Part shown: positions 1 to 48,435 of the stretch, piece by piece
How positions within the stretch are numbered: the first letter of the stretch is position 1
How the letters are laid out: each line of letters opens with the position of its first letter
Assembly (NCBI GenBank): GCA_964389665.1
Contig: CAYMFC010000002.1
Location: 1 to 48,435 of the forward strand
Origin: an uncultured Desulfobacteraceae bacterium
Lineage (GTDB): Bacteria; Desulfobacterota; DSM-4660; Desulfatiglandales; B25-G16
DNA: 48,435 nt
Direction: 5' to 3'
Program-made: the position numbers and the translations under genes
The notes under the pieces: model-generated
Databases searched by the model: none
The model's input: only the letters and a program-made list of their open reading frames with translations
Told to the model about the DNA's origin: nothing

Positions 1-247
1 GTCGAATGGCTTGTCGAACCATAGGCTGAAGACTGTTAGGAAATAACGGGGATACGGCGCATTTGGAAGCCGTGTTTGCTGCGGGAAGCTCCTGTTTCTT
101 CAATAAAATTTGGCACTAGTGCTCCTCTGATCACTTTAAGCCTTCAGTCTAAATCCCGCCGAAGGCGGGACTGACTACGTGAGTAGTCACAAATTTCTTG
201 ATAATGATACCGCGTAAAATGAATAACGTAAAGCAAGGAAGCAGATT

Positions 248-736
248 ATGAACGCTAGACCATTGGTTGGAGTAGTCATGGGCAGCACCTCAGACCGGGA
301 AGTAATGGAAGCATGTGTAAACACCCTGAAAGAGCTGGCGATCCCCTTCGAGGTAACCGTATCGTCTGCTCATAGGTCCCCTGAAAAAACCAGGGATTAC
401 GCGATCAGAGCGCGGGAAAGGGGAATAGAGGTCATTATTGCGGGTGCGGGGTGGGCAGCCCATCTCGCTGGCGTGCTCGCATCACACACCACGCTCCCGA
501 TCATCGGGGTACCCATCGATTCCTCGCCCCTCAGAGGAATAGATGCGCTGCTGTCAACAGTACAGATGCCTCCTGGCGTTCCTGTGGCCACTATGTCGGT
601 CGGCAGGGGCGGCGCGGTAAATGCCGCTGTCTTTGCAGCCCAGATACTGGCCCTCAAGCATCCTGACATCGCCAGGGGCTTAGATGACTACAGGAAAAAC
701 ATGCGATCAAGGGCCGAAGAGATCAATAAGGGATGA
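248..736 (+). CDS. purE: N5-carboxyaminoimidazole ribonucleotide mutase (PurE)
   Basis: The 162-aa ORF has PurE-type motifs: GVVMGSTSD, SAHRSPEK and IIAGAGWAAHLAGV. A purine-rich RBS (aaggaag) lies just upstream of the ATG. Confidence 0.92.
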   Translation: MNARPLVGVVMGSTSDREVMEACVNTLKELAIPFEVTVSSAHRSPEKTRDYAIRARERGIEVIIAGAGWAAHLAGVLASHTTLPIIGVPIDSSPLRGIDALLSTVQMPPGVPVATMSVGRGGAVNAAVFAAQILALKHPDIARGLDDYRKNMRSRAEEINKG

Positions 737-1395
737 TCGAGGTAGTCAAGATTTCTGAATCCGAGCCCCCACCAAGGGGCATTCAAAAGGCTGCTTCGAT
801 TATAGAAGAGGGGGGCGTCGTGGCATTTCCAACCGAATCCTTTTATGGGATTGGTGCAGCAGCCACCAACTCATCAGCACTCCGAAGGCTCTTTCGGGTC
901 AAGAAAAGGGATGCCTCCCTGCCCATCCTTATCCTTATCTCCTGTATCGATGAGCTATCCAGATACGCAGCCTCTATTCCGCCGGAAGCGTTCGAGCTTG
1001 GCAGGAGATTCTGGCCCGGCGGGCTCACCATGGTATTTGAGGCCTCTCAAGACTTGCCATCGCTGCTCACCGCAGGTACGGGGAAAATAGGGATCAGGAT
1101 ATCCGGTCATCCCGTGGCCTACGCCCTCACCCTTGCACTCAAGGTCCCTGTAACCGGAACGAGCGCTAATATCTCTGGAAACCCCCCTTGCACTAGGGCT
1201 GAGCAGGTGGTAGAATTGTTTTCCGGGGAACTCGATCTAATCCTTGACGGGGGCATCACAAAGGGAACTCATCCATCCACCGTTCTCGACGTTACCAGCA
1301 ATCCTCCACTGCTTATCAGGGACGGCATCATCAAGGCGGAAGAGATAATCGCAAGCGGCATTTACAGCGAAATACTCACCTCAATCCAAGGGTAA
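733..1395 (+). CDS. tsaC: L-threonylcarbamoyladenylate synthase (YrdC/Sua5-type, TsaC family)
   Basis: The 220-aa ORF has YrdC-fold motifs VVAFPTESFYGIG, KKRDASLPILIL and TGTSANISG. Its start overlaps the purE stop (ATGA). Confidence 0.85.
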   Translation: MIEVVKISESEPPPRGIQKAASIIEEGGVVAFPTESFYGIGAAATNSSALRRLFRVKKRDASLPILILISCIDELSRYAASIPPEAFELGRRFWPGGLTMVFEASQDLPSLLTAGTGKIGIRISGHPVAYALTLALKVPVTGTSANISGNPPCTRAEQVVELFSGELDLILDGGITKGTHPSTVLDVTSNPPLLIRDGIIKAEEIIASGIYSEILTSIQG

Positions 1396-1406
1396 GGGAA
1401 TACGGG

Positions 1407-2282
1407 ATGGCGAAACATATCACAATCACCATCATTACCGGTCTTTCAGGATCTGGAAAGACTACCGCGATAAACGCCCTCGAGGATGCGGGTTTCTTCT
1501 GCATCGACAACCTGCCGGTGATCCTCCTACCGAGCTTCCTGAAGCTCAAATCCAAGGCCGATTCAGAGGTGACCAAACTCGCTTTGGTAATGGATCTGAG
1601 GGAACGGGAGTTTCTCCAACAATATCCTGAAATCTTTCAAGACCTAAGCGATGAGGGGTACCTCTTTGAGATTATCTTTCTCGAGGCCTCCACGGAGACC
1701 CTGCTCAGAAGGTACAGCCAAACGCGCAGAAAGCATCCCCTCAGCGAGGGCAAAAGCGTTCTTGAGGGCATCGAGGCTGAACGAGAGGCCTTGAGAGATT
1801 TGAGAGATTTGGCTGATCTCGTAATCGATACCTCGAATTACAATGTTCACCAACTCAAGGAGATTATCCTGACCCATGCCCTCAAAGAGGTGCCTGGAAA
1901 GAGGATGAGGCTATACATCCTGTCCTTCGGCTATAAGTACGGCATTCCCTATGATGCCGATATCGTGATTGATGTGAGGTGCCTGCCGAACCCCAACTTT
2001 GTAGAGGGATTAAAAGACCTTAACGGGACATCCCGCGAGGTAGAGGAGTATATGGACGGGCAGGGGGAAACCCAGCACTTCCTCAAGAAATACCTGGAAC
2101 TCCTTCTCTTCCTTATCCCTCTCTATGAAAGAGAGGGGAAATCATCTTTGACCATTGCGGTAGGATGTACGGCTGGACGGCATAGGTCGGTAAGCATCGC
2201 AGAAACGATCTTTAATGAGCTGAAGAAAGCCAACAACATCATCACGGTAACACACAGGGATATCGGATTGGAGAGACCATGA
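1407..2282 (+). CDS. rapZ: RNase adapter / nucleotide-binding protein RapZ (YhbJ)
   Basis: The 291-aa ORF has an N-terminal Walker A (GLSGSGKT) followed by FCIDNLP. It also has the C-terminal GCTAGRHRSV motif typical of RapZ. Confidence 0.9.
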   Translation: MAKHITITIITGLSGSGKTTAINALEDAGFFCIDNLPVILLPSFLKLKSKADSEVTKLALVMDLREREFLQQYPEIFQDLSDEGYLFEIIFLEASTETLLRRYSQTRRKHPLSEGKSVLEGIEAEREALRDLRDLADLVIDTSNYNVHQLKEIILTHALKEVPGKRMRLYILSFGYKYGIPYDADIVIDVRCLPNPNFVEGLKDLNGTSREVEEYMDGQGETQHFLKKYLELLLFLIPLYEREGKSSLTIAVGCTAGRHRSVSIAETIFNELKKANNIITVTHRDIGLERP

Positions 2283-3538
2283 GAGAAGGGCGACGATACA
2301 CAAAGGCCCAGCAGCTGATCGGCAAAGGTGTGAGGATTCCCAACCCTGAGTCTATCGCCATAGGGGAGGAGGTATCCCTTGAGGGAATATCGGGCGATGG
2401 AGTGGTAATCCATGCCGGCTCTAAGATATTCGGTGAAACAACGGTTATCGCGGAGGGCTGCGAGCTCGGGCTCGAGGGACCAGTGACGATCGAGAATTGT
2501 CAGCTGGGGCCCAGGGTGAGCCTAAAGGGGGGCTATTTCTCAGGTTCAACCTTTCTCGAAAGGTCGAACATGGGTTCAGGCGCTCAGATTCGGTCCGGGT
2601 GTCTCTTAGAGGAAGAGGCCAATGGCGCCCATACCGTGGGCCTGAAGCAAACCATACTGCTGCCCTTCGTCACTTTAGGAAGCCTCATAAACCTCTGCGA
2701 CTGCCTCATGGCCGGTGGCACCAGCCGAAAAGATCACAGCGAAGTTGGAAGCTCATACATACATTTCAACTACACACCGGACCAGGATAAGGCAACCCCG
2801 TCTCTCATCGGTGATGTGCCCAGAGGGGTCATGATCAATCAAAGGCCGATCTTTCTCGGAGGACAGGGTGGCCTGGTTGGGCCGGTGAGAATAGGATTCG
2901 GAACCGTGATCGCCGCCGGCACTATCTACCGAAAGGATTTCCCTCAGGGCAATGGGCTCCTCTTTTCCCAGGCATCGATAAAAAAACAGCAGCCTCACTA
3001 CCCCCTTCTATATCCCGGCATTAAAAGATTAATTAAAAATAATATCAACTACATAGCCAATATCATTGCCTTAAAACAATGGTATCTCGATGTCCGCTCG
3101 TGCTTCTTTGTATCCACGAAATACCAGGAGGCCCTCTACAAGGGAGCTCTGGAGAAGCTAGAGATGGTCATCAACGAGAGGATCCACCGATTAGGGCACG
3201 TTGCCGAAACGATGCCGCTCTCTACTGAGGTTTACAATAGGGTGATGCAGGAGAAGGCATCCCAAAAAAACATACAGCTCAGAAGGGAGTTCTTCGAGCA
3301 ATGGGCTCGGCTGAAGGACTTTCTTGAGAACTGCTCCCATATAACGGGTGTCCAGGAAAAGAGGGATGGCTTTTTAGAGCTCGTCCCCAGGATGATACGC
3401 GAAAGGGGCAGGGATTACCTCGAAGTCATCAAGGCCGTGGACAATGAGGGGGCAGCCCTGGGCACTGAATGGCTCCAGGGATTAGTGGATGAGATCAACA
3501 CAGGGGCAGCGAAGATTATCCCCTCCCTCACCTCCTGA
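2279..3538 (+). CDS. Left-handed beta-helix (hexapeptide-repeat, acyltransferase-like) protein with C-terminal helical domain; function unknown
   Basis: The N-terminal half of the 419-aa ORF carries repeated [LIV]-G-x4 hexapeptide periodicity (VVIHAGSKIFGETTVIAEGCELGLEGPVTIENCQLGPRVSL...GGLVGPVRIGFGTVIAAGT). Its start overlaps the rapZ stop (ATGA). Confidence 0.6.
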   Translation: MREGRRYTKAQQLIGKGVRIPNPESIAIGEEVSLEGISGDGVVIHAGSKIFGETTVIAEGCELGLEGPVTIENCQLGPRVSLKGGYFSGSTFLERSNMGSGAQIRSGCLLEEEANGAHTVGLKQTILLPFVTLGSLINLCDCLMAGGTSRKDHSEVGSSYIHFNYTPDQDKATPSLIGDVPRGVMINQRPIFLGGQGGLVGPVRIGFGTVIAAGTIYRKDFPQGNGLLFSQASIKKQQPHYPLLYPGIKRLIKNNINYIANIIALKQWYLDVRSCFFVSTKYQEALYKGALEKLEMVINERIHRLGHVAETMPLSTEVYNRVMQEKASQKNIQLRREFFEQWARLKDFLENCSHITGVQEKRDGFLELVPRMIRERGRDYLEVIKAVDNEGAALGTEWLQGLVDEINTGAAKIIPSLTS

Positions 3539-3621
3539 GAGACTCCCCCTGAAAAAATGGCTTTCCATAGTTCCGCTGCAGGCAAAACTGGTGATCCGCG
3601 TGTGTCTGTGTGCGGGAAACC

Positions 3622-5148
3622 TCACTGGAGGCTTATTTCATATCGCTCGATATAAAAATCGTCTTTTCCCGCTATGATGATACGCCTGTTGATGCTTTTC
3701 TCCAATTCCATAACGGAATAACGCTCTTCCTCCTTCAACACCTTTTCTATCTCAGGGCTTACCAGGAGATACAGCTTTCCCTCGTCACCGGACACGGATT
3801 CCCTCTCAAGATCCCTGAAAATGTCGTAGCAAATCGTAGTCGGCGACTTCAGCCTGCCTTTTCCCTCACAGTACGGGCAAGGCTCGGTGAGGAACAGGTT
3901 TATGTCCTCTTTGGTCCTCTTCCTCGTCATCTCGATCAATCCTAATTCCGACATCCTCAAGACCGCCGTCTTCGCCTTATCCTTTTCCAAGGCCTCCTTG
4001 AGCGCATAGAAGACCTTCTCCTTGTCCGCCTCCTTGTTCATGTCTATGAAGTCAATGACGATCAATCCCCCGATATTCCTCAACCGTATCTGGTAGGCAA
4101 TCTCCTTTACGGCCTCGAGGTTCGTTTTTACGATAGTCTCCTCTAAATTCCTCTTCCCCACGTAACTCCCGGTATTCACGTCTATCACCGTGAGGGCCTC
4201 CGTTGAATCGATAACGATATATCCCCCTGATTTTAACCATATCTTCTTTTCCAAGGCCCTGTTTATGTCTATCTCAATGCCATAAGCATCGAATATAGGT
4301 TCCCGGCCCTCATAGAGCTCGACCGAGTACCGGAGGGTAGGGGCAAAGGTCTCGATGAATTCCATGACCGATCGATATTCCTCCCGTGAGTCGATTACCA
4401 ACCTATCGATCTCCTTGGTAAAGAGGTCCCTCACCGCCTTGAGCGTGATCGTTAACTCTCTGTGAAGGATGCTGGGCGCAGAACCTGCATCCCTCTTCTT
4501 CTGAATGTTCGCCCACAATTTGGTCAAAAACTCCATCTCGGACTTGAACTTTTCCTTAGGGGACTTCTCGCTCACCGTTCTCACGATAAAGCCTTCCCCG
4601 GGAGGGGATAACTCCTCCATGATCTTCTTTAACCTCGCCCTCTCCTTCTCGTTTTCTATCCTTCGTGAAATGCCGATGTGATTCACAGTGGGCATATATA
4701 CGAGGTGCCGTCCAGGAAGGGTAATGTGAGAGGTCAACCGGGCACCCTTGGTGCCCATAGGCTCCTTGGACACCTGTACCATGATATCCTGGCCCTCCTT
4801 TAAAAGGCCCTCTATGTTAACATCGAAGCCCCTCTGGAACCGCATTCGCAAGGGAGTACCTATCTCTTGATTGTTTTCATCCTCACCCTCCTGCATCATA
4901 ATTTGCTCCCACTGGCGAACATCATTGTAGATGTCTGTTACATACAGAAAGGCCGGCTTATCAATACCGATATCTACGAATGCAGCCTGCATTCCGGGCA
5001 GGACCCTAATCACCCTCCCGAGATAGATGTTTCCCAAAAGCTCTTGCCCGGAACCTCTCTTGAGATGAATTTCGACGACGGTCCCGTTCTCCACCAAGGC
5101 CACTCGGGTTTCATGTGGTCTCGCGTTTATAATCAGTTCATTGGTCAT
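3622..5148 (-). CDS. rng: Rne/Rng-family ribonuclease (RNase G-like)
   Basis: The 508-aa ORF has an N-terminal S1 domain (GNIYLGRVIRVLPGMQAAFVDIG). It also has RNase E/G catalytic-core motifs (TEALTVIDVNTG, IGGLIVIDFIDM). Confidence 0.88.
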   Translation of the reverse strand: MTNELIINARPHETRVALVENGTVVEIHLKRGSGQELLGNIYLGRVIRVLPGMQAAFVDIGIDKPAFLYVTDIYNDVRQWEQIMMQEGEDENNQEIGTPLRMRFQRGFDVNIEGLLKEGQDIMVQVSKEPMGTKGARLTSHITLPGRHLVYMPTVNHIGISRRIENEKERARLKKIMEELSPPGEGFIVRTVSEKSPKEKFKSEMEFLTKLWANIQKKRDAGSAPSILHRELTITLKAVRDLFTKEIDRLVIDSREEYRSVMEFIETFAPTLRYSVELYEGREPIFDAYGIEIDINRALEKKIWLKSGGYIVIDSTEALTVIDVNTGSYVGKRNLEETIVKTNLEAVKEIAYQIRLRNIGGLIVIDFIDMNKEADKEKVFYALKEALEKDKAKTAVLRMSELGLIEMTRKRTKEDINLFLTEPCPYCEGKGRLKSPTTICYDIFRDLERESVSGDEGKLYLLVSPEIEKVLKEEERYSVMELEKSINRRIIIAGKDDFYIERYEISLQ

Positions 5149-5157
5149 AGATAAAGC

Positions 5158-7662
5158 TTAGGCAAGCATGCCTTTCGTTTTCAACACCCGTATCTCCTCT
5201 GCCTGGCTGTCGGTGAGCGAGAATATCTCACCGATAATCTCTGATGGCTTCATCTCCGGGCCGCCGTCATGTCTTACGACCATCTCGATCTCGTTACCGG
5301 ATAAAAGCTGCAATCCTTTCACCTGGGATCTGATATCGATGGTACGTTCCATGTTTCCCCTCTTCTGGACCACAGGACATGCGGATAGTCTTAAGAACCG
5401 AATCATATCCTCCTCTTTGACAGATCCACGAACGCTTACCTGGAACGTGCTTTCCTTCACCTGGGGAGGGTGCTCTTTGGGAAACACTTCCTCAATGGTT
5501 AGGACCCTGATACCGGCTGGAAGCTCTCGGTTGACCAGATCGATTGTTCGACGGATATTCCTGCTATCGTACAGGGAGAGATCCACCACCTCATCCAGGC
5601 TCTCCACCCCCACCGGTAATGCCGTTGCAAAGGAAACCCTCGGCATGGGATGGTAGCCCCTTGAGTAAACCATGTTTATCCCGGCCCTCCTGAATGCCCG
5701 TATGAATAATCTCATAAGCTCTAAATGGCTCAGGTATCGTCCTCTCTTTAGTTTCGTGAAATGGATCCGAAACCTTCGTATGCGGCCCTCCGTCTTTGAC
5801 TTAGAGGGAAAAAACTTCCCTAATGATGTATCCCCGTTGAACAGTACCGGTGAAACCGACAGCTCTTCGCACACGCCGCAGTTGGAGCACTGTTCCCTGC
5901 AGTCCTGCGTTGCCTCTCCCCTCTGTGCCTTCAGCCATTCATCCAGCAAGAATTCCTTTGAGATACCGGAGCTTATATGCTCCCAAGGCAGGACTTCTCC
6001 CTCATCCCTCTGCCTCAGGAGGTAGAAATCGGGATCAAGGCCGTGTCTTTCAAAGGCATTCCTCCATGTGTCCAGGTTGAGATGCTCGCTCCAACTATCG
6101 AAACGCGCGCCCTGGTTCCATGCATCGATGAGCACATCAGTCAATCTCCTATCCCCCCTCGAGAAAATGCCCTCCAGCCAGCTCGCCTCCGGCTTATTCC
6201 ACTTAACCTTTACCTTTTTCCCGTGAAGCCTGTCTCTGATGGAGTTAATCCTTCGCTTGCCCTCTTCGAGCTCGAGTTGGGGCAGCCATTGAAAGGGGGT
6301 GTGGGACTTGGGGACAAAGGCGGCAACACTCACGTTCAGGACATTGTGCCGTCGTCCTCTGGGCCCAAGCCGCGCTATCTTTTTGCTCAGCTCGACAAGA
6401 GCCTCAATATCGTCCTCCTGCTCCATTGGAAGGCCGATCATGAAGTATAGTTTGATCAGGCTCCATCCTGCCGCATAAATCTCACGAGCGGTACGCAAGA
6501 TCTGCTCCTCGGTCAACCCCTTGTTGATCACGTCTCTCATCCTCTGGCTTCCGGCCTCAGGCGCAATGGTAAAACTGGTTTTTCTGACCCTTTTGATCTC
6601 CTCCATCAACGGCGACATGATCCCGTCTGCCCTCAGAGATGAGAAGCTCACGGCCACACGATCATTCGCGACCCTTTCCATCAACTCGCTTACCAAGGGC
6701 ACTACACAGCTATAGTCCCCCGAGCTCAAGGAGAGCAGCGACAGATCCTCGAATCCCGTTTGTTGAAGGCCATGCTCCGCGATGCGTACGATCTCTTGAG
6801 GGTTCCTTTCCCTCACCGGCCTGTAGATCATTCCTGCCTGGCAAAACCGACACCCCCGGCTGCAACCCCTCGCAATCTCTATAGTGAACCGGTCGTGAAC
6901 CGGTTCGGCAATGGGAACTATCTGCCTTGAGGGAAAAGGATAGGAGTTGAGGTCAGGAATTACTGCCTTTTCAACCCTCCTGTAGCCCGGCCGTAAGCCC
7001 TCTATCCGCTCCACGATGCCCTGGGTGTTATAACGTACGGAAAAGAACGATGGTATATAGACCCCTCGTATCGTTGCGAGCTCCTCCAGCAACTCTAGCT
7101 TGCCCTTCCCGCCAGCCTGTTTCCACTCCCTCACAGCCTTACAAATATGGACCGCTACCTCCTCCCCATCACCCACCACGATCGCGTCAAAGAGGGTGGC
7201 CACCGGCTCCGGATTGAAGCAAGCAGGGCCACCTGCTATTATCAAAGGCTCATTCGATCCCCTCTGCTCGGACAAAAAGGGAATACCCGCGAGATCGAGC
7301 ATCGTCAGGATGTTGGTATAGCAGAGCTCATGTTGCAGGCTGAAGCCTATGAGGTCAAATTGTGATAGCGGCCTTCCCGACTCGAGGGAGCTGAGGGGGA
7401 GGGCTCTCCGTCTCAGCTCTTGCTCTAGATCGGCCCACGGGGCGAACACCCGCTCTGCCGCAAGCCAGTTCAGGGAGTTGAGGATATGGTAGAGTATCTT
7501 GAGCCCCACGTGGGACATTCCAATCTCATACACATCTGGAAAGGCCAACGCAATAGAGACCTCCACATCTTCTGGGGCTTTGATGATTGCGTGGGTCTCA
7601 CCCCCGAGGTACCTGCTCGGATGTTTTATCCTTGAAAACCACGTGTGCTGTGATATATGCAT
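5158..7662 (-). CDS. Fused radical SAM protein (TIGR03960-like B12-binding-type radical SAM + DUF2344/TIGR03936-like C-terminal domain)
   Basis: The 834-aa ORF has a CxxxCxxC cluster, CSRGCRFCQAG. The N-terminus (SRYLGGE...ALAFPDVYEIGMSHVGLKILY) resembles the TIGR03960 family. The C-terminal roughly 220 aa (RFRIHFTKLKRGRYLSHLELMRLF...) resembles the partner protein that is usually encoded separately. The gene lies 9 bp upstream of rng. Confidence 0.82.
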   Translation of the reverse strand: MHISQHTWFSRIKHPSRYLGGETHAIIKAPEDVEVSIALAFPDVYEIGMSHVGLKILYHILNSLNWLAAERVFAPWADLEQELRRRALPLSSLESGRPLSQFDLIGFSLQHELCYTNILTMLDLAGIPFLSEQRGSNEPLIIAGGPACFNPEPVATLFDAIVVGDGEEVAVHICKAVREWKQAGGKGKLELLEELATIRGVYIPSFFSVRYNTQGIVERIEGLRPGYRRVEKAVIPDLNSYPFPSRQIVPIAEPVHDRFTIEIARGCSRGCRFCQAGMIYRPVRERNPQEIVRIAEHGLQQTGFEDLSLLSLSSGDYSCVVPLVSELMERVANDRVAVSFSSLRADGIMSPLMEEIKRVRKTSFTIAPEAGSQRMRDVINKGLTEEQILRTAREIYAAGWSLIKLYFMIGLPMEQEDDIEALVELSKKIARLGPRGRRHNVLNVSVAAFVPKSHTPFQWLPQLELEEGKRRINSIRDRLHGKKVKVKWNKPEASWLEGIFSRGDRRLTDVLIDAWNQGARFDSWSEHLNLDTWRNAFERHGLDPDFYLLRQRDEGEVLPWEHISSGISKEFLLDEWLKAQRGEATQDCREQCSNCGVCEELSVSPVLFNGDTSLGKFFPSKSKTEGRIRRFRIHFTKLKRGRYLSHLELMRLFIRAFRRAGINMVYSRGYHPMPRVSFATALPVGVESLDEVVDLSLYDSRNIRRTIDLVNRELPAGIRVLTIEEVFPKEHPPQVKESTFQVSVRGSVKEEDMIRFLRLSACPVVQKRGNMERTIDIRSQVKGLQLLSGNEIEMVVRHDGGPEMKPSEIIGEIFSLTDSQAEEIRVLKTKGMLA

Positions 7663-7697
7663 ACTTCCCTGATGCGCTCCTGCTTTTTCATGAAAAC

Positions 7698-9389
7698 CTA
7701 TCCGGTTAGTTTCTCTACAGAGAGCGGCAAAACGATGGAGATTGCAGCGCCTCCGCCTTGAAGATTATAGCCTGAGACCTCACCGCCGAGATTCTCCACG
7801 ATCTTCTTCACGATGGCCAACCCTAACCCAGAACCATCCTTCTTGGCCGTGGAAAAAGGTTTAAACATATCCTCGATAACCGATAGGTCGATGCCAGGCC
7901 CCGTATCCTCCACCTTGATCCTCACCGCCCTTTCCGCTTCTTTCGAGTTACTGGAACCGCTCTCGCTCTCCATTCTCACGCGGACCATTCCCCCATTGGG
8001 CATTGCCTCATAGGCATTCATGAGGACGTTCCAAAATACCTGTTTAAGTTGTTGAGGATCCGAGGCAATCGTCAACGGCCTTTGAAAGGTGGTCTCTACC
8101 TCTATCTTTTGTGACCACTTCTGGCTTGTCTGAAAGAGGTAGAGAGTATCCTTGATCAATTTATTGAGGTCGAATTCCTCAATCTTAGACCTCTGTGGTC
8201 GAGCGAATTGTAAAAAATCGCTCACCAGGTGGTTTAACCTGTCAACTTCCCTCAACACGATGTCCATGAGCCTATTGTTGACATGGGGCTTCTCCTTGGA
8301 CAGGCTATCGTTTAATACCTGAATCGAGCCGCTTATTGAGGCCAAGGGATTTCTTATCTCATGAGCTACCCCGGCTGCTAATTCCCCGAGCATGGCCAAG
8401 TTCTCCACCCTCTTCACCTCTCGCTCCATCTCCATGAGGTGGGTGGTATCCTGGAAGATAAGGATCTCCCCCCTTGTATTCCCATCCTGCCCTTGCAGGG
8501 GGGAAACGTTTAAGAGGAGATCGAGCCGTTGGTTATCATTGCCCTTATAGACGAGCTGGCATACCGTATTCGGGCTATCCCCCCTCAGGTACGGTGTGAC
8601 AAAGGGGAGCACCTCGCTCACCTCCCTTCGCATGACATCCCTTGAATGAACCCGGAATATCTCCTCAGCCCCCTTGTTAAAGGCAAAGATCTTGTTGTGC
8701 TCATCCACCGCTATGAGACCCGAGGAGATGCTCTGAACGATATTCTCCTTCAGCATCTCCAGATCGGCGAGATCCCTCTGTCTGTCCCTAAGCTCGGCCC
8801 TGCCTTTACGAATCTGCTCCGAAAGAAAGCTGCTCAGTATGGCTACCAGGTAAAAGGCCGCCCCATTCACAAGAATCATGTAGAAGATCTCGCTTACCTG
8901 GTATTCGTAGACGTAAGGATGATGATATCCCAAGGGATTGATTAACCCGTAGTAGCTAAAATCGAGGAATGCGCCGTAGAGAATGGTGCTGAAGGAGGCT
9001 ATTATCAGCCCCCCCCGACGATAGAGCAGGATCGCACCTGCGATGATGTTCAATTGATAGAGGAATGAGAAAATGCTGTCGATTCCGCCTGTAGTATAGA
9101 TGATTGCGGTAATGAAGATGGTGTCTATGAGAAGCTGAAAGTAGGCAAACCTTGCGAGATTTTTTATGTACTTAAGGACAACTACGTAACAAAACGTGAG
9201 AAAATAGATGAGCGCGACGAGCACGTAGTGGGCATTGAGTATCTCCCCGAAGTAGGCCTTTGTTTCCTGGACCTGGATGATTATCGCAACGCCCAGCAGC
9301 AGGGAAACGAGCCCCACCCGTACGAACATCATCAGCTGAAGTCGAGACAGTGTCTCCTTCTGGGCATAGTCTCGTTCCGCTTTGACCAT
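7698..9389 (-). CDS. Membrane sensor histidine kinase, PilS-like (multi-TM N-terminus, PAS, HisKA, HATPase)
   Basis: The 563-aa ORF has a hydrophobic N-terminal third. It has the H-box HEIRNPLASI, the N-box NVLMNAYEAM and G-boxes DTGPGI and GSGLGLAIV. It sits directly downstream of pilC. Confidence 0.85.
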   Translation of the reverse strand: MVKAERDYAQKETLSRLQLMMFVRVGLVSLLLGVAIIIQVQETKAYFGEILNAHYVLVALIYFLTFCYVVVLKYIKNLARFAYFQLLIDTIFITAIIYTTGGIDSIFSFLYQLNIIAGAILLYRRGGLIIASFSTILYGAFLDFSYYGLINPLGYHHPYVYEYQVSEIFYMILVNGAAFYLVAILSSFLSEQIRKGRAELRDRQRDLADLEMLKENIVQSISSGLIAVDEHNKIFAFNKGAEEIFRVHSRDVMRREVSEVLPFVTPYLRGDSPNTVCQLVYKGNDNQRLDLLLNVSPLQGQDGNTRGEILIFQDTTHLMEMEREVKRVENLAMLGELAAGVAHEIRNPLASISGSIQVLNDSLSKEKPHVNNRLMDIVLREVDRLNHLVSDFLQFARPQRSKIEEFDLNKLIKDTLYLFQTSQKWSQKIEVETTFQRPLTIASDPQQLKQVFWNVLMNAYEAMPNGGMVRVRMESESGSSNSKEAERAVRIKVEDTGPGIDLSVIEDMFKPFSTAKKDGSGLGLAIVKKIVENLGGEVSGYNLQGGGAAISIVLPLSVEKLTG

Positions 9390-9400
9390 GGTTTCCTATA

Positions 9401-10609
9401 TTAACCCATTGCCGAGGCCATTTGGAATATAGGCAGGTACATGGCAATAACGATCGGCCCCAGGACGCCGGCCAGGAGCATCATCATAAGTGGTTCCATC
9501 AAGGCTGTGAGTGCTGATACGGCGGCGTCAACCTCATCGTCATAAAAATTCGCGATCTTCTCCAGCATGGCATCGAGGGCGCCCGTTGACTCGCCCACTG
9601 AAATCATCTGCGTTACCATGCCGGGGAAGATGTCTGACTCTGAGAGTGGATCGGCAATGGTTTGTCCCTCGGCAATGCTGCTCCGTGCATCATAAATCAC
9701 CTCTTCAATCACTGCGTTTCCCGACGTCTTCGCCGTGATTTCCAGGGCATCGAGGATCGGGACACCGCTGCTGATCATGGTGCCGAGGGTTCGCGTAAAC
9801 CTGGCCACGGCAACCTTTCGAATAAGCTCACCGAAGATCGGCATCTTGAGCAGGAGTATATCTATATTTCTCTTTCCGGAAGTTGTCCCCCTATACCTCC
9901 GAAAGCCCCAGATGGCAACGATCAGCCCTCCGATCATAAAGTGGATGTTGCCCGTGGTGAAATCGCTGACGTTGATGACCAACTGGGTGAGCGCCGGGAG
10001 TCCCGATCCAAGGCTTGAGAACATCTCCTGAAACACGGGGATCACGAACACCATGATAACGATCATTACGAGTACGCCGATAATCAAGACGGCAACGGGA
10101 TAGACAACGGCCCCCTTCACCTTTGATTTAAGCTTTTCGGCCTTTTCAATGTAAGCAGCAAGGCGTTGCAGAATGGTATCCAGGATCCCGCCAACCTCGC
10201 CAGCGGCAACGAGATTGACGAATAACGCATCAAATACCTTAGGGTGTTTATTCAAGGCATCCGCCAGGGTCGAACCACCTTCCACATCCTTGGTGACCTG
10301 TTTGAGCATGCCCTTGAATGTCTTGTTTTCCATCTGCTCAGCTAATATATTCAGGCCTTGTACGAGAGGGAGGCCCGCATCGATCATGGTCGAGAACTGC
10401 CTGGTAAAGATCACGAGGTCTTTCTTGGTGACCTTTGGCTGCATGAATGAGAGGCCCTCGAAGATATCCTTGGGCTTCTTTTTGAGCTTCGTAACCTTGA
10501 TATTCTTTCTCTTTAGCTGGATACGCGCGATCCTCTCATCCACAGCCTCAAGCTCTCCTTTTAGGACACGGCCCCTCTTGCTCTTGCCCACATAGGTAAA
10601 GATTGGCAT
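9401..10609 (-). CDS. pilC: Type IV pilus assembly platform protein PilC (GspF/T2SSF family)
   Basis: The 402-aa ORF has two GspF-type repeats (FTRQFSTMIDAGLPLVQGL and FTRTLGTMISSGVPILDAL) separated by TM segments. Confidence 0.88.
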   Translation of the reverse strand: MPIFTYVGKSKRGRVLKGELEAVDERIARIQLKRKNIKVTKLKKKPKDIFEGLSFMQPKVTKKDLVIFTRQFSTMIDAGLPLVQGLNILAEQMENKTFKGMLKQVTKDVEGGSTLADALNKHPKVFDALFVNLVAAGEVGGILDTILQRLAAYIEKAEKLKSKVKGAVVYPVAVLIIGVLVMIVIMVFVIPVFQEMFSSLGSGLPALTQLVINVSDFTTGNIHFMIGGLIVAIWGFRRYRGTTSGKRNIDILLLKMPIFGELIRKVAVARFTRTLGTMISSGVPILDALEITAKTSGNAVIEEVIYDARSSIAEGQTIADPLSESDIFPGMVTQMISVGESTGALDAMLEKIANFYDDEVDAAVSALTALMEPLMMMLLAGVLGPIVIAMYLPIFQMASAMG

Positions 10610-10786
10610 GGCTTCTCCTTCTCGCAGGTTAGGGAATTTTAATAGCCTTTATAACATCAGTAGGCTAATGTATTGTTAGTGGTAATGTCAAGAAATCTCT
10701 TATATTTTTCCAACTCGTTGCTCCAATAGGGCAATCTTCAATGAAGGATCCGCTCTTTTCGTGATAACTTTTTTAAATACACGCAC

Positions 10787-10814
10787 TTGACATTTCCGTT
10801 TTCGATATTATTTT
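10787..10814 (+). promoter_or_regulatory. Putative sigma-70-type promoter of groES-groEL (TTGACA-16 nt-TATTTT)
   Basis: An exact TTGACA lies at 10787-10792 and an AT-rich -10 candidate at 10809-14, about 50 bp upstream of the groES ATG. No CIRCE inverted repeat was seen. Confidence 0.35.
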
Positions 10815-10865
10815 ACCTGTTTGAGAATTTCCCCAAGATAACCAAATGGTAAAAGGAGGCATATC

Positions 10866-12826
<1,961 letters not shown>

Positions 12827-12856
12827 GCTCCATAGAAATCATTGCCATAAGCTCGG

Positions 12857-12886
12857 GGCGACCCCCTGAAAAGGGTCGCCTTTTTT
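12857..12886 (+). terminator. Rho-independent terminator after groEL
   Basis: An 8-bp GC-rich stem pairs GGCGACCC (12857-64) with GGGTCGCC (12873-80). It has an 8-nt loop and is followed by TTTTTT (12881-86). Confidence 0.8.
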
Positions 12887-12924
12887 CATCTTTAATGGCG
12901 ATAAAATAACGTATAATACCCTTT

Positions 12925-13662
12925 ATGAAGGTATTCTCACAGTTACTCGACATTATCTACCCTCCACGCTGTCCCCTCTGCGGCCGGCTCATATCCTCCC
13001 GCGAAAAGTACCGCCACCCAAGGCATATATGCGATCACTGTGTGCAGGCCCTTATACCTATCACCCATCCCTTGTGTACGGTGTGCGGCGTACCGTTCCC
13101 CTCATCAAGCGGCATGGACCACCCCTGTGAAAACTGTGTTCGGAGGATGCCGTGGTACGATTTCATGAGAGCCCCCTATCTGTATGCAGGACCGCTCATG
13201 AACGCCATACAGAGGTTCAAATATAACTCCGAAACCCACCTCGCCTTCCCCCTCGGTGGCTTGCTGTCCGCCTTTGCGAAAACCTTTTTATCCCATCCGA
13301 AGGAATTCGTGGCGGTCCCCGTGCCCCTCCATAAGCACAGATTTAGAGAGAGGGGCTTTAACCAGAGCCTGTTGTTGGCCAAGGTCGTTTCCTCAGACCT
13401 TGAAACTTCATTGGACTGCCTGTCACTCATCAGGAAAAGGGATACCAAATCCCAAACGGGTCTCGGAGGGAAGGAGAGGAGAAGGAACGTTGCAAACGCC
13501 TTTTCGCTAACATCAGGGGCTATCTTCAAGGGGAAAAAGGTGCTCCTGGTCGATGATGTCCTCACCACTGGGTGCACGCTCAATGAATGTGCCAGAACAC
13601 TGAAAAAATCGGGAGCGCTCGAGGTGATTTGTCTCGCCCTGGCAAGGACCGTCAGCTATTGA
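12925..13662 (+). CDS. comF: ComF-family protein (zinc-finger + phosphoribosyltransferase domain)
   Basis: The 245-aa ORF has N-terminal Cys pairs (CPLCG, CDHC, CTVCG, CENC). It has the C-terminal PRTase motif VLLVDDVLTTGCT. Confidence 0.8.
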   Translation: MKVFSQLLDIIYPPRCPLCGRLISSREKYRHPRHICDHCVQALIPITHPLCTVCGVPFPSSSGMDHPCENCVRRMPWYDFMRAPYLYAGPLMNAIQRFKYNSETHLAFPLGGLLSAFAKTFLSHPKEFVAVPVPLHKHRFRERGFNQSLLLAKVVSSDLETSLDCLSLIRKRDTKSQTGLGGKERRRNVANAFSLTSGAIFKGKKVLLVDDVLTTGCTLNECARTLKKSGALEVICLALARTVSY

Positions 13663-13765
13663 ACCAAAGTAGCCCTTAACCAAGATAAGCACTCGAAGGC
13701 AGAGAAAAAAGTTGCAATCCACCCCATCACCTGTTAGCTTCTTTTTATCTTAATCGCGATGGCTC

Positions 13766-14749
13766 GTGATGTATGAACTTAGGGGAACACCAAAAGGACC
13801 TGCAGTCGAAAACTGCATTCTATCCGTGGGAGGTGGCAAGGGGGGTACCGGCAAGAGCCTCATCACCGCGAGTATAGGTATATGCCTGGCCGATAAGGGA
13901 AACGAGGTGCTCCTCATAGACGCCGATTTGGGAACGGCCAACCTGCACACCTTGTTAGGCTTAGAACCCCCGCCATTGAGCCTGTCAGATTTCGTCACCA
14001 GGAAAAAATCGACTATGACTGGGGTCATCTCCAAGACCGGAATGCCTAACCTCAAGCTCATCTCAGGTGCAAAGGATATGATCGGCATGGCAAACCTCGC
14101 CTATGGACAGAAGGTGAGGATACTGAAAAACATCAAAAAACTGAACTATGAGTACATCTTGATTGATCTCGGTCCTGGTACGTCTTTCAATGTCCTCGAT
14201 TTCTTTCTCATCTCCCATTGCGGCATCCTGATCACCTCGCCCGAACCCACTTCCATTGAGAATACTTACCGCTTTATGAAGGGTCTCCTTTTCCGGTATC
14301 TGAGAAATGAGGTCAGTCAAGAAGTGGTGCGATCCCTTATCGACAAAGGGATCAAACAGAGGCAAGGATACACATTCGAGACCGTCTTCGACCTGTTGGA
14401 GGTCATTGAAAAGCTGGAGCCGAACCTTGGAGTTATGATCGCGAACTACCTCTCGAGCCTGGATATCAAATTGATTGTCAACCAGGCAAGGACCAACAGG
14501 GATAGGATAATTGCACAGAACCTGGCTATCGCTGCCAAAAAATATTTTGGTATACCGATTGATTTCCTGGGAAGTGTGAGCTATGATGCTGGGTTGCGGA
14601 AGGGATTGCTTCAGAGAAAACCCCTTACAGCATATTATCCCCATTCCCAGGCCTTTGAAGAGCTCATTGAAATTACCCAGAAAATATCGCCCCAGCACCG
14701 ACTGGGATCGAGCTCATCTCAGAGTTACATCAATCCTGCGGCACGCTAA
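13766..14749 (+). CDS. MinD/ParA-family P-loop ATPase (FlhG/MinD-like)
   Basis: The 327-aa ORF has a deviant Walker A (GGGKGGTGKS) and a Walker B-like YILIDLGPG. Confidence 0.8.
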   Translation: MMYELRGTPKGPAVENCILSVGGGKGGTGKSLITASIGICLADKGNEVLLIDADLGTANLHTLLGLEPPPLSLSDFVTRKKSTMTGVISKTGMPNLKLISGAKDMIGMANLAYGQKVRILKNIKKLNYEYILIDLGPGTSFNVLDFFLISHCGILITSPEPTSIENTYRFMKGLLFRYLRNEVSQEVVRSLIDKGIKQRQGYTFETVFDLLEVIEKLEPNLGVMIANYLSSLDIKLIVNQARTNRDRIIAQNLAIAAKKYFGIPIDFLGSVSYDAGLRKGLLQRKPLTAYYPHSQAFEELIEITQKISPQHRLGSSSSQSYINPAAR

Positions 14750-14752
14750 ACG

Positions 14753-15418
14753 ATGAAACGAATATCCGAGCAAAACTACTATGAATTACTCGATGTCTCT
14801 CCTCAAGCCTCAACTCAGGAGGTTCAACGGGCATATGACCAGGCCATGAGCATATTCTCTGCCGATTCGATTCCCACTTACTCCCTCTTGTCTGAAAAGG
14901 AGAGAGAACTCATTCTCTCCCGGATTGTCGATGCGTATAAAACCCTCACCAACGGCCATCTCAGGGCTGAGTACAACCAGCTATTACTCGAAAGTGGCGA
15001 GCTCCTCCCGGAAGATCTTAGTCTTTTCTCATTAGAGAAACCTGATAGCATCAACGGCGACCAAAGGGAAGGCAAGCTTGAGAGCCTGCCCACCCGAGAG
15101 AAAACAGCGGAGAGCCCGATGGGCTCTAATGAAGGCAGCTTTACTCTCATCGACATCGACTCGGCACTATCGGGCAAGGATATTCAGGCACTGAGGATCG
15201 CCAGAGAAATAAGTATCGAAGATGTCTACAGAAAGACAAACGTACCGAAGAAGACAATAGAGGATATTGAGGAAGAGCGCTTTGAAGAGCTTCCAGCCCC
15301 CGTGTATCTAAAAGGTTTTCTCAAGGCATACGCGAGGATTCTTAACGTAAACGAGGATCAAATGGTGGATGGCTACGTGAAAAGGTTTCTCGAATGGAAG
15401 ACTTCCTTTCAAAGATAA
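14753..15418 (+). CDS. Two-domain protein: degenerate J-domain-like N-terminus + RodZ-type helix-turn-helix C-terminus
   Basis: The 221-aa ORF has an N-terminus, NYYELLDVSPQASTQEVQRAYDQAMSIF, that resembles a J-domain helix but has no HPD tripeptide. The C-terminus (LRIAREISIEDVYRKTNVPKKTIEDIEEERFEELPAPVYLKGFLKAYARIL) resembles RodZ/Xre HTH domains. The ORF starts 3 nt after the upstream stop. Confidence 0.6.
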   Translation: MKRISEQNYYELLDVSPQASTQEVQRAYDQAMSIFSADSIPTYSLLSEKERELILSRIVDAYKTLTNGHLRAEYNQLLLESGELLPEDLSLFSLEKPDSINGDQREGKLESLPTREKTAESPMGSNEGSFTLIDIDSALSGKDIQALRIAREISIEDVYRKTNVPKKTIEDIEEERFEELPAPVYLKGFLKAYARILNVNEDQMVDGYVKRFLEWKTSFQR

Positions 15419-15885
15419 AGTCCCAACAGGATATAAAAGTATTCGTCGACATGTTGAAAGGACAAGGTGAAAAGGTAGTATTTACGAACGGGTGTTTTGA
15501 CATCCTTCATCATGGCCACATCCATTACCTCTCAGAGGCGAGGTCCTTTGGACAGTGCCTGATCGTGGGCCTCAATAGCGATAGATCCGTCCGTCACATC
15601 AAGGGGGAAGGCCGACCCCTGCTGCCCCAGAGGGCAAGAGCGGAATTGCTTGCCGCCCTCTGTTTTGTCGATGGGGTCGTAATCTTCGATGAGGACAATC
15701 CCCTGACTATTATCGAATATCTCATGCCGCACGTGCTGGTGAAAGGCGCAGACTGGTCCGAAGATGAGATCGTGGGCGCCGATATCGTGAAGAAGGCAGG
15801 GGGTGAGGTAAAACGAATACCCCTTGTTCCCGGCGTTTCCACCACGGAGATTATTCGCCGGGTCGCAAGCCTCCTCGCAGCATAG
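15394..15885 (+). CDS. rfaE2: D-glycero-beta-D-manno-heptose-1-phosphate adenylyltransferase (RfaE domain II type cytidylyltransferase)
   Basis: The 163-aa ORF has the HxGH nucleotidyltransferase motif FTNGCFDILHHGHIHYL and a C-terminal STTEII. Confidence 0.85.
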   Translation: MEDFLSKIKSQQDIKVFVDMLKGQGEKVVFTNGCFDILHHGHIHYLSEARSFGQCLIVGLNSDRSVRHIKGEGRPLLPQRARAELLAALCFVDGVVIFDEDNPLTIIEYLMPHVLVKGADWSEDEIVGADIVKKAGGEVKRIPLVPGVSTTEIIRRVASLLAA

Positions 15886-15938
15886 AGTAACCAAGGATTA
15901 TCATCCAGTCCATAAGGAAACGTCTTTGGCAAGCGCAC

Positions 15939-16015
15939 GCGCCCATAGCTCAGATGGATAGAGTAACGGACTACGAATCCGTAGGTCGCAGGTTCGAATC
16001 CTGCTGGGCGCACCA
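15939..16015 (+). tRNA. tRNA-Arg (anticodon ACG)
   Basis: I folded the cloverleaf by hand. The acceptor is GCGCCCA/TGGGCGC, the anticodon stem is ACGGA/TCCGT with loop CTACGAA, and the T-arm is GCAGG-TTCGAAT-CCTGC. CCA is encoded. Confidence 0.93.
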
Positions 16016-16373
16016 CGTATCTTCAATGGGGGGAGCGGCTTTCTTAGGTTAAAGGGCAAGGAGGATACCCCTCCCTCCACCGTATAGCCTCCCAACATCT
16101 CCATCGTGCTTATGCCACCAGCAGGCTGACTATCATCCTGTTGAGCAAGTCCTTTGTGTGTTTGTGCTTGTCAGTGCGAGGCTAGGAATGTCCCTATAGG
16201 GGATATTTTTGATTTGAGAATATTCTCTCTTCAGTGTATGTTCTTTACCAAATGAACTATGGTGATTCGTTGGTATCAATGCCGGGTAAAAAAAGACGCG
16301 CATGAGAGAAGAGAGGAGAAGCCGGAAGGGCATCCAACGAAAAACAACGGACCGAGTGTCATGAATCGCGAAC

Positions 16374-16389
16374 TGTTTCACGTGAAACA
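16374..16389. promoter_or_regulatory. parS centromere-like site (TGTTTCACGTGAAACA)
   Basis: This is a perfect 16-bp palindrome that matches the canonical chromosomal parS consensus TGTTNCACGTGAAACA. It lies about 50 bp upstream of the parA start. Confidence 0.82.
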
Positions 16390-16436
16390 TTTTCTCAGCC
16401 GCATATAAATCCCGTTACAAGGACTTCTTTGTAGAC

Positions 16437-17219
16437 ATGGGCTCGATAATATGCATCGTGAATCAGAAAGGGGGCGTTGGCAAAACAACAACGGCCGTTA
16501 ATCTCTCTGCATCGATTGCTGTGGCCGAGAAACGGTGCCTTCTTCTTGATTGTGATCCCCAGGGAAATGCCACTACCTCTTTAGGTGTAAACCCCTCGAG
16601 TCTGAACCCGAGCATTTACGATCTGCTCTTAGGCAAAGAGGCTGAGACGGAGGTAATCCTCGATACGGAGATTTCCATGCTTAAACTCATCGGGGCAAAC
16701 CCTGATCTATATGGCGCTGAGGTAGAACTGTTTTCCAAGGAAAACAAAGAATATCTCTTGCATACTATTGTATCCAGATTGAGAAAACACTACGATTACA
16801 TATTCATAGATTGCCCGCCCTCGCTTGGGTTCCTTACACTGAATGCCCTTACCGCTGCGGATTGTTATCTTGTTCCGCTTCAATGCGAATATCTTGCTAT
16901 GGAGGGTCTTACCCAGTTACTAAACACCATCAGGTTAATCAAGAGGGGGCTTAATCCGTCCCTTTCCATGTTCGGGGTTTTATTGACCATGTTCGACCGA
17001 CGTAACAATCTATCATATCAGGTGGCAGACGAGGTACGCCAGCATCTCAAAGACTCTGTGTTCCAAACGGTGATTCCACGAAACGTATCTTTAAGCGAGG
17101 CATCAAGCTATGGTAAGCCGGCCATCCTTTATAACATTCAATCGAAAGGGGCTCAGAGCTATCTCGAGCTTGCAAGGGAAATAATAGTACAAGGAGGAAA
17201 TGGTGGTGCCCAAACGTAA
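16437..17219 (+). CDS. parA: Chromosome partitioning ATPase ParA (Soj)
   Basis: The 260-aa ORF has a deviant Walker A (NQKGGVGKTTT) and the motifs CDPQGNAT and FIDCPPSLG. Confidence 0.93.
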   Translation: MGSIICIVNQKGGVGKTTTAVNLSASIAVAEKRCLLLDCDPQGNATTSLGVNPSSLNPSIYDLLLGKEAETEVILDTEISMLKLIGANPDLYGAEVELFSKENKEYLLHTIVSRLRKHYDYIFIDCPPSLGFLTLNALTAADCYLVPLQCEYLAMEGLTQLLNTIRLIKRGLNPSLSMFGVLLTMFDRRNNLSYQVADEVRQHLKDSVFQTVIPRNVSLSEASSYGKPAILYNIQSKGAQSYLELAREIIVQGGNGGAQT

Positions 17220-18048
17220 GTCTCTTGGAAGAGGATTATCTGCCTTAATTCCAGAAGGGGCTATCCTGGAAGATGAGAGGGGTTTTTTCCTCTGTCCCAT
17301 TGACTCTATCTCGCCGAATCCCTATCAACCGCGACAGGATTTCAGCGACGCTGATTTAACAGAATTGGCGAACTCTATAAAGGAAAAGGGGGTTATCCAG
17401 CCCATACTCGTGTCCAGGACAAAGGATGGGCTCCAGCTCATAGCGGGTGAGAGGCGCTGGAGGGCAGCCCAGAAGGCAGGACTCGATACGATTCCCGTAT
17501 GGGTAAGGGATGCATCCCCTTCCGAGGCGCTGGAATTGGCGTTAGTCGAGAATTTACAGCGCAAAGACCTCAATCCTATCGAAGAAGCATTAGCCTACCA
17601 GGAACTCATGAAACGGTTCAATCTCACTCAGGAAGCGGTCTCAACAAGGATTGGCAAGGATCGCTCTACTGTTGCCAATCTTTTGAGGCTTCTGAGGCTT
17701 CCGCAAACCCTTCAACAAGACCTTATAAATAACCGGCTGACTACTGGCCATGCACGGGTTCTCGTGAGCATCGAATCACCTTCGGCGCAACGCACGCTCA
17801 GGGATCTCATCATCAAAAAGGCTCTGTCTGTCAGGCAGACGGAATCGCTGGCAAAGAAGCTCCAGGCCCAGCCAAAGCCAAAGGATCAGAAAGTTGAAGG
17901 AGATCACTACTTAGAGTCCCTTGCCAGGGACCTTCAACGATCCTTAGGCACGAAGGTGACTATCACCAAGAGGGATCACAAGGGAAGGATCATCATAGAG
18001 TTTTATTCTGATGGAGAATTCGGTCGCCTGATAGATCGACTCTTGTGA
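17200..18048 (+). CDS. parB: Chromosome partitioning protein ParB (Spo0J)
   Basis: The 282-aa ORF has the ParB box GERRWRAA, the N-terminal LGRGLSALIP and an HTH region (TQEAVSTRIGKDRSTVANLLRLL). It overlaps the parA end by 20 nt. Confidence 0.93.
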   Translation: MVVPKRKSLGRGLSALIPEGAILEDERGFFLCPIDSISPNPYQPRQDFSDADLTELANSIKEKGVIQPILVSRTKDGLQLIAGERRWRAAQKAGLDTIPVWVRDASPSEALELALVENLQRKDLNPIEEALAYQELMKRFNLTQEAVSTRIGKDRSTVANLLRLLRLPQTLQQDLINNRLTTGHARVLVSIESPSAQRTLRDLIIKKALSVRQTESLAKKLQAQPKPKDQKVEGDHYLESLARDLQRSLGTKVTITKRDHKGRIIIEFYSDGEFGRLIDRLL

Positions 18049-18665
18049 TTTCCCTTGAGGTGCCATCTCCTCTCATTCCCCTTGGCTAACCTCCGAATAT
18101 TGTCCTTATGCCTGAGCACGATTAAAAGGGACATTGCCATCGAGGTAATGATTAAAAATCCCGAGTGACCACCTATGGATAACCACGCGGGCATGCTCAG
18201 TGCAGCAACCATTGAACCCAGGGATATGTACCTCCTTATCGCGACCACGATAAGAAATATGGCGCCGGAAAACGCACACGATAGCGGCGAGATGGCTAAA
18301 AAAACCCCAAGACACGTGGCAACCCCCTTTCCTCCTCTTTTATGATTGTATACCGGGAATTGGTGGCCCAATACAGCTGCTAAACCAACCAATCCTCTCA
18401 AGGCCTCATCTAGCTCTGCTGACCCTCCCAAAAGGAAGGGTACAACTGCAACCGGGATGAATCCCTTGAGGGCATCCGCCAGCAGGGTTACAATCCCCCA
18501 TGCAAGGCCAATCTCCCGGGCAACGTTTGCGGCCCCGATGTTGCCGCTGCCTATCTCAGTAATATCCATTCCCCGTGCTCTTCTCCCGACTACGAGACCA
18601 AAAGGGATCGAGCCCAACAGATACGCCCCTATCACCAGCGCTATGAAGATGCTCCACCTATCCAT
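18003..18665 (-). CDS. plsY: Glycerol-3-phosphate acyltransferase PlsY
   Basis: The 220-aa ORF has the motifs GSIPFGLVVG, GSGNIGAANV and GGKGVAT, and is polytopic. Its 3' end overlaps the parB 3' end by 46 bp in a convergent arrangement. Confidence 0.9.
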   Translation of the reverse strand: MDRWSIFIALVIGAYLLGSIPFGLVVGRRARGMDITEIGSGNIGAANVAREIGLAWGIVTLLADALKGFIPVAVVPFLLGGSAELDEALRGLVGLAAVLGHQFPVYNHKRGGKGVATCLGVFLAISPLSCAFSGAIFLIVVAIRRYISLGSMVAALSMPAWLSIGGHSGFLIITSMAMSLLIVLRHKDNIRRLAKGNERRWHLKGNHKSRSIRRPNSPSE

Positions 18666-18909
18666 ACGCGTCTTACAACCGGAAAAAATGTTTCCTATTT
18701 AAAAAGACTGCTGTATAGTAATCGCACGAGGTTATGCCTTCGGGCGCCATAGCATATACATGCTTCCCATTTGGCAAACCATCACATCACAGTATGGTGA
18801 GGCACATGGGAACGAGTACACCATGTATTCATCCGGAATCGGATAACCCATTGAAATCTAACAGGCTTTATCCTCAGTTGCAATCCAATTCTATAACGAG
18901 GGGGCTCCT

Positions 18910-19329
18910 GTGAGCGTAATAATAGTTATGGACGGCCAGGGCGGCGGAATAGGCAGGGCCATAATCAAGAGGTTACGGGATGTCTTCGGCGAGGATATGG
19001 AAATACTCGCCCTTGGCACCAATTCTATAGCTACCTCTCAGATGATGAAGGCAGGTGCAAACCGAGGAGCCACCGGCGAGAATGCCATTGTGAGAACAGC
19101 CCTCGAGGCTGACATGATTATTGGGCCACTTGCCATTATCATTGCCGATGCTATGATGGGGGAAGTAACGCCTGAGATGTCAAAGGCCATCGGATCCAGC
19201 AAAGCCCTGAAGGTTTTGATTCCGTTGACCCAGGAGCGGGTCGAGATCATGGGCCTTTCTGTCGAACCCCTTCCCCATCTGATCGATCAGGCCATTGATA
19301 TTATCAAAGGAGGTAAACAAGATGTGTGA
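18910..19329 (+). CDS. DUF3842-like small protein
   Basis: The 139-aa ORF has a GTG start after a GGGGG RBS. Its N-terminus, IIVMDGQGGGIGRAIIKRLR, is as I remember for DUF3842. Function is unknown. Confidence 0.65.
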   Translation: MSVIIVMDGQGGGIGRAIIKRLRDVFGEDMEILALGTNSIATSQMMKAGANRGATGENAIVRTALEADMIIGPLAIIIADAMMGEVTPEMSKAIGSSKALKVLIPLTQERVEIMGLSVEPLPHLIDQAIDIIKGGKQDV

Positions 19330-19510
19330 GGCATCAGCGTATCTGATTCAAGACGGGAAAGAGGAGCTCATACTGGAAAATGTGGAAGAGTTACACAGGG
19401 AAGGCAATGTTATCAAGATAGTAAATCTGTTCGGCGATCAAAAGGCCTTTGAGGCCCATATAAAGCTGATCTCATTCCTGGAGAACAAGATCGTCTTGGA
19501 AAAGCCCTAG
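19322..19510 (+). CDS. CooT-family (nickel-binding, CODH-maturation-type) small protein
   Basis: The track ORF is 19295-19510. The likely true start is the ATG at 19322, preceded by aaggaggt and giving MCEASAYL..., which is the conserved Met-Cys N-terminus of CooT-like proteins. It overlaps the upstream stop. Confidence 0.62.
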   Translation: MCEASAYLIQDGKEELILENVEELHREGNVIKIVNLFGDQKAFEAHIKLISFLENKIVLEKP

Positions 19511-19593
19511 CTCCTTCTCGGGCCTCCTTGCACCTTTAAATGATTACCTTGACGATTCTTTGGGTTACGGCATGCAGAGGGAAGACGTGTCGA

Positions 19594-20481
19594 TCACATA
19601 CATAGCTCATCCCTCCAAGCGTGAGGTGCAATGATCTCTGAGAAGACCTCCTCTCCTTTCGCCACTCGCTCAGGCAGGGAGAGATAGAAAGAGGCTTCCT
19701 GTTTCCTTCCTCGCTTCATACAACCCTCCCCGTATATCCTGCACTTTATCGATAGTTCTCCTCTGGCTTCCCCCTGCTGTGTATGGGTAAGCATCCCGCT
19801 CTTCATCAACTTCACGATCGCCAAGATGCGGAATCGATCCATACCAATAAATCGACGCGACAGCTGGTCATCGTGCCCTCCCTCCTTGACCACGAGCTCC
19901 TTCTCAATAAGGTGTATGGGGTAGCGGCACGATATCCTCAACCACATATCGTAGTCCTCTGCAGCTGGAAGCGCCTCATCGAATAGGCCAATCTCATCCA
20001 GCAGGGATCTCTTCAGTGCCACGCTGGATGGGCTTACAAGGCATAGCTTTAGAGATTGGGCGAATATGTCTCCCGATGGTTTTTTATGCCTTCTCCTCGG
20101 GTTGACCCTCTTTCCATCCCGTATCCACATCTCCTCGGTTTGGCAGGCAAGGGTGCCTGGATTCCCTTCGATATATTTCATCTGAACGGATAACTTATCC
20201 TCGAGCCAGTAGTCATCGGAATCCAGAAACGCAATCCAGGGTGCAGAAGCTCGACGAATGCCGCTGTTGCGCGCAGCCGATACCCCCTGGTTCACTTCCT
20301 TCCTCACGTACTGTATCATCGGCGCGCAAGAGGTAATCGCCTGATAGGTATCATCGCTTGATCCATCGTCAACGACAATGACCTCGAAGTCACGAAATGT
20401 CTGCTTTAGGACGGACCGAACGGCCCGTATCAGCCTTCGGGATCGGTTAAATGTGGGGATGATAACACTTACGGAAGGCAT
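19594..20481 (-). CDS. Family 2 glycosyltransferase
   Basis: The 295-aa ORF has the motifs SVIIPTFNR...VIVVDDGSSDDT and LDSDDYW (DxD). Confidence 0.85.
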   Translation of the reverse strand: MPSVSVIIPTFNRSRRLIRAVRSVLKQTFRDFEVIVVDDGSSDDTYQAITSCAPMIQYVRKEVNQGVSAARNSGIRRASAPWIAFLDSDDYWLEDKLSVQMKYIEGNPGTLACQTEEMWIRDGKRVNPRRRHKKPSGDIFAQSLKLCLVSPSSVALKRSLLDEIGLFDEALPAAEDYDMWLRISCRYPIHLIEKELVVKEGGHDDQLSRRFIGMDRFRILAIVKLMKSGMLTHTQQGEARGELSIKCRIYGEGCMKRGRKQEASFYLSLPERVAKGEEVFSEIIAPHAWRDELCM

Positions 20482-20484
20482 CGT

Positions 20485-22215
20485 TTAAAGCATTTTCCAT
20501 ACAAAGGCAAGTGCCCCGGCAAAAAGGAGATTGCCCTCCACAATAGCCTGTAAGCAAGGTCCGTCCTTTATCCACTCCCTCCAGTATGCCCCGATATACA
20601 CCACTGCGATCAGGAAGCAGATGATGAGGGGGTAGCCCAGAGATGAAACGAAACCAGTGTCTGCCGTAAGCAGCAGCAGGCATGCACCGATTGCGTTCAC
20701 CAGAAACAAGAGCCTCAAGGCCCTTCCTTCCCCCATCGCAATCGGGAGTGTCTCCTTACCAACGATCAAATCCCCTTGTATGTTGAGGATATCGAATATT
20801 CCTGCCCGCACGTAACACATAGAGGATACAAACAGGAAGGATACCAAAATCCCGGGCCATAAAGGCCTCGGCCACCCAATAAAGGGGAACACCGAGCTTA
20901 TGGTTCCCCACGCCAATGCCTCCACCAACGTCTTTGACCCCGGTAGATCTTTTATCTTCGTGTATCGCCCGAGATATCCTACTCTCAGCGGTATGATCGG
21001 CATGCTATATGCCAATCCCAAAAAGGTGAGCGCGAGAAAGAGCAAAACCTGGACGAAACCGAGCGAGAGGGAGAGGAAAAGTCCTGTGCCTATCGTTGCC
21101 AGCGATGTAGTCACGAGAAAACCTCGATGCTTGGTATAGAAAAGGGCTATGCCGGGATCGTTGTATGTGCCGGCTTCCTTATCCAGAAATCGGTTCAGCA
21201 CGTGCATGCTGTACACATAGAGCAGGGCAATGAAGGGGTAAATAAGCGGTGCCCTGCCCATGGAGAGCACAAGACCTGCATAGGTCAGGGAGAATGCCCC
21301 GATGGACTCAGGAATTGTTATCACCGTGAGGAACCGAAGGGCTCTACCCGATAAATTCCCAAAGGAATATCGCCCTTTCTGACCCATGGCTTTTACTCTC
21401 TCCATCACCTTTTTTATCATCCAGTTGGGGGTTGAGGCACCAGCAGTGACACCAACTGTTTCGGCCGAGCCAAACCATGAGCTCTCCAGCTCCTTCTCGG
21501 TCTCCACATGAAAGGTGGGTATTCCCATAGATTTCGAAATTTCATACAACCGCCGCGTGTTGCCGCTGTTGCTGCCGCCGACCACCACCATGCTATCCAC
21601 CTCCGATGCCAAGGCCCTCACTTCCCTCTGCCGTTTATACGTTTCATGGCAAATCGTATCAAAGATTACCGCCTCCGGGTAACGATTCTTGATGGCATTT
21701 ACGGTGGTCCAATAATCGTCCACATTTTGTGTGGTTTGCGACACCACAACCAGCGGGTCATCCTCGGGCAACCTCTCCACATCCCTCGGGGAACGTATCA
21801 CGATACTGTCACCTGCTCCGTAACCCATCAATCCAATGACCTCAGGATGTCTGGCATCTCCAAATATGACAGGCGTATACCCCCTGTTGTGGTATTTCTT
21901 TATAATCGCTTGCACCTTTCCAACACGAGGACACGTGGCATCTATTATCCTGAAATTGGAGTTTCTTATCCTTTCCCTCTCTGCCGGCGAAATACCATGC
22001 GCTCTAATGATGATCCTTCCTTCCTCGCGCTTCTCTATATTCTCCTTGACGTCCACGCCCTTTGATCGGAGCAAATCCAAGACCTGCTGATTATGGATCA
22101 ATGGTCCGTAAGTAAAAAGCTTTCCATCGCCTTTGTTGGCCTCAGATAGGGCAATCTCCATAGCCCTTCTAACACCCATACAGAATCCCGCACTCTTGGC
22201 CAATCTAACCTTCAC
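20485..22215 (-). CDS. ispH: Fusion: 4-hydroxy-3-methylbut-2-enyl diphosphate reductase (IspH) + UbiA-superfamily membrane prenyltransferase domain
   Basis: The N-terminal roughly 285 aa of this 576-aa ORF carry the IspH motifs and the three cluster Cys (GFCMGV, DATCPRV, DTICHET, GASTPNW). The C-terminal roughly 290 aa are polytopic and carry UbiA-type Asp-rich motifs (NRFLDKEAGTYND and FDILNIQGDLIVGKETLPI). Confidence 0.85.
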   Translation of the reverse strand: MKVRLAKSAGFCMGVRRAMEIALSEANKGDGKLFTYGPLIHNQQVLDLLRSKGVDVKENIEKREEGRIIIRAHGISPAERERIRNSNFRIIDATCPRVGKVQAIIKKYHNRGYTPVIFGDARHPEVIGLMGYGAGDSIVIRSPRDVERLPEDDPLVVVSQTTQNVDDYWTTVNAIKNRYPEAVIFDTICHETYKRQREVRALASEVDSMVVVGGSNSGNTRRLYEISKSMGIPTFHVETEKELESSWFGSAETVGVTAGASTPNWMIKKVMERVKAMGQKGRYSFGNLSGRALRFLTVITIPESIGAFSLTYAGLVLSMGRAPLIYPFIALLYVYSMHVLNRFLDKEAGTYNDPGIALFYTKHRGFLVTTSLATIGTGLFLSLSLGFVQVLLFLALTFLGLAYSMPIIPLRVGYLGRYTKIKDLPGSKTLVEALAWGTISSVFPFIGWPRPLWPGILVSFLFVSSMCYVRAGIFDILNIQGDLIVGKETLPIAMGEGRALRLLFLVNAIGACLLLLTADTGFVSSLGYPLIICFLIAVVYIGAYWREWIKDGPCLQAIVEGNLLFAGALAFVWKML

Positions 22216-23222
22216 GATAAGCCCTCTTCCTGCATGCGCCCGAAGTAGGCGTGTATTGTGGCGAGAAGCCTCTCCTTCCCGTTGACTTCCGAAACCAGGC
22301 CTTTGAGAAATGCCCGGTTCGGGAGGCCTTTCGTGTAAAGGAGCAACAGGCCCCTCATGAGCTGGGTAGCCCTCTTCTCGCCGATATATCCTATGAGAAG
22401 CTCATAGTGCCTTTTGATCAAACGATGCCTGTCGTGGAGTCCAGGCGTTGCGAAGCTCCCCCGTTGTTCCAGTTCCAGGGTCTGTTTGAATATCCACGGA
22501 TTAGACAGTGCTGCCCTTCCTATCATAACCCCGTCACAGTTCGTCTCAGAGCGCATCTGTAAGGCCAAGGATGGCGCGCTTACGTCCCCGTTTCCGATAA
22601 CGGGTATCTTCAGTGCTTCTTTCATCCTCTTGATCAAGGTCCAATCAGCCTTTCCGCAAAATCCCTGGCTGGCAAACCGCGGATGGATGCAGATCCCATC
22701 CGCGCCGCATCCCTCGATCACCCTTGCGATCTCAAGGGCATTCGCCTCCTGTGGCGACCACCCAGCCCTTATTTTCACGGTCAACGGCACTGGGATAGAG
22801 CGTCGCACTGCAGTAAGTATCTTTGCGGTCTTCTGCGGATCTCGCATCAGGGCAGCCCCTGATCCAGTCTTCACGACCTTTTTTGCGGGGCATCCCATGT
22901 TGATATCTATCACATCGATCCCCGTATCTGCTACGATCCGCGCGGATGTTGCCATGACGTCCGCTTCGCTCCCGAATAACTGCGCAGCGATAGGCCTTTC
23001 ATCTGGATGGGTAGCCACATACGAACAGGTCTTTGCCTGTCCCCTGGAAAGCCCCGTAGCGCTGATCATTTCGGTGCTCACCAGCCCTGCCCCCATCTCT
23101 TTTGCGATCAGACGGAAGGGGAGATTGGTCTTGCCTGACATGGGCGCCATAACCAGCCAATTTCTCAACTGCAATGTCCCGATCTTCAACATATGGATAT
23201 TATAAACGAATACTGAGCTCAT
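22212..23222 (-). CDS. dus: tRNA-dihydrouridine synthase (DusB-like)
   Basis: The 336-aa ORF has the motifs LVMAPMSGKTNLPFR, DINMGCP and the TIM-barrel FMN motif GNGD. The start may instead be the internal MLKIG. The stop overlaps the start of the ispH fusion. Confidence 0.87.
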   Translation of the reverse strand: MSSVFVYNIHMLKIGTLQLRNWLVMAPMSGKTNLPFRLIAKEMGAGLVSTEMISATGLSRGQAKTCSYVATHPDERPIAAQLFGSEADVMATSARIVADTGIDVIDINMGCPAKKVVKTGSGAALMRDPQKTAKILTAVRRSIPVPLTVKIRAGWSPQEANALEIARVIEGCGADGICIHPRFASQGFCGKADWTLIKRMKEALKIPVIGNGDVSAPSLALQMRSETNCDGVMIGRAALSNPWIFKQTLELEQRGSFATPGLHDRHRLIKRHYELLIGYIGEKRATQLMRGLLLLYTKGLPNRAFLKGLVSEVNGKERLLATIHAYFGRMQEEGLS

Positions 23223-23319
23223 TACAATCCCATAACCAGCCTCTCTTTCTTGTCCTTGACTTCACTCGCGCTTTCACCTATGTGTATGAACATAGATTGT
23301 GCTGTATGGGAGGGCTAAA

Positions 23320-23850
23320 ATGGCCACAGAATTGAAGGAACGGATAGAGATTGTTGAGGGCAATATCACTAAGATGGACGTCGATGCCATTGTGAACGCC
23401 GCCAACACCACCCTGTTGGGCGGTGGGGGAGTTGACGGGGCCATACACAGGGCAGCAGGCCCGGAGCTTCTCGAGGAAACGAGGTTGATAGGCGGCTGTC
23501 CCACAGGGGAAGCCCGTGTCACCAAGGGCTATCGGCTCCCTGCTCGCTGGGTAATCCACACCGTAGGCCCGATCTGGACTGGTGGAAACAAGGATGAGGA
23601 TGCCCTGCTGGCCGGCTGTTACCGAAACTCCCTAAAGGCAGCCGTTGAGATCGGAGCTGCCACAGTGGCCTTTCCGTCCATAAGCACCGGTGCCTACCGG
23701 TTTCCTCTGGAAAGGGCTGTCCGCATTGCTCTGAGGGAGATAAAATCCTTCCTTAAGGCCGATCGATCTTTACACAAGGTGACCTTGGTCTGCTTCGGCA
23801 GCGAGGTCTATAGGGCCTACCAGGAGGCACTTGATGAGGCCTTTGATTGA
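23320..23850 (+). CDS. Macro-domain protein (O-acetyl-ADP-ribose deacetylase, YmdB-like)
   Basis: The ORF has the motifs DAIVNAANTTLLGGGGVDGAIHRAAG and AFPSISTGAYRFP. I chose the ATG at 23320 because it follows a GGAGGG RBS, whereas the track ORF begins at 23299. Confidence 0.88.
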   Translation: MATELKERIEIVEGNITKMDVDAIVNAANTTLLGGGGVDGAIHRAAGPELLEETRLIGGCPTGEARVTKGYRLPARWVIHTVGPIWTGGNKDEDALLAGCYRNSLKAAVEIGAATVAFPSISTGAYRFPLERAVRIALREIKSFLKADRSLHKVTLVCFGSEVYRAYQEALDEAFD

Positions 23851-24000
23851 TGGAAGTGCACATATCAAACCGCAAACAGGTTGCTCGATAAGATCTCTTG
23901 TAAGTCCGCCAACATCCTTCAGGTCAGTGGCCATCCAGCGGCGGTATTTGTGTGAAGCCGATCCCTTTGGGCGTTGATCCCCATTACGTCATCTCCAATT

Positions 24001-24146
24001 ATGACAAACTCGTAAAAAGTCGTATCCGTTGAGTCTGTCATTTCGACTGCAAGGAGAAATCTTGTATTTTCAGCATGTTATATTGATAAGATTTCTCGCT
24101 TCGCTCGAAATGACACGCTATTGAGACTTTTTACGAAACCATCAAT
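24001..24146. repeat. Palindromic intergenic repeat family 1, copy A (MITE-like, ~146 bp)
   Basis: This copy is near-identical to 37578-37723, with about 3 mismatches in the core. It has nested inverted repeats: CGTAAAAAGTC/GACTTTTTACG, GTCATTTCGA/TCGAAATGAC and GAGAAATCTT/AAGATTTCTC. Confidence 0.85.
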
Positions 24147-24334
24147 TATCAGTGGGCTTGATTTCCCTTGATACGCTAAAATACGGTTGCCATGCAGCGA
24201 GCTTTGTATTAAAAATAACCACCCCTAAGTTGGGTTGCTGAAAACGAAACGTCTTCATAGCTCAAGATCCTATCCTCTACCCAGTGATGAACAGAATCTC
24301 TTTGAAGACGCCCCTTGGAACATGAAGGGAGATT

Positions 24335-26644
24335 GTGGGAAAAACATACGGCAATATCCTGGATGAGATCGGAAACACGCCTCTCGTGCCTATCGGTCGT
24401 TTAACCAAGAACCTCGGCGTGGCGGTGTATGCCAAGCTCGAGTCCTTCAATCCAGGGGGCTCTATCAAGGACAGGGTGGCGCTGTCGATGATTGAGGATG
24501 CCGAGCAGAACGGCCGGTTAACCAGGGAAAAGGTGATTATTGAGGCCACGAGCGGCAATACCGGTATCGGCCTCGCCCTCGTTGCCGCGATCAAGGGTTA
24601 CCGGCTCGTGCTCACTATGTCGGACTCGGTGAGTGAGGAACGGAAAAAGATCCTCGCGGCTTTGGGAGCGGAACTCAGGTTCACCCCGTCTCATCTTGGC
24701 ACCGATGGAGCAATCGAAGATGCCTACAACCTGGTTCGGCAAGAGCCGGAAAAATACTGGCTCGCGGACCAATTCAACAATGAGAGCAACTGGATGGCCC
24801 ATTATCGTGGAACTGCCGTCGAAATCTGGGAACAGACAGGCGGAAAAGTCTCTACGGTTGTCGCTGCCATGGGCACCACGGGCACTATAGTAGGCCTCTC
24901 ACGGAGGCTGAAGGAATACAATCCCCACATTGAGATAGTGGGGGTTGAGCCCTATCTGGGTCATAAGATTCAGGGAATGAAGAATCTCAAGGAATCATAT
25001 CGCCCTGAGATATTCGATAAAGCCCTCCTGGACCGTATCGTTCATATCGATGACGAGGTTGCCTTCCAGGTAGCAAGGAGGCTCGCCAAAGAGGAAGGCA
25101 TCTTCGTCGGCATGAGTTCCGGTGCAGCTATGGCCGCAGCCCTTAATGCGGCACATGAGATGAAGCAAGGCGTCGTGGTGGTGATATGTCCCGACGGCGG
25201 CGAACGATACCTGAGCACCAACCTGTTTACCGACCGAAAAAGGACTGGTATCAGGTTCTATAACACGCTCAGTAGGCAAATTAATGAATTCACCCCCATA
25301 AGGGAAAATGAGGTCACGATCTATTCCTGTGGACCTACCGTGTCGAAATTAATAGATATCGCGGAGTGCAGGAGGTACGTGGTCGCAGATATTCTGAGGC
25401 GCTATCTCGAATATAAGGGGTTTGACGTCACCCATATCATCAATATCACCGATCTGGACGATCGAACCATTCAGGGAGCAGAGGCCGCAGGGAAAGATCT
25501 AAAGACCTTTACCGACACCTATTACCAGGAGTTCCTCGAGGATATGGACGCCCTCAATGTCAAGAGGGCCGCCAAGTATCCCAGGGCAAGCGCGCATGTG
25601 GGAGAGATGATAGACACCGCTGAAAAGCTTATAGAGCGGGGCTTCGCCTATGAACGATTGCGCTCAGTCTATTTCGACATATCCCGTTTCCAGGACTATG
25701 GCAAGCTTTCCAGGGTGAACCTGGACAAGATCAAGGTAGGGAAAACGGTGGACCTGGATCAGTACGAAAAGGACAATCCGAGGGATTTCACGCTTCTCAA
25801 GAGGTCTACCCTCCATGAACTCAAGAAAGGTCTGTTCTTCTCCACCAAATGGGGTAACCTGCGTCCCAGCTGGCATATAGAATGCGCTACAATAGCCATG
25901 AAATACCTCGGCGAAACCTATGATATTCATACCGGGGGTGTCGATTTGATCTTTCCGCATCACGAAAACGACATAGCCATTTCAGAGGCCATTACCGGCA
26001 AGCCATTGGCAAACTACTGGCTTCACAATGAGCTGATCCGTGAGGAACAAGCGCCTGACCCACAAGAGACAAAGGCTGCCACACTCAGGGAAGTACTCCA
26101 GAAGGGATACCGCGGCAGGGATATCAGGTACTGGCTCATGCAGACCCACTACAAAAGGGCAATCTACTTTTCATGGGCAAAGCTGGCCATGGCGAGAAAT
26201 ACGGTTGCCCGTCTGGATAGATTCATCCATGCGCTCCGCACCTGCAAGAAGGGATCGGCTTCAGGCGAGATCAATCAGCTCATCTACGATCTTACCCGAA
26301 GCTTTGGCGAGGCAATGGATGAGGATCTAAATATTTCCCAGGCCCTGGCAGCGTTCTTCGGATTTACCCGTAAGGTCAACCGCCTCATTGACTCACATGG
26401 ATTAGCCCCGTCTGATCGAGAAAAGATCGAAGAGCTACTCGCTAGGATCAACTCTGTGCTCATGGTGATGGACCTCTCCGAGGTGCAATCAAACCAACAG
26501 ATAGAGGAATTGTTGAGGGAAAGAAGGGATGCGAGGGAACTCAGGGATTGGGCACGGGCAGACGCGATACGAGAGAAGCTGAAGGAATTGGGAATTGCGG
26601 TGCTCGACACACCGGATGGAACCACCTGGCATAGAATTCTCTGA
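24335..26644 (+). CDS. Fusion: PLP-dependent cysteine synthase (CysK/CysM-like) + CysRS-like domain lacking HIGH and KMSKS
   Basis: The 769-aa ORF has a GTG start after GAAGGGAG. Residues 1-300 carry the PLP Lys motif GGSIKDR plus TSGNTGIGLA, GTTGT and GMSSGAA. Residues 306-769 are collinear with cysteinyl-tRNA synthetase (YSCGPTV, NITDLDD, WHIECA, GGVDLIFPHHEND, C-terminal DGTTW). The HIGH position reads DIAE, and the KMSKS position reads an unrelated EEQAPDPQETK. Confidence 0.85.
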   Translation: MGKTYGNILDEIGNTPLVPIGRLTKNLGVAVYAKLESFNPGGSIKDRVALSMIEDAEQNGRLTREKVIIEATSGNTGIGLALVAAIKGYRLVLTMSDSVSEERKKILAALGAELRFTPSHLGTDGAIEDAYNLVRQEPEKYWLADQFNNESNWMAHYRGTAVEIWEQTGGKVSTVVAAMGTTGTIVGLSRRLKEYNPHIEIVGVEPYLGHKIQGMKNLKESYRPEIFDKALLDRIVHIDDEVAFQVARRLAKEEGIFVGMSSGAAMAAALNAAHEMKQGVVVVICPDGGERYLSTNLFTDRKRTGIRFYNTLSRQINEFTPIRENEVTIYSCGPTVSKLIDIAECRRYVVADILRRYLEYKGFDVTHIINITDLDDRTIQGAEAAGKDLKTFTDTYYQEFLEDMDALNVKRAAKYPRASAHVGEMIDTAEKLIERGFAYERLRSVYFDISRFQDYGKLSRVNLDKIKVGKTVDLDQYEKDNPRDFTLLKRSTLHELKKGLFFSTKWGNLRPSWHIECATIAMKYLGETYDIHTGGVDLIFPHHENDIAISEAITGKPLANYWLHNELIREEQAPDPQETKAATLREVLQKGYRGRDIRYWLMQTHYKRAIYFSWAKLAMARNTVARLDRFIHALRTCKKGSASGEINQLIYDLTRSFGEAMDEDLNISQALAAFFGFTRKVNRLIDSHGLAPSDREKIEELLARINSVLMVMDLSEVQSNQQIEELLRERRDARELRDWARADAIREKLKELGIAVLDTPDGTTWHRIL

Positions 26645-26708
26645 ATGTCCCTTCCCAGCGATTATCGCTGTAAGCCATGTGGCGCCTTCCAGCAGAGTCC
26701 AATTCTTG

Positions 26709-26802
26709 TGGCGGAGAGAGAGGGATTCGAACCCTCGGTAGAGCTTTTGACCCTACACTCACTTAGCAGGCGAGCGCCTTCAGCCATCTCGGCCATCTCT
26801 CC
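26709..26802 (-). tRNA. tRNA-Ser (anticodon GCU)
   Basis: I folded the reverse complement by hand. The acceptor is GGAGAGA/TCTCTCC, the anticodon stem is CTCGC/GTGAG with loop CTGCTAA, there is a long variable arm, and the T-arm is GAGGG-TTCGAAT-CCCTC. CCA is encoded. Confidence 0.9.
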
Positions 26803-26862
26803 GCAAATTCCCCATACACAGAACTATTATTTGCCCCAATAAAAATAGCTACGTTCCTTTTC

Positions 26863-26950
26863 TGGCGGAGGGAGTAGGATTCGAACCCACGGAGCATTGC
26901 TGCTCAACGGTTTTCAAGACCGCCTCCTTCAACCACTCGGACATCCCTCC
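26863..26950 (-). tRNA. tRNA-Ser (anticodon UGA)
   Basis: In the reverse complement the acceptor is GGAGGGA/TCCCTCC, the anticodon stem is GCGGT/ACCGT with loop CTTGAAA, there is a long variable arm, and the T-loop is TTCGAAT. CCA is encoded. Confidence 0.92.
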
Positions 26951-27105
26951 ATTGTTGTCGTATATACCATACGAGGGGAAATCCGTCAAAATTTTTTCAA
27001 AAAATCCAAGGTATGAACTATGTCGTCTCTCCTTTTCCGGCACCGAAGTTTTGATGGTTTGCCCTTTTTAATTACCCGTGGTTGCGATCGTACGATTCTT
27101 TATGA

Positions 27106-27134
27106 TTGACAGTAAGACTAATTTATCTTACTAA
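27106..27134 (+). promoter_or_regulatory. Putative promoter/operator of the mazEF-like operon
   Basis: TTGACA (27106-11) is followed by a 17-nt spacer and TACTAA (27129-34). An inverted repeat, AGTAAGA (27111-17) / TCTTACT (27127-33), spans the spacer, as expected for antitoxin autoregulation. Confidence 0.4.
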
Positions 27135-27171
27135 TAGGTAGCATGAAATATGAGCAAAAGGGGTGGGAAAA

Positions 27172-27414
27172 ATGAAATCAACAAAGGGAAAGGTCAGTAT
27201 TTCGCTGGATGCCTCCATTTTGCAGGACATTAAGATGTACTCTAAGTCTAAAAAGGTTTCCAGGAGCCAGGTAATTGAGAGTATCCTTAAAACGTGGCAG
27301 GCCGAGATCAAGAAACGGGAAATGATCGAGGGCTATAAGGCCATGACCCAAGAAAATACCCGAATTGCAGAAGATTTTTCCTCCTTAGCCCAAGAGGTGT
27401 GGCCTGATGAATAG
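27172..27414 (+). CDS. Ribbon-helix-helix (CopG/MazE-type) antitoxin
   Basis: The RHH pattern is KVSISLDASILQDIKMYSKSKKVSRSQVIESILKTW. I prefer the ATG at 27172 after AAAGGGG, whereas the track ORF starts at the GTG at 27163. It overlaps the toxin start by 8 bp. Confidence 0.75.
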   Translation: MKSTKGKVSISLDASILQDIKMYSKSKKVSRSQVIESILKTWQAEIKKREMIEGYKAMTQENTRIAEDFSSLAQEVWPDE

Positions 27415-27754
27415 ATTCCCTAAGCGCGGTGAGATTTGGCTAATCCAATTCGATCCGAAAGTCGGCTCCGAACAAGGAGGAACACGTCATGGTGTTATCT
27501 TACAAAACGATATTGGCAACGAGCACAGCCCTACGACGATTGTTGCCGCATTGACCACCACGATTCGTCAAATGCCCATCCACGTGTATCTGGACAAATC
27601 AGATGGAGTAGATCGCCCATCCATGCTCCTTTTGGAGCAGATTCACACCATTGACAAAAAAAGACTGGTAAAAAAAGTTGGCAGGATAAGGGATGAAAAA
27701 TTCAAAGAAATTTATGAAGCGGTCCTCTATAGCCTGGGATTTAAGGAGCTATAG
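27407..27754 (+). CDS. mazF: MazF/PemK-family endoribonuclease toxin
   Basis: The 115-aa ORF has the motifs PKRGEIWLIQFDPKVGSEQGGTRHGVILQND, PTTIVAALTT and LLLEQIHTIDKKRL, which are typical of PemK/MazF. Confidence 0.9.
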   Translation: MNRFPKRGEIWLIQFDPKVGSEQGGTRHGVILQNDIGNEHSPTTIVAALTTTIRQMPIHVYLDKSDGVDRPSMLLLEQIHTIDKKRLVKKVGRIRDEKFKEIYEAVLYSLGFKEL

Positions 27755-27833
27755 GATAATCTCACTACAATTAGGTTAGAATTTGAAACCTTGTAAAACA
27801 CTCCAAGTCCTTAGGATGAATTAAGACACAGTG

Positions 27834-27860
27834 TTGACTTTTACAAAATTGTAATACAAT
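27834..27860 (+). promoter_or_regulatory. Putative promoter/operator of the vapB-like gene
   Basis: TTGACT (27834-39) is followed by a 15-nt spacer and TACAAT (27855-60). The inverted repeat TTACAA-aa-TTGTAA (27841-54) lies within the spacer. Confidence 0.35.
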
Positions 27861-27891
27861 AGGTGAAACAAAGTGTTACGAGGTGATCGCA

Positions 27892-28185
27892 ATGAGCGTT
27901 TTGACCCTCAGAATAGAGAAAGAATTTCTCAAAAAATTGGATAGTATCTCTAAGGCAAGGGGCACGAATAGGAGCGCTCTCGTTAAAGAAATCCTGCAAA
28001 AGGCCTTGGAACAAGAAGGGCTGCCTGTAGACCAGGCAACTGTTGCCATGAAAAAAGGGGGAAAGCCCGATGTAGAAATAGATCGGGAAACGATAGACAG
28101 GGAACTGGAAAGGAGTAGCCCGTTTTTTTCCTCAATTGAAGAAGCAATGGGCCATAGCAGGAAGAGGGTATGGAAAAAAGGGTAA
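27892..28185 (+). CDS. Ribbon-helix-helix (CopG/VapB-type) antitoxin
   Basis: The RHH pattern is LTLRIEKEFLKKLDSISKARGTNRSALVKEILQKAL. I prefer the ATG at 27892 after GAGGTGA. It overlaps the PIN ORF start by 16 bp. Confidence 0.7.
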   Translation: MSVLTLRIEKEFLKKLDSISKARGTNRSALVKEILQKALEQEGLPVDQATVAMKKGGKPDVEIDRETIDRELERSSPFFSSIEEAMGHSRKRVWKKG

Positions 28186-28627
28186 AGGTTTTTATCGATA
28201 CGGATGTATACGTCATTGAAAGGAGATACACAAGGGATACGAAGTATCAAGAAACCGTGCGATTCATAGAAAGAGCGGTAAATAATGAGATCATCGCCTA
28301 TACCTCTATCTATAATCTATTAGAATTTTGTGGGATCCTATCATTTAATCTCAGCGCTGAAAGCACCGTAATGCTCTACCTTGGTTTTGCAAGAAAGTTT
28401 AATACCAACCATATTGTTCCCGGAGGAGGATGCCAGATTAGTATGTTTTGACCCCAAATCCATACTGGACCATATAAAGGGGAAGATGAGCTTCGGTGAT
28501 GCCGTTGATAACTTTCATAGTCGATAAAAATAAAAAAATCCTCGATGCCTTTGTGACATGGAACGTGGCGCATTTTAAGGACAAAGTAACGGTAGCTGTT
28601 CTGAATCCAAATGAAGTGATGCCTTAA
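28170..28627 (+). pseudogene. PIN-domain (VapC-like) toxin pseudogene with at least two frameshifts
   Basis: Frame 1 (28170-28451) gives the N-terminal PIN elements VFIDTDV and YTSIYNLLEF. The remainder is only readable after shifting frames. Frame 2 reads ...FDPKSILDHIKGKMSFGDA to about 28500. A third frame reads (P)LITFIVDKNKKILDAFVTWNVAHFKD... to the TAA at 28625-27. Confidence 0.65.
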
Positions 28628-28669
28628 GAATAGAAACACAGGGGAAACATTGAACAACGAGGTCAAAAA

Positions 28670-28975
28670 ATGAACTCATCATCCCAAACGTGGCGGCACC
28701 CCGGAGGTAAACTCAGAGAACTCGGCCCTGAGAACTTATCGGATGCTGAGCTTCTCGCCATACTGATCTCATCAGGCATCAAGGGAAAGCCGGCAGAAAC
28801 GATTGCCGGTGAGATCCTCGCCACATTCGGCTCATTCAAGGGAATGGCAAACCAGCCTTTACACAAGTTTCTTGAAATAAAAGGGCTGGGAGATGTGAAA
28901 ATTATCAGGATTGCTGCTGCCTTTGAGATCGCACGAAGGATAGTAAACCAGGTATTAAAAGACCATGAAAAGTAA
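28670..28975 (+). CDS. RadC-family N-terminal helix-hairpin-helix module only (no JAB/MPN domain)
   Basis: In this 101-aa ORF, LSDAELLAILISSGIKGKPAETIAGEILATFGSFKGMANQPLHKFLEIKGLGDVKIIRIAAAFEIARRI matches the N-terminal half of RadC/UPF0758 proteins. The ORF ends before the metalloprotease-like half and overlaps the next gene by 11 bp. Confidence 0.75.
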   Translation: MNSSSQTWRHPGGKLRELGPENLSDAELLAILISSGIKGKPAETIAGEILATFGSFKGMANQPLHKFLEIKGLGDVKIIRIAAAFEIARRIVNQVLKDHEK

Positions 28976-31900
28976 AAAACTGGGCAAAATCTCAAGCAAG
29001 ACGAAAACAGAGATTTTTAGGGCATCTGTTTTTGATGTCAGTGTCCACAAGACAGAGCGTACTTGCGTTGCCAAAGTAGCTGAATGGATTAATGGTATTG
29101 CCAAGAAAAAAGGGCTGGATATAGGTCCAGCCGAAGTCGAAACCCGCAGTGCAGATGACAAGTATCCAGATATCGTCATCTTTGAAAATCCCCGAAGTCA
29201 AAACCTTTTATGTGTAGCAGAATTTAAACCACCCTATTTTGATCCATTTGATGAAAAGGAGCTTAAAGAACCTTCAAGGCTGAAAGCAACTCATAGAAGG
29301 GCCAAATATTTTGCCACGTGTAATTTTAAAAAACTTATCTGGTTCAACACGGAAAAGGCAAATGCCTTTAAACCAGAAGAACAACAAATCGTTGAAAAAT
29401 ATCATCTCTCAGAACTTGAGAATCTGGATGATATTGACCAAACAAGGCATAGCGAGCCTATAAAGAAAGGGCTTGAAGATTTTCTTACCCAGCTTTACTC
29501 CGTCTCTTCAGGCAAAGAGCCCGAGCCAAAACAGGCGATCGACGAGTTTTTGATTTTCAGGCTCCAGGAGAAGATAAAAGTTCTCTCTACCTACTATAAA
29601 AGAATTATTGATGATCAATGCCACAAAGACCCTCCTTTCGCTAAGAGAATAAAGAACTGGTTTGTAGATCAGGGTTGGAGTTTTGTCTGGCAGCCCCAGG
29701 ACTTTGAGAAAGCGGCAAGACAGACTGCCTATCTTCTTATAAACAAAATCCTTTTCTACAACCTTCTTCAAGCAAAGAGACCGGAGGCCCTTGACCCTCT
29801 CGAAATACCTGAAGGACTTACAAAAGGTGCAGTGCTCCAGGCAACCCTTCAGGGTTATTTCAACCAGGTTTTGAAGATAGACTACGAAACTATCTATACC
29901 ACGGATTTCATAGATACCATAGCCTTCCCTGAGGCGAGAGAGGTGGTAAAAGAAATAAAAGAGCTTATTAGTGTCCTGAAAAGATATGACTTTTCTAAAC
30001 TTGGATATGATGTTATCGGCAGGATTTTTGAAGGCCTTATTCCCTCTAATGAACGGCACAATTTAGGCCAATATTTCACCAGCCCTGATGTGGTTGATTT
30101 AATCCTTGGGTTCTGTTTACATCATGAAGACAACAAGATCCTTGATCCAGCCTCTGGGGCAGGAACCTTTCTTGTAAGGGCCTACCAGCACAAAAAATTG
30201 ATGAATCAATATAAAAGTCACGAGGATATCCTCGAAACCCTTTGGGGGAATGATATTGCCAAATTCCCGGCTCACCTTGCCACAATAAACCTTGCTCTTA
30301 ACGACCTCGGTGCAGATAAGAATTATCCGAATATTCTTCAAGAGGATTTCTTTGCCCTTCTTGTCGGAGATAACGGTTTTGATCCTGAAAAATGGCGAAG
30401 GGTCAGGGCAAAAACACTTGGGCTTCAAGAGCGAGAAGTCATTTATCCACGCTGGTTTGATGCTGTGGTGGGCAATCCACCCTATACAAGGCAAGAGGAG
30501 ATAAGCAAAATCTCCCCTGAGGATGCCGAATACAAAAGAAAGCTTATCAATAAAGCTCTCTTGGATTTAAGAGGCAAAAAGACTGCTGAGATAGGAAAAC
30601 GAGCAGGCATCCATGCTTATTTTTTTGTCCATGGCACAAAGTTTCTAAAGGATAAAGGGTTTTTTGGATTCATCGTCTCAAATTCATGGCTCGATGTCGA
30701 CTATGGCAAAGGACTTCAGGAGTTCTTCTTAAAGAATTACAAAGTCGTTGCCATAATCGAATCCAAAGTAGAACGCTGGTTTGAAGAAGCAGACATTAAT
30801 ACCTGCATCATTATCCTCCAAAAGTGCAAAGACAGGAAGGAGCGAGATCAAAATCTCCTCAGGTTTGTGTATCTAAAGAAGTCGCTCAGATACTTTATTC
30901 CGCCAGCGCAGGATATGTGGGAAAAGCAGATTGAGAGACTAAATGCCATAGACAAACTCAAAAAAACTATCCTCGCCCATAATGAACTTTACGAGAATGA
31001 GGATTTGAGAATTTTTCCCAAAAAGCAGAGCGAGCTATGGGATGAGGGTTTTGACCTTGAGAAGGAAAAATATGTGGGAGCAAAGTGGGGCAAATACCTG
31101 AGGGCACCGGAGATCTTCTTTAAGATTCTGGAAAAAGGCAAAACTAAGCTCATCCCATTGAAAAAGATAGCGGAGATTCACAGAGGGTTTACAACTGGTG
31201 CAGACCCTTGGTTTTATGTTTCTGACATAACGAGCTTAATAGGGCCTAAAGAAATTGAGATGATGGCCAATAGATCAAACTACAAAGGAAAACATGAAAA
31301 TCTAAGACTCATCCTAAGTGGTGATGGAACAAAATGGCTTATCGAGAAGGAATATTTGTATCCTGTTATTCGTAATCCTGAGGATTATAAAAAGATTCTT
31401 ATAGACTTCGCATCGGTTGAAGATTTCGTTATTGTTGTAAGCGAGCCAAAAGACAAAATTAACAGCAAACTTGTCTATAATTATATTCTTCATGGTGAAA
31501 AGAAAGTATATAAGATGGGCAAAGATAGAAGTATGATACCTGCTAAAACCGACACATGCTCCTCAAGGGAGTATTGGTATCAATTACCAGCTATTAACCC
31601 ATCGCGTATTTTATGGCAAAAGGCATTTGACATTTACCACAGGCATTATATTGTCAGTAACAACGTCCTTGCAAACCAACGTTTCTACTCCATTTATCCG
31701 AAAAAAGTCCAAGATCTTGAAATAATAGCTGCCTTCCTAAACTCGCTGCTGGTTCCTTTATATCTTGAATTTCAGAGGTCGGGAATGGGGCTCGGAGCAA
31801 TTGAAGCAACAGTGGACGAAGTTAAAAGGATTTTAGTAGTTAATGCAAAAGTAGTAGAAGCTCCCGCAAGAAGTAAGCTATCGAAAGCGCTGAACAAGTT

Positions 31901-32552
31901 AGGAGAGAGGGAGATTGATTCAATTTTTGAAGAACTCGGTGCATACTCCCCCAAAGAGGTCTCCCTTGAAAAGGCCAAGGCTGATCGCAGGGAGCTTGAT
32001 AAAATCATTATGGGCGAAATCTTGGGGCTTACTGATGAGGAGCAACTTCAAGTCTATAGAGCCATAGTGGATTTGGTAAAATCAAGGATTGAGAAGGCAA
32101 AGAGCTTTGGCAAAAAGAAAAGAACAAAAGATGGAATAGATGTAGATGCCCTCGTTAAAACTGTCATGGACAAAATTGGCGATGAGACGCTTGGAAAATT
32201 CTATAAAGAAAAGATCATCACCCTGAAGCCCCTGCTAACAAAACCACTACCCCAGGAATCAGGCAAAGTCAGAATTCAACAACATTTATTCGGCTGGAGA
32301 CTTTCTTCTGGCAAGAAATATCTTGAATGTGATTCAGAAGAAGAAGCCCGCTATCTCAAAATCTTTCTCGAAGCAGGAATGGATACAGTGAACATCCCAA
32401 AAGATAATGAATACTTAAAAACCATCCTTCCAGAGATAGAAATCTTGCATGTAAAAATATCTGACATCATCAATTCCTATCTTGAATCCATTGCAGACAC
32501 AAAAACAAAAGCAACGATAAGCCATCTCCTTTGGACAGAGGTTATGAAATGA
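28965..32552 (+). CDS. Single-chain restriction-modification enzyme, type IIG-like (PD-ExK nuclease + N6-adenine methyltransferase + target-recognition region + C-terminal extension)
   Basis: The 1195-aa ORF has a candidate PD-(D/E)xK, YPDIVIF...LLCVAEFKPP, at about aa 67-90. It has SAM motif I (KILDPASGAGTFLV), catalytic motif IV (VVGNPPYTRQEE), an Eco57I-type segment (FFGFIVSNSWLDVDYG) and a TaqI-C-type TRD signature (IAEIHRGFTTGADPWFYV). Confidence 0.82.
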   Translation: MKSKKLGKISSKTKTEIFRASVFDVSVHKTERTCVAKVAEWINGIAKKKGLDIGPAEVETRSADDKYPDIVIFENPRSQNLLCVAEFKPPYFDPFDEKELKEPSRLKATHRRAKYFATCNFKKLIWFNTEKANAFKPEEQQIVEKYHLSELENLDDIDQTRHSEPIKKGLEDFLTQLYSVSSGKEPEPKQAIDEFLIFRLQEKIKVLSTYYKRIIDDQCHKDPPFAKRIKNWFVDQGWSFVWQPQDFEKAARQTAYLLINKILFYNLLQAKRPEALDPLEIPEGLTKGAVLQATLQGYFNQVLKIDYETIYTTDFIDTIAFPEAREVVKEIKELISVLKRYDFSKLGYDVIGRIFEGLIPSNERHNLGQYFTSPDVVDLILGFCLHHEDNKILDPASGAGTFLVRAYQHKKLMNQYKSHEDILETLWGNDIAKFPAHLATINLALNDLGADKNYPNILQEDFFALLVGDNGFDPEKWRRVRAKTLGLQEREVIYPRWFDAVVGNPPYTRQEEISKISPEDAEYKRKLINKALLDLRGKKTAEIGKRAGIHAYFFVHGTKFLKDKGFFGFIVSNSWLDVDYGKGLQEFFLKNYKVVAIIESKVERWFEEADINTCIIILQKCKDRKERDQNLLRFVYLKKSLRYFIPPAQDMWEKQIERLNAIDKLKKTILAHNELYENEDLRIFPKKQSELWDEGFDLEKEKYVGAKWGKYLRAPEIFFKILEKGKTKLIPLKKIAEIHRGFTTGADPWFYVSDITSLIGPKEIEMMANRSNYKGKHENLRLILSGDGTKWLIEKEYLYPVIRNPEDYKKILIDFASVEDFVIVVSEPKDKINSKLVYNYILHGEKKVYKMGKDRSMIPAKTDTCSSREYWYQLPAINPSRILWQKAFDIYHRHYIVSNNVLANQRFYSIYPKKVQDLEIIAAFLNSLLVPLYLEFQRSGMGLGAIEATVDEVKRILVVNAKVVEAPARSKLSKALNKLGEREIDSIFEELGAYSPKEVSLEKAKADRRELDKIIMGEILGLTDEEQLQVYRAIVDLVKSRIEKAKSFGKKKRTKDGIDVDALVKTVMDKIGDETLGKFYKEKIITLKPLLTKPLPQESGKVRIQQHLFGWRLSSGKKYLECDSEEEARYLKIFLEAGMDTVNIPKDNEYLKTILPEIEILHVKISDIINSYLESIADTKTKATISHLLWTEVMK

Positions 32553-32703
32553 GTGGAAGCAAATTATAAAAGGAAATCTAAATCAATGTGGGAAGGATTG
32601 GATATGGATTATCGAAAGATCCATTGTAATTGTATATGGTAATCATTGGCAAAAATGAAGAGGATTACTACAGTTTTGCAAAAAGGGGACTGATACAATA
32701 GGG

Positions 32704-34164
32704 ATGGAAGAGAAGGATCTAAAGAAGTTGTTGGCCTCAGGCGAAACCGATACCTTGGAGTTTAAAGAAAATTTTGACAAAAATACCATAGAGGCTGCCG
32801 GAGCGTTTGCCAATACAAAAGGCGGAACTATTATCATCGGCATCTCTGATAGAAATAGGGTTACAGGTGTGCACGTTGGAAGAGAAACGTTAAAAACCTG
32901 GGCAAACCAGATTTCTCAAAGTACCGAGCCTCGTATTATTCCCGGAATCGAGCTTGGCGAAATTAATAAAAAACCTGTCGCCCTTATTACCATTAAGGAG
33001 TTCCCTATCAAACCCGTATCGGTAAAAGGCAGATACTTCCGAAGGGTCGGAAATAGCAACCGCGTAATGAGTATGCAAGAAATTGCACAAATGCATTTTC
33101 ATTCCGTCGGGATGAGTTGGGATAAACTCCCGGCAAGGGATGCTTCTATGAAAGACATAGACCTTGAAAAGGTCAAAAAATACATTGATAAAGCGAATGA
33201 AACCGGCAGAAGAAAAATTCAGGCGGATGAGAATCCCATACAGGTTCTTGAAAAACTGGAGATAATAAAAGAAGAGACACCTACCTGGGCGGCAATTCTT
33301 CTTTTTCATCAGCACCCTCAGCGCCTTCTTCCCCAGGGAGTAATCCACTGCGGGAGATTTAAAGAAGAGATCATAGTCATTGACGATAGGATGATTGAAA
33401 GTACAATCACCGAACAGGTCGAAGAGGCTATGGATTTCATACGGAAGAATATCAACGTACAATTTGTTATGACCGGTGAGCCGGCACGGGAGCAAATCTG
33501 GGATTATCCTATTGATGCTTTGAGAGAAGCGATAATTAATGCGGTATGCCATAGAGACTACACGATTTCTTCAAATACTGAAATCAGGATATATGACGAC
33601 AGATTGATTGTGTGGAGTCCTGGTGGATTGCCGTTTGGCATTACTATTGAAGACCTGTACAGACCTCATCCCTCCGTGCTTCGGAACAAGGGAATAGCAG
33701 GGATCTTTTACGACATGGGATGGATTGAGCAGTGGGGAAGCGGGATAGATAAGATGCGAAATGCCTGTGTAAAGGCCGGACTTCCTGAACCTCAATTTGA
33801 AGAGTATCATGGGTTCCGGGTAATCTTCAGGAAAGATATTTATACAGAAGAATATCTCCGCAAAGCGGGCTTAAATGAGCGGCAGATTAAGGCGGTGATG
33901 CATGTGAAGGAGAAAGGGAGGATTACGAATAAGGAATATCAAGAGGCTAATGGGGTCTCCAGGCAGACTGCTGCACGTGAACTATCATATCTTGCGCAGT
34001 CTGATATATTCTTGAGGCATGGAAAAACAGGGAGAGATACCTATTATACTTTATCCGGAAAAACAACTGAAAGTGAAAACGCCTCACAAACGCCTAATAA
34101 ACGCCTCACAAACGCCACAAAGGGTCCGAAAGCGGGGTCAAAAACGCCGGAAATAAGCCACTGA
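32704..34164 (+). CDS. AlbA_2 (Schlafen-type) DNA/RNA-binding domain + HATPase_c_4-like domain + C-terminal wHTH protein (COG2865-type)
   Basis: The 486-aa ORF has an N-terminus, ESGETDTLEFKENFDKNTIEAAGAFANTKGGTIIIGISD, typical of AlbA_2. The central REAIINAVCHRDY...IRIYDDRLIVWSPGGLP is typical of the RecG-like ATPase-fold domain. The C-terminus (ITNKEYQEANGVSRQTAARELSYL) is an HTH, followed by a low-complexity basic tail. Confidence 0.82.
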   Translation: MEEKDLKKLLASGETDTLEFKENFDKNTIEAAGAFANTKGGTIIIGISDRNRVTGVHVGRETLKTWANQISQSTEPRIIPGIELGEINKKPVALITIKEFPIKPVSVKGRYFRRVGNSNRVMSMQEIAQMHFHSVGMSWDKLPARDASMKDIDLEKVKKYIDKANETGRRKIQADENPIQVLEKLEIIKEETPTWAAILLFHQHPQRLLPQGVIHCGRFKEEIIVIDDRMIESTITEQVEEAMDFIRKNINVQFVMTGEPAREQIWDYPIDALREAIINAVCHRDYTISSNTEIRIYDDRLIVWSPGGLPFGITIEDLYRPHPSVLRNKGIAGIFYDMGWIEQWGSGIDKMRNACVKAGLPEPQFEEYHGFRVIFRKDIYTEEYLRKAGLNERQIKAVMHVKEKGRITNKEYQEANGVSRQTAARELSYLAQSDIFLRHGKTGRDTYYTLSGKTTESENASQTPNKRLTNATKGPKAGSKTPEISH

Positions 34165-34268
34165 AAAAGCTCCATGAGGTTTGAGATACGTAAAGGCTTT
34201 ATATATTTTAAAAAAAGCATCAAGTGCATCGTAATTGCATCAATGGAAACTTATCAAAGATAATCGTT

Positions 34269-35246
34269 TTATTCCCGTCCTCCCAATATGCTTCCGGTAT
34301 ACAGGGTGCTCCCGCGAAAAAACTCCACTGCTGAAAGCCTCTTTTTCCCCGGGACTTGGATCTTGCTCACAATCACACACCCTTTTCCGGTCTCTATCTC
34401 AAGCCCTCTGTCCCCGACATACCTTATTCGACCGGGGCTGAAAGAATGCTCTTCATGGTGGGAAGACAGACACCCAAAGAGCTTCATCATGCCGCCCTGA
34501 TAAGGGGTAAAGGCCCCGGGCCAGGGATCCAGCCCCCTGATAAGCCCGCATATCTGTTCCGCTGGCCTGGACCAGTCTATCAATCCTTGCTCCTTGGTCA
34601 GCCTTGGGGCATAGGTGGCAAGGGAGTCATCCTGCTTTCTCGGTGCAACCGTACCGTGATTCAATCCCTGGATGGTTTTTATAAGCAGTTCAGGTGCAAA
34701 AGCAGAGAGCCTATCGTGCAGCCCACCCGCCGTCTCCCCTTCCAGGATATCTACCTCCTGCTGAAGGATGATCGGACCGGTATCAAGACCCTCGTCCATG
34801 AACATCGTGGTGAGGCCGGTGGTCTTCTCGTTGTTGATAATCGCCCACTGGATCGGGGCGGAACCCCGGTATCGCGGGAGCAGCGAGGCGTGGATATTGA
34901 TCCCACCCCACATGGCCACGCTCAGGACCTTTCCGGGAATTATCTGCCCGAAAGCCACTACGACAAGCAGATCGGGCTGTAATGGATTAATGGCCTCAAG
35001 GAATCTATCGTCAAGCCTTTCCGGCTGGAGAATGTTGAGATTATTCTCCTGGGCAACCACCTTGATTGGGGAAGGGGACAGTCTTTGACCCCGCCCTTTT
35101 GGCCTGTCAGGCTGGGTAACCACGCTGAGAATCTCGTATCTCTCACGGATGATCGTCTCAAGGGTAGGCACAGCGAACTGAGGTGTTCCCATGAAGACGA
35201 CCCTGGGCCGCGAGGGCAATGGCTCACGAGGGACTCTCTCATCCAT
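34269..35246 (-). CDS. fmt: Methionyl-tRNA formyltransferase
   Basis: The 325-aa ORF has the motifs VVFMGTPQFAVP, INIHASLLPRYRGSAPIQWAI and a C-terminal Fmt domain. It overlaps the def stop. Confidence 0.93.
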   Translation of the reverse strand: MDERVPREPLPSRPRVVFMGTPQFAVPTLETIIRERYEILSVVTQPDRPKGRGQRLSPSPIKVVAQENNLNILQPERLDDRFLEAINPLQPDLLVVVAFGQIIPGKVLSVAMWGGINIHASLLPRYRGSAPIQWAIINNEKTTGLTTMFMDEGLDTGPIILQQEVDILEGETAGGLHDRLSAFAPELLIKTIQGLNHGTVAPRKQDDSLATYAPRLTKEQGLIDWSRPAEQICGLIRGLDPWPGAFTPYQGGMMKLFGCLSSHHEEHSFSPGRIRYVGDRGLEIETGKGCVIVSKIQVPGKKRLSAVEFFRGSTLYTGSILGGRE

Positions 35247-35754
35247 TACCTATCTCTCTATCCCTTTTCATCAGCTTCGCTATCTTCTTCTTGTAAAGGT
35301 TTCTCTTAAGGCGGCTGACATGATCAAGTATGAGGGTACCATTAAGGTGATCGATCTCGTGCTGGATGCAGACGGAAAGCAGACCTTCCGCCTCGATATC
35401 GGTCGGATTACCATCCCTATCAAGTCCCGTTACCTTGAGGTATTTCTTCCTGGTGGTCTTGGCCAGAAAATCAGGGACACTCAGGCACCCCTCCTCAAAC
35501 TCTATCCTATCCTCCGCCAAGACGATGACTGGATTAATCAAGACATTGAGGCTTCTTCCCTTGTCCCGGTAGTCCAGATCGAAGACAAAAACCTGTTTCG
35601 CTACCCCCACCTGATTTGCGGCGAGGCCTATACCCGCTGCCCCGTACATTAACTCTCCCATCGTGTCTATGAGATCCTGTATATCCTGATCGATATTGTG
35701 CACAGGCTCAGCCTTTTCCTTCAAGATTGGTTCAGGATAGGCAACTATCTCCAT
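35239..35754 (-). CDS. def: Peptide deformylase
   Basis: The three Def motifs are present: GIGLAANQVG, EGCLSVP and HEIDHLNG. I chose the ATG at 35754 (MEIVAYPEPIL) after a GGAGGG RBS, whereas the track ORF extends to 35814. Confidence 0.93.
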   Translation of the reverse strand: MEIVAYPEPILKEKAEPVHNIDQDIQDLIDTMGELMYGAAGIGLAANQVGVAKQVFVFDLDYRDKGRSLNVLINPVIVLAEDRIEFEEGCLSVPDFLAKTTRKKYLKVTGLDRDGNPTDIEAEGLLSVCIQHEIDHLNGTLILDHVSRLKRNLYKKKIAKLMKRDREIGNG

Positions 35755-35961
35755 ATCTCCCAACCCTCCGCAAGTTCGTTTCCTTTCCCTGTACTCTAAA
35801 CACTTACCCATCAAAAATCAAGCTCCCAAGAAGGGGCTCCCTTACCGATCCATAGCCGGTGCCTCGGCCTTGCCATAGCCTTCACCTGATTCCCCTTGCC
35901 TTCGTATCCTCGTATATCTTACTATGCTTACCTATCATTGTCAGGGGAGGCCTCTTCTCCA

Positions 35962-36642
35962 ATGAGCCCTCGGGTAACGGCGGTCAGCGATAGTCAATTA
36001 CTGAAACGGGGTGCCCATCAATTTGGGGTAACCCTCTCAGAGGAACAGCTGCATCTGTTCATCCTCTTCCTGGAGAACATATGGGCGTGGAACAAACGCA
36101 TAAACCTCACGGGCATTACCAAAAAGAGGGAGATGATCATAAAACTCCTGCTCGACCCTCTGGTGGCCCTCCCATATCTCCCTGCGAGCGGAACCCTTCT
36201 TGATGTAGGCTCAGGGGCCGGGATACCGGGCCTGCCGCTCAAGATAGCAAGACCAAGCTACGAGGTTCATCTGCTCGAAGCGAGGGCGAAGAAGGTGAGT
36301 TTTCTAAGGTACATGACCAGAAAGATAGGCCTCACAGGTATTAAGGCATTTCAGGGGAGGGCTGAGAAGGGCCATGATCTTCCAGCCTTGTTTCCCGGCT
36401 ACGATATCGTTACAGCCCGTGCCCTGGCCCCGCTTATAAAAACTATCGACATTTGTTACCCTTACATCAGGCCCGGCGGCCTTTTGGTTGTCTTTAAGGG
36501 ATCGGGTATTCACCGCGAGTTAGCCAACAGTCAGGCCGCAATAGATTATCTGGGCTTGGGGATCGAGACAAAGGCCGCGTACCGTCTCCCCGAGACTCGG
36601 GGAGAAAGACATCTTCTTATACTAAAAAGGTATCTAAGGTAA
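35962..36642 (+). CDS. rsmG: 16S rRNA (guanine527-N7)-methyltransferase RsmG (GidB)
   Basis: The ORF has NLTGI...LLDVGSGAGIPGLPLKI (SAM motif) and the C-terminal VTARALAPL. The start is probably the ATG at 35962, whereas the track ORF begins at 35896. Confidence 0.87.
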   Translation: MSPRVTAVSDSQLLKRGAHQFGVTLSEEQLHLFILFLENIWAWNKRINLTGITKKREMIIKLLLDPLVALPYLPASGTLLDVGSGAGIPGLPLKIARPSYEVHLLEARAKKVSFLRYMTRKIGLTGIKAFQGRAEKGHDLPALFPGYDIVTARALAPLIKTIDICYPYIRPGGLLVVFKGSGIHRELANSQAAIDYLGLGIETKAAYRLPETRGERHLLILKRYLR

Positions 36643-36658
36643 AGGAGGATCTGCAGTC

Positions 36659-37075
36659 ATGACCGTTATCATACAATATCTCGAGATAGAAACCGGGGGA
36701 TTTAATGATGTTCATGATATCACGCCAATGATAAGCGGCTTTGTGAAGGACCTCCCCTTTTCCGAGGGCTCCGTTACCATATTTATCCCCGGCTCTACTG
36801 CCGGTGTCACTACTATCGAATTCGAATCGGGCGTAGTAGATGATCTGAAAAACGCCTTCGAAAGACTCATCCCTCAGACCATAGAGTACAGGCATAACCT
36901 GCGATGGGGGGATGGGAATGGCTTCTCTCACGTAAGATCGGCGATATGCAAAACCTCTCTCACCGTGCCCTTTGCTGACAATAGGATGCTCACCGGCACC
37001 TGGCAGCAAATCGTGCTCTTGGACTTCGATAACAGAAAAAGGCGCAGAACAGTAATAGTGCAGGGAATTGGCTGA
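36659..37075 (+). CDS. yjbQ: YjbQ/UPF0047-family protein (secondary thiamine-phosphate synthase-like)
   Basis: The 138-aa ORF has family-typical motifs (DITPMI, TAGVTTIEFESGVVDDL, GTWQQIVLLDFD). It is preceded by a strong RBS (AAGGAGGA). Confidence 0.83.
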   Translation: MTVIIQYLEIETGGFNDVHDITPMISGFVKDLPFSEGSVTIFIPGSTAGVTTIEFESGVVDDLKNAFERLIPQTIEYRHNLRWGDGNGFSHVRSAICKTSLTVPFADNRMLTGTWQQIVLLDFDNRKRRRTVIVQGIG

Positions 37076-37156
37076 AGAGGTCTTGTGCGTTTTATCTTGG
37101 CGCGTTTTGTTGCGCCCCAGGGGCAAGAGGGCTACGGCGATAAAAACGTTGGCTTT

Positions 37157-37375
37157 TTACCTTAAACGATAGGTAATCAAACCGTGGGATGTATCGTACG
37201 GTGAGACGCTCACCTGGACCTTATCCCCCACTATAACCTTGATCTTGTTTTTCTTCATTCTGCCGGAAAGCACGCCGGTTATCTTCAGTCCTTGGTCGCA
37301 CTCAACCTCCATGGTTCCACCGCCTAACATCTTTTTGACCACACCCTCAAGTTGTATGAGATCGTCTCTACTCAA
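37157..37375 (-). CDS. infA: Translation initiation factor IF-1
   Basis: The 72-aa ORF is a canonical IF-1 S1-fold sequence (GVVKKMLGGGTMEVECDQG...SGRMKKNKIKVIVGDKVQVSVSPYD). Confidence 0.95.
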   Translation of the reverse strand: MSRDDLIQLEGVVKKMLGGGTMEVECDQGLKITGVLSGRMKKNKIKVIVGDKVQVSVSPYDTSHGLITYRLR

Positions 37376-37577
37376 TTCCTCTTCTTTTCTCCTGTCTATA
37401 TGCTATGGTTTTCCTATATGGCATAAAAATACTTTTTATGTCAATATGTTACAATAAAATTTTTTTAAAATCGAAACAATATAGCTATAATCTTACCCCT
37501 TTGAGAAAAAACCCCGGTACAGGGTGCGCTCATCATATATTTGGATTTTGACGAACAACGATATTTTTTGTATAAAT

Positions 37578-37723
37578 ATGACAAACTCGTAAAAAGTCGT
37601 ATTCGTTGAATCTGTCATTTCGACTGCAAGGAGAAATCTTGTATTTTCAGCATGTTATATTGATAAGATTTCTCGCTTCGCTCGAAATGACATGCTATTG
37701 AGACTTTTTACGAGTCCATCAAA
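37578..37723. repeat. Palindromic intergenic repeat family 1, copy B
   Basis: This copy is near-identical to 24001-24146 and in the same orientation. It ends 10 nt before the annotated mobA-like start. Confidence 0.85.
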
Positions 37724-37732
37724 TATGAATCA

Positions 37733-38401
37733 TTGGAACCAATTGGATTCACTGTGAAAACGAAAGCCGACCCCGAACCTCCTCCACGATATGAACACGT
37801 CACTGGCGTCATATTGGCAGGCGGACTGAGCACACGATATGGGGAAAATAAGGCCTTCCTCCAGATTGGCGGCGTTCGACTCATCGAACGCATCGCTGAT
37901 GAGATGAAGGGGATCTTCCATCAGGTGATCTTGGTAACCAACCAAAAGAGGGATTTCGAGTACCTCAAATTACCAATGGTAGAAGACCTCATCAAGGGTT
38001 TGGGGCCCCTCGGGGGCATATACACCGGGCTGAGCGCCATCTCGGGGCAGGCGGGTTTCTTTGTAGCGTGCGATATGCCGCTTCTCCACAAGGGCCTAAT
38101 TCGGTATATGGTCGAGATTATCGATGCTTACGAGGCAGTAATTCCTTCAGTAGGTAAATGGGTGGAGCCTCTCCATGCAGTATACGCCCGGTCCTGTTTA
38201 ACCAAGATCAAGGCCCTCATTGATGACAAGCGCTACCAGGTGAGGCTCTTTTACGATCGGTTGCGAGTCAGGTACGTGAGAGAGGATGAGATCAGACGAT
38301 TCTGCTGCCCGCAGGAGGCCTTCTTGAATATCAACACGCCTGAGGAGTTTGACAGGATACAATCCATCATGAAGGCCCACGGCGGGGGAAGACAGAGATG
38401 A
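37733..38401 (+). CDS. mobA: MobA-like nucleotidyltransferase (molybdenum cofactor guanylyltransferase family)
   Basis: The 222-aa ORF has the motifs GVILAGGLSTRYGENKAFL and FVACDMPLL. The start codon is uncertain: TTG at 37733 or GTG at 37754. Confidence 0.75.
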   Translation: MEPIGFTVKTKADPEPPPRYEHVTGVILAGGLSTRYGENKAFLQIGGVRLIERIADEMKGIFHQVILVTNQKRDFEYLKLPMVEDLIKGLGPLGGIYTGLSAISGQAGFFVACDMPLLHKGLIRYMVEIIDAYEAVIPSVGKWVEPLHAVYARSCLTKIKALIDDKRYQVRLFYDRLRVRYVREDEIRRFCCPQEAFLNINTPEEFDRIQSIMKAHGGGRQR

Positions 38402-39081
38402 TCATATCTGCTAACCAGCCGTTTTTCGCGCCTTTTACCGGTTTCTTCTCAAAGACCTGTCTCTCCGATACCATGGTCATCCTGGACGAGGTTCAATTCC
38501 CCCGGGGAAGCACGTGGATAACGAGGAATCGTTTTAAGAACGACAGGGGAACGCTATGGATGGCTATCCCCGTGTGGAGGAAGGGGTTGGGCCTCCAGAA
38601 GATCAATGAGGTAATGGTTTGCCCTGAGGGAAACTGGAGGAAAAAGCACCTGGAAAGCCTCAAGATCTCCTATGCGCATGCGCCCTATTTCAAGGAGCAT
38701 GTGGATTTTTTGACAGAAGCCCTCTCAGGGAAATTCGAGAGACTCATCGACGTCAATATGAGTATTATCCGATACTTACAGACACATCTCATGGTTGATA
38801 CACCTCTCATTATGCTCTCCGATTTAGGCATCAACAGCAAGGGGACCGTGCTTCTTGTTGATATATGCCGCACCCTGGGCGCATCCGGCTATCTCGCCCA
38901 AAGAAGCGCACAGAAGTATCTCGACAAGGGATTATTCGCCAATGCCGGCATACCACTCCATTTCTTTGACCCACCAGCGCCTGTGTATCCCCAGCTTTGG
39001 GGGGACTTTATCCGAAACCTCTCCGCCTTTGATCTGCTGTTCAACTGTGGCCCCAAAAGCAACGAGATCCTTTTCTCATAA
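38398..39081 (+). CDS. WbqC-family protein (function unknown)
   Basis: The 227-aa ORF has ISANQPFFAPFTGFFSK...VILDEVQFPRGSTWITRNR, typical of WbqC-like proteins. It has an ATGA overlap with the mobA-like gene. Confidence 0.78.
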   Translation: MIISANQPFFAPFTGFFSKTCLSDTMVILDEVQFPRGSTWITRNRFKNDRGTLWMAIPVWRKGLGLQKINEVMVCPEGNWRKKHLESLKISYAHAPYFKEHVDFLTEALSGKFERLIDVNMSIIRYLQTHLMVDTPLIMLSDLGINSKGTVLLVDICRTLGASGYLAQRSAQKYLDKGLFANAGIPLHFFDPPAPVYPQLWGDFIRNLSAFDLLFNCGPKSNEILFS

Positions 39082-39123
39082 TCAAGCTTGTGGGTACAAT
39101 ACTCCTTCGCAACTCAATACAAT

Positions 39124-39307
39124 GGAACAGGGAGATGTCTTTTTTTTGTCGTATGCCCTTTAAATAAAAGAGTCTGCAAGGTCCCGAAAAACGGGATGAA
39201 TTGCAACCAATCTATGAATATATTATGCGGATTTGATTCATCCCGTCTTTCGGGACAATTGTCAAAGCATAATAAGGGCATAGCAAAAAAAGACATCTCC
39301 CTGTTCC
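39124..39307. repeat. Palindromic intergenic repeat family 2, copy A (184 bp long hairpin)
   Basis: The core is shared with 41909-42115 (GTCTTTTTTTTG...CCCGAAAAACGGGATGAATTGC...ATTCATCCCGTCTTTCGGG...GGGCATAGCAAAAAAAGAC). The outer arms GGAACAGGGAGAT/ATCTCCCTGTTCC are perfectly complementary. It sits between convergent gene ends. Confidence 0.85.
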
Positions 39308-39420
39308 TCGCATTCCTCGATTCTTTTAGGTACCTCATCCACTGGGTGAGGTACTAAGAGCCATAATACGGACCCAAAAAGGGCCGGGCCAGGGGATAGC
39401 ACGCAAAAAACCTTGTATCA

Positions 39421-40554
39421 TTATGTTTTATTGCTCGATCTCAGCATTGAAAGGAAACCTATCACATGCCTCGCAAACCTCCACCGATAACTTACGTATT
39501 TGATGTCCCCTGCCATCATATCGGAAACAATCCCCCGCATGGTCTTGCTCTTCTCCACAAGGGCAACCATAGTACCGATAAACTCATCCCGGTACAGGTA
39601 TTGATAACTTCGAGATGCCTCGAGCAAGATACCGCCGATACGCTCCCTGCATATGTGCTGATAATGGGGTAAGCTGTTCTCTGTGATGCATGAAGCCAGG
39701 ATATCGGCTGAACACAAGGCGTAGTAGATGCCTTCGCCGCTAATCGGATCTACGAATGAGGCTGCATCCCCGATCAATGCCCAATTCTCGGAACATATCC
39801 TTTGGCTACGGAATTTGTATGCGGAGAACACGGGAATGACGCCGCCCCGAAATGAAATTCCCTTGAGGTGACCGGGGAAATGGATCTGGATGTAGTGACG
39901 GAGCATGTCCTTCAAGATGTCGATCCCTTTGCCTGTTTCATGCCGGCACATGATGCCTACGCCAGTTCTGTCAACCCTCGGGAATGCCCAAAGGTAGCCC
40001 TTGAGATCAGGGAAAAACGTGAAGGTAGCAGAATCACCGGTGAGGTCAAGAAAGCACTCAAGGGCCAAAAAGCAATCAGGTTTCCCGGTTGGAATCCCCA
40101 GTATCTTTCGCGTCCTGCTCATTGCTCCATCCGCACCAACAAGGATCTCCGCCTCATACTCGTCGTGGTCCGTGGAAATCCTCCAGCGATTCCCCTCTCT
40201 AAAAAATTCCCATACCCTTTCTCCCCTGAAATGGGCGCCGAGCTCCCGGGCCGTCGTGAGCAGTGAGTAATCCAAGTCCATCCTGTTAAATATGGTCAAC
40301 GGCTTCTCAAGCTCTACGGTAGCCATCCTGCCGCTCGGGGAATAAATCCCTATACTCCTTACCTCATTTCGAGGGCATGGCAGATCTTGAAGGAGGGGAA
40401 AATCTGCCATTGCTTTAGGGGTTACCCCGCCTCCGCATAACTTCTCGTGAGGTGCCCGAGGATCGAATATAATCGTATCTATGCCCCTCTTGCTCAAAAG
40501 ATATGCGAGATAGGAACCACCGACCCCAGCACCTACTATGCCAACCTTGTACAT
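39421..40554 (-). CDS. Geranylgeranyl reductase-family FAD-dependent oxidoreductase
   Basis: The 377-aa ORF has an N-terminal dinucleotide fold, VGIVGAGVGGSYLAYLLSKRG, and LIGDAASFVDPISGEGIYYA, typical of the GGR family. Confidence 0.8.
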   Translation of the reverse strand: MYKVGIVGAGVGGSYLAYLLSKRGIDTIIFDPRAPHEKLCGGGVTPKAMADFPLLQDLPCPRNEVRSIGIYSPSGRMATVELEKPLTIFNRMDLDYSLLTTARELGAHFRGERVWEFFREGNRWRISTDHDEYEAEILVGADGAMSRTRKILGIPTGKPDCFLALECFLDLTGDSATFTFFPDLKGYLWAFPRVDRTGVGIMCRHETGKGIDILKDMLRHYIQIHFPGHLKGISFRGGVIPVFSAYKFRSQRICSENWALIGDAASFVDPISGEGIYYALCSADILASCITENSLPHYQHICRERIGGILLEASRSYQYLYRDEFIGTMVALVEKSKTMRGIVSDMMAGDIKYVSYRWRFARHVIGFLSMLRSSNKT

Positions 40555-40804
40555 AGCACCTGTGATCTCCCTTTAAGCCCTCATCCCCCAACAAACGGCG
40601 AGAAAGGATATCTCAGGTCAATCCTTAAGAAAATGATACCTTTTAGCATTCGCCGCTATATAGTACAATATATTACTGGTATTTCGGCCCGTAGTGCCAG
40701 CGGGTAACTCACGGGAGAGGCCTCATCCACCCAGGGCTTGCAGTATGGTCTCCGTGATCAGAGCCTTGGAAATGTCCAGCCCACCCAGGTTAAACGGGGT
40801 TTTA

Positions 40805-41854
40805 ATGATGAACAGCAAAGAAATCAGCATTGATGGAAGATATGGCGAGGGTGGTGGGCAGACCCTCAGAACTGCCCTCACGCTCTCGGCGCTCTTGAAC
40901 GTACCGGTCAGGATCGATCACATCAGGGGCAACCGCACAAAGCCCGGCCTGAGACCTCAGCACCTCGCGGCGGTCAATGCCCTGACGGCTGTCACCGGTG
41001 CCAGGGTTGATGGCGCTAGGGTTGACTCAACCAAACTCCTCTTTGAGCCCCATAAGGTAAGAGGAGGAAACTACAGCTTCCACATCGGCACCGCAGGATC
41101 CACCGCATTAGTGCTTCAAACGCTGATCCCTGTGCTGCTGTTCGGAAACACGCGCTCCCATGTTCACATCTCGGGAGGCACCCATGTGCCGTGGAGCCCC
41201 CCGTTCCATTACCTCCAGTCCGTGTTCTCGCCCGCCCTCAAGGCGATGGGAGGGAAGCTAGATCTGGAGATTCTCAAATGGGGCTGGTATCCTAAGGGGG
41301 GCGGGGTACTAAGGGCATCTGTTTACCCTACGCGCGGCCTTAAGGCAATCCAGTACCTTCACAGGGGCAACCTCACGGACATCCACGTGCTTTCCGCTTC
41401 CTCCGAACTCCCGCTCCATATAGCAGAAAGGCAAAAGGATCAGGCATTGAGAAGGCTCGAATACCTTGGAATTACGCCGCGTACCCGGATCGAGGATGCC
41501 CCCTCTCCTGGTCAGGGAACCGCCCTCTTTCTCGCCGTTCAATTCGAGGGAAGTAACGCGGGATTCACCTCTCTGGGAAAGAGGGGCAAAAGGGCCGAGG
41601 CGGTAGCCGATGATGCCTGTGATCTGTTGATCGGATTTCTGGATGGGGGCGGGGTCATCGACAGACACCTTGCCGACCAGCTCGTCCTCTATATGGCCCT
41701 TGCCGATGGTTACTCAACATTTCTTACCGAGAACGTAACGGAACATCTGCTCACGAACATTTGGGTGGTCGAACAGTTCCTTCAGGTCACCTTTGCGGTA
41801 GAAGAGGGAGCCGGGAAGATAGGGGTCCAAGGTTCAGGATTTGCCCCCAGTTAG
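40805..41854 (+). CDS. rtcA: RNA 3'-terminal phosphate cyclase RtcA
   Basis: The ORF has IDGRYGEGGGQTLRTALTLSAL...KPGLRPQHL and the catalytic-His region DRHLADQLVLYMAL. I chose the ATG at 40805, whereas the track ORF begins at 40694. Confidence 0.9.
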   Translation: MMNSKEISIDGRYGEGGGQTLRTALTLSALLNVPVRIDHIRGNRTKPGLRPQHLAAVNALTAVTGARVDGARVDSTKLLFEPHKVRGGNYSFHIGTAGSTALVLQTLIPVLLFGNTRSHVHISGGTHVPWSPPFHYLQSVFSPALKAMGGKLDLEILKWGWYPKGGGVLRASVYPTRGLKAIQYLHRGNLTDIHVLSASSELPLHIAERQKDQALRRLEYLGITPRTRIEDAPSPGQGTALFLAVQFEGSNAGFTSLGKRGKRAEAVADDACDLLIGFLDGGGVIDRHLADQLVLYMALADGYSTFLTENVTEHLLTNIWVVEQFLQVTFAVEEGAGKIGVQGSGFAPS

Positions 41855-41908
41855 CAAATGACCCCGGCGCTTCCTTTAGGGTGATATATGAAAGAAACGT
41901 ATCGCTGA

Positions 41909-42115
41909 GCATGGCGGTGTCTTTTTTTTGCCATAGGCCCTTTAAATAAAAGGCATTGCATGTTCCCGAAAACGGGATGAATTGCCTCTCGGCCCTGAGC
42001 TCGAGGCCGAAGGGCAACCAACCTTTGAAGGTAGTATGCGGATTGGATTCATCCGGTTTTTCGGGACAAATGTCAAGGCATCATAAGGGCATAGCAAAAA
42101 AAGACACCGCCATGC
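41909..42115. repeat. Palindromic intergenic repeat family 2, copy B (207 bp, with nested 30-nt hairpin insertion)
   Basis: It has the same core as copy A, with outer arms GCATGGCGGT/ACCGCCATGC that are complementary but differ from those of copy A. An extra segment, CTCTCGGCCCTGAGCTCGAGGCCGAAGGGC, lies in the apical region. It sits between convergent gene ends. Confidence 0.85.
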
Positions 42116-42146
42116 CATTTTTCATTCAGTTTCTTCTGAGCAGGTA

Positions 42147-42566
42147 TCAGAGAAAGGGAAGTTTTTCCTTCTTTCGGTATGCCAGGGCCTGACATGAGGC
42201 GATCAATATGCCGTCCCCCTCAGTGACCTTTATATCATAGGTTGCCGTCTTCGTAGATCGGTATATCTCCTTTGACTCAGCCCTCAACACGCCGCCTCTC
42301 GACGGGGGCCTGTGATAGGTTACCGTCATACTCAGGGCAACGGCCACCGTTCCATGTGTATTACAGGATATCTCAAAGGCCTCATCGATCAGGGAAAAGA
42401 TGGCACCTCCGTGGACCATATGGAAGATGTTTTCCATATCATAATTAACCGGCATCTCGACAAGGGCGTATCCGGGCTCCGCTTTTCGCAACACAAGATT
42501 GAGCTTTCTGGCGTATGGCTCCTCGGCTACCCTCCTCCTGATCACATCTATGACCGTTGCATCCAT
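42147..42566 (-). CDS. PaaI/hotdog-fold thioesterase
   Basis: The 139-aa ORF has HGGAIFSLIDEAF and the architecture typical of PaaI-family thioesterases. Confidence 0.83.
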   Translation of the reverse strand: MDATVIDVIRRRVAEEPYARKLNLVLRKAEPGYALVEMPVNYDMENIFHMVHGGAIFSLIDEAFEISCNTHGTVAVALSMTVTYHRPPSRGGVLRAESKEIYRSTKTATYDIKVTEGDGILIASCQALAYRKKEKLPFL

Positions 42567-42950
42567 GCTCTTCTCTCCCTAGACCCACGGAACGCCCAAA
42601 ACTCCAGCACCCATGATAAGCCTGCGCATCTGCTTCACGCGTACATACCATACATGTATTCGACGGGGTTTCCCAAGTCAAGGATAATAGGGCTCAGGGA
42701 AGAAAGTGCCTCCCTTTCATGCATCAACGGCTCGTCCCTCGAACAACGAGCTCTCGTCTTGCCCAAGGAACGGTGCACGAGCTCACAACATCACGGTCAT
42801 CTCCCTGAATGATAGGGTCTCATTGCAACTCCCCTTGAATATCTTGACGACCACGGAATTCTGTGCTCATATAGATGCTTCTGTATAGCAATGCTTCCTC
42901 ATGGGAGGGGAAGCCGGTTGATCAAGAAAACAAAACAGGGGAGCCTGGTA

Positions 42951-44303
42951 ATGGCAGAGACTGGAAAAAGGGCCACCATCCTCGTGGTTGATGATGAAAA
43001 GGGGGTTCGCCAGTCCTTCCATATGGTGTTACAGGACGAATTCGAGGTCCTACTCGCTGAAACAGGCAATGAGGCTATCGATATCTTCTCGAAGAACCCC
43101 GTTGATGTAATCCTGCTCGATATCCTCCTGCCGGATGTCAACGGTATAGAATTGCTCGTGAGGCTCAAGGATGTGGATCCCAATACTGAAATTATCATGA
43201 TAACCGCGGTTAAAGAGATCCGGACAGCGGTAAAAGCGATCAAACAGGGTGCCTACGAGTACATCGTTAAGCCGTTCAATGTGGATGAGGTAATCACGGT
43301 TATCCGCCGCGCCTTGGAGAAACACGCGCTTGTCAAAGAGGTCGCCTATCTCAAGGGAGAGCTCGAGAGGGTCCAGTCCTTTGAGGAGATGGTCGGAAAT
43401 GACAAGATGATGGTGAAGATCTTCGATCTTATATCGACTATCTCTCAAAGCGATGGCACAGTACTTATTCAAGGAGAGAGCGGAACGGGAAAAGAGCTCG
43501 TTGCCAGGGCCATCCATCGCCGTAGTCCCAGAAAGGATCAACCTTTTGTGGTCATCAACTGTGCCGCTATACCGGCAACACTCATGGAGAGCGAGATCTT
43601 CGGCCATACAAAGGGCGCATTTACAGGTGCTGTGCATACCACCATGGGCAAGCTCGAAATAGCTCATAGGGGAACTATCCTGCTTGACGATATTGACTCC
43701 CTTGACATCAATATGCAGGGAAATCTCCTCAGGGTTATTCAGGAAAGGGAATTTGAAAGACTGGGGAGCACAAAGGTGATAAGGGTCGATGTACGCTTTA
43801 TCGCGGCCTCCAATAAGGACCTAGAAGAGCTCATCGCCAAGGGAGAATTCCGGGAAGACCTCTTTTATCGACTGAACGTCTTTCCTACCGTGTTGCCTCC
43901 TCTCAGAGAGAGAAGGGGGGACATCCCATCCCTGTTAAACCATTTCCTGGGTCATTTCTCCAAAGGGGATAATCCTCCCCAGAGGTTTTCGCCGGAGGCT
44001 GTGAAGGTATTGACGCAATACGATTGGCCCGGCAATGTAAGAGAGCTTGAAAACCTCGTCCAAAGGCTAGCTACTCTATGCAAAGGGCCCGTTATCCATC
44101 TCAGGGACATCCCCATGTTTACCGTGACCAGAACCGAGATAAAGGACATGCCCCTTCGACAGGCGGTCAAGGCCTTCGAAAGACACTATATTGCCTCCAT
44201 ACTCGAGAGCGTGAATTACAACAAAAACCAGGCCGCTGAGATCCTAGGCGTTCATCGCAATACCCTCTCGACCAAACTAGGTGATCTCGGCATAAAGCCC
44301 TAG
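42951..44303 (+). CDS. Sigma-54-dependent response regulator (NtrC family: REC + AAA+ + Fis-type HTH)
   Basis: The REC domain has ILVVDDE and ILLDILLPD. The AAA+ domain has GESGTGKE and GAFTGA. The C-terminal HTH is [18 protein letters not shown]. The start is probably the ATG at 42951 after GGGGAG, whereas the track ORF begins at 42891. No cognate kinase is adjacent. Confidence 0.9.
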
Positions 44304-44382
44304 CCTCACACAATTCATCGCACCCATGAAGAATAAAACCAATCCCGTTACCTGCTACACGGTATTGTCTTCAGCTGATCCC

Positions 44383-45726
44383 TCACCGCAACCTCTCTAG
44401 CGCTTCCTCAACGAGTGTCCTAATCTCAGCAAGCCTGCCCTTGGATCGGGCTTCAAACCTCAGAACCAGAGCGGGCTGTGTATTGGAGGCCCTTACCAAC
44501 CCCCACCCATCTTCGAATACAATCCTCACGCCATCCACATCGATTATCGAATACCGGGCGCTGAACTCCTCTCTGAGCCGATCTACGAGTCCGAATTTCT
44601 CAGCATCAGGACACTCGACCCTGATCTCGGGCGTGGTGTGCGATTGAGGCACATCGGCTAAGAGCTCTGAAAGCGATTTGCCCGTCTTGGACAGTATCTC
44701 CAGGAGCCTGCATGATGCGTAAATGGCATCATCATACCCATAATAGCGATCGGCAAAGAACATATGCCCGCTCATCTCTCCTGCGAGAACGGCCTTGGTC
44801 TCCTTCATCTTGTTCTTTATCAGGGAATGCCCCGTCTTCCACATGATGGCCTTCCCCCCGTGGGCCTCGATGTCCTTATACAGCCTGTCAGAGGATTTTA
44901 CCTCGGAGATAACACTCGCCCCAGGATGATCCGCTAAGACATCCCGGGCAAACAGGAGCAAGAGCATATCCCCGAATACAATGTCGCCGGAACTGTCCAC
45001 CGCCCCGATCCTGTCAGCATCTCCATCAACCCCGATACCGAGCATGAGGCTATGGCTCGTTACCTCCTCGATGAGATCTTTCATGTTTTCCAGCACTGTG
45101 GGGTCCGGCTCATGGTTGGGAAAGGTACCGTCCATTTCACAGTAGAGGGGGTGAAGATCGCAGCCGAGGGATTTCAGGATCCTTACCCCTATGGGGCCTC
45201 CGGTCCCATTCCCGGCGTCAAACGCCACTTTGATGCCGCGTGTTACCGTGATATCCCTCACAATCCTCTCGACATAGGGCTCAATGATCTCCACCGGCAC
45301 CGAGGTTCCCGTTCCCTTATAAAAGTCCGTACCCTCGATGATCTTCCGTACCCTTTGGATCTCCTCGCCGTAGATGGTGTCATAACCCCGGCATATCTTA
45401 AAGCCATTGTACTGCGGAGGATTATGGCTGGCCGTAATCATCAATCCCCCCTCTACCTCCAGGCGCCGCACACCGAAGTAGAACGTGGGGGTAGGGCAAA
45501 TACCGCCGTCCATGACATCACAGCCGGTGGAAATGAGGCCCTCCGTGACCTCCTCGCTGATTACGGGCGAAGTCAGCCTGCAGTCCCTTGCAAGGAGGAT
45601 CCTTCTTTTTCCCAAACCTCTGAAGTAGCTGCCAAAGCCCCTGCCCATAGTAATGAACTCATCCTCCGTGATGTCCTCACCGATCACACCTCGTATATCG
45701 TACTCCCTGTAAATCTCAGGGTTCAT
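44383..45726 (-). CDS. Phosphomannomutase/phosphoglucomutase
   Basis: The 447-aa ORF has the phosphoserine loop TASHNPPQYNGFK, the metal loop GVDGDADR and a sugar-binding GEMSGH. Confidence 0.9.
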   Translation of the reverse strand: MNPEIYREYDIRGVIGEDITEDEFITMGRGFGSYFRGLGKRRILLARDCRLTSPVISEEVTEGLISTGCDVMDGGICPTPTFYFGVRRLEVEGGLMITASHNPPQYNGFKICRGYDTIYGEEIQRVRKIIEGTDFYKGTGTSVPVEIIEPYVERIVRDITVTRGIKVAFDAGNGTGGPIGVRILKSLGCDLHPLYCEMDGTFPNHEPDPTVLENMKDLIEEVTSHSLMLGIGVDGDADRIGAVDSSGDIVFGDMLLLLFARDVLADHPGASVISEVKSSDRLYKDIEAHGGKAIMWKTGHSLIKNKMKETKAVLAGEMSGHMFFADRYYGYDDAIYASCRLLEILSKTGKSLSELLADVPQSHTTPEIRVECPDAEKFGLVDRLREEFSARYSIIDVDGVRIVFEDGWGLVRASNTQPALVLRFEARSKGRLAEIRTLVEEALERLR

Positions 45727-45807
45727 ATCGACTCCTTACTTGATTATGTGTCCTGTTTTTACGCTCGTACATCTCAAAGGAAAAAGAGCACCCACATCCC
45801 TTGAAGC

Positions 45808-46896
45808 CTAAAGAAGGTCGTCATAGCCACGGGCCCGTAGAATCTCCACAAGCCTCCTCACGTCCTGAGACCGTTCCTTCTTACACACCAGCAGGACATC
45901 GTCCTCCTCCACAATGATCAAATCCTCCACCCCAAGCAGGGCTACGGGCTTCTTTGGGCTGTGCACGATACATCCAGAGGAGTCCAGATTGACTACCTCG
46001 CCGATACAGGCGTTTTTTTCTCCATCGTGGGGCCAGCACTGAGCTGCCGAGGGCCAGCAGCCCACGTCATCCCAGCCGAAGTTCCCCTCAACCATGAGCA
46101 CATTCCTCGATTTCTCTATCACGCCGTAATCGATCGATACGGCCTCCATCTTCCCATAGGCCTCTCCGATTATCCTTTGCTCGTCACCCCTGCCCAAAGA
46201 TGCCCGGATTTCCATGAGAAGCTCATAGGTGCGAGGAAGGTGCTCTCCTATCTCCTTCAGCATCACAGAGGCCTTGGCGATAAACATACCGCTATTCCAG
46301 AAAAAACAACCTCTTTCTAGGAAATCCTTGGCCCTCTGAAGGTCTGGCTTCTCATGAAAGGATGTTACGGTGCGGATCGCGGGTTCTGTATCGATCAGCT
46401 TGCCCGCCTCGATGTACCCATACCCGGTCTCAGGCGCCCGAGGGGAGATTCCAACGGTCACGATAGAATCACCCTGCAAGGCCCTGCTCACAGCTGCCCG
46501 TATCGTCTGTCGAAAAAGCTCTTGATCCTCGATGTCGTGATCCGCAGGGAGCACCACCATCACTGAACCAGGACGATCCTGCTCAACATAAAGGGCGGAT
46601 ATCCCGATTGCAGGGGCTGTATTTCGCCCAAAAGGTTCGGCTATGATATCCCGCTGTGCTATCTCGGGCAGGATCCGCATGACGGCTTCCGCCTGAGCTC
46701 GGGTAGTCACGATCTTTATCCGCTCGGGGGGTGTAATGGGCTTGATGAGCTCTACTGCCTTTTTCAGGAGTATCTCATCCCCTGTGATATTCAGCAGCTG
46801 TTTGGGTCGGTCCCTTCTGCTCCGCGGCCAGAACCTCGTCCCGCTCCCGCCAGCCATAATGACCGCATAGCAACCTTCTGTTCGTGATCTTTCCAT
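45808..46896 (-). CDS. manC: Mannose-1-phosphate guanylyltransferase
   Basis: The 362-aa ORF has the motifs VIMAGGSGTRFWPRSRRDRPKQLL and VLPADH, and a C-terminal beta-helix-like region. Its start codon abuts the upstream stop codon. Confidence 0.87.
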   Translation of the reverse strand: MERSRTEGCYAVIMAGGSGTRFWPRSRRDRPKQLLNITGDEILLKKAVELIKPITPPERIKIVTTRAQAEAVMRILPEIAQRDIIAEPFGRNTAPAIGISALYVEQDRPGSVMVVLPADHDIEDQELFRQTIRAAVSRALQGDSIVTVGISPRAPETGYGYIEAGKLIDTEPAIRTVTSFHEKPDLQRAKDFLERGCFFWNSGMFIAKASVMLKEIGEHLPRTYELLMEIRASLGRGDEQRIIGEAYGKMEAVSIDYGVIEKSRNVLMVEGNFGWDDVGCWPSAAQCWPHDGEKNACIGEVVNLDSSGCIVHSPKKPVALLGVEDLIIVEEDDVLLVCKKERSQDVRRLVEILRARGYDDLL

Positions 46897-47793
46897 CTAG
46901 AGCGCCCTCAGCCACTCCGGCCTGAGGCCAACCTTCCCCTCAAGGGCCATATCGATGAGATGAAGCGCCTGCTCTTTTCCCTGCGGATACCTGACCTTGA
47001 CGGGGAGGTAGTTGGATGCGTGGTTTGAAAAGAAAAGCCCTCTGCTCAGGCCTGTAGATGCTATCATTTCCCGCAACTCACGGAGCATTCCTTCATTATC
47101 GGGCAGCTGAAATCTGCCTGCTGCCAGATCATCCTCCAGTGGCGTTCCGGGTATGATCATCAAGGTGAGGGCGCCCACATAGTCCGGGTCCATGGCACTG
47201 AGCAGCTCGCCTGTCGCCTTTGCGTGGATGAGCGAACGCTCCGCGCCTGCTATGCCCAAAAGCACCGTCACCGAGAGCTGTATCCCTGCCCTCTTGACCT
47301 TCAGGCCCATGTCGAGGAGCCTCTGGGCATTCGCTCCCTTCCGAATGGCCTCCAAGGTCTGATCGTCGCCCGTTTCTACGCCAAAGTAGACGATCCCCAG
47401 GCCAAGATCCCTCAATTCCCGCAATTCCTCCTCGCTCTTCAGCCTGATGCCCTTGCTGTTCGCGTACACGCCGACCCTCCTGACCTGTGGCAGGTGCTCC
47501 CGTACCATCTCCAGGATCCACTTCAATCGGGGATAGGGAATGATCAGCGCATCGCCATCCATGATAAAGAGCCTGTCCAGGTGCTTCATATACCGGGAGG
47601 CATAGAGGATATCGCTCAGAATAACATCGTTATCCTTGATGCGAAACCTCTTTTCCTTATAGGTGCCGCAGAAGGTGCATTTGTTATGGGAACATCCCAC
47701 GGTGGCCTGGAGCAGAATGCTGTTCGCCTCACTCGGGGGCCTGATGCATGTCCCCTCGTAGTGCATCCCCTCATGGTGATTCGAAAATGCCAT
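46897..47793 (-). CDS. Radical SAM protein of unknown specificity
   Basis: The 298-aa ORF has the CxxxCxxC motif CSHNKCTFCGTY near the N-terminus and a GVETGDD TIM-barrel-type segment. Confidence 0.78.
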   Translation of the reverse strand: MAFSNHHEGMHYEGTCIRPPSEANSILLQATVGCSHNKCTFCGTYKEKRFRIKDNDVILSDILYASRYMKHLDRLFIMDGDALIIPYPRLKWILEMVREHLPQVRRVGVYANSKGIRLKSEEELRELRDLGLGIVYFGVETGDDQTLEAIRKGANAQRLLDMGLKVKRAGIQLSVTVLLGIAGAERSLIHAKATGELLSAMDPDYVGALTLMIIPGTPLEDDLAAGRFQLPDNEGMLRELREMIASTGLSRGLFFSNHASNYLPVKVRYPQGKEQALHLIDMALEGKVGLRPEWLRAL

Positions 47794-48084
47794 ATATGAC
47801 TCCCTCTTGGTGTACTCTTAAGACATCTGATTATATTATGGTCATTCCATGGCGAAAAGCAAGCCCCAGTCACAACAGAGCAGGCAGGCTCCAGCCTCTT
47901 GAGGGTGTCACTATATTCATTATGGGTTTGGCTAAATCGTGGATGGCTCGTTAAAGCCGAGAGAGATTTTTGAAGGCTCCTATACCGATCGAGGTGCACA
48001 GATCAGGAAAGGTTTCAGGGAAATTTCGATACAAGCGTTTTCCTTAAACCCGGCGCCTTTCCCCGTGTGCCAAGAGCCTTATTG

Positions 48085-48435
48085 TTACTCAATCTTCACA
48101 TCACATCTCAGGCACCGTGCACACTCGCGTTTCACGGTCTCGATATCAAAGCCCTGCTCCACCTCCCTGAAATCCCTTATCCTGTCTTGAGGCGCGATTT
48201 TCGGTGCCTGTTCCATCTCTTTTTCTATGATCTCCTTGGGAACCCTCATGGTAATAGCTATTCTTTCATAGTCTTCTAGAAAGGGGCTCTCCCTCCTTAT
48301 CTCCGAGAGCTCCCTGTCGATCGAAAATGCAGCCCGCTTCCCCGCTGCCAGCGCCTCCACTGCCATGGCGGGTCCGGTCACCGCATCCCCGCCTGCGTAA
48401 ATGCCCTTGAGGTTTGTGGCGAGCGTACGCCTATC
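48085..48435 (-). CDS. Glutamate synthase small-subunit-like NAD(P)H/FAD oxidoreductase, C-terminal part (partial, continues beyond window)
   Basis: The reading frame is open to the window edge and translates as ...LKGIYAGGDAVTGPAMAVEALAAGKRAA..., which is a GltD-type FAD motif. It has a C-terminal CxxC (CARCLRC). Confidence 0.72.
   Translation of the reverse strand, partial: DRRTLATNLKGIYAGGDAVTGPAMAVEALAAGKRAAFSIDRELSEIRRESPFLEDYERIAITMRVPKEIIEKEMEQAPKIAPQDRIRDFREVEQGFDIETVKRECARCLRCDVKIE

Follow-up and report, generated by a model that had tools for sequence, protein, structure and literature searches.

A gene in the window, by which we mean the whole 48,435 nt stretch of DNA analysed here, encodes a two-part protein in which sequence comparison confirmed an intact CysM-type, PLP-dependent cysteine synthase at the N-terminus and a full-length cysteinyl-tRNA synthetase (CysRS) body without the class-I motifs behind it. 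The C-terminal 460 residues can be read as a CysRS-derived pseudo-synthetase attached to a CysM-type cysteine synthase. The explanation that we favour as a whole, a CysM-type synthase with a non-adenylating pseudo-synthetase acting as sensor or tether, is put forward tentatively, as a reading that stands somewhat short of an even chance.

A cysteine synthase joined to a CysRS-like body

The Pfam matches follow each other along the 769-aa protein as PALP (aa 9-286, E 1e-75), tRNA-synt_1e (aa 319-621, E 2e-86), DALR_2 (aa 657-712) and CysS_C (aa 722-765, E 3e-9). The three families anticipated in the preliminary description of this gene (PALP, tRNA-synt_1e and DALR_2) were all matched, and CysS_C came in addition. 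An AlphaFold model of the fusion was of moderate confidence (pLDDT 75, pTM 0.58), with an inter-domain geometry that is unreliable. The positions of the domains and motifs are compiled in Table 1.

Table 1. Features of the fusion gene and its product; positions are those of the window and residues in the form C28 or W205 refer to E. coli CysRS.
Feature	Position (nt)	Strand	Residues and basis
CysM / pseudo-CysRS fusion gene	24335..26644	+	769 aa; GTG start, TGA stop
CysM-type PLP-dependent cysteine synthase domain	24335..25228	+	aa 1-298; PALP, TIGR01136, 2bhs alignment
GGSIKDR with PLP Lys K45	24455-24475	+	aa 41-47
TSGNTG loop	24548-24565	+	aa 72-77
GTTGT	24872-24886	+	aa 180-184
GMSSGA	25109-25126	+	aa 259-264
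Inter-domain linker, short	25229..25252	+	~aa 299-306; pLDDT falls at residues 294-297, Pfam limits agree; boundary approximate
CysRS-like Rossmann catalytic body with its CP insertion	25253..26197	+	aa 307-621; tRNA-synt_1e, alignment with 1li5 and 8qhp
C332, equivalent of Zn ligand C28	25328..25330	+	followed by G333 (= G29); 98-100% conserved in 186 clade members
Former HIGH motif, now DIAE	25355..25366	+	aa 341-344 = E. coli 37-40
CP (connective polypeptide, CP1) domain	25643..25870	+	aa 437-512; holds invariant K-[VI]-G-K-T
WHIEC	25871..25885	+	W513 (= W205), H514, C517 (= Zn ligand C209); 100% conserved in clade
PHHEND	25955..25972	+	H542 (= Zn ligand H234), D546 at the E238 position; alignment and clade survey
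Degenerate former KMSKS loop NELIREEQAPDPQETKAATL	26027..26086	+	aa 565-584; spans the E. coli 266-270 position
Helical DALR_2 domain	26303..26470	+	aa 657-712; canonical invariants F342, D349 and N367 present
C-terminal anticodon-binding domain	26480..26641	+	aa 716-769; CysS_C E 3e-9

The N-terminal half scored 255 bits with PALP, whose cutoff is 35, and its score with the cysKM subfamily model TIGR01136 (373.2) lay above the cutoff of 344.15, while that with the CysM equivalog model TIGR01138 (375.6) fell slightly under the cutoff of 394.2. E. coli CysM (2bhs) aligns over 291 residues free of gaps, with a TM-score of 0.82 to the CysM domain, and an invariant lysine, K216, occupies the position of R210 in the E. 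coli enzyme. GGSIKDR, TSGNTG, GTTGT and GMSSGA had all been reported at the outset, and each proved to be correctly placed. Among the 120 closest clusters, the Schiff-base lysine motif GGS[IV]KDR is present in 118, TSGNTG in 119, and GT[TSA]GT and GMSSGA in every one. With this full set of catalytic motifs, the PLP half is a predicted functional CysM-type cysteine synthase.

Loss at the adenylation site

We aligned the CysRS-like half residue by residue with E. coli CysRS (1li5) and with 8qhp. The HIGH position reads DIAE, exactly at the nucleotides first reported. Other clade members have DLAD, DLAN, GLGD, HIGQ or further variants here, often acidic ones, and H37 is retained in 23% and G39 in 55% of 186 members. 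At the KMSKS position the preliminary description had recognized a replaced segment of unchanged length at about nt 26036-26080; the replacement stands, over the interval given in Table 1, and the unchanged length does not, the loop being one residue shorter than its E. coli counterpart. K266, M267 and K269 are found in 0% of the clade (n = 186), and the loop holds no conserved residue at all. It can be anything between 8 and 27 residues long (30 sequences have the minimum of 8), against a fixed length of 18 in the relatives and in canonical CysRS; its entropy is 1.96, its dN/dS 0.17, and the pLDDT lies below 50 at residues 565-579. Conservation of the motif loss, raised earlier as a question, therefore holds clade-wide for KMSKS and fails for the HIGH position and the fourth Zn ligand, both of which vary. 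No HIGH-like or KMSKS-like motif occurs in the six frames of the gene, which is why the motif loss is to be seen as divergence and not as a frameshift, in agreement with the initial reading.

The KIIK motif (K73, K76) reads RTIQ in the window protein (R377, Q380), a change that the earlier reading had missed; 19% of the clade retains K73. Retention of the GGxD ribose/ATP motif is only partial. Among the 85 columns with a conservation of 90% or more in 218 canonical CysRS, the clade retains 60 and has lost 15, namely H37, K73, K266, M267, K269, S270, N273, E238, Q241, Y33, T115, R168, G204, S210 and G392. By entropy, no other part of the protein varies as much as the adenylation site, and on the evidence of the alignment it is there that the loss is concentrated. 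With neither HIGH nor KMSKS left and the loop under no constraint on its length, the CysRS-like half is very probably non-adenylating.

Retained binding determinants and selection

The retention of three Zn ligands and the replacement of the fourth, which had been proposed at the outset with reference to the E. coli enzyme, were borne out: C28, C209 and H234 are kept as C332, C517 and H542, at 98-100% in the clade, and E238 has become D546. At the E238 position the 186 sequences have D (67), A (41), S (24), N (15), E (14), T (13) or other residues, and because this position varies, the cysteine site may have acquired a different geometry. The cysteine pocket as a whole (C28, G29, T68, W205, H206, C209, H234) is retained at 98-100%. 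No part of the protein is more conserved than the CP domain (entropy 0.49, with 61% of columns at least 95% conserved), in which K-[VI]-G-K-T replaces the canonical acceptor-stem motif that ends in R168. CP1 has a role in recognition of the 1:72 base pair of tRNA-Cys (PMC5389517). In the anticodon-binding domain, R730, R734, D743, R746 and D758 correspond to E. coli R423, R427, D436, R439 and D451 and are conserved at 99-100% in the clade; 11 positions of this domain are clade-fixed, and 6 of them overlap the 9 canonical conserved positions (p ~0.001).

The CysRS-like half is under strong purifying selection, with a dN/dS of 0.096 overall and 0.036 in the CP domain, compared with 0.080 in the CysM half. 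Relative to the fusions that keep KMSRS (see below), we found no newly fixed residues, and in particular no new conserved cysteine, which favours a retained non-catalytic function and disfavours new chemistry.

Distribution and origin of the fusion

Relatives of the window protein make up over 120 clusters when grouped at 90% identity; they occur in 450 or more species-level genomes, which belong to the Desulfatiglandales, the Desulfobacterales and their relatives. The fusion is present in all 80 loci inspected, including strain NaphS2 and closed chromosomes, and is full-length throughout except for contig-end truncations and one apparent frameshift (locus L078); complete genomes bearing it include CP070704.1, CP070657.1, CP070660.1, OY759599.1 and NaphS2. 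The fusion reported at the outset is real, and an assembly artefact, which had been named as a possible source of it, is ruled out by its occurrence on closed chromosomes and across this range of genomes.

The motif-less clade is monophyletic (bootstrap 98) and nested in a family of fusions with KMSRS, which stands apart from canonical CysRS (bootstrap 91). This CysM-CysRS fusion family of the Thermodesulfobacteriota, widespread in the phylum, retains HxGx and KMSRS. As the motif-less clade is a derived branch within it, the fusion probably preceded the loss of the motifs, and the HxGx/KMSRS-type ancestors were probably bifunctional. It is strongly supported that the clade departs from the KMSRS fusions only by relaxed constraint at the adenylation site. 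In a small related group (P0127, P0126) the second Zn cysteine is lost as well, and cysteine binding is thus not universal among the degenerate relatives. Elsewhere, CysRS bodies that keep the canonical motifs have been joined independently to CysM, as in a fusion of Nanoarchaeota, and to a Hexapep (CysE-like) domain.

The window protein scores 403.4 with the cysS equivalog model TIGR00435, over the cutoff of 340. This model cannot separate the motif-less form, hence the name 'cysteine--tRNA ligase' in the databases. Neither the window nor the related loci, which add up to about 1.07 Mb, showed a second CysRS gene; as these loci reach only 10 kb to either side of the fusion gene, little can be concluded from their lack of cysS. 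SepRS was absent from all inspected loci, selB-like or selC-like neighbours were seen neither in the window nor in the relatives' loci, and the fusion gene has neither a conserved partner gene nor a regulatory RNA that points to a pathway.

Proposed function and alternative explanations

We propose that the dead synthetase body may serve as a ligand-binding sensor or tether. It would bind L-cysteine and/or tRNA-Cys, uncharged or charged, and through this binding the fused cysteine synthase would be tied, in its activity or its location, to the supply of cysteine and the charging of tRNA-Cys; Cys-tRNA-Cys itself would be supplied in the host organisms by a separate enzyme. The HisRS-like domain of GCN2, a reader of uncharged tRNA, follows the same logic. 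On the evidence, a sensor or tether is favoured over new chemistry, and the mechanism, drawn by analogy, is a possible one that we hold with reserve. A bolder version, which we consider improbable, would make the dead CysRS body a tRNA-Cys docking module that offers Sep-, Ser- or Cys-tRNA-Cys to the fold-type-II PLP domain. In a milder version the body may read the charging state of tRNA-Cys and switch cysteine synthesis on and off. If docking were true, it would amount to a third, hitherto unknown tRNA-dependent route by which cysteine is made or modified on tRNA, one that has converged on the chemistry of SepCysS; if charging-state reading were true, this would be the first bacterial enzyme under the control of a fused pseudo-synthetase in the manner of GCN2.

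The retained pocket and tRNA determinants would also suit a hand-off or channelling scaffold, in which the Zn site captures newly made cysteine and the body recruits tRNA-Cys or a true CysRS, keeping free cysteine low in a sulfide-rich cell while CysM goes unregulated. Channelling would have been an obvious benefit in the probably bifunctional ancestors, and the independent fusions of CysM or a CysE-like protein to motif-bearing CysRS fit the idea, yet a tight Zn-thiolate site is ill-suited to passing cysteine on, its fourth ligand varies, and neither a sign of interaction with a second CysRS nor a conserved partner gene was seen, which leaves this scaffold unlikely. We rate as still more doubtful a tRNA-dependent chemistry, in which Sep-, Ser- or Cys-tRNA-Cys is bound by the CysRS-like body and its esterified amino acid is processed by the PLP domain, along a SepCysS-like route or into a persulfide or other derivative. 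That the anticodon invariants, CP1 and the amino-acid pocket were all kept despite the loss of adenylation speaks for it, as do the short linker and the invariant K216 at the E. coli R210 position. However, the TSGNTG loop is invariant, and in O-acetylserine sulfhydrylases this loop clamps the free alpha-carboxylate. SepCysS, SelA and SepSecS are of fold type I, and we know of no fold-type-II PLP enzyme that acts on an aminoacyl-tRNA, which counts against such chemistry. So do the lack of newly fixed residues relative to the KMSRS fusions, the absence of SepRS or another partner nearby in the window and the inspected loci, and the fact that SepRS has been reported in the literature mainly outside the host group.

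A structural relic, binding no ligand and needed by CysM for folding, solubility or oligomerisation, would agree with the lack of new functional residues, with the gradient of degeneration that includes P0127 and P0126 without the second Zn cysteine, and with a genomic context that shows no functional partner. It would leave unexplained why canonical ligand-contact residues, those of the pocket (C28, G29, T68, W205, H206, C209, H234) and of the anticodon-binding domain (R423, R427, D436, R439, D451), persist at such levels in otherwise variable domains, and why the dN/dS of the CP domain is so low; we regard it as about as doubtful as tRNA-dependent chemistry. In an elaborated form of CARS/CPERS, Zn-bound cysteine and the PLP domain might jointly yield cysteine persulfide or some other sulfane-sulfur product. 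In favour of this, the CARS enzymes of E. coli and mammals have been reported to act as PLP-dependent persulfide synthases (PMC5660078), the fusion occurs in sulfide-rich anaerobes, and a true PLP enzyme is here joined to a predicted cysteine-binding site. Such a sulfur-transfer enzyme is very unlikely, as the lysines used by CPERS (K73, K76, K266, K269) are all missing, with R377 and Q380 in place of the first two and the KMSK loop gone, and neither a persulfide-site marker nor a new conserved cysteine is present in the sequence. Least credible of all, with hardly a chance in our view, is an active CysRS with non-canonical ATP-binding residues, possibly the only CysRS of the cell. Its TIGR00435 score above the cutoff (403 vs 340), the database name and the failure to find a second CysRS gene in the window or the related loci would fit, but a catalytic site is expected to be conserved and here is the most variable region, with an often acidic HIGH position, an unconserved loop of widely differing length and a GGxD motif only partly retained.

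Significance

Pseudoenzymes of synthetase descent, among them HisZ, SLIMP and the HisRS-like domain of GCN2, are uncommon and instructive, and one derived from CysRS, or fused to a cysteine synthase, is absent from the searchable literature. The hosts are abundant sulfate reducers and hydrocarbon degraders that live in sulfide and need control of a reactive amino acid. The series within the family, from canonical motifs over HxGx/KMSRS and motif-less forms to those that have also lost a Zn cysteine, could show a synthetase becoming a regulatory or binding module. Metabolic reconstructions may count a non-functional CysRS as the synthetase of the cell, given that it passes the NCBIfam cysS model. 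With NaphS2, a cultured host strain makes the system experimentally accessible.

Comparison with known systems

No characterised member of the fusion was found in the searchable literature, as the preliminary description had supposed, and a 2022 review names only MshC and CysRS* as CysRS paralogs (PMC9437257). The window protein is collinear throughout with canonical CysRS (E. coli 1li5/1u0b; 8qhp), from the Rossmann body and CP through DALR_2 to the anticodon domain, at about 35-45% identity, and shares its cysteine pocket residues and anticodon invariants; it differs in having DIAE, in lacking KMSKS, K73, N273, E238 and Q241, and in the 300-aa CysM domain added at the N-terminus. Closer are the HxGx/KMSRS fusions (P0121; P0349 of Ca. 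Desulfofervidaceae; P0352 of Thermosulfuriphilus), which match the window protein in length and two-domain architecture, are about 50% identical to it, belong to the same monophyletic family, have an equally highly conserved CP domain and share derived changes with the window clade (at Y33, T115 and Q241, R168T, S210A, and a residue other than Lys at 269). Unlike the window clade, they keep H37, G39, E238 and a strict KMSRS loop of fixed length, with 71 of the 85 canonical invariants.

Among repurposed relatives, CysRS* of the Desulfobacterales lacks the anticodon-binding domain, lies downstream of selB*/selC* and is thought to charge a SelC-like tRNA-Cys (PMC5389517; Mukai et al., NAR 2017). 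It resembles the window protein as a non-canonical second CysRS paralog of the same bacterial order with an altered CP1 acceptor-stem motif (PMC5389517); the window protein was rejected as CysRS* since its anticodon domain is present, its catalytic motifs are gone, CysM is fused and selB*/selC* neighbours are lacking. MshC, likewise CysRS-derived and repurposed outside translation, is an ATP-dependent, tRNA-independent ligase without the C-terminal anticodon domain (PMC2922099; PMC9437257), and was rejected with a TIGR03447 score of 167.5 against a cutoff of 485.1, the motifs being absent and the anticodon domain present. In CARS/CPERS, too, a CysRS scaffold is tied to PLP chemistry on cysteine, with an activity that depends on K73, K76, K266 and K269 (PMC5660078), whereas the PLP site of the window protein lies in a separate, conventional fold-type-II domain; KIIK reads RTIQ and the KMSK loop is gone, and the analogy to CARS persulfide synthases drawn at the outset is weakened because all four required lysines are missing. 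A SepCysS-type enzyme was rejected on the fold type II (PALP) of the PLP domain and the absence of SepRS from the inspected loci.

The functional parallel that we propose is HisZ, which like the window protein is synthetase-derived and non-adenylating and is attached to a biosynthetic enzyme of the same amino acid, in the window protein by covalent fusion to CysM. HisZ is of class II, a separate subunit that is not homologous to the window protein; it has no anticodon-binding domain, and the window protein retains its own. Without adenylating, HisZ mediates histidine feedback on HisG (PMC9437257), and it is by analogy with this system that the class I window protein may regulate the cysteine synthase to which it is joined.

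Results

The fusion gene and its degenerate synthetase half

The domain search proposed in the preliminary description, which had read the gene as a cysteine synthase joined to a CysRS-like body, located PALP, tRNA-synt_1e, DALR_2 and CysS_C domains within one ORF (see table). The PLP half could be aligned gap-free to E. coli CysM across 291 residues, scored above the threshold of the NCBIfam cysKM subfamily model (373 versus 344) and just under that of the cysM equivalog (375.6 versus 394.2), and bears all the sequence features by which an active cysteine synthase is recognised. An AlphaFold2 model of the protein (mean pLDDT 75, pTM 0.58) matched CysRS (8qhp, 1u0b) in the PDB and also CysM, the latter with a TM-score of 0.82. 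Residues 439-498, the connective polypeptide (CP) insertion, and 565-579, the former KMSKS loop, were modelled with low confidence, and because of this and the overall pTM the inter-domain geometry of the model is unusable.

Statements on motifs are based on residue-level alignments to solved CysRS structures together with a coordinate check. These confirmed that the HIGH motif (E. coli residues 37-40) is replaced by DIAE at nt 25355-25366, and that KMSKS is gone, its place being taken by NELIREEQAPDPQETKAATL (nt 26027-26086); the segment had been described as unchanged in length but has one residue fewer than its E. coli counterpart. The KIIK motif (K73, K76) reads RTIQ. Of the four Zn ligands, C28, C209 and H234 persist and E238 is replaced by Asp, as the preliminary description had indicated. 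A HIGH-like or KMSKS-like motif is absent from all six frames, in agreement with the earlier reading of divergence and not a frameshift.

Features of the fusion gene and its surroundings. Positions are nucleotides of the window unless marked aa.
Feature	Position	Strand	Remarks
Radical_SAM_N2 + Radical_SAM + DUF2344 protein	5158-7662	-	834 aa; large radical-SAM protein of uncharacterised type, adjoins RNase E/G
IspH/LytB (aa 3-274) + UbiA-type prenyltransferase membrane domain (aa 324-546) fusion	20485-22215	-	576 aa
Fusion ORF	24335-26644	+	GTG start, 769 aa
PALP domain of fusion	aa 9-286		Pfam, E 1e-75
tRNA-synt_1e domain of fusion	aa 319-621		Pfam, E 2e-86
DALR_2 domain of fusion	aa 657-712		Pfam
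CysS_C domain of fusion	aa 722-765		Pfam
tRNA-Ser pair, convergent (GCU, UGA anticodons)	26709-26802 and 26863-26950	-	just downstream of fusion gene
DUF6364 antitoxin-like gene + MazF/PemK toxin	27163-27754		low-GC island
RHH protein + short ORF	27883-28451		low-GC island
RadC-like UPF0758_N fragment	28670-28975		low-GC island
Eco57I/MmeI-type N6-methylase fusion	28965-32552		1195 aa; low-GC island
Schlafen AlbA_2 / HATPase_c_4 protein	32704-34164		low-GC island

What was lost and what was kept was followed in a comparison of four groups, comprising 186 distinct members of the clade of the window protein (W), 47 sister fusions with a KMSRS loop (K), 51 stand-alone relatives (S) and 218 canonical CysRS (C). 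Taking the columns with at least 90% conservation in C, 85 in all, W retains 60 in full and 10 in part and has lost 15. The losses are H37 of HIGH, K266, M267, K269, S270, N273, K73, E238, Q241 and a few others; G39 of HIGH is partly kept, and half of the GGxD motif survives. Retention is 98-100% for the cysteine pocket (C28, G29, T68, W205, H206, C209, H234) and for the anticodon-domain invariants R423, R427, D436, R439 and D451. The anticodon domain is otherwise variable, and 6 of its 11 W-fixed positions fall among the 9 canonical conserved ones (p about 0.001). The most conserved region of the entire protein is the CP domain, which in this family contains an invariant K-[VI]-G-K-T motif with Thr at the position of canonical R168.

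Whether the HIGH/KMSKS loss is conserved had been asked in the preliminary description. KMSKS is gone across W, and nowhere is the protein more variable than in the former loop (entropy 1.96), which has 8-27 residues, as against a constant length of 18 in K and S throughout and in 216/218 canonical sequences. The HIGH position, however, varies (HIGQ, DLAD, DLAN, GLGD, DLGE and others), and the E238 position is occupied by D, A, S, N, E or T. No new active site was found in W, which has acquired no fixed residues beyond those of the KMSRS fusions. A C-terminal Ile acting as an auto-inhibitory tail, as in the CysE-CysK complex, was considered and rejected, the final residue not being conserved.

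From about 20 closely related, independent pairs we obtained dN/dS values of 0.080 for the CysM domain and 0.096 for the CysRS-like half, within which the ratio ranged from 0.036 in the CP domain to 0.17 in the ex-KMSKS loop and 0.19 in the anticodon-binding domain. Strong purifying selection thus persists on the CysRS-like half, and with a dN/dS of about 0.1 across it a decaying pseudogene is ruled out.

Distribution and evolutionary setting

All 120 of the best clusters at 90% identity were full-length fusions, 62-100% identical to the window protein and derived mostly from MAGs of Deltaproteobacteria, Thermodesulfobacteriota, Desulfatiglandales and Desulfobacterales, some on Mb-scale contigs. 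When a single genome from each species was scanned with a family-specific segment as query, relatives turned up in at least 450 genomes. The fusion was present in 80/80 of the best loci, among them the cultured strain NaphS2 and the closed chromosomes CP070704.1, CP070657.1 and OY759599.1, and was full-length except for truncations at contig ends and one frameshifted copy. An artefact joining two genes, a concern raised at the outset, is ruled out by this recurrence, as is a frameshift, given that no motif lies in the other frames. In the one apparently frameshifted copy, from an uncultured Desulfatiglans sp. MAG (L078, 2984-5379), the fusion is divided into two overlapping ORFs of 275 aa and 539 aa. 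A frameshift or a sequencing error would account for this, as would a genuine separation into CysM and pseudo-CysRS genes.

W was placed within a larger family by searching exhaustively through 50%-identity representatives and then for further homologs. The many K fusions (768-796 aa; Ca. Desulfofervidaceae, Thermosulfuriphilus and other Thermodesulfobacteriota) retain 71/85 of the canonical invariants; H-[LI]-G-x and E238 are present, and the KMSRS loop is strictly conserved. Stand-alone relatives of ~468 aa (P0123, P0286-P0345) from Polyangia and Deltaproteobacteria MAGs carry HIGL, PHNENENA and a strictly conserved KMSRS rather than KMSKS, and P0123 as query returned Polyangia and Deltaproteobacteria MAG proteins as well as the sister fusions. 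Degenerate forms are rarer: P0388 has DLSV/KMTRG and P0393 has NLGH/KMGRE, and in the 759 aa fusions P0127/P0285 (ENA) and the 503 aa P0126 the second Zn cysteine is lost as well (WHIKS or WHIQS), besides HIGH and KMSKS. By their motifs, these last three appear to extend a graded decay series of the CysRS active site.

In a neighbour-joining tree of the CysRS domain, from which the HIGH and KMSKS columns had been removed, W was monophyletic (bootstrap 98), and W, K, S and the intermediates together were monophyletic against canonical CysRS (bootstrap 91), with the inner branching order left unresolved. W, K and S have in common the derived substitutions Y33, R168T, S210A, Q241 and a residue other than Lys at position 269. 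Compared with K, nothing is newly fixed in W except one conservative I-to-L change, and W therefore looks like a K protein minus the adenylation constraint.

A Nanoarchaeota MAG encodes another CysM-CysRS fusion (P0130, 768 aa, MFW6014224.1) with canonical HIGN and KMSKS, which groups with DPANN CysRS and is therefore of separate origin; P0400 is a DPANN/CPR-type CysRS. In P0199 (711 aa, ENA, on a 167-kb contig) a hexapeptide-repeat domain, possibly CysE / serine acetyltransferase-like, is joined to a CysRS with canonical HIGH and KMSKS. Fusion of a cysteine-pathway enzyme with CysRS has thus happened repeatedly.

The locus

The genes of the window are ordinary chromosomal ones (PurE, Sua5, RapZ, RNase E/G, GroEL, ParAB, PlsY, IspH-UbiA, Dus, Macro, Fmt, Def, GidB, RtcA), in a synteny common to relatives at about 72% identity and different in more distant ones. 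The commonest neighbours of the fusion gene are GroEL/ES and an epimerase, joined in close relatives by Dus/Macro/IspH; we rejected these as partner genes, since they represent ordinary synteny, and there is therefore no conserved functional partner. Nothing above background was detected at the fusion gene in searches for a riboswitch, T-box, promoter or terminator, and no riboswitch or T-box lies upstream.

The tRNA-Ser pair follows the fusion in 17/47 relatives scanned, including loci with different upstream synteny (it was recorded by name in L001, L002, L003, L005, L011, L013, L015, L018, L019, L050, L067, L069, L075, L077 and L083). It was discarded as a functional clue; both are ordinary tRNA-Ser genes with the G73 discriminator, and the arrangement is therefore probably old synteny and not a functional link. 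No tRNA-Cys gene was found near the fusion or the pair.

Directly past the tRNA-Ser pair starts a low-GC segment (about 27100-34200; GC 0.41-0.47 versus about 0.50-0.54 in the flanks), which looks like a defence or mobile island inserted beside tRNA genes. At L002, the fusion is followed instead by glutaredoxin and FeThRed_B and then by Fmt/Def. The IspH-UbiA fusion ties a prenyltransferase to the enzyme for the final step in making isoprenoid precursors. L001 and L002 each have a LYTB protein of 576 aa at the corresponding place, in L001 with a weak UbiA match too.

Discussion

HIGH and KMSKS are the motifs by which class-I synthetases hold ATP and stabilise the transition state of adenylation. 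In W the motif site evolves freely, which makes aminoacylation by the CysRS-like half very unlikely as judged from the alignments, and with it the rival reading of a still-active synthetase. Cys-tRNA-Cys is essential, so another route to it would have to exist if the fusion protein is inactive; no second CysRS-like gene was present in the window or in the 85 loci (~1.07 Mb), which extend just 10 kb to either side of the gene. Since the CP1 module, the cysteine pocket and the residues contacting the anticodon are fixed, the domain has most likely retained binding of cysteine and/or tRNA-Cys, perhaps of the charged tRNA. It would then act as a sensor or a tether through which cysteine synthesis responds to the cysteine level or to tRNA-Cys charging, and we consider this the simplest role because neither new residues nor a partner gene were found.

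Rival readings would make the CysRS-like half a scaffold for channelling or a structural relic. tRNA-dependent chemistry is weakened as an explanation on two counts, the invariance of TSGNTG, the carboxylate loop, and the lack of newly fixed residues. The analogy that the preliminary description had drawn to the persulfide synthase activity reported for CARS enzymes is likewise weakened by the absence of all four lysines required for that activity (PMC5660078).

The CysRS paralogs described in the searchable literature are MshC and the Desulfobacterales CysRS*; a CysM-CysRS fusion or a motif-less CysRS was not found there, and the earlier remark that no characterised member is known still stands. 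The NCBI and JGI databases name the family "cysteine--tRNA ligase" because these proteins pass the NCBIfam cysS equivalog model TIGR00435, on which even the motif-less window protein scores 403 against a cutoff of 340. Automated pipelines thus probably assign CysRS function too freely across hundreds of Desulfobacterota genomes. We classify the window protein as a pseudoenzyme derived from a synthetase and joined to the biosynthetic enzyme for the corresponding amino acid. For a role of its CysRS-like half in sensing or tethering there are two precedents, one of them the HisRS-like domain of GCN2. The other is HisZ, a non-adenylating HisRS paralog that mediates the histidine inhibition of HisG (PMC9437257).

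Follow-up and report, generated by a model that had tools for sequence, protein, structure and literature searches.

A RadC-type HhH protein as probable accessory partner of a Type IIG-like restriction-modification enzyme in an uncultured Desulfobacteraceae bacterium

Three co-directional genes, encoding proteins of 101, 1195 and 486 aa, are found in a 48,435-nucleotide stretch of DNA from an uncultured Desulfobacteraceae bacterium (contig CAYMFC010000002.1, positions 1 to 48,435; here called the window) and had been predicted to act together as a composite defence cassette. We hold with moderate confidence that the locus is best explained as a mobile restriction-modification (R-M) cassette at 28670-32552, in which the 101-aa HhH protein (RadC-N) would be an accessory subunit of the 1195-aa enzyme, and that the 486-aa Schlafen-like gene (AlbA_2) is separate from it. 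The original prediction described the layout correctly (Table 1). The genes lie in the AT-richest part of the window, with a GC content of 0.39-0.44 over 27-34 kb compared to about 0.50-0.55 in the flanks and the window-wide minimum at 31-33 kb (composition profile). The 11-bp overlap between the first two genes is present, and so are the two toxin-antitoxin (TA) modules upstream (MazE-like/MazF at 27163-27754, RHH/PIN at 27883-28627), the PIN-like gene being a pseudogene with its frame broken at least two times according to three-frame translation. No terminator-like site was found on the + strand across 26900-34400, in agreement with the reported lack of an obvious terminator in the 151-bp gap before the 486-aa gene.

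Table 1. Features between positions 26709 and 34164 of the window.
Feature	Position	Strand	Basis
Two tRNA-Ser genes, left border of low-GC island	26709..26950	-	ARAGORN and composition profile
MazE-like antitoxin	27163-27414	+	Pfam DUF6364; island context only
MazF/PemK toxin	27407-27754	+	Pfam PemK_toxin 103 bits, NCBIfam MazF; island context only
RHH antitoxin	27883-28185	+	Pfam RHH_1; island context only
PIN-like toxin pseudogene, frameshifted	28170-28627	+	Three-frame translation; island context only
RadC-N gene, standalone UPF0758_N (HhH)2-type without JAB, upstream partner of enzyme gene	28670..28975	+	Pfam
Overlap of RadC-N stop with enzyme start, ATGAAAAGTAA, 11 bp	28965..28975	+	ORF coordinates
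Single-chain Type IIG-like restriction-modification enzyme, 1195 aa	28965..32552	+	PADLOC, Pfam
Putative PD-(D/E)xK nuclease motif, D69 ... E86-F-K88	29169..29228	+	Invariant in 26 homologues
Putative gamma-class N6-adenine methyltransferase core, motif I (D394-P-x-x-G-x-G-T-F402) to motif IV (N504-P-P-Y507)	30144..30485	+	Residues invariant across 26-homologue alignment A1
Variable target-recognition region, residues about 751-985	31215..31919	+	Mean pairwise identity 39%
C-terminal 121-aa module (CTD), residues 1075-1195	32187..32549	+	Constant split point
3' stub of full-length radC (JAB-domain), encoding ...VIIGKNEEDYYSFAKRGLIQ and a stop	32636..32700	+	tblastn, DNA alignment
Prokaryotic Schlafen SLFN_AlbA_2 - GHKL/HATPase_c_4 - HTH, 486 aa (AlbA_2)	32704..34164	+	Pfam

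The 1195-aa protein resembles Type IIG enzymes of the Eco57I/BpuSI kind in its domain order, its PD-ExK and NPPY motifs and its Pfam domains (N6_Mtase, Eco57I). A PADLOC search, proposed together with the original prediction, led to REase_MTase_IIG as the best model (E 4.6e-52, 175 bits). Among 8000 candidates scored, 1456 were homologues at E<=1e-10, and the 120 matches listed were 57-100% identical; Type IIG genes annotated in isolates were only distantly similar (22-28%). In the AF2 model the N-terminal domain (residues 30-340) reached a pLDDT of about 80-90, the model of the whole enzyme was poor (mean pLDDT 58.9), and BpuSI was the best structural match to this low-confidence model. PDB sequence matches of the methyltransferase were M.BseCI, HsdM, M.TaqI and MmeI. 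The target-recognition region, for which a weak TaqI_C match was detected, showed a mean pairwise identity of 39% compared to 72% for the methyltransferase core, and such hypervariability, also shared with Type IIG enzymes, is expected of an active R-M enzyme. From these motifs, the protein is predicted to have both nuclease and methylase activity. It differs from Type IIG enzymes in being about 300 residues longer, in carrying a conserved C-terminal helical segment and the separable CTD, and in being encoded nearly always after a translationally coupled HhH protein. The literature searched described no HhH partner of characterised Type IIG enzymes, and we know of none. The CTD, to which no Pfam family could be matched, stands as a gene of its own in roughly one locus in five, always split at residues 1071-1076, and one locus (L114) has a separate CTD gene after an enzyme of a different, MmeI-like family (family B, see below).

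A RadC-N gene precedes the enzyme gene in 74 of the 76 enzyme-homologue loci having upstream DNA, directly adjacent in 68, with a junction overlap of 4-20 nt in most related loci. These loci belong to Chloroflexota, Nitrospirota, Desulfobacterota, Ignavibacteria, Saccharibacteria, Planctomycetota and one archaeon, and neighbour clustering gave RadC-N as the sole conserved neighbour of the enzyme family. In some loci TA genes are inserted between the two genes, both of which are kept. The part of the prediction that joined the RadC-like ORF and the nuclease-methyltransferase gene is thus borne out, and by its conservation the pair is a real unit. Given the weak ribosome-binding site at the enzyme start in the window, translation of the enzyme may also rely on upstream translation. 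RadC-N is missing in two enzyme loci (L007, L041) and from distant haloarchaeal Type IIG homologues, indicating that the enzyme fold does not in principle depend on it; some RadC-N genes (L087, L099) are apparently orphaned. When metagenome loci were anchored on RadC-N, a fusion enzyme with an N6-methyltransferase followed in 47/60. No fewer than three or four families are represented by these partners, among them the window type (family A), the MmeI-like family B, Type_ISP_C proteins and HSDR_N_2 + N6_Mtase proteins. Mean identities of RadC-N were 0.70 (A-A), 0.64 (B-B) and 0.63 (A-B), and this absence of clustering by partner family disfavours a partner-specific interface and fits a generic DNA role or a regulatory role equally well.

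The 101-aa protein matched UPF0758_N alone in Pfam (64 bits, cutoff 27), with neither a JAB domain nor an HTH, and stayed below the cutoff for NCBIfam RadC (74.8 bits against 180). In RadC (COG2003; UPF0758_N HhH + JAB) its homologue is the N-terminal HhH domain; it differs from RadC in the complete lack of JAB, in its place in a JAB-less clade and in having an R-M enzyme as genomic partner instead of a housekeeping radC context. Such an HhH-only module had been called atypical, but the JAB domain of RadC occurred in just 11 of the 150 closest cluster representatives, and 135 of the 146 UPF0758_N-bearing proteins among them were JAB-less; HhH-only RadC-N is a very large family and the norm rather than an atypical fragment. 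Members of this clade share 60-90% identity across phyla and 30-50% with the N-domains of full-length RadC. RadC-N is under strong purifying selection: its mean identity of 72% is the same as that of the methyltransferase core in the homologue comparison, and it follows core identity (r 0.58-0.68), being uncorrelated with that of the target-recognition region (r 0.18). Two proteins (P0458, P0459) are fusions of RadC-N to beta-class DNA methyltransferases, a shorter RadC-N protein (P0424) gave a weak UPF0020 methyltransferase match, and tandem double RadC-N proteins exist, which suggests a dimer. The AF2 model of RadC-N consists of helices throughout, and its Foldseek matches were nearly all HhH modules, among them the DNA-binding/dimerisation modules of LigA, MutY, ERCC1-XPF, FANCM-FAAP24 and UvrC. 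As every match was weak (E>1), the comparison with the (HhH)2 modules of XPF-ERCC1, Mus81, FANCM-FAAP24 and the UvrC C-terminus is one of analogy only. Common to both are the predicted helical HhH fold, the tie to a PD-ExK-type nuclease and the hint at a dimer; RadC-N differs in being a separate polypeptide whose partner also has a methyltransferase.

We therefore propose that 28670-32552 would function as one mobile cassette of three modules. The enzyme, in which a PD-ExK nuclease at the N-terminus is followed by a gamma-class N6-adenine methyltransferase and then by a target-recognition region that evolves fast, would methylate host sites and cut foreign DNA lacking this methylation. RadC-N, made together with the enzyme by means of the stop/start overlap, would be an (HhH)2-type non-specific DNA-binding protein and most likely a dedicated, probably dimeric, accessory subunit; in a complex with the enzyme it may help the methyltransferase/nuclease to engage or bridge DNA, similar to the (HhH)2 modules of XPF-ERCC1 and UvrC. 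The CTD would be the third portable module.

It is conceivable, if rather unlikely, that RadC-N is instead a regulator with a function analogous to that of the controller (C) proteins of Type II R-M systems. Bound to DNA close to the promoter, or simply by controlling whether the overlapping enzyme ORF is translated, it would govern when or how strongly the enzyme is expressed once the cassette has reached a new host. Like many C genes, the RadC-N gene is small, lies just upstream and often overlaps the start of the enzyme, and the pairing of one RadC-N type with unrelated R-M enzyme families is expected of a portable regulatory module; the retention of both genes despite TA insertions and the weak ribosome-binding site of the enzyme would also fit. 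However, HhH domains contact the DNA backbone without sequence specificity, and RadC-N has an HhH fold and no HTH, unlike the Xre-type HTH of C proteins, together with a much higher sequence conservation. A conserved C-box-like operator was not detected upstream of RadC-N in a crude test for shared 7-mers, despite 60-90% protein identity. A transcription-factor role is less likely, and the fusions to methyltransferases and the tandem duplications are hard to square with it. We give very little credence to a non-cutting enzyme, methyltransferase-centred and BREX/MADS-like or purely epigenetic, in which the PD-ExK fold would have no catalytic role and RadC-N would serve only methylation. Such a reading could draw on weak matches to MAD2 and PglX and on the fact that the known RadC-N fusions join it to methyltransferases, not nucleases. 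Yet both matches are far under the NCBIfam cutoffs (MAD2 65 against 720, PglX 23 against 500), D69, E86 and K88 are invariant in all 26 homologues, PADLOC ranks Type IIG first, other BREX/MADS genes were not conserved nearby in neighbour clustering, and hypervariability of the specificity region typically marks systems selected through restriction.

As to the trio acting together, the RadC-N/enzyme unit stood and the membership of AlbA_2 did not. The 486-aa protein matched SLFN_AlbA_2 and HATPase_c_4 in Pfam, with a weak C-terminal HTH-like match, and E14, E19, K21 and D49 were invariant in 20 homologues. The proposed co-localisation with Eco57I-family fusions was seen in only 1 of the 51 enzyme loci that extend 2 kb or more downstream, where the homologue is 7.4 kb off and 28% identical; no AlbA_2 gene accompanies the enzyme's nearest relative, which shares 76% identity with it, and neighbour clustering revealed no conserved genes downstream of the enzyme. 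Moreover, the 151-bp spacer is not neutral DNA but contains the last ~65 nt of a radC gene (65% identity to residues 286-308 of RadC from L163, E 1.5e-4 by tblastn; the DNA aligns with L177, L181, L163 and L164). This 3' remnant of a full-length radC before AlbA_2 identifies the adjacency of enzyme and AlbA_2 as a rearrangement scar. Of 11 contexts sampled for the AlbA_2 clade, 7-8 were R-M-type operons; five of these were Type I, with AlbA_2 right after a full-length RadC in four, and some homologues sit between hsdR and hsdS/hsdM. The accompanying RadC is only about 30% identical to RadC-N of the window. AlbA_2 is thus independent of the cassette, a separate single-gene defence-type component that originated in a RadC-AlbA_2 module normally inside Type I R-M operons and was placed beside the cassette by rearrangement.

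The Schlafen-GHKL-HTH protein might, on the other hand, be a second-line effector restrained by or guarding the enzyme, with the RadC-type HhH as common adaptor, which we regard as improbable. A precedent is PrrC, an R-M-guarding anticodon nuclease encoded within the EcoprrI Type I operon; as a tRNA-cleaving latent defence protein between R-M genes it recalls AlbA_2 between hsdR and hsdS/hsdM, although AlbA_2 has no sequence relationship to it, its coupling to R-M is putative and the Type I genes are gone from this window. The R-M operons of the clade, with AlbA_2 straight after RadC in four, would fit a three-gene system, as would possible read-through from the enzyme gene, there being no + strand terminator-like site in between. 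Against it stand the rarity of AlbA_2 near the enzyme, the distant copy found and its absence from the closest relative, the truncated stub, which shows excision from another operon, and the full-length, dissimilar RadC elsewhere; the stub also holds a promoter-like site (32646-32674), though the total of such matches is at chance level. Bacterial Schlafens, of which the original prediction took the COG2865-type to be functionally uncharacterised, are characterised as phage-triggered defence tRNases (PMC13056530), which again would suit an effector. The 486-aa protein shares SLFN_AlbA_2, a GHKL-type HATPase_c_4 and a C-terminal HTH with the 'HisKinase-HTH' architecture, given there as the second commonest pSlfn architecture (19.2%), and resembles pSlfn in the invariant acidic residues E14/E19/D49 of its family and its defence-island context. 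RorSlfn5, the experimentally studied example, has another sensor domain, and we found neither evidence for a test or trigger of 'HisKinase-HTH' nor, in term searches of PMC13056530, mention of a Type I R-M operon placement after full-length RadC. At the family level, the preference of AlbA_2 for R-M operons makes it plausible as an R-M-linked second-line component, though one neither confined to Eco57I-type fusions nor tied to this cassette. For the cassette itself, with RadC-N most likely as accessory subunit, RadC-N is the near-constant partner of a large single-chain R-M enzyme family, and in this role apparently undescribed so far.

The genes for RadC-N (a RadC-like protein with the HhH-type UPF0758_N domain and no JAB domain), for the nuclease-methyltransferase enzyme and for the Schlafen (SLFN_AlbA_2)-GHKL/HATPase_c_4-HTH protein AlbA_2 were found as the original prediction had placed them, with an 11-bp overlap between the first two, a 151-bp gap before the third and a position in the AT-richest part of the window, and its domain calls for all three proteins were borne out by Pfam, NCBIfam and PADLOC. 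They lie in a low-GC island (GC 0.39-0.44 versus roughly 0.50-0.55 in the flanks) that is bordered by two tRNA-Ser genes on the left and by fmt/def on the right. Both toxin-antitoxin (TA) modules expected upstream are present; the MazE-like/MazF pair is intact, and the PIN toxin of the second module is broken by frameshifts. Terminator-like sites, which had not been obvious between the genes, were absent from the + strand of the whole island, and promoter and terminator scans of the window gave match numbers at chance level. An integrase or att-like repeat accounting for the arrival of the island was not found.

Coordinates of features in the window and in compared loci (L numbers) from other genomes or metagenomes
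Sequence	Position	Feature	Remark
Window	24335-26644	ORF, apparent CysK/CBS-type PLP enzyme + cysteinyl-tRNA synthetase fusion	769 aa, left of the tRNA-Ser pair
Window	~27.0-34.2 kb	Low-GC island	
Window	27883-28185	RHH antitoxin, second TA module	Intact
Window	28170-28627	PIN/VapC-like toxin gene, second TA module	Pseudogene, at least 2 frameshifts
Window	28670-28975	RadC-N gene	101 aa, co-directional trio, gene 1
Window	28965-32552	Enzyme gene	1195 aa, co-directional trio, gene 2
Window	31-33 kb	Window-wide GC minimum	
Window	32636-32700	radC stub	In the 151-bp spacer
Window	32646-32674	Promoter-like match	Inside the radC stub; such matches at chance level
Window	32704-34164	AlbA_2 gene	486 aa, co-directional trio, gene 3
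Window	34077-34116	18-nt motif, three copies	3' end of the AlbA_2 gene
L029	55-192	Extra RadC-N copy	Upstream of RadC-N/enzyme pair
L072	1217-1504	Extra RadC-N copy	Upstream of RadC-N/enzyme pair
L114	554-4503	Family-B enzyme with flanking genes	
L156	2285-5547	67-aa RadC-N ORF and partner	
L159	221-3615	67-aa RadC-N ORF and partner	
L163	5038-7365	radC-AlbA_2 pair	Between hsdR and hsdS/hsdM
L164	5351-7368	radC-AlbA_2 pair	Between hsdR and hsdS/hsdM
L177	109-393	RadC-N pseudogene	Two in-frame stops, upstream of hsdR
L177	2932-5231	radC-AlbA_2 pair	Between hsdR and hsdS/hsdM
L181	1-2201	radC-AlbA_2 pair	Between hsdR and hsdS/hsdM

The enzyme matches N6_Mtase (78.7 bits) and Eco57I (75 bits) in Pfam, both over cutoff, and among the PADLOC models REase_MTase_IIG fits best (E 4.6e-52, residues 61-753), in line with the earlier assignment. 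In an alignment of 26 homologues an N-terminal PD-(D/E)xK nuclease motif (D69 ... E86-x-K88) and the methyltransferase motifs D394-P-x-x-G-x-G-T-F and N504-P-P-Y507 are invariant, the latter two being the AdoMet-binding xxGxG and catalytic NPPY motifs of gamma-class N6-adenine methyltransferases; nuclease and methyltransferase thus reside in one polypeptide, as in Type IIG enzymes. Residues 751-985 are hypervariable, with a mean identity of 39% versus 72% in the methyltransferase core, as expected for a specificity domain under diversifying pressure, and this region gave a weak TaqI_C match. Catalytic motif, methyltransferase motifs and an in-chain variable target recognition domain (TRD) are therefore shared with Type IIG enzymes. 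PDB sequence matches (M.BseCI, HsdM, M.TaqI and MmeI) cover the methyltransferase/TRD part only, and Pfam gave nothing significant for the isolated N-terminal domain, the C-terminal helical segment or the C-terminal module (CTD, the last 121 residues). The AF2 model has a low mean pLDDT (58.9), although N-terminal domain and CTD were modelled confidently, and as a whole it is too poor to define the methyltransferase domain or the CTD fold; its top Foldseek match was BpuSI (3s1s, E 4e-4, TM 0.12-0.15), followed by BsaXI, LlaGI and BrxX. Assignment to MADS (MAD2) failed with an NCBIfam score of 65.4 bits versus a cutoff of 720 and with RadC-N as the only conserved neighbour, other mad genes being missing; likewise, PglX/BrxX models of BREX scored 23 versus 500 and 14.6 versus 400 bits, and brx genes occur neither in the window island nor in related loci. 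Because both systems are ruled out by cutoffs and missing partner genes, we regard the protein as a restriction-modification (R-M) enzyme of Type IIG-like kind with predicted nuclease and methyltransferase activities. At least 1456 homologues were detected at E<=1e-10, the best 120 being 57-100% identical and 1036-1232 aa long, from many uncultured lineages. Neither RadC-N nor the enzyme has close relatives in the plasmid and phage collections, and IMG/VR gave only two matching contigs.

The enzyme alignment was used to scan one genome per GTDB species and yielded 80 loci from Chloroflexota, Nitrospirota, Desulfobacterota, Ignavibacteria, Zixibacteria, Saccharibacteria, Planctomycetota and one Thermoplasmata archaeon. 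Of the 76 loci with 350 bp or more of DNA upstream, 74 carry a RadC-N homologue (60-84% identical), 68 of them immediately upstream of the enzyme, so that the predicted unit of RadC-like ORF and enzyme, and with it the expected co-localisation of the 101-aa protein with this enzyme family, was confirmed. All-against-all clustering of flanking ORFs gave RadC-N as the sole conserved neighbour on either side. Its stop codon overlaps the enzyme start by 4-20 nt in most loci, which makes translational coupling a trait of the family rather than of the window alone. RadC-N and the methyltransferase core are equally conserved (mean identity 72%), and RadC-N divergence tracks the N-terminal and methyltransferase parts of the enzyme (r 0.58-0.68), compared to r 0.18 for the specificity region. 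The exceptions are two loci lacking RadC-N (L007 and L041) and distant haloarchaeal Type IIG genes, likewise without it; extra RadC-N copies precede the pair in two other loci. In six loci (L030, L031, L033, L064, L035 and L039) small genes occupy 170-840 bp between RadC-N and enzyme, identified in three cases as a RelE/ParE-like toxin, with neither partner lost. These TA insertions show the two products to be separate proteins, and a single frameshifted protein was rejected on the same grounds, separate genes being the rule. The pairing of RadC-N with a Type IIG enzyme has no published description in the searchable literature and is not among the PADLOC models.

Within RadC-N only UPF0758_N (PF20582, 64 bits) was detected by Pfam, with no match to the RadC-type JAB domain (PF04002); scores against the NCBIfam RadC models PRK00024 and TIGR00608 stayed below cutoff (74.8 versus 180 and 62.4 versus 133.85). 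The N-terminal HhH domain is thus common to RadC and RadC-N, whereas the C-terminal JAB domain is found only in RadC, RadC-N stopping after the HhH domain. Relatives number in the thousands, and the best 120 are all proteins of 89-156 aa with UPF0758_N only. Searched exhaustively, 1.84 billion cluster representatives gave 3709 clusters at E<=0.001; of the best 150, 146 contain UPF0758_N, with an additional RadC JAB domain in just 11 of these, so that the HhH-only form, thought atypical at the outset, is the usual one. The best 150 also include about eight tandem double RadC-N proteins of ~190-215 aa (P0363, P0364, P0367, P0380, P0396, P0419, P0426 and P0439) and two fusions to a beta-class DNA methyltransferase (N6_N4_Mtase; P0458 and P0459). 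P0424 shows a weak C-terminal match to the UPF0020 methyltransferases, and in P0399 RadC-N is joined to a transmembrane/TPR protein. The idea that insertion of the enzyme gene had split a host radC and left RadC-N as its 5' part was discarded: no JAB remnant follows the enzyme in the 80 loci, and RadC-N proteins are 60-90% identical across phyla and only 30-50% identical to full-length RadC.

RadC-N is found beside other enzymes as well. A RadC-N-anchored metagenome scan confirmed it in at least 572 loci (572 of 600 candidate stretches), of which 60 with at least 600 bp downstream were tabulated. Here the next gene encodes a window-type enzyme (family A) in 32 loci, another N6-methyltransferase fusion in 12, including MmeI-like fusion enzymes with a D-X9-E-X-K N-terminus (family B) and HSDR_N_2/N6_Mtase proteins, and other proteins with an NPPY-like motif in three (two being N6_Mtase + Type_ISP_C); no large ORF follows in eight (only two of these with at least 1.9 kb downstream), and something else in five, including two full-length RadC. 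In L156 and L159 the RadC-N ORF comprises the N-terminal half only and overlaps the start of the next gene, which encodes an N6_Mtase + Type_ISP_C protein of 1025-1070 aa with a PglX/Type ISP-like specificity domain. The CTD is similarly separable: in about one locus in five the enzyme ORF stops at the equivalent of window residue 1071-1076, and the remaining ~120 residues are encoded by a separate downstream gene; the closest relative of the enzyme (76% identity) is split in this way too. The family-B enzyme of L114 lies between a RadC-N 83% identical to that of the window and a separate downstream CTD gene 49% identical to the last 121 residues of the window enzyme, and it looks like the central gene was swapped while the small genes on either side were conserved. 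The CTD was modelled confidently as a small alpha/beta domain; fold matches were small ferredoxin-like proteins at E>2 and uninformative. We class the pair as an R-M system of Type IIG-like design that has an HhH protein as its dedicated partner and whose C-terminal module is separable.

Linkage, coupling, conservation and fusions are observed; beyond these, RadC-N is inferred to be a DNA-handling accessory to the enzyme, probably as a dimer. We consider it reasonably likely that it is a dedicated (HhH)2 accessory subunit aiding the enzyme to hold, scan or bridge DNA. The main rival, a C-protein-like regulator or translational gate, gains from the fact that RadC-N is portable between enzyme families and does not segregate by partner, with mean identities of 0.70 (A-A), 0.64 (B-B) and 0.63 (A-B) and thus no partner-specific divergence. 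However, R-M controller (C) proteins carry an Xre-type HTH, which is absent from RadC-N with its UPF0758_N/HhH domain alone, and in the 120 nt upstream of 70 loci A-rich words were the sole shared 7-mers, a crude test for an operator or C-box that gave no conserved operator-like motif. Moreover, fusion to DNA methyltransferases suggests that RadC-N acts on DNA together with the methyltransferase and not on a promoter, and the tandem doubles suggest a dimer as the working unit. Fold matches were weak (E>1), nearly all to HhH DNA-binding or dimerisation modules (LigA, MutY, ERCC1-XPF, FANCM-FAAP24 and UvrC). Taken together, fusions, tandem doubles, HhH fold matches and, as far as the crude 7-mer test goes, the lack of an operator-like motif favour the subunit, and a regulator appears rather unlikely.

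The third gene of the proposed cassette does not belong to it. While the pairing of RadC-N and enzyme is real, an AlbA_2 homologue was found in only one of the 51 enzyme loci that extend 2 kb or more downstream, 7.4 kb distant and 28% identical, and the nearest relative of the enzyme (76% identity) has no AlbA_2 gene; the expected co-localisation of AlbA_2 with the enzyme family thus failed. Among 11 independent contexts sampled for close AlbA_2 homologues (67-83% identical), five are Type I R-M operons that contain the gene between hsdR and hsdS/hsdM; in two to three the gene lies beside an SNF2/NOV_C helicase + DUF1156 methylase system, and in three elsewhere. In four of the five Type I cases a full-length RadC (HhH + JAB) is encoded directly upstream; these 308-aa proteins carry an N-terminal extension, are 78-83% identical to each other and about 30% to the window RadC-N, and the radC stop and AlbA_2 start overlap. 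The window retains a trace of this arrangement, as the spacer between enzyme and AlbA_2 contains the last ~65 nt of a full-length radC (JAB), encoding ...VIIGKNEEDYYSFAKRGLIQ and the stop codon, recognised by tblastn (65% over 23 aa, E 1.5e-4) and by DNA alignment with the four radC-AlbA_2 loci. The AlbA_2 gene has therefore been cut out of a RadC-AlbA_2 module and stands beside the enzyme as the scar of a rearrangement. Nor does the stub make RadC-N the remnant of a split host radC, since it represents a different RadC clade and is part of the AlbA_2 module. Conversely, in L177 a window-type RadC-N pseudogene adjoins an intact hsdR-radC-AlbA_2-hsdS operon, and P0232 is a RadC-N with a C-terminal extension resembling the EcoEI_R_C tail of HsdR. 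Recombination between RadC-N cassettes and Type I operons seems to have left both as scars, and these cassettes apparently replace one another at shared sites.

The AlbA_2 protein itself matches SLFN_AlbA_2 (78.9 bits) and HATPase_c_4 (88.9 bits) in Pfam, and its HTH is weak (DUF977, 19.8 bits, under cutoff), while homologues carry HTH_11, DeoR or HTH_24 matches. E14, E19, K21 and D49 of the nuclease domain are invariant in 20 homologues and were likened to RorSlfn5 E15/D20 by position only. The family is large (2532 matches at E<=1e-20, the best 120 being 66-100% identical and from bacteria and archaea). The window protein has a longer C-terminal tail unrelated to that of its homologues of about 450-465 aa, and the 3' end of its gene contains an 18-nt motif three times with 11-nt spacing (AAACGCCTCACAAACGCC). 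According to PMC13056530, prokaryotic Schlafens are phage-activated, Mn-dependent tRNases and 'HisKinase-HTH' fusions make up 19.2% of them, so that the original view of COG2865-type Schlafen-like proteins as uncharacterised in bacteria is out of date. The nuclease domain with conserved acidic residues, the GHKL ATPase and the HTH of this class are all found in the window protein, for which phage-triggered tRNA cleavage would be a candidate function. A PADLOC pAgo-model match to residues 23-309 is consistent with the described Schlafen-GHKL-Argonaute family (bioRxiv 10.64898/2026.05.29.728809).

The radC-Schlafen pair that recurs in Type I operons is a further lead, distinct from the first. 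It recalls prrC in EcoprrI, and a PrrC-like guard role would be attractive by this analogy. Both leads can be joined in a proposal that we regard as speculative and improbable as a whole: RadC-type HhH proteins would be a general, hitherto unrecognised R-M accessory class, with JAB-less RadC-N as an obligatory DNA-handling subunit common to several unrelated single-chain (Type IIG/IIL-like) families, and full-length RadC with a Schlafen-GHKL-HTH tRNase as a conserved two-gene module and PrrC-like backup in Type I operons, firing on R-M inhibition. If true, the window would show both halves of the RadC/R-M relationship next to each other.

In defence annotation and reagent mining alike, a Type IIG enzyme is taken to be a single protein that suffices by itself. 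A near-universal, highly conserved HhH partner in a large environmental clade, which also accompanies MmeI-like and other fusion enzymes and is at times fused to methyltransferases, implies that such enzymes may not work properly if the partner is left out in cloning, and that defence-finder models for them are incomplete. The long-puzzling HhH domain of RadC gains a concrete, testable molecular context, and the placement of a widespread bacterial Schlafen clade in Type I R-M operons beside full-length RadC offers a testable hypothesis for its trigger.
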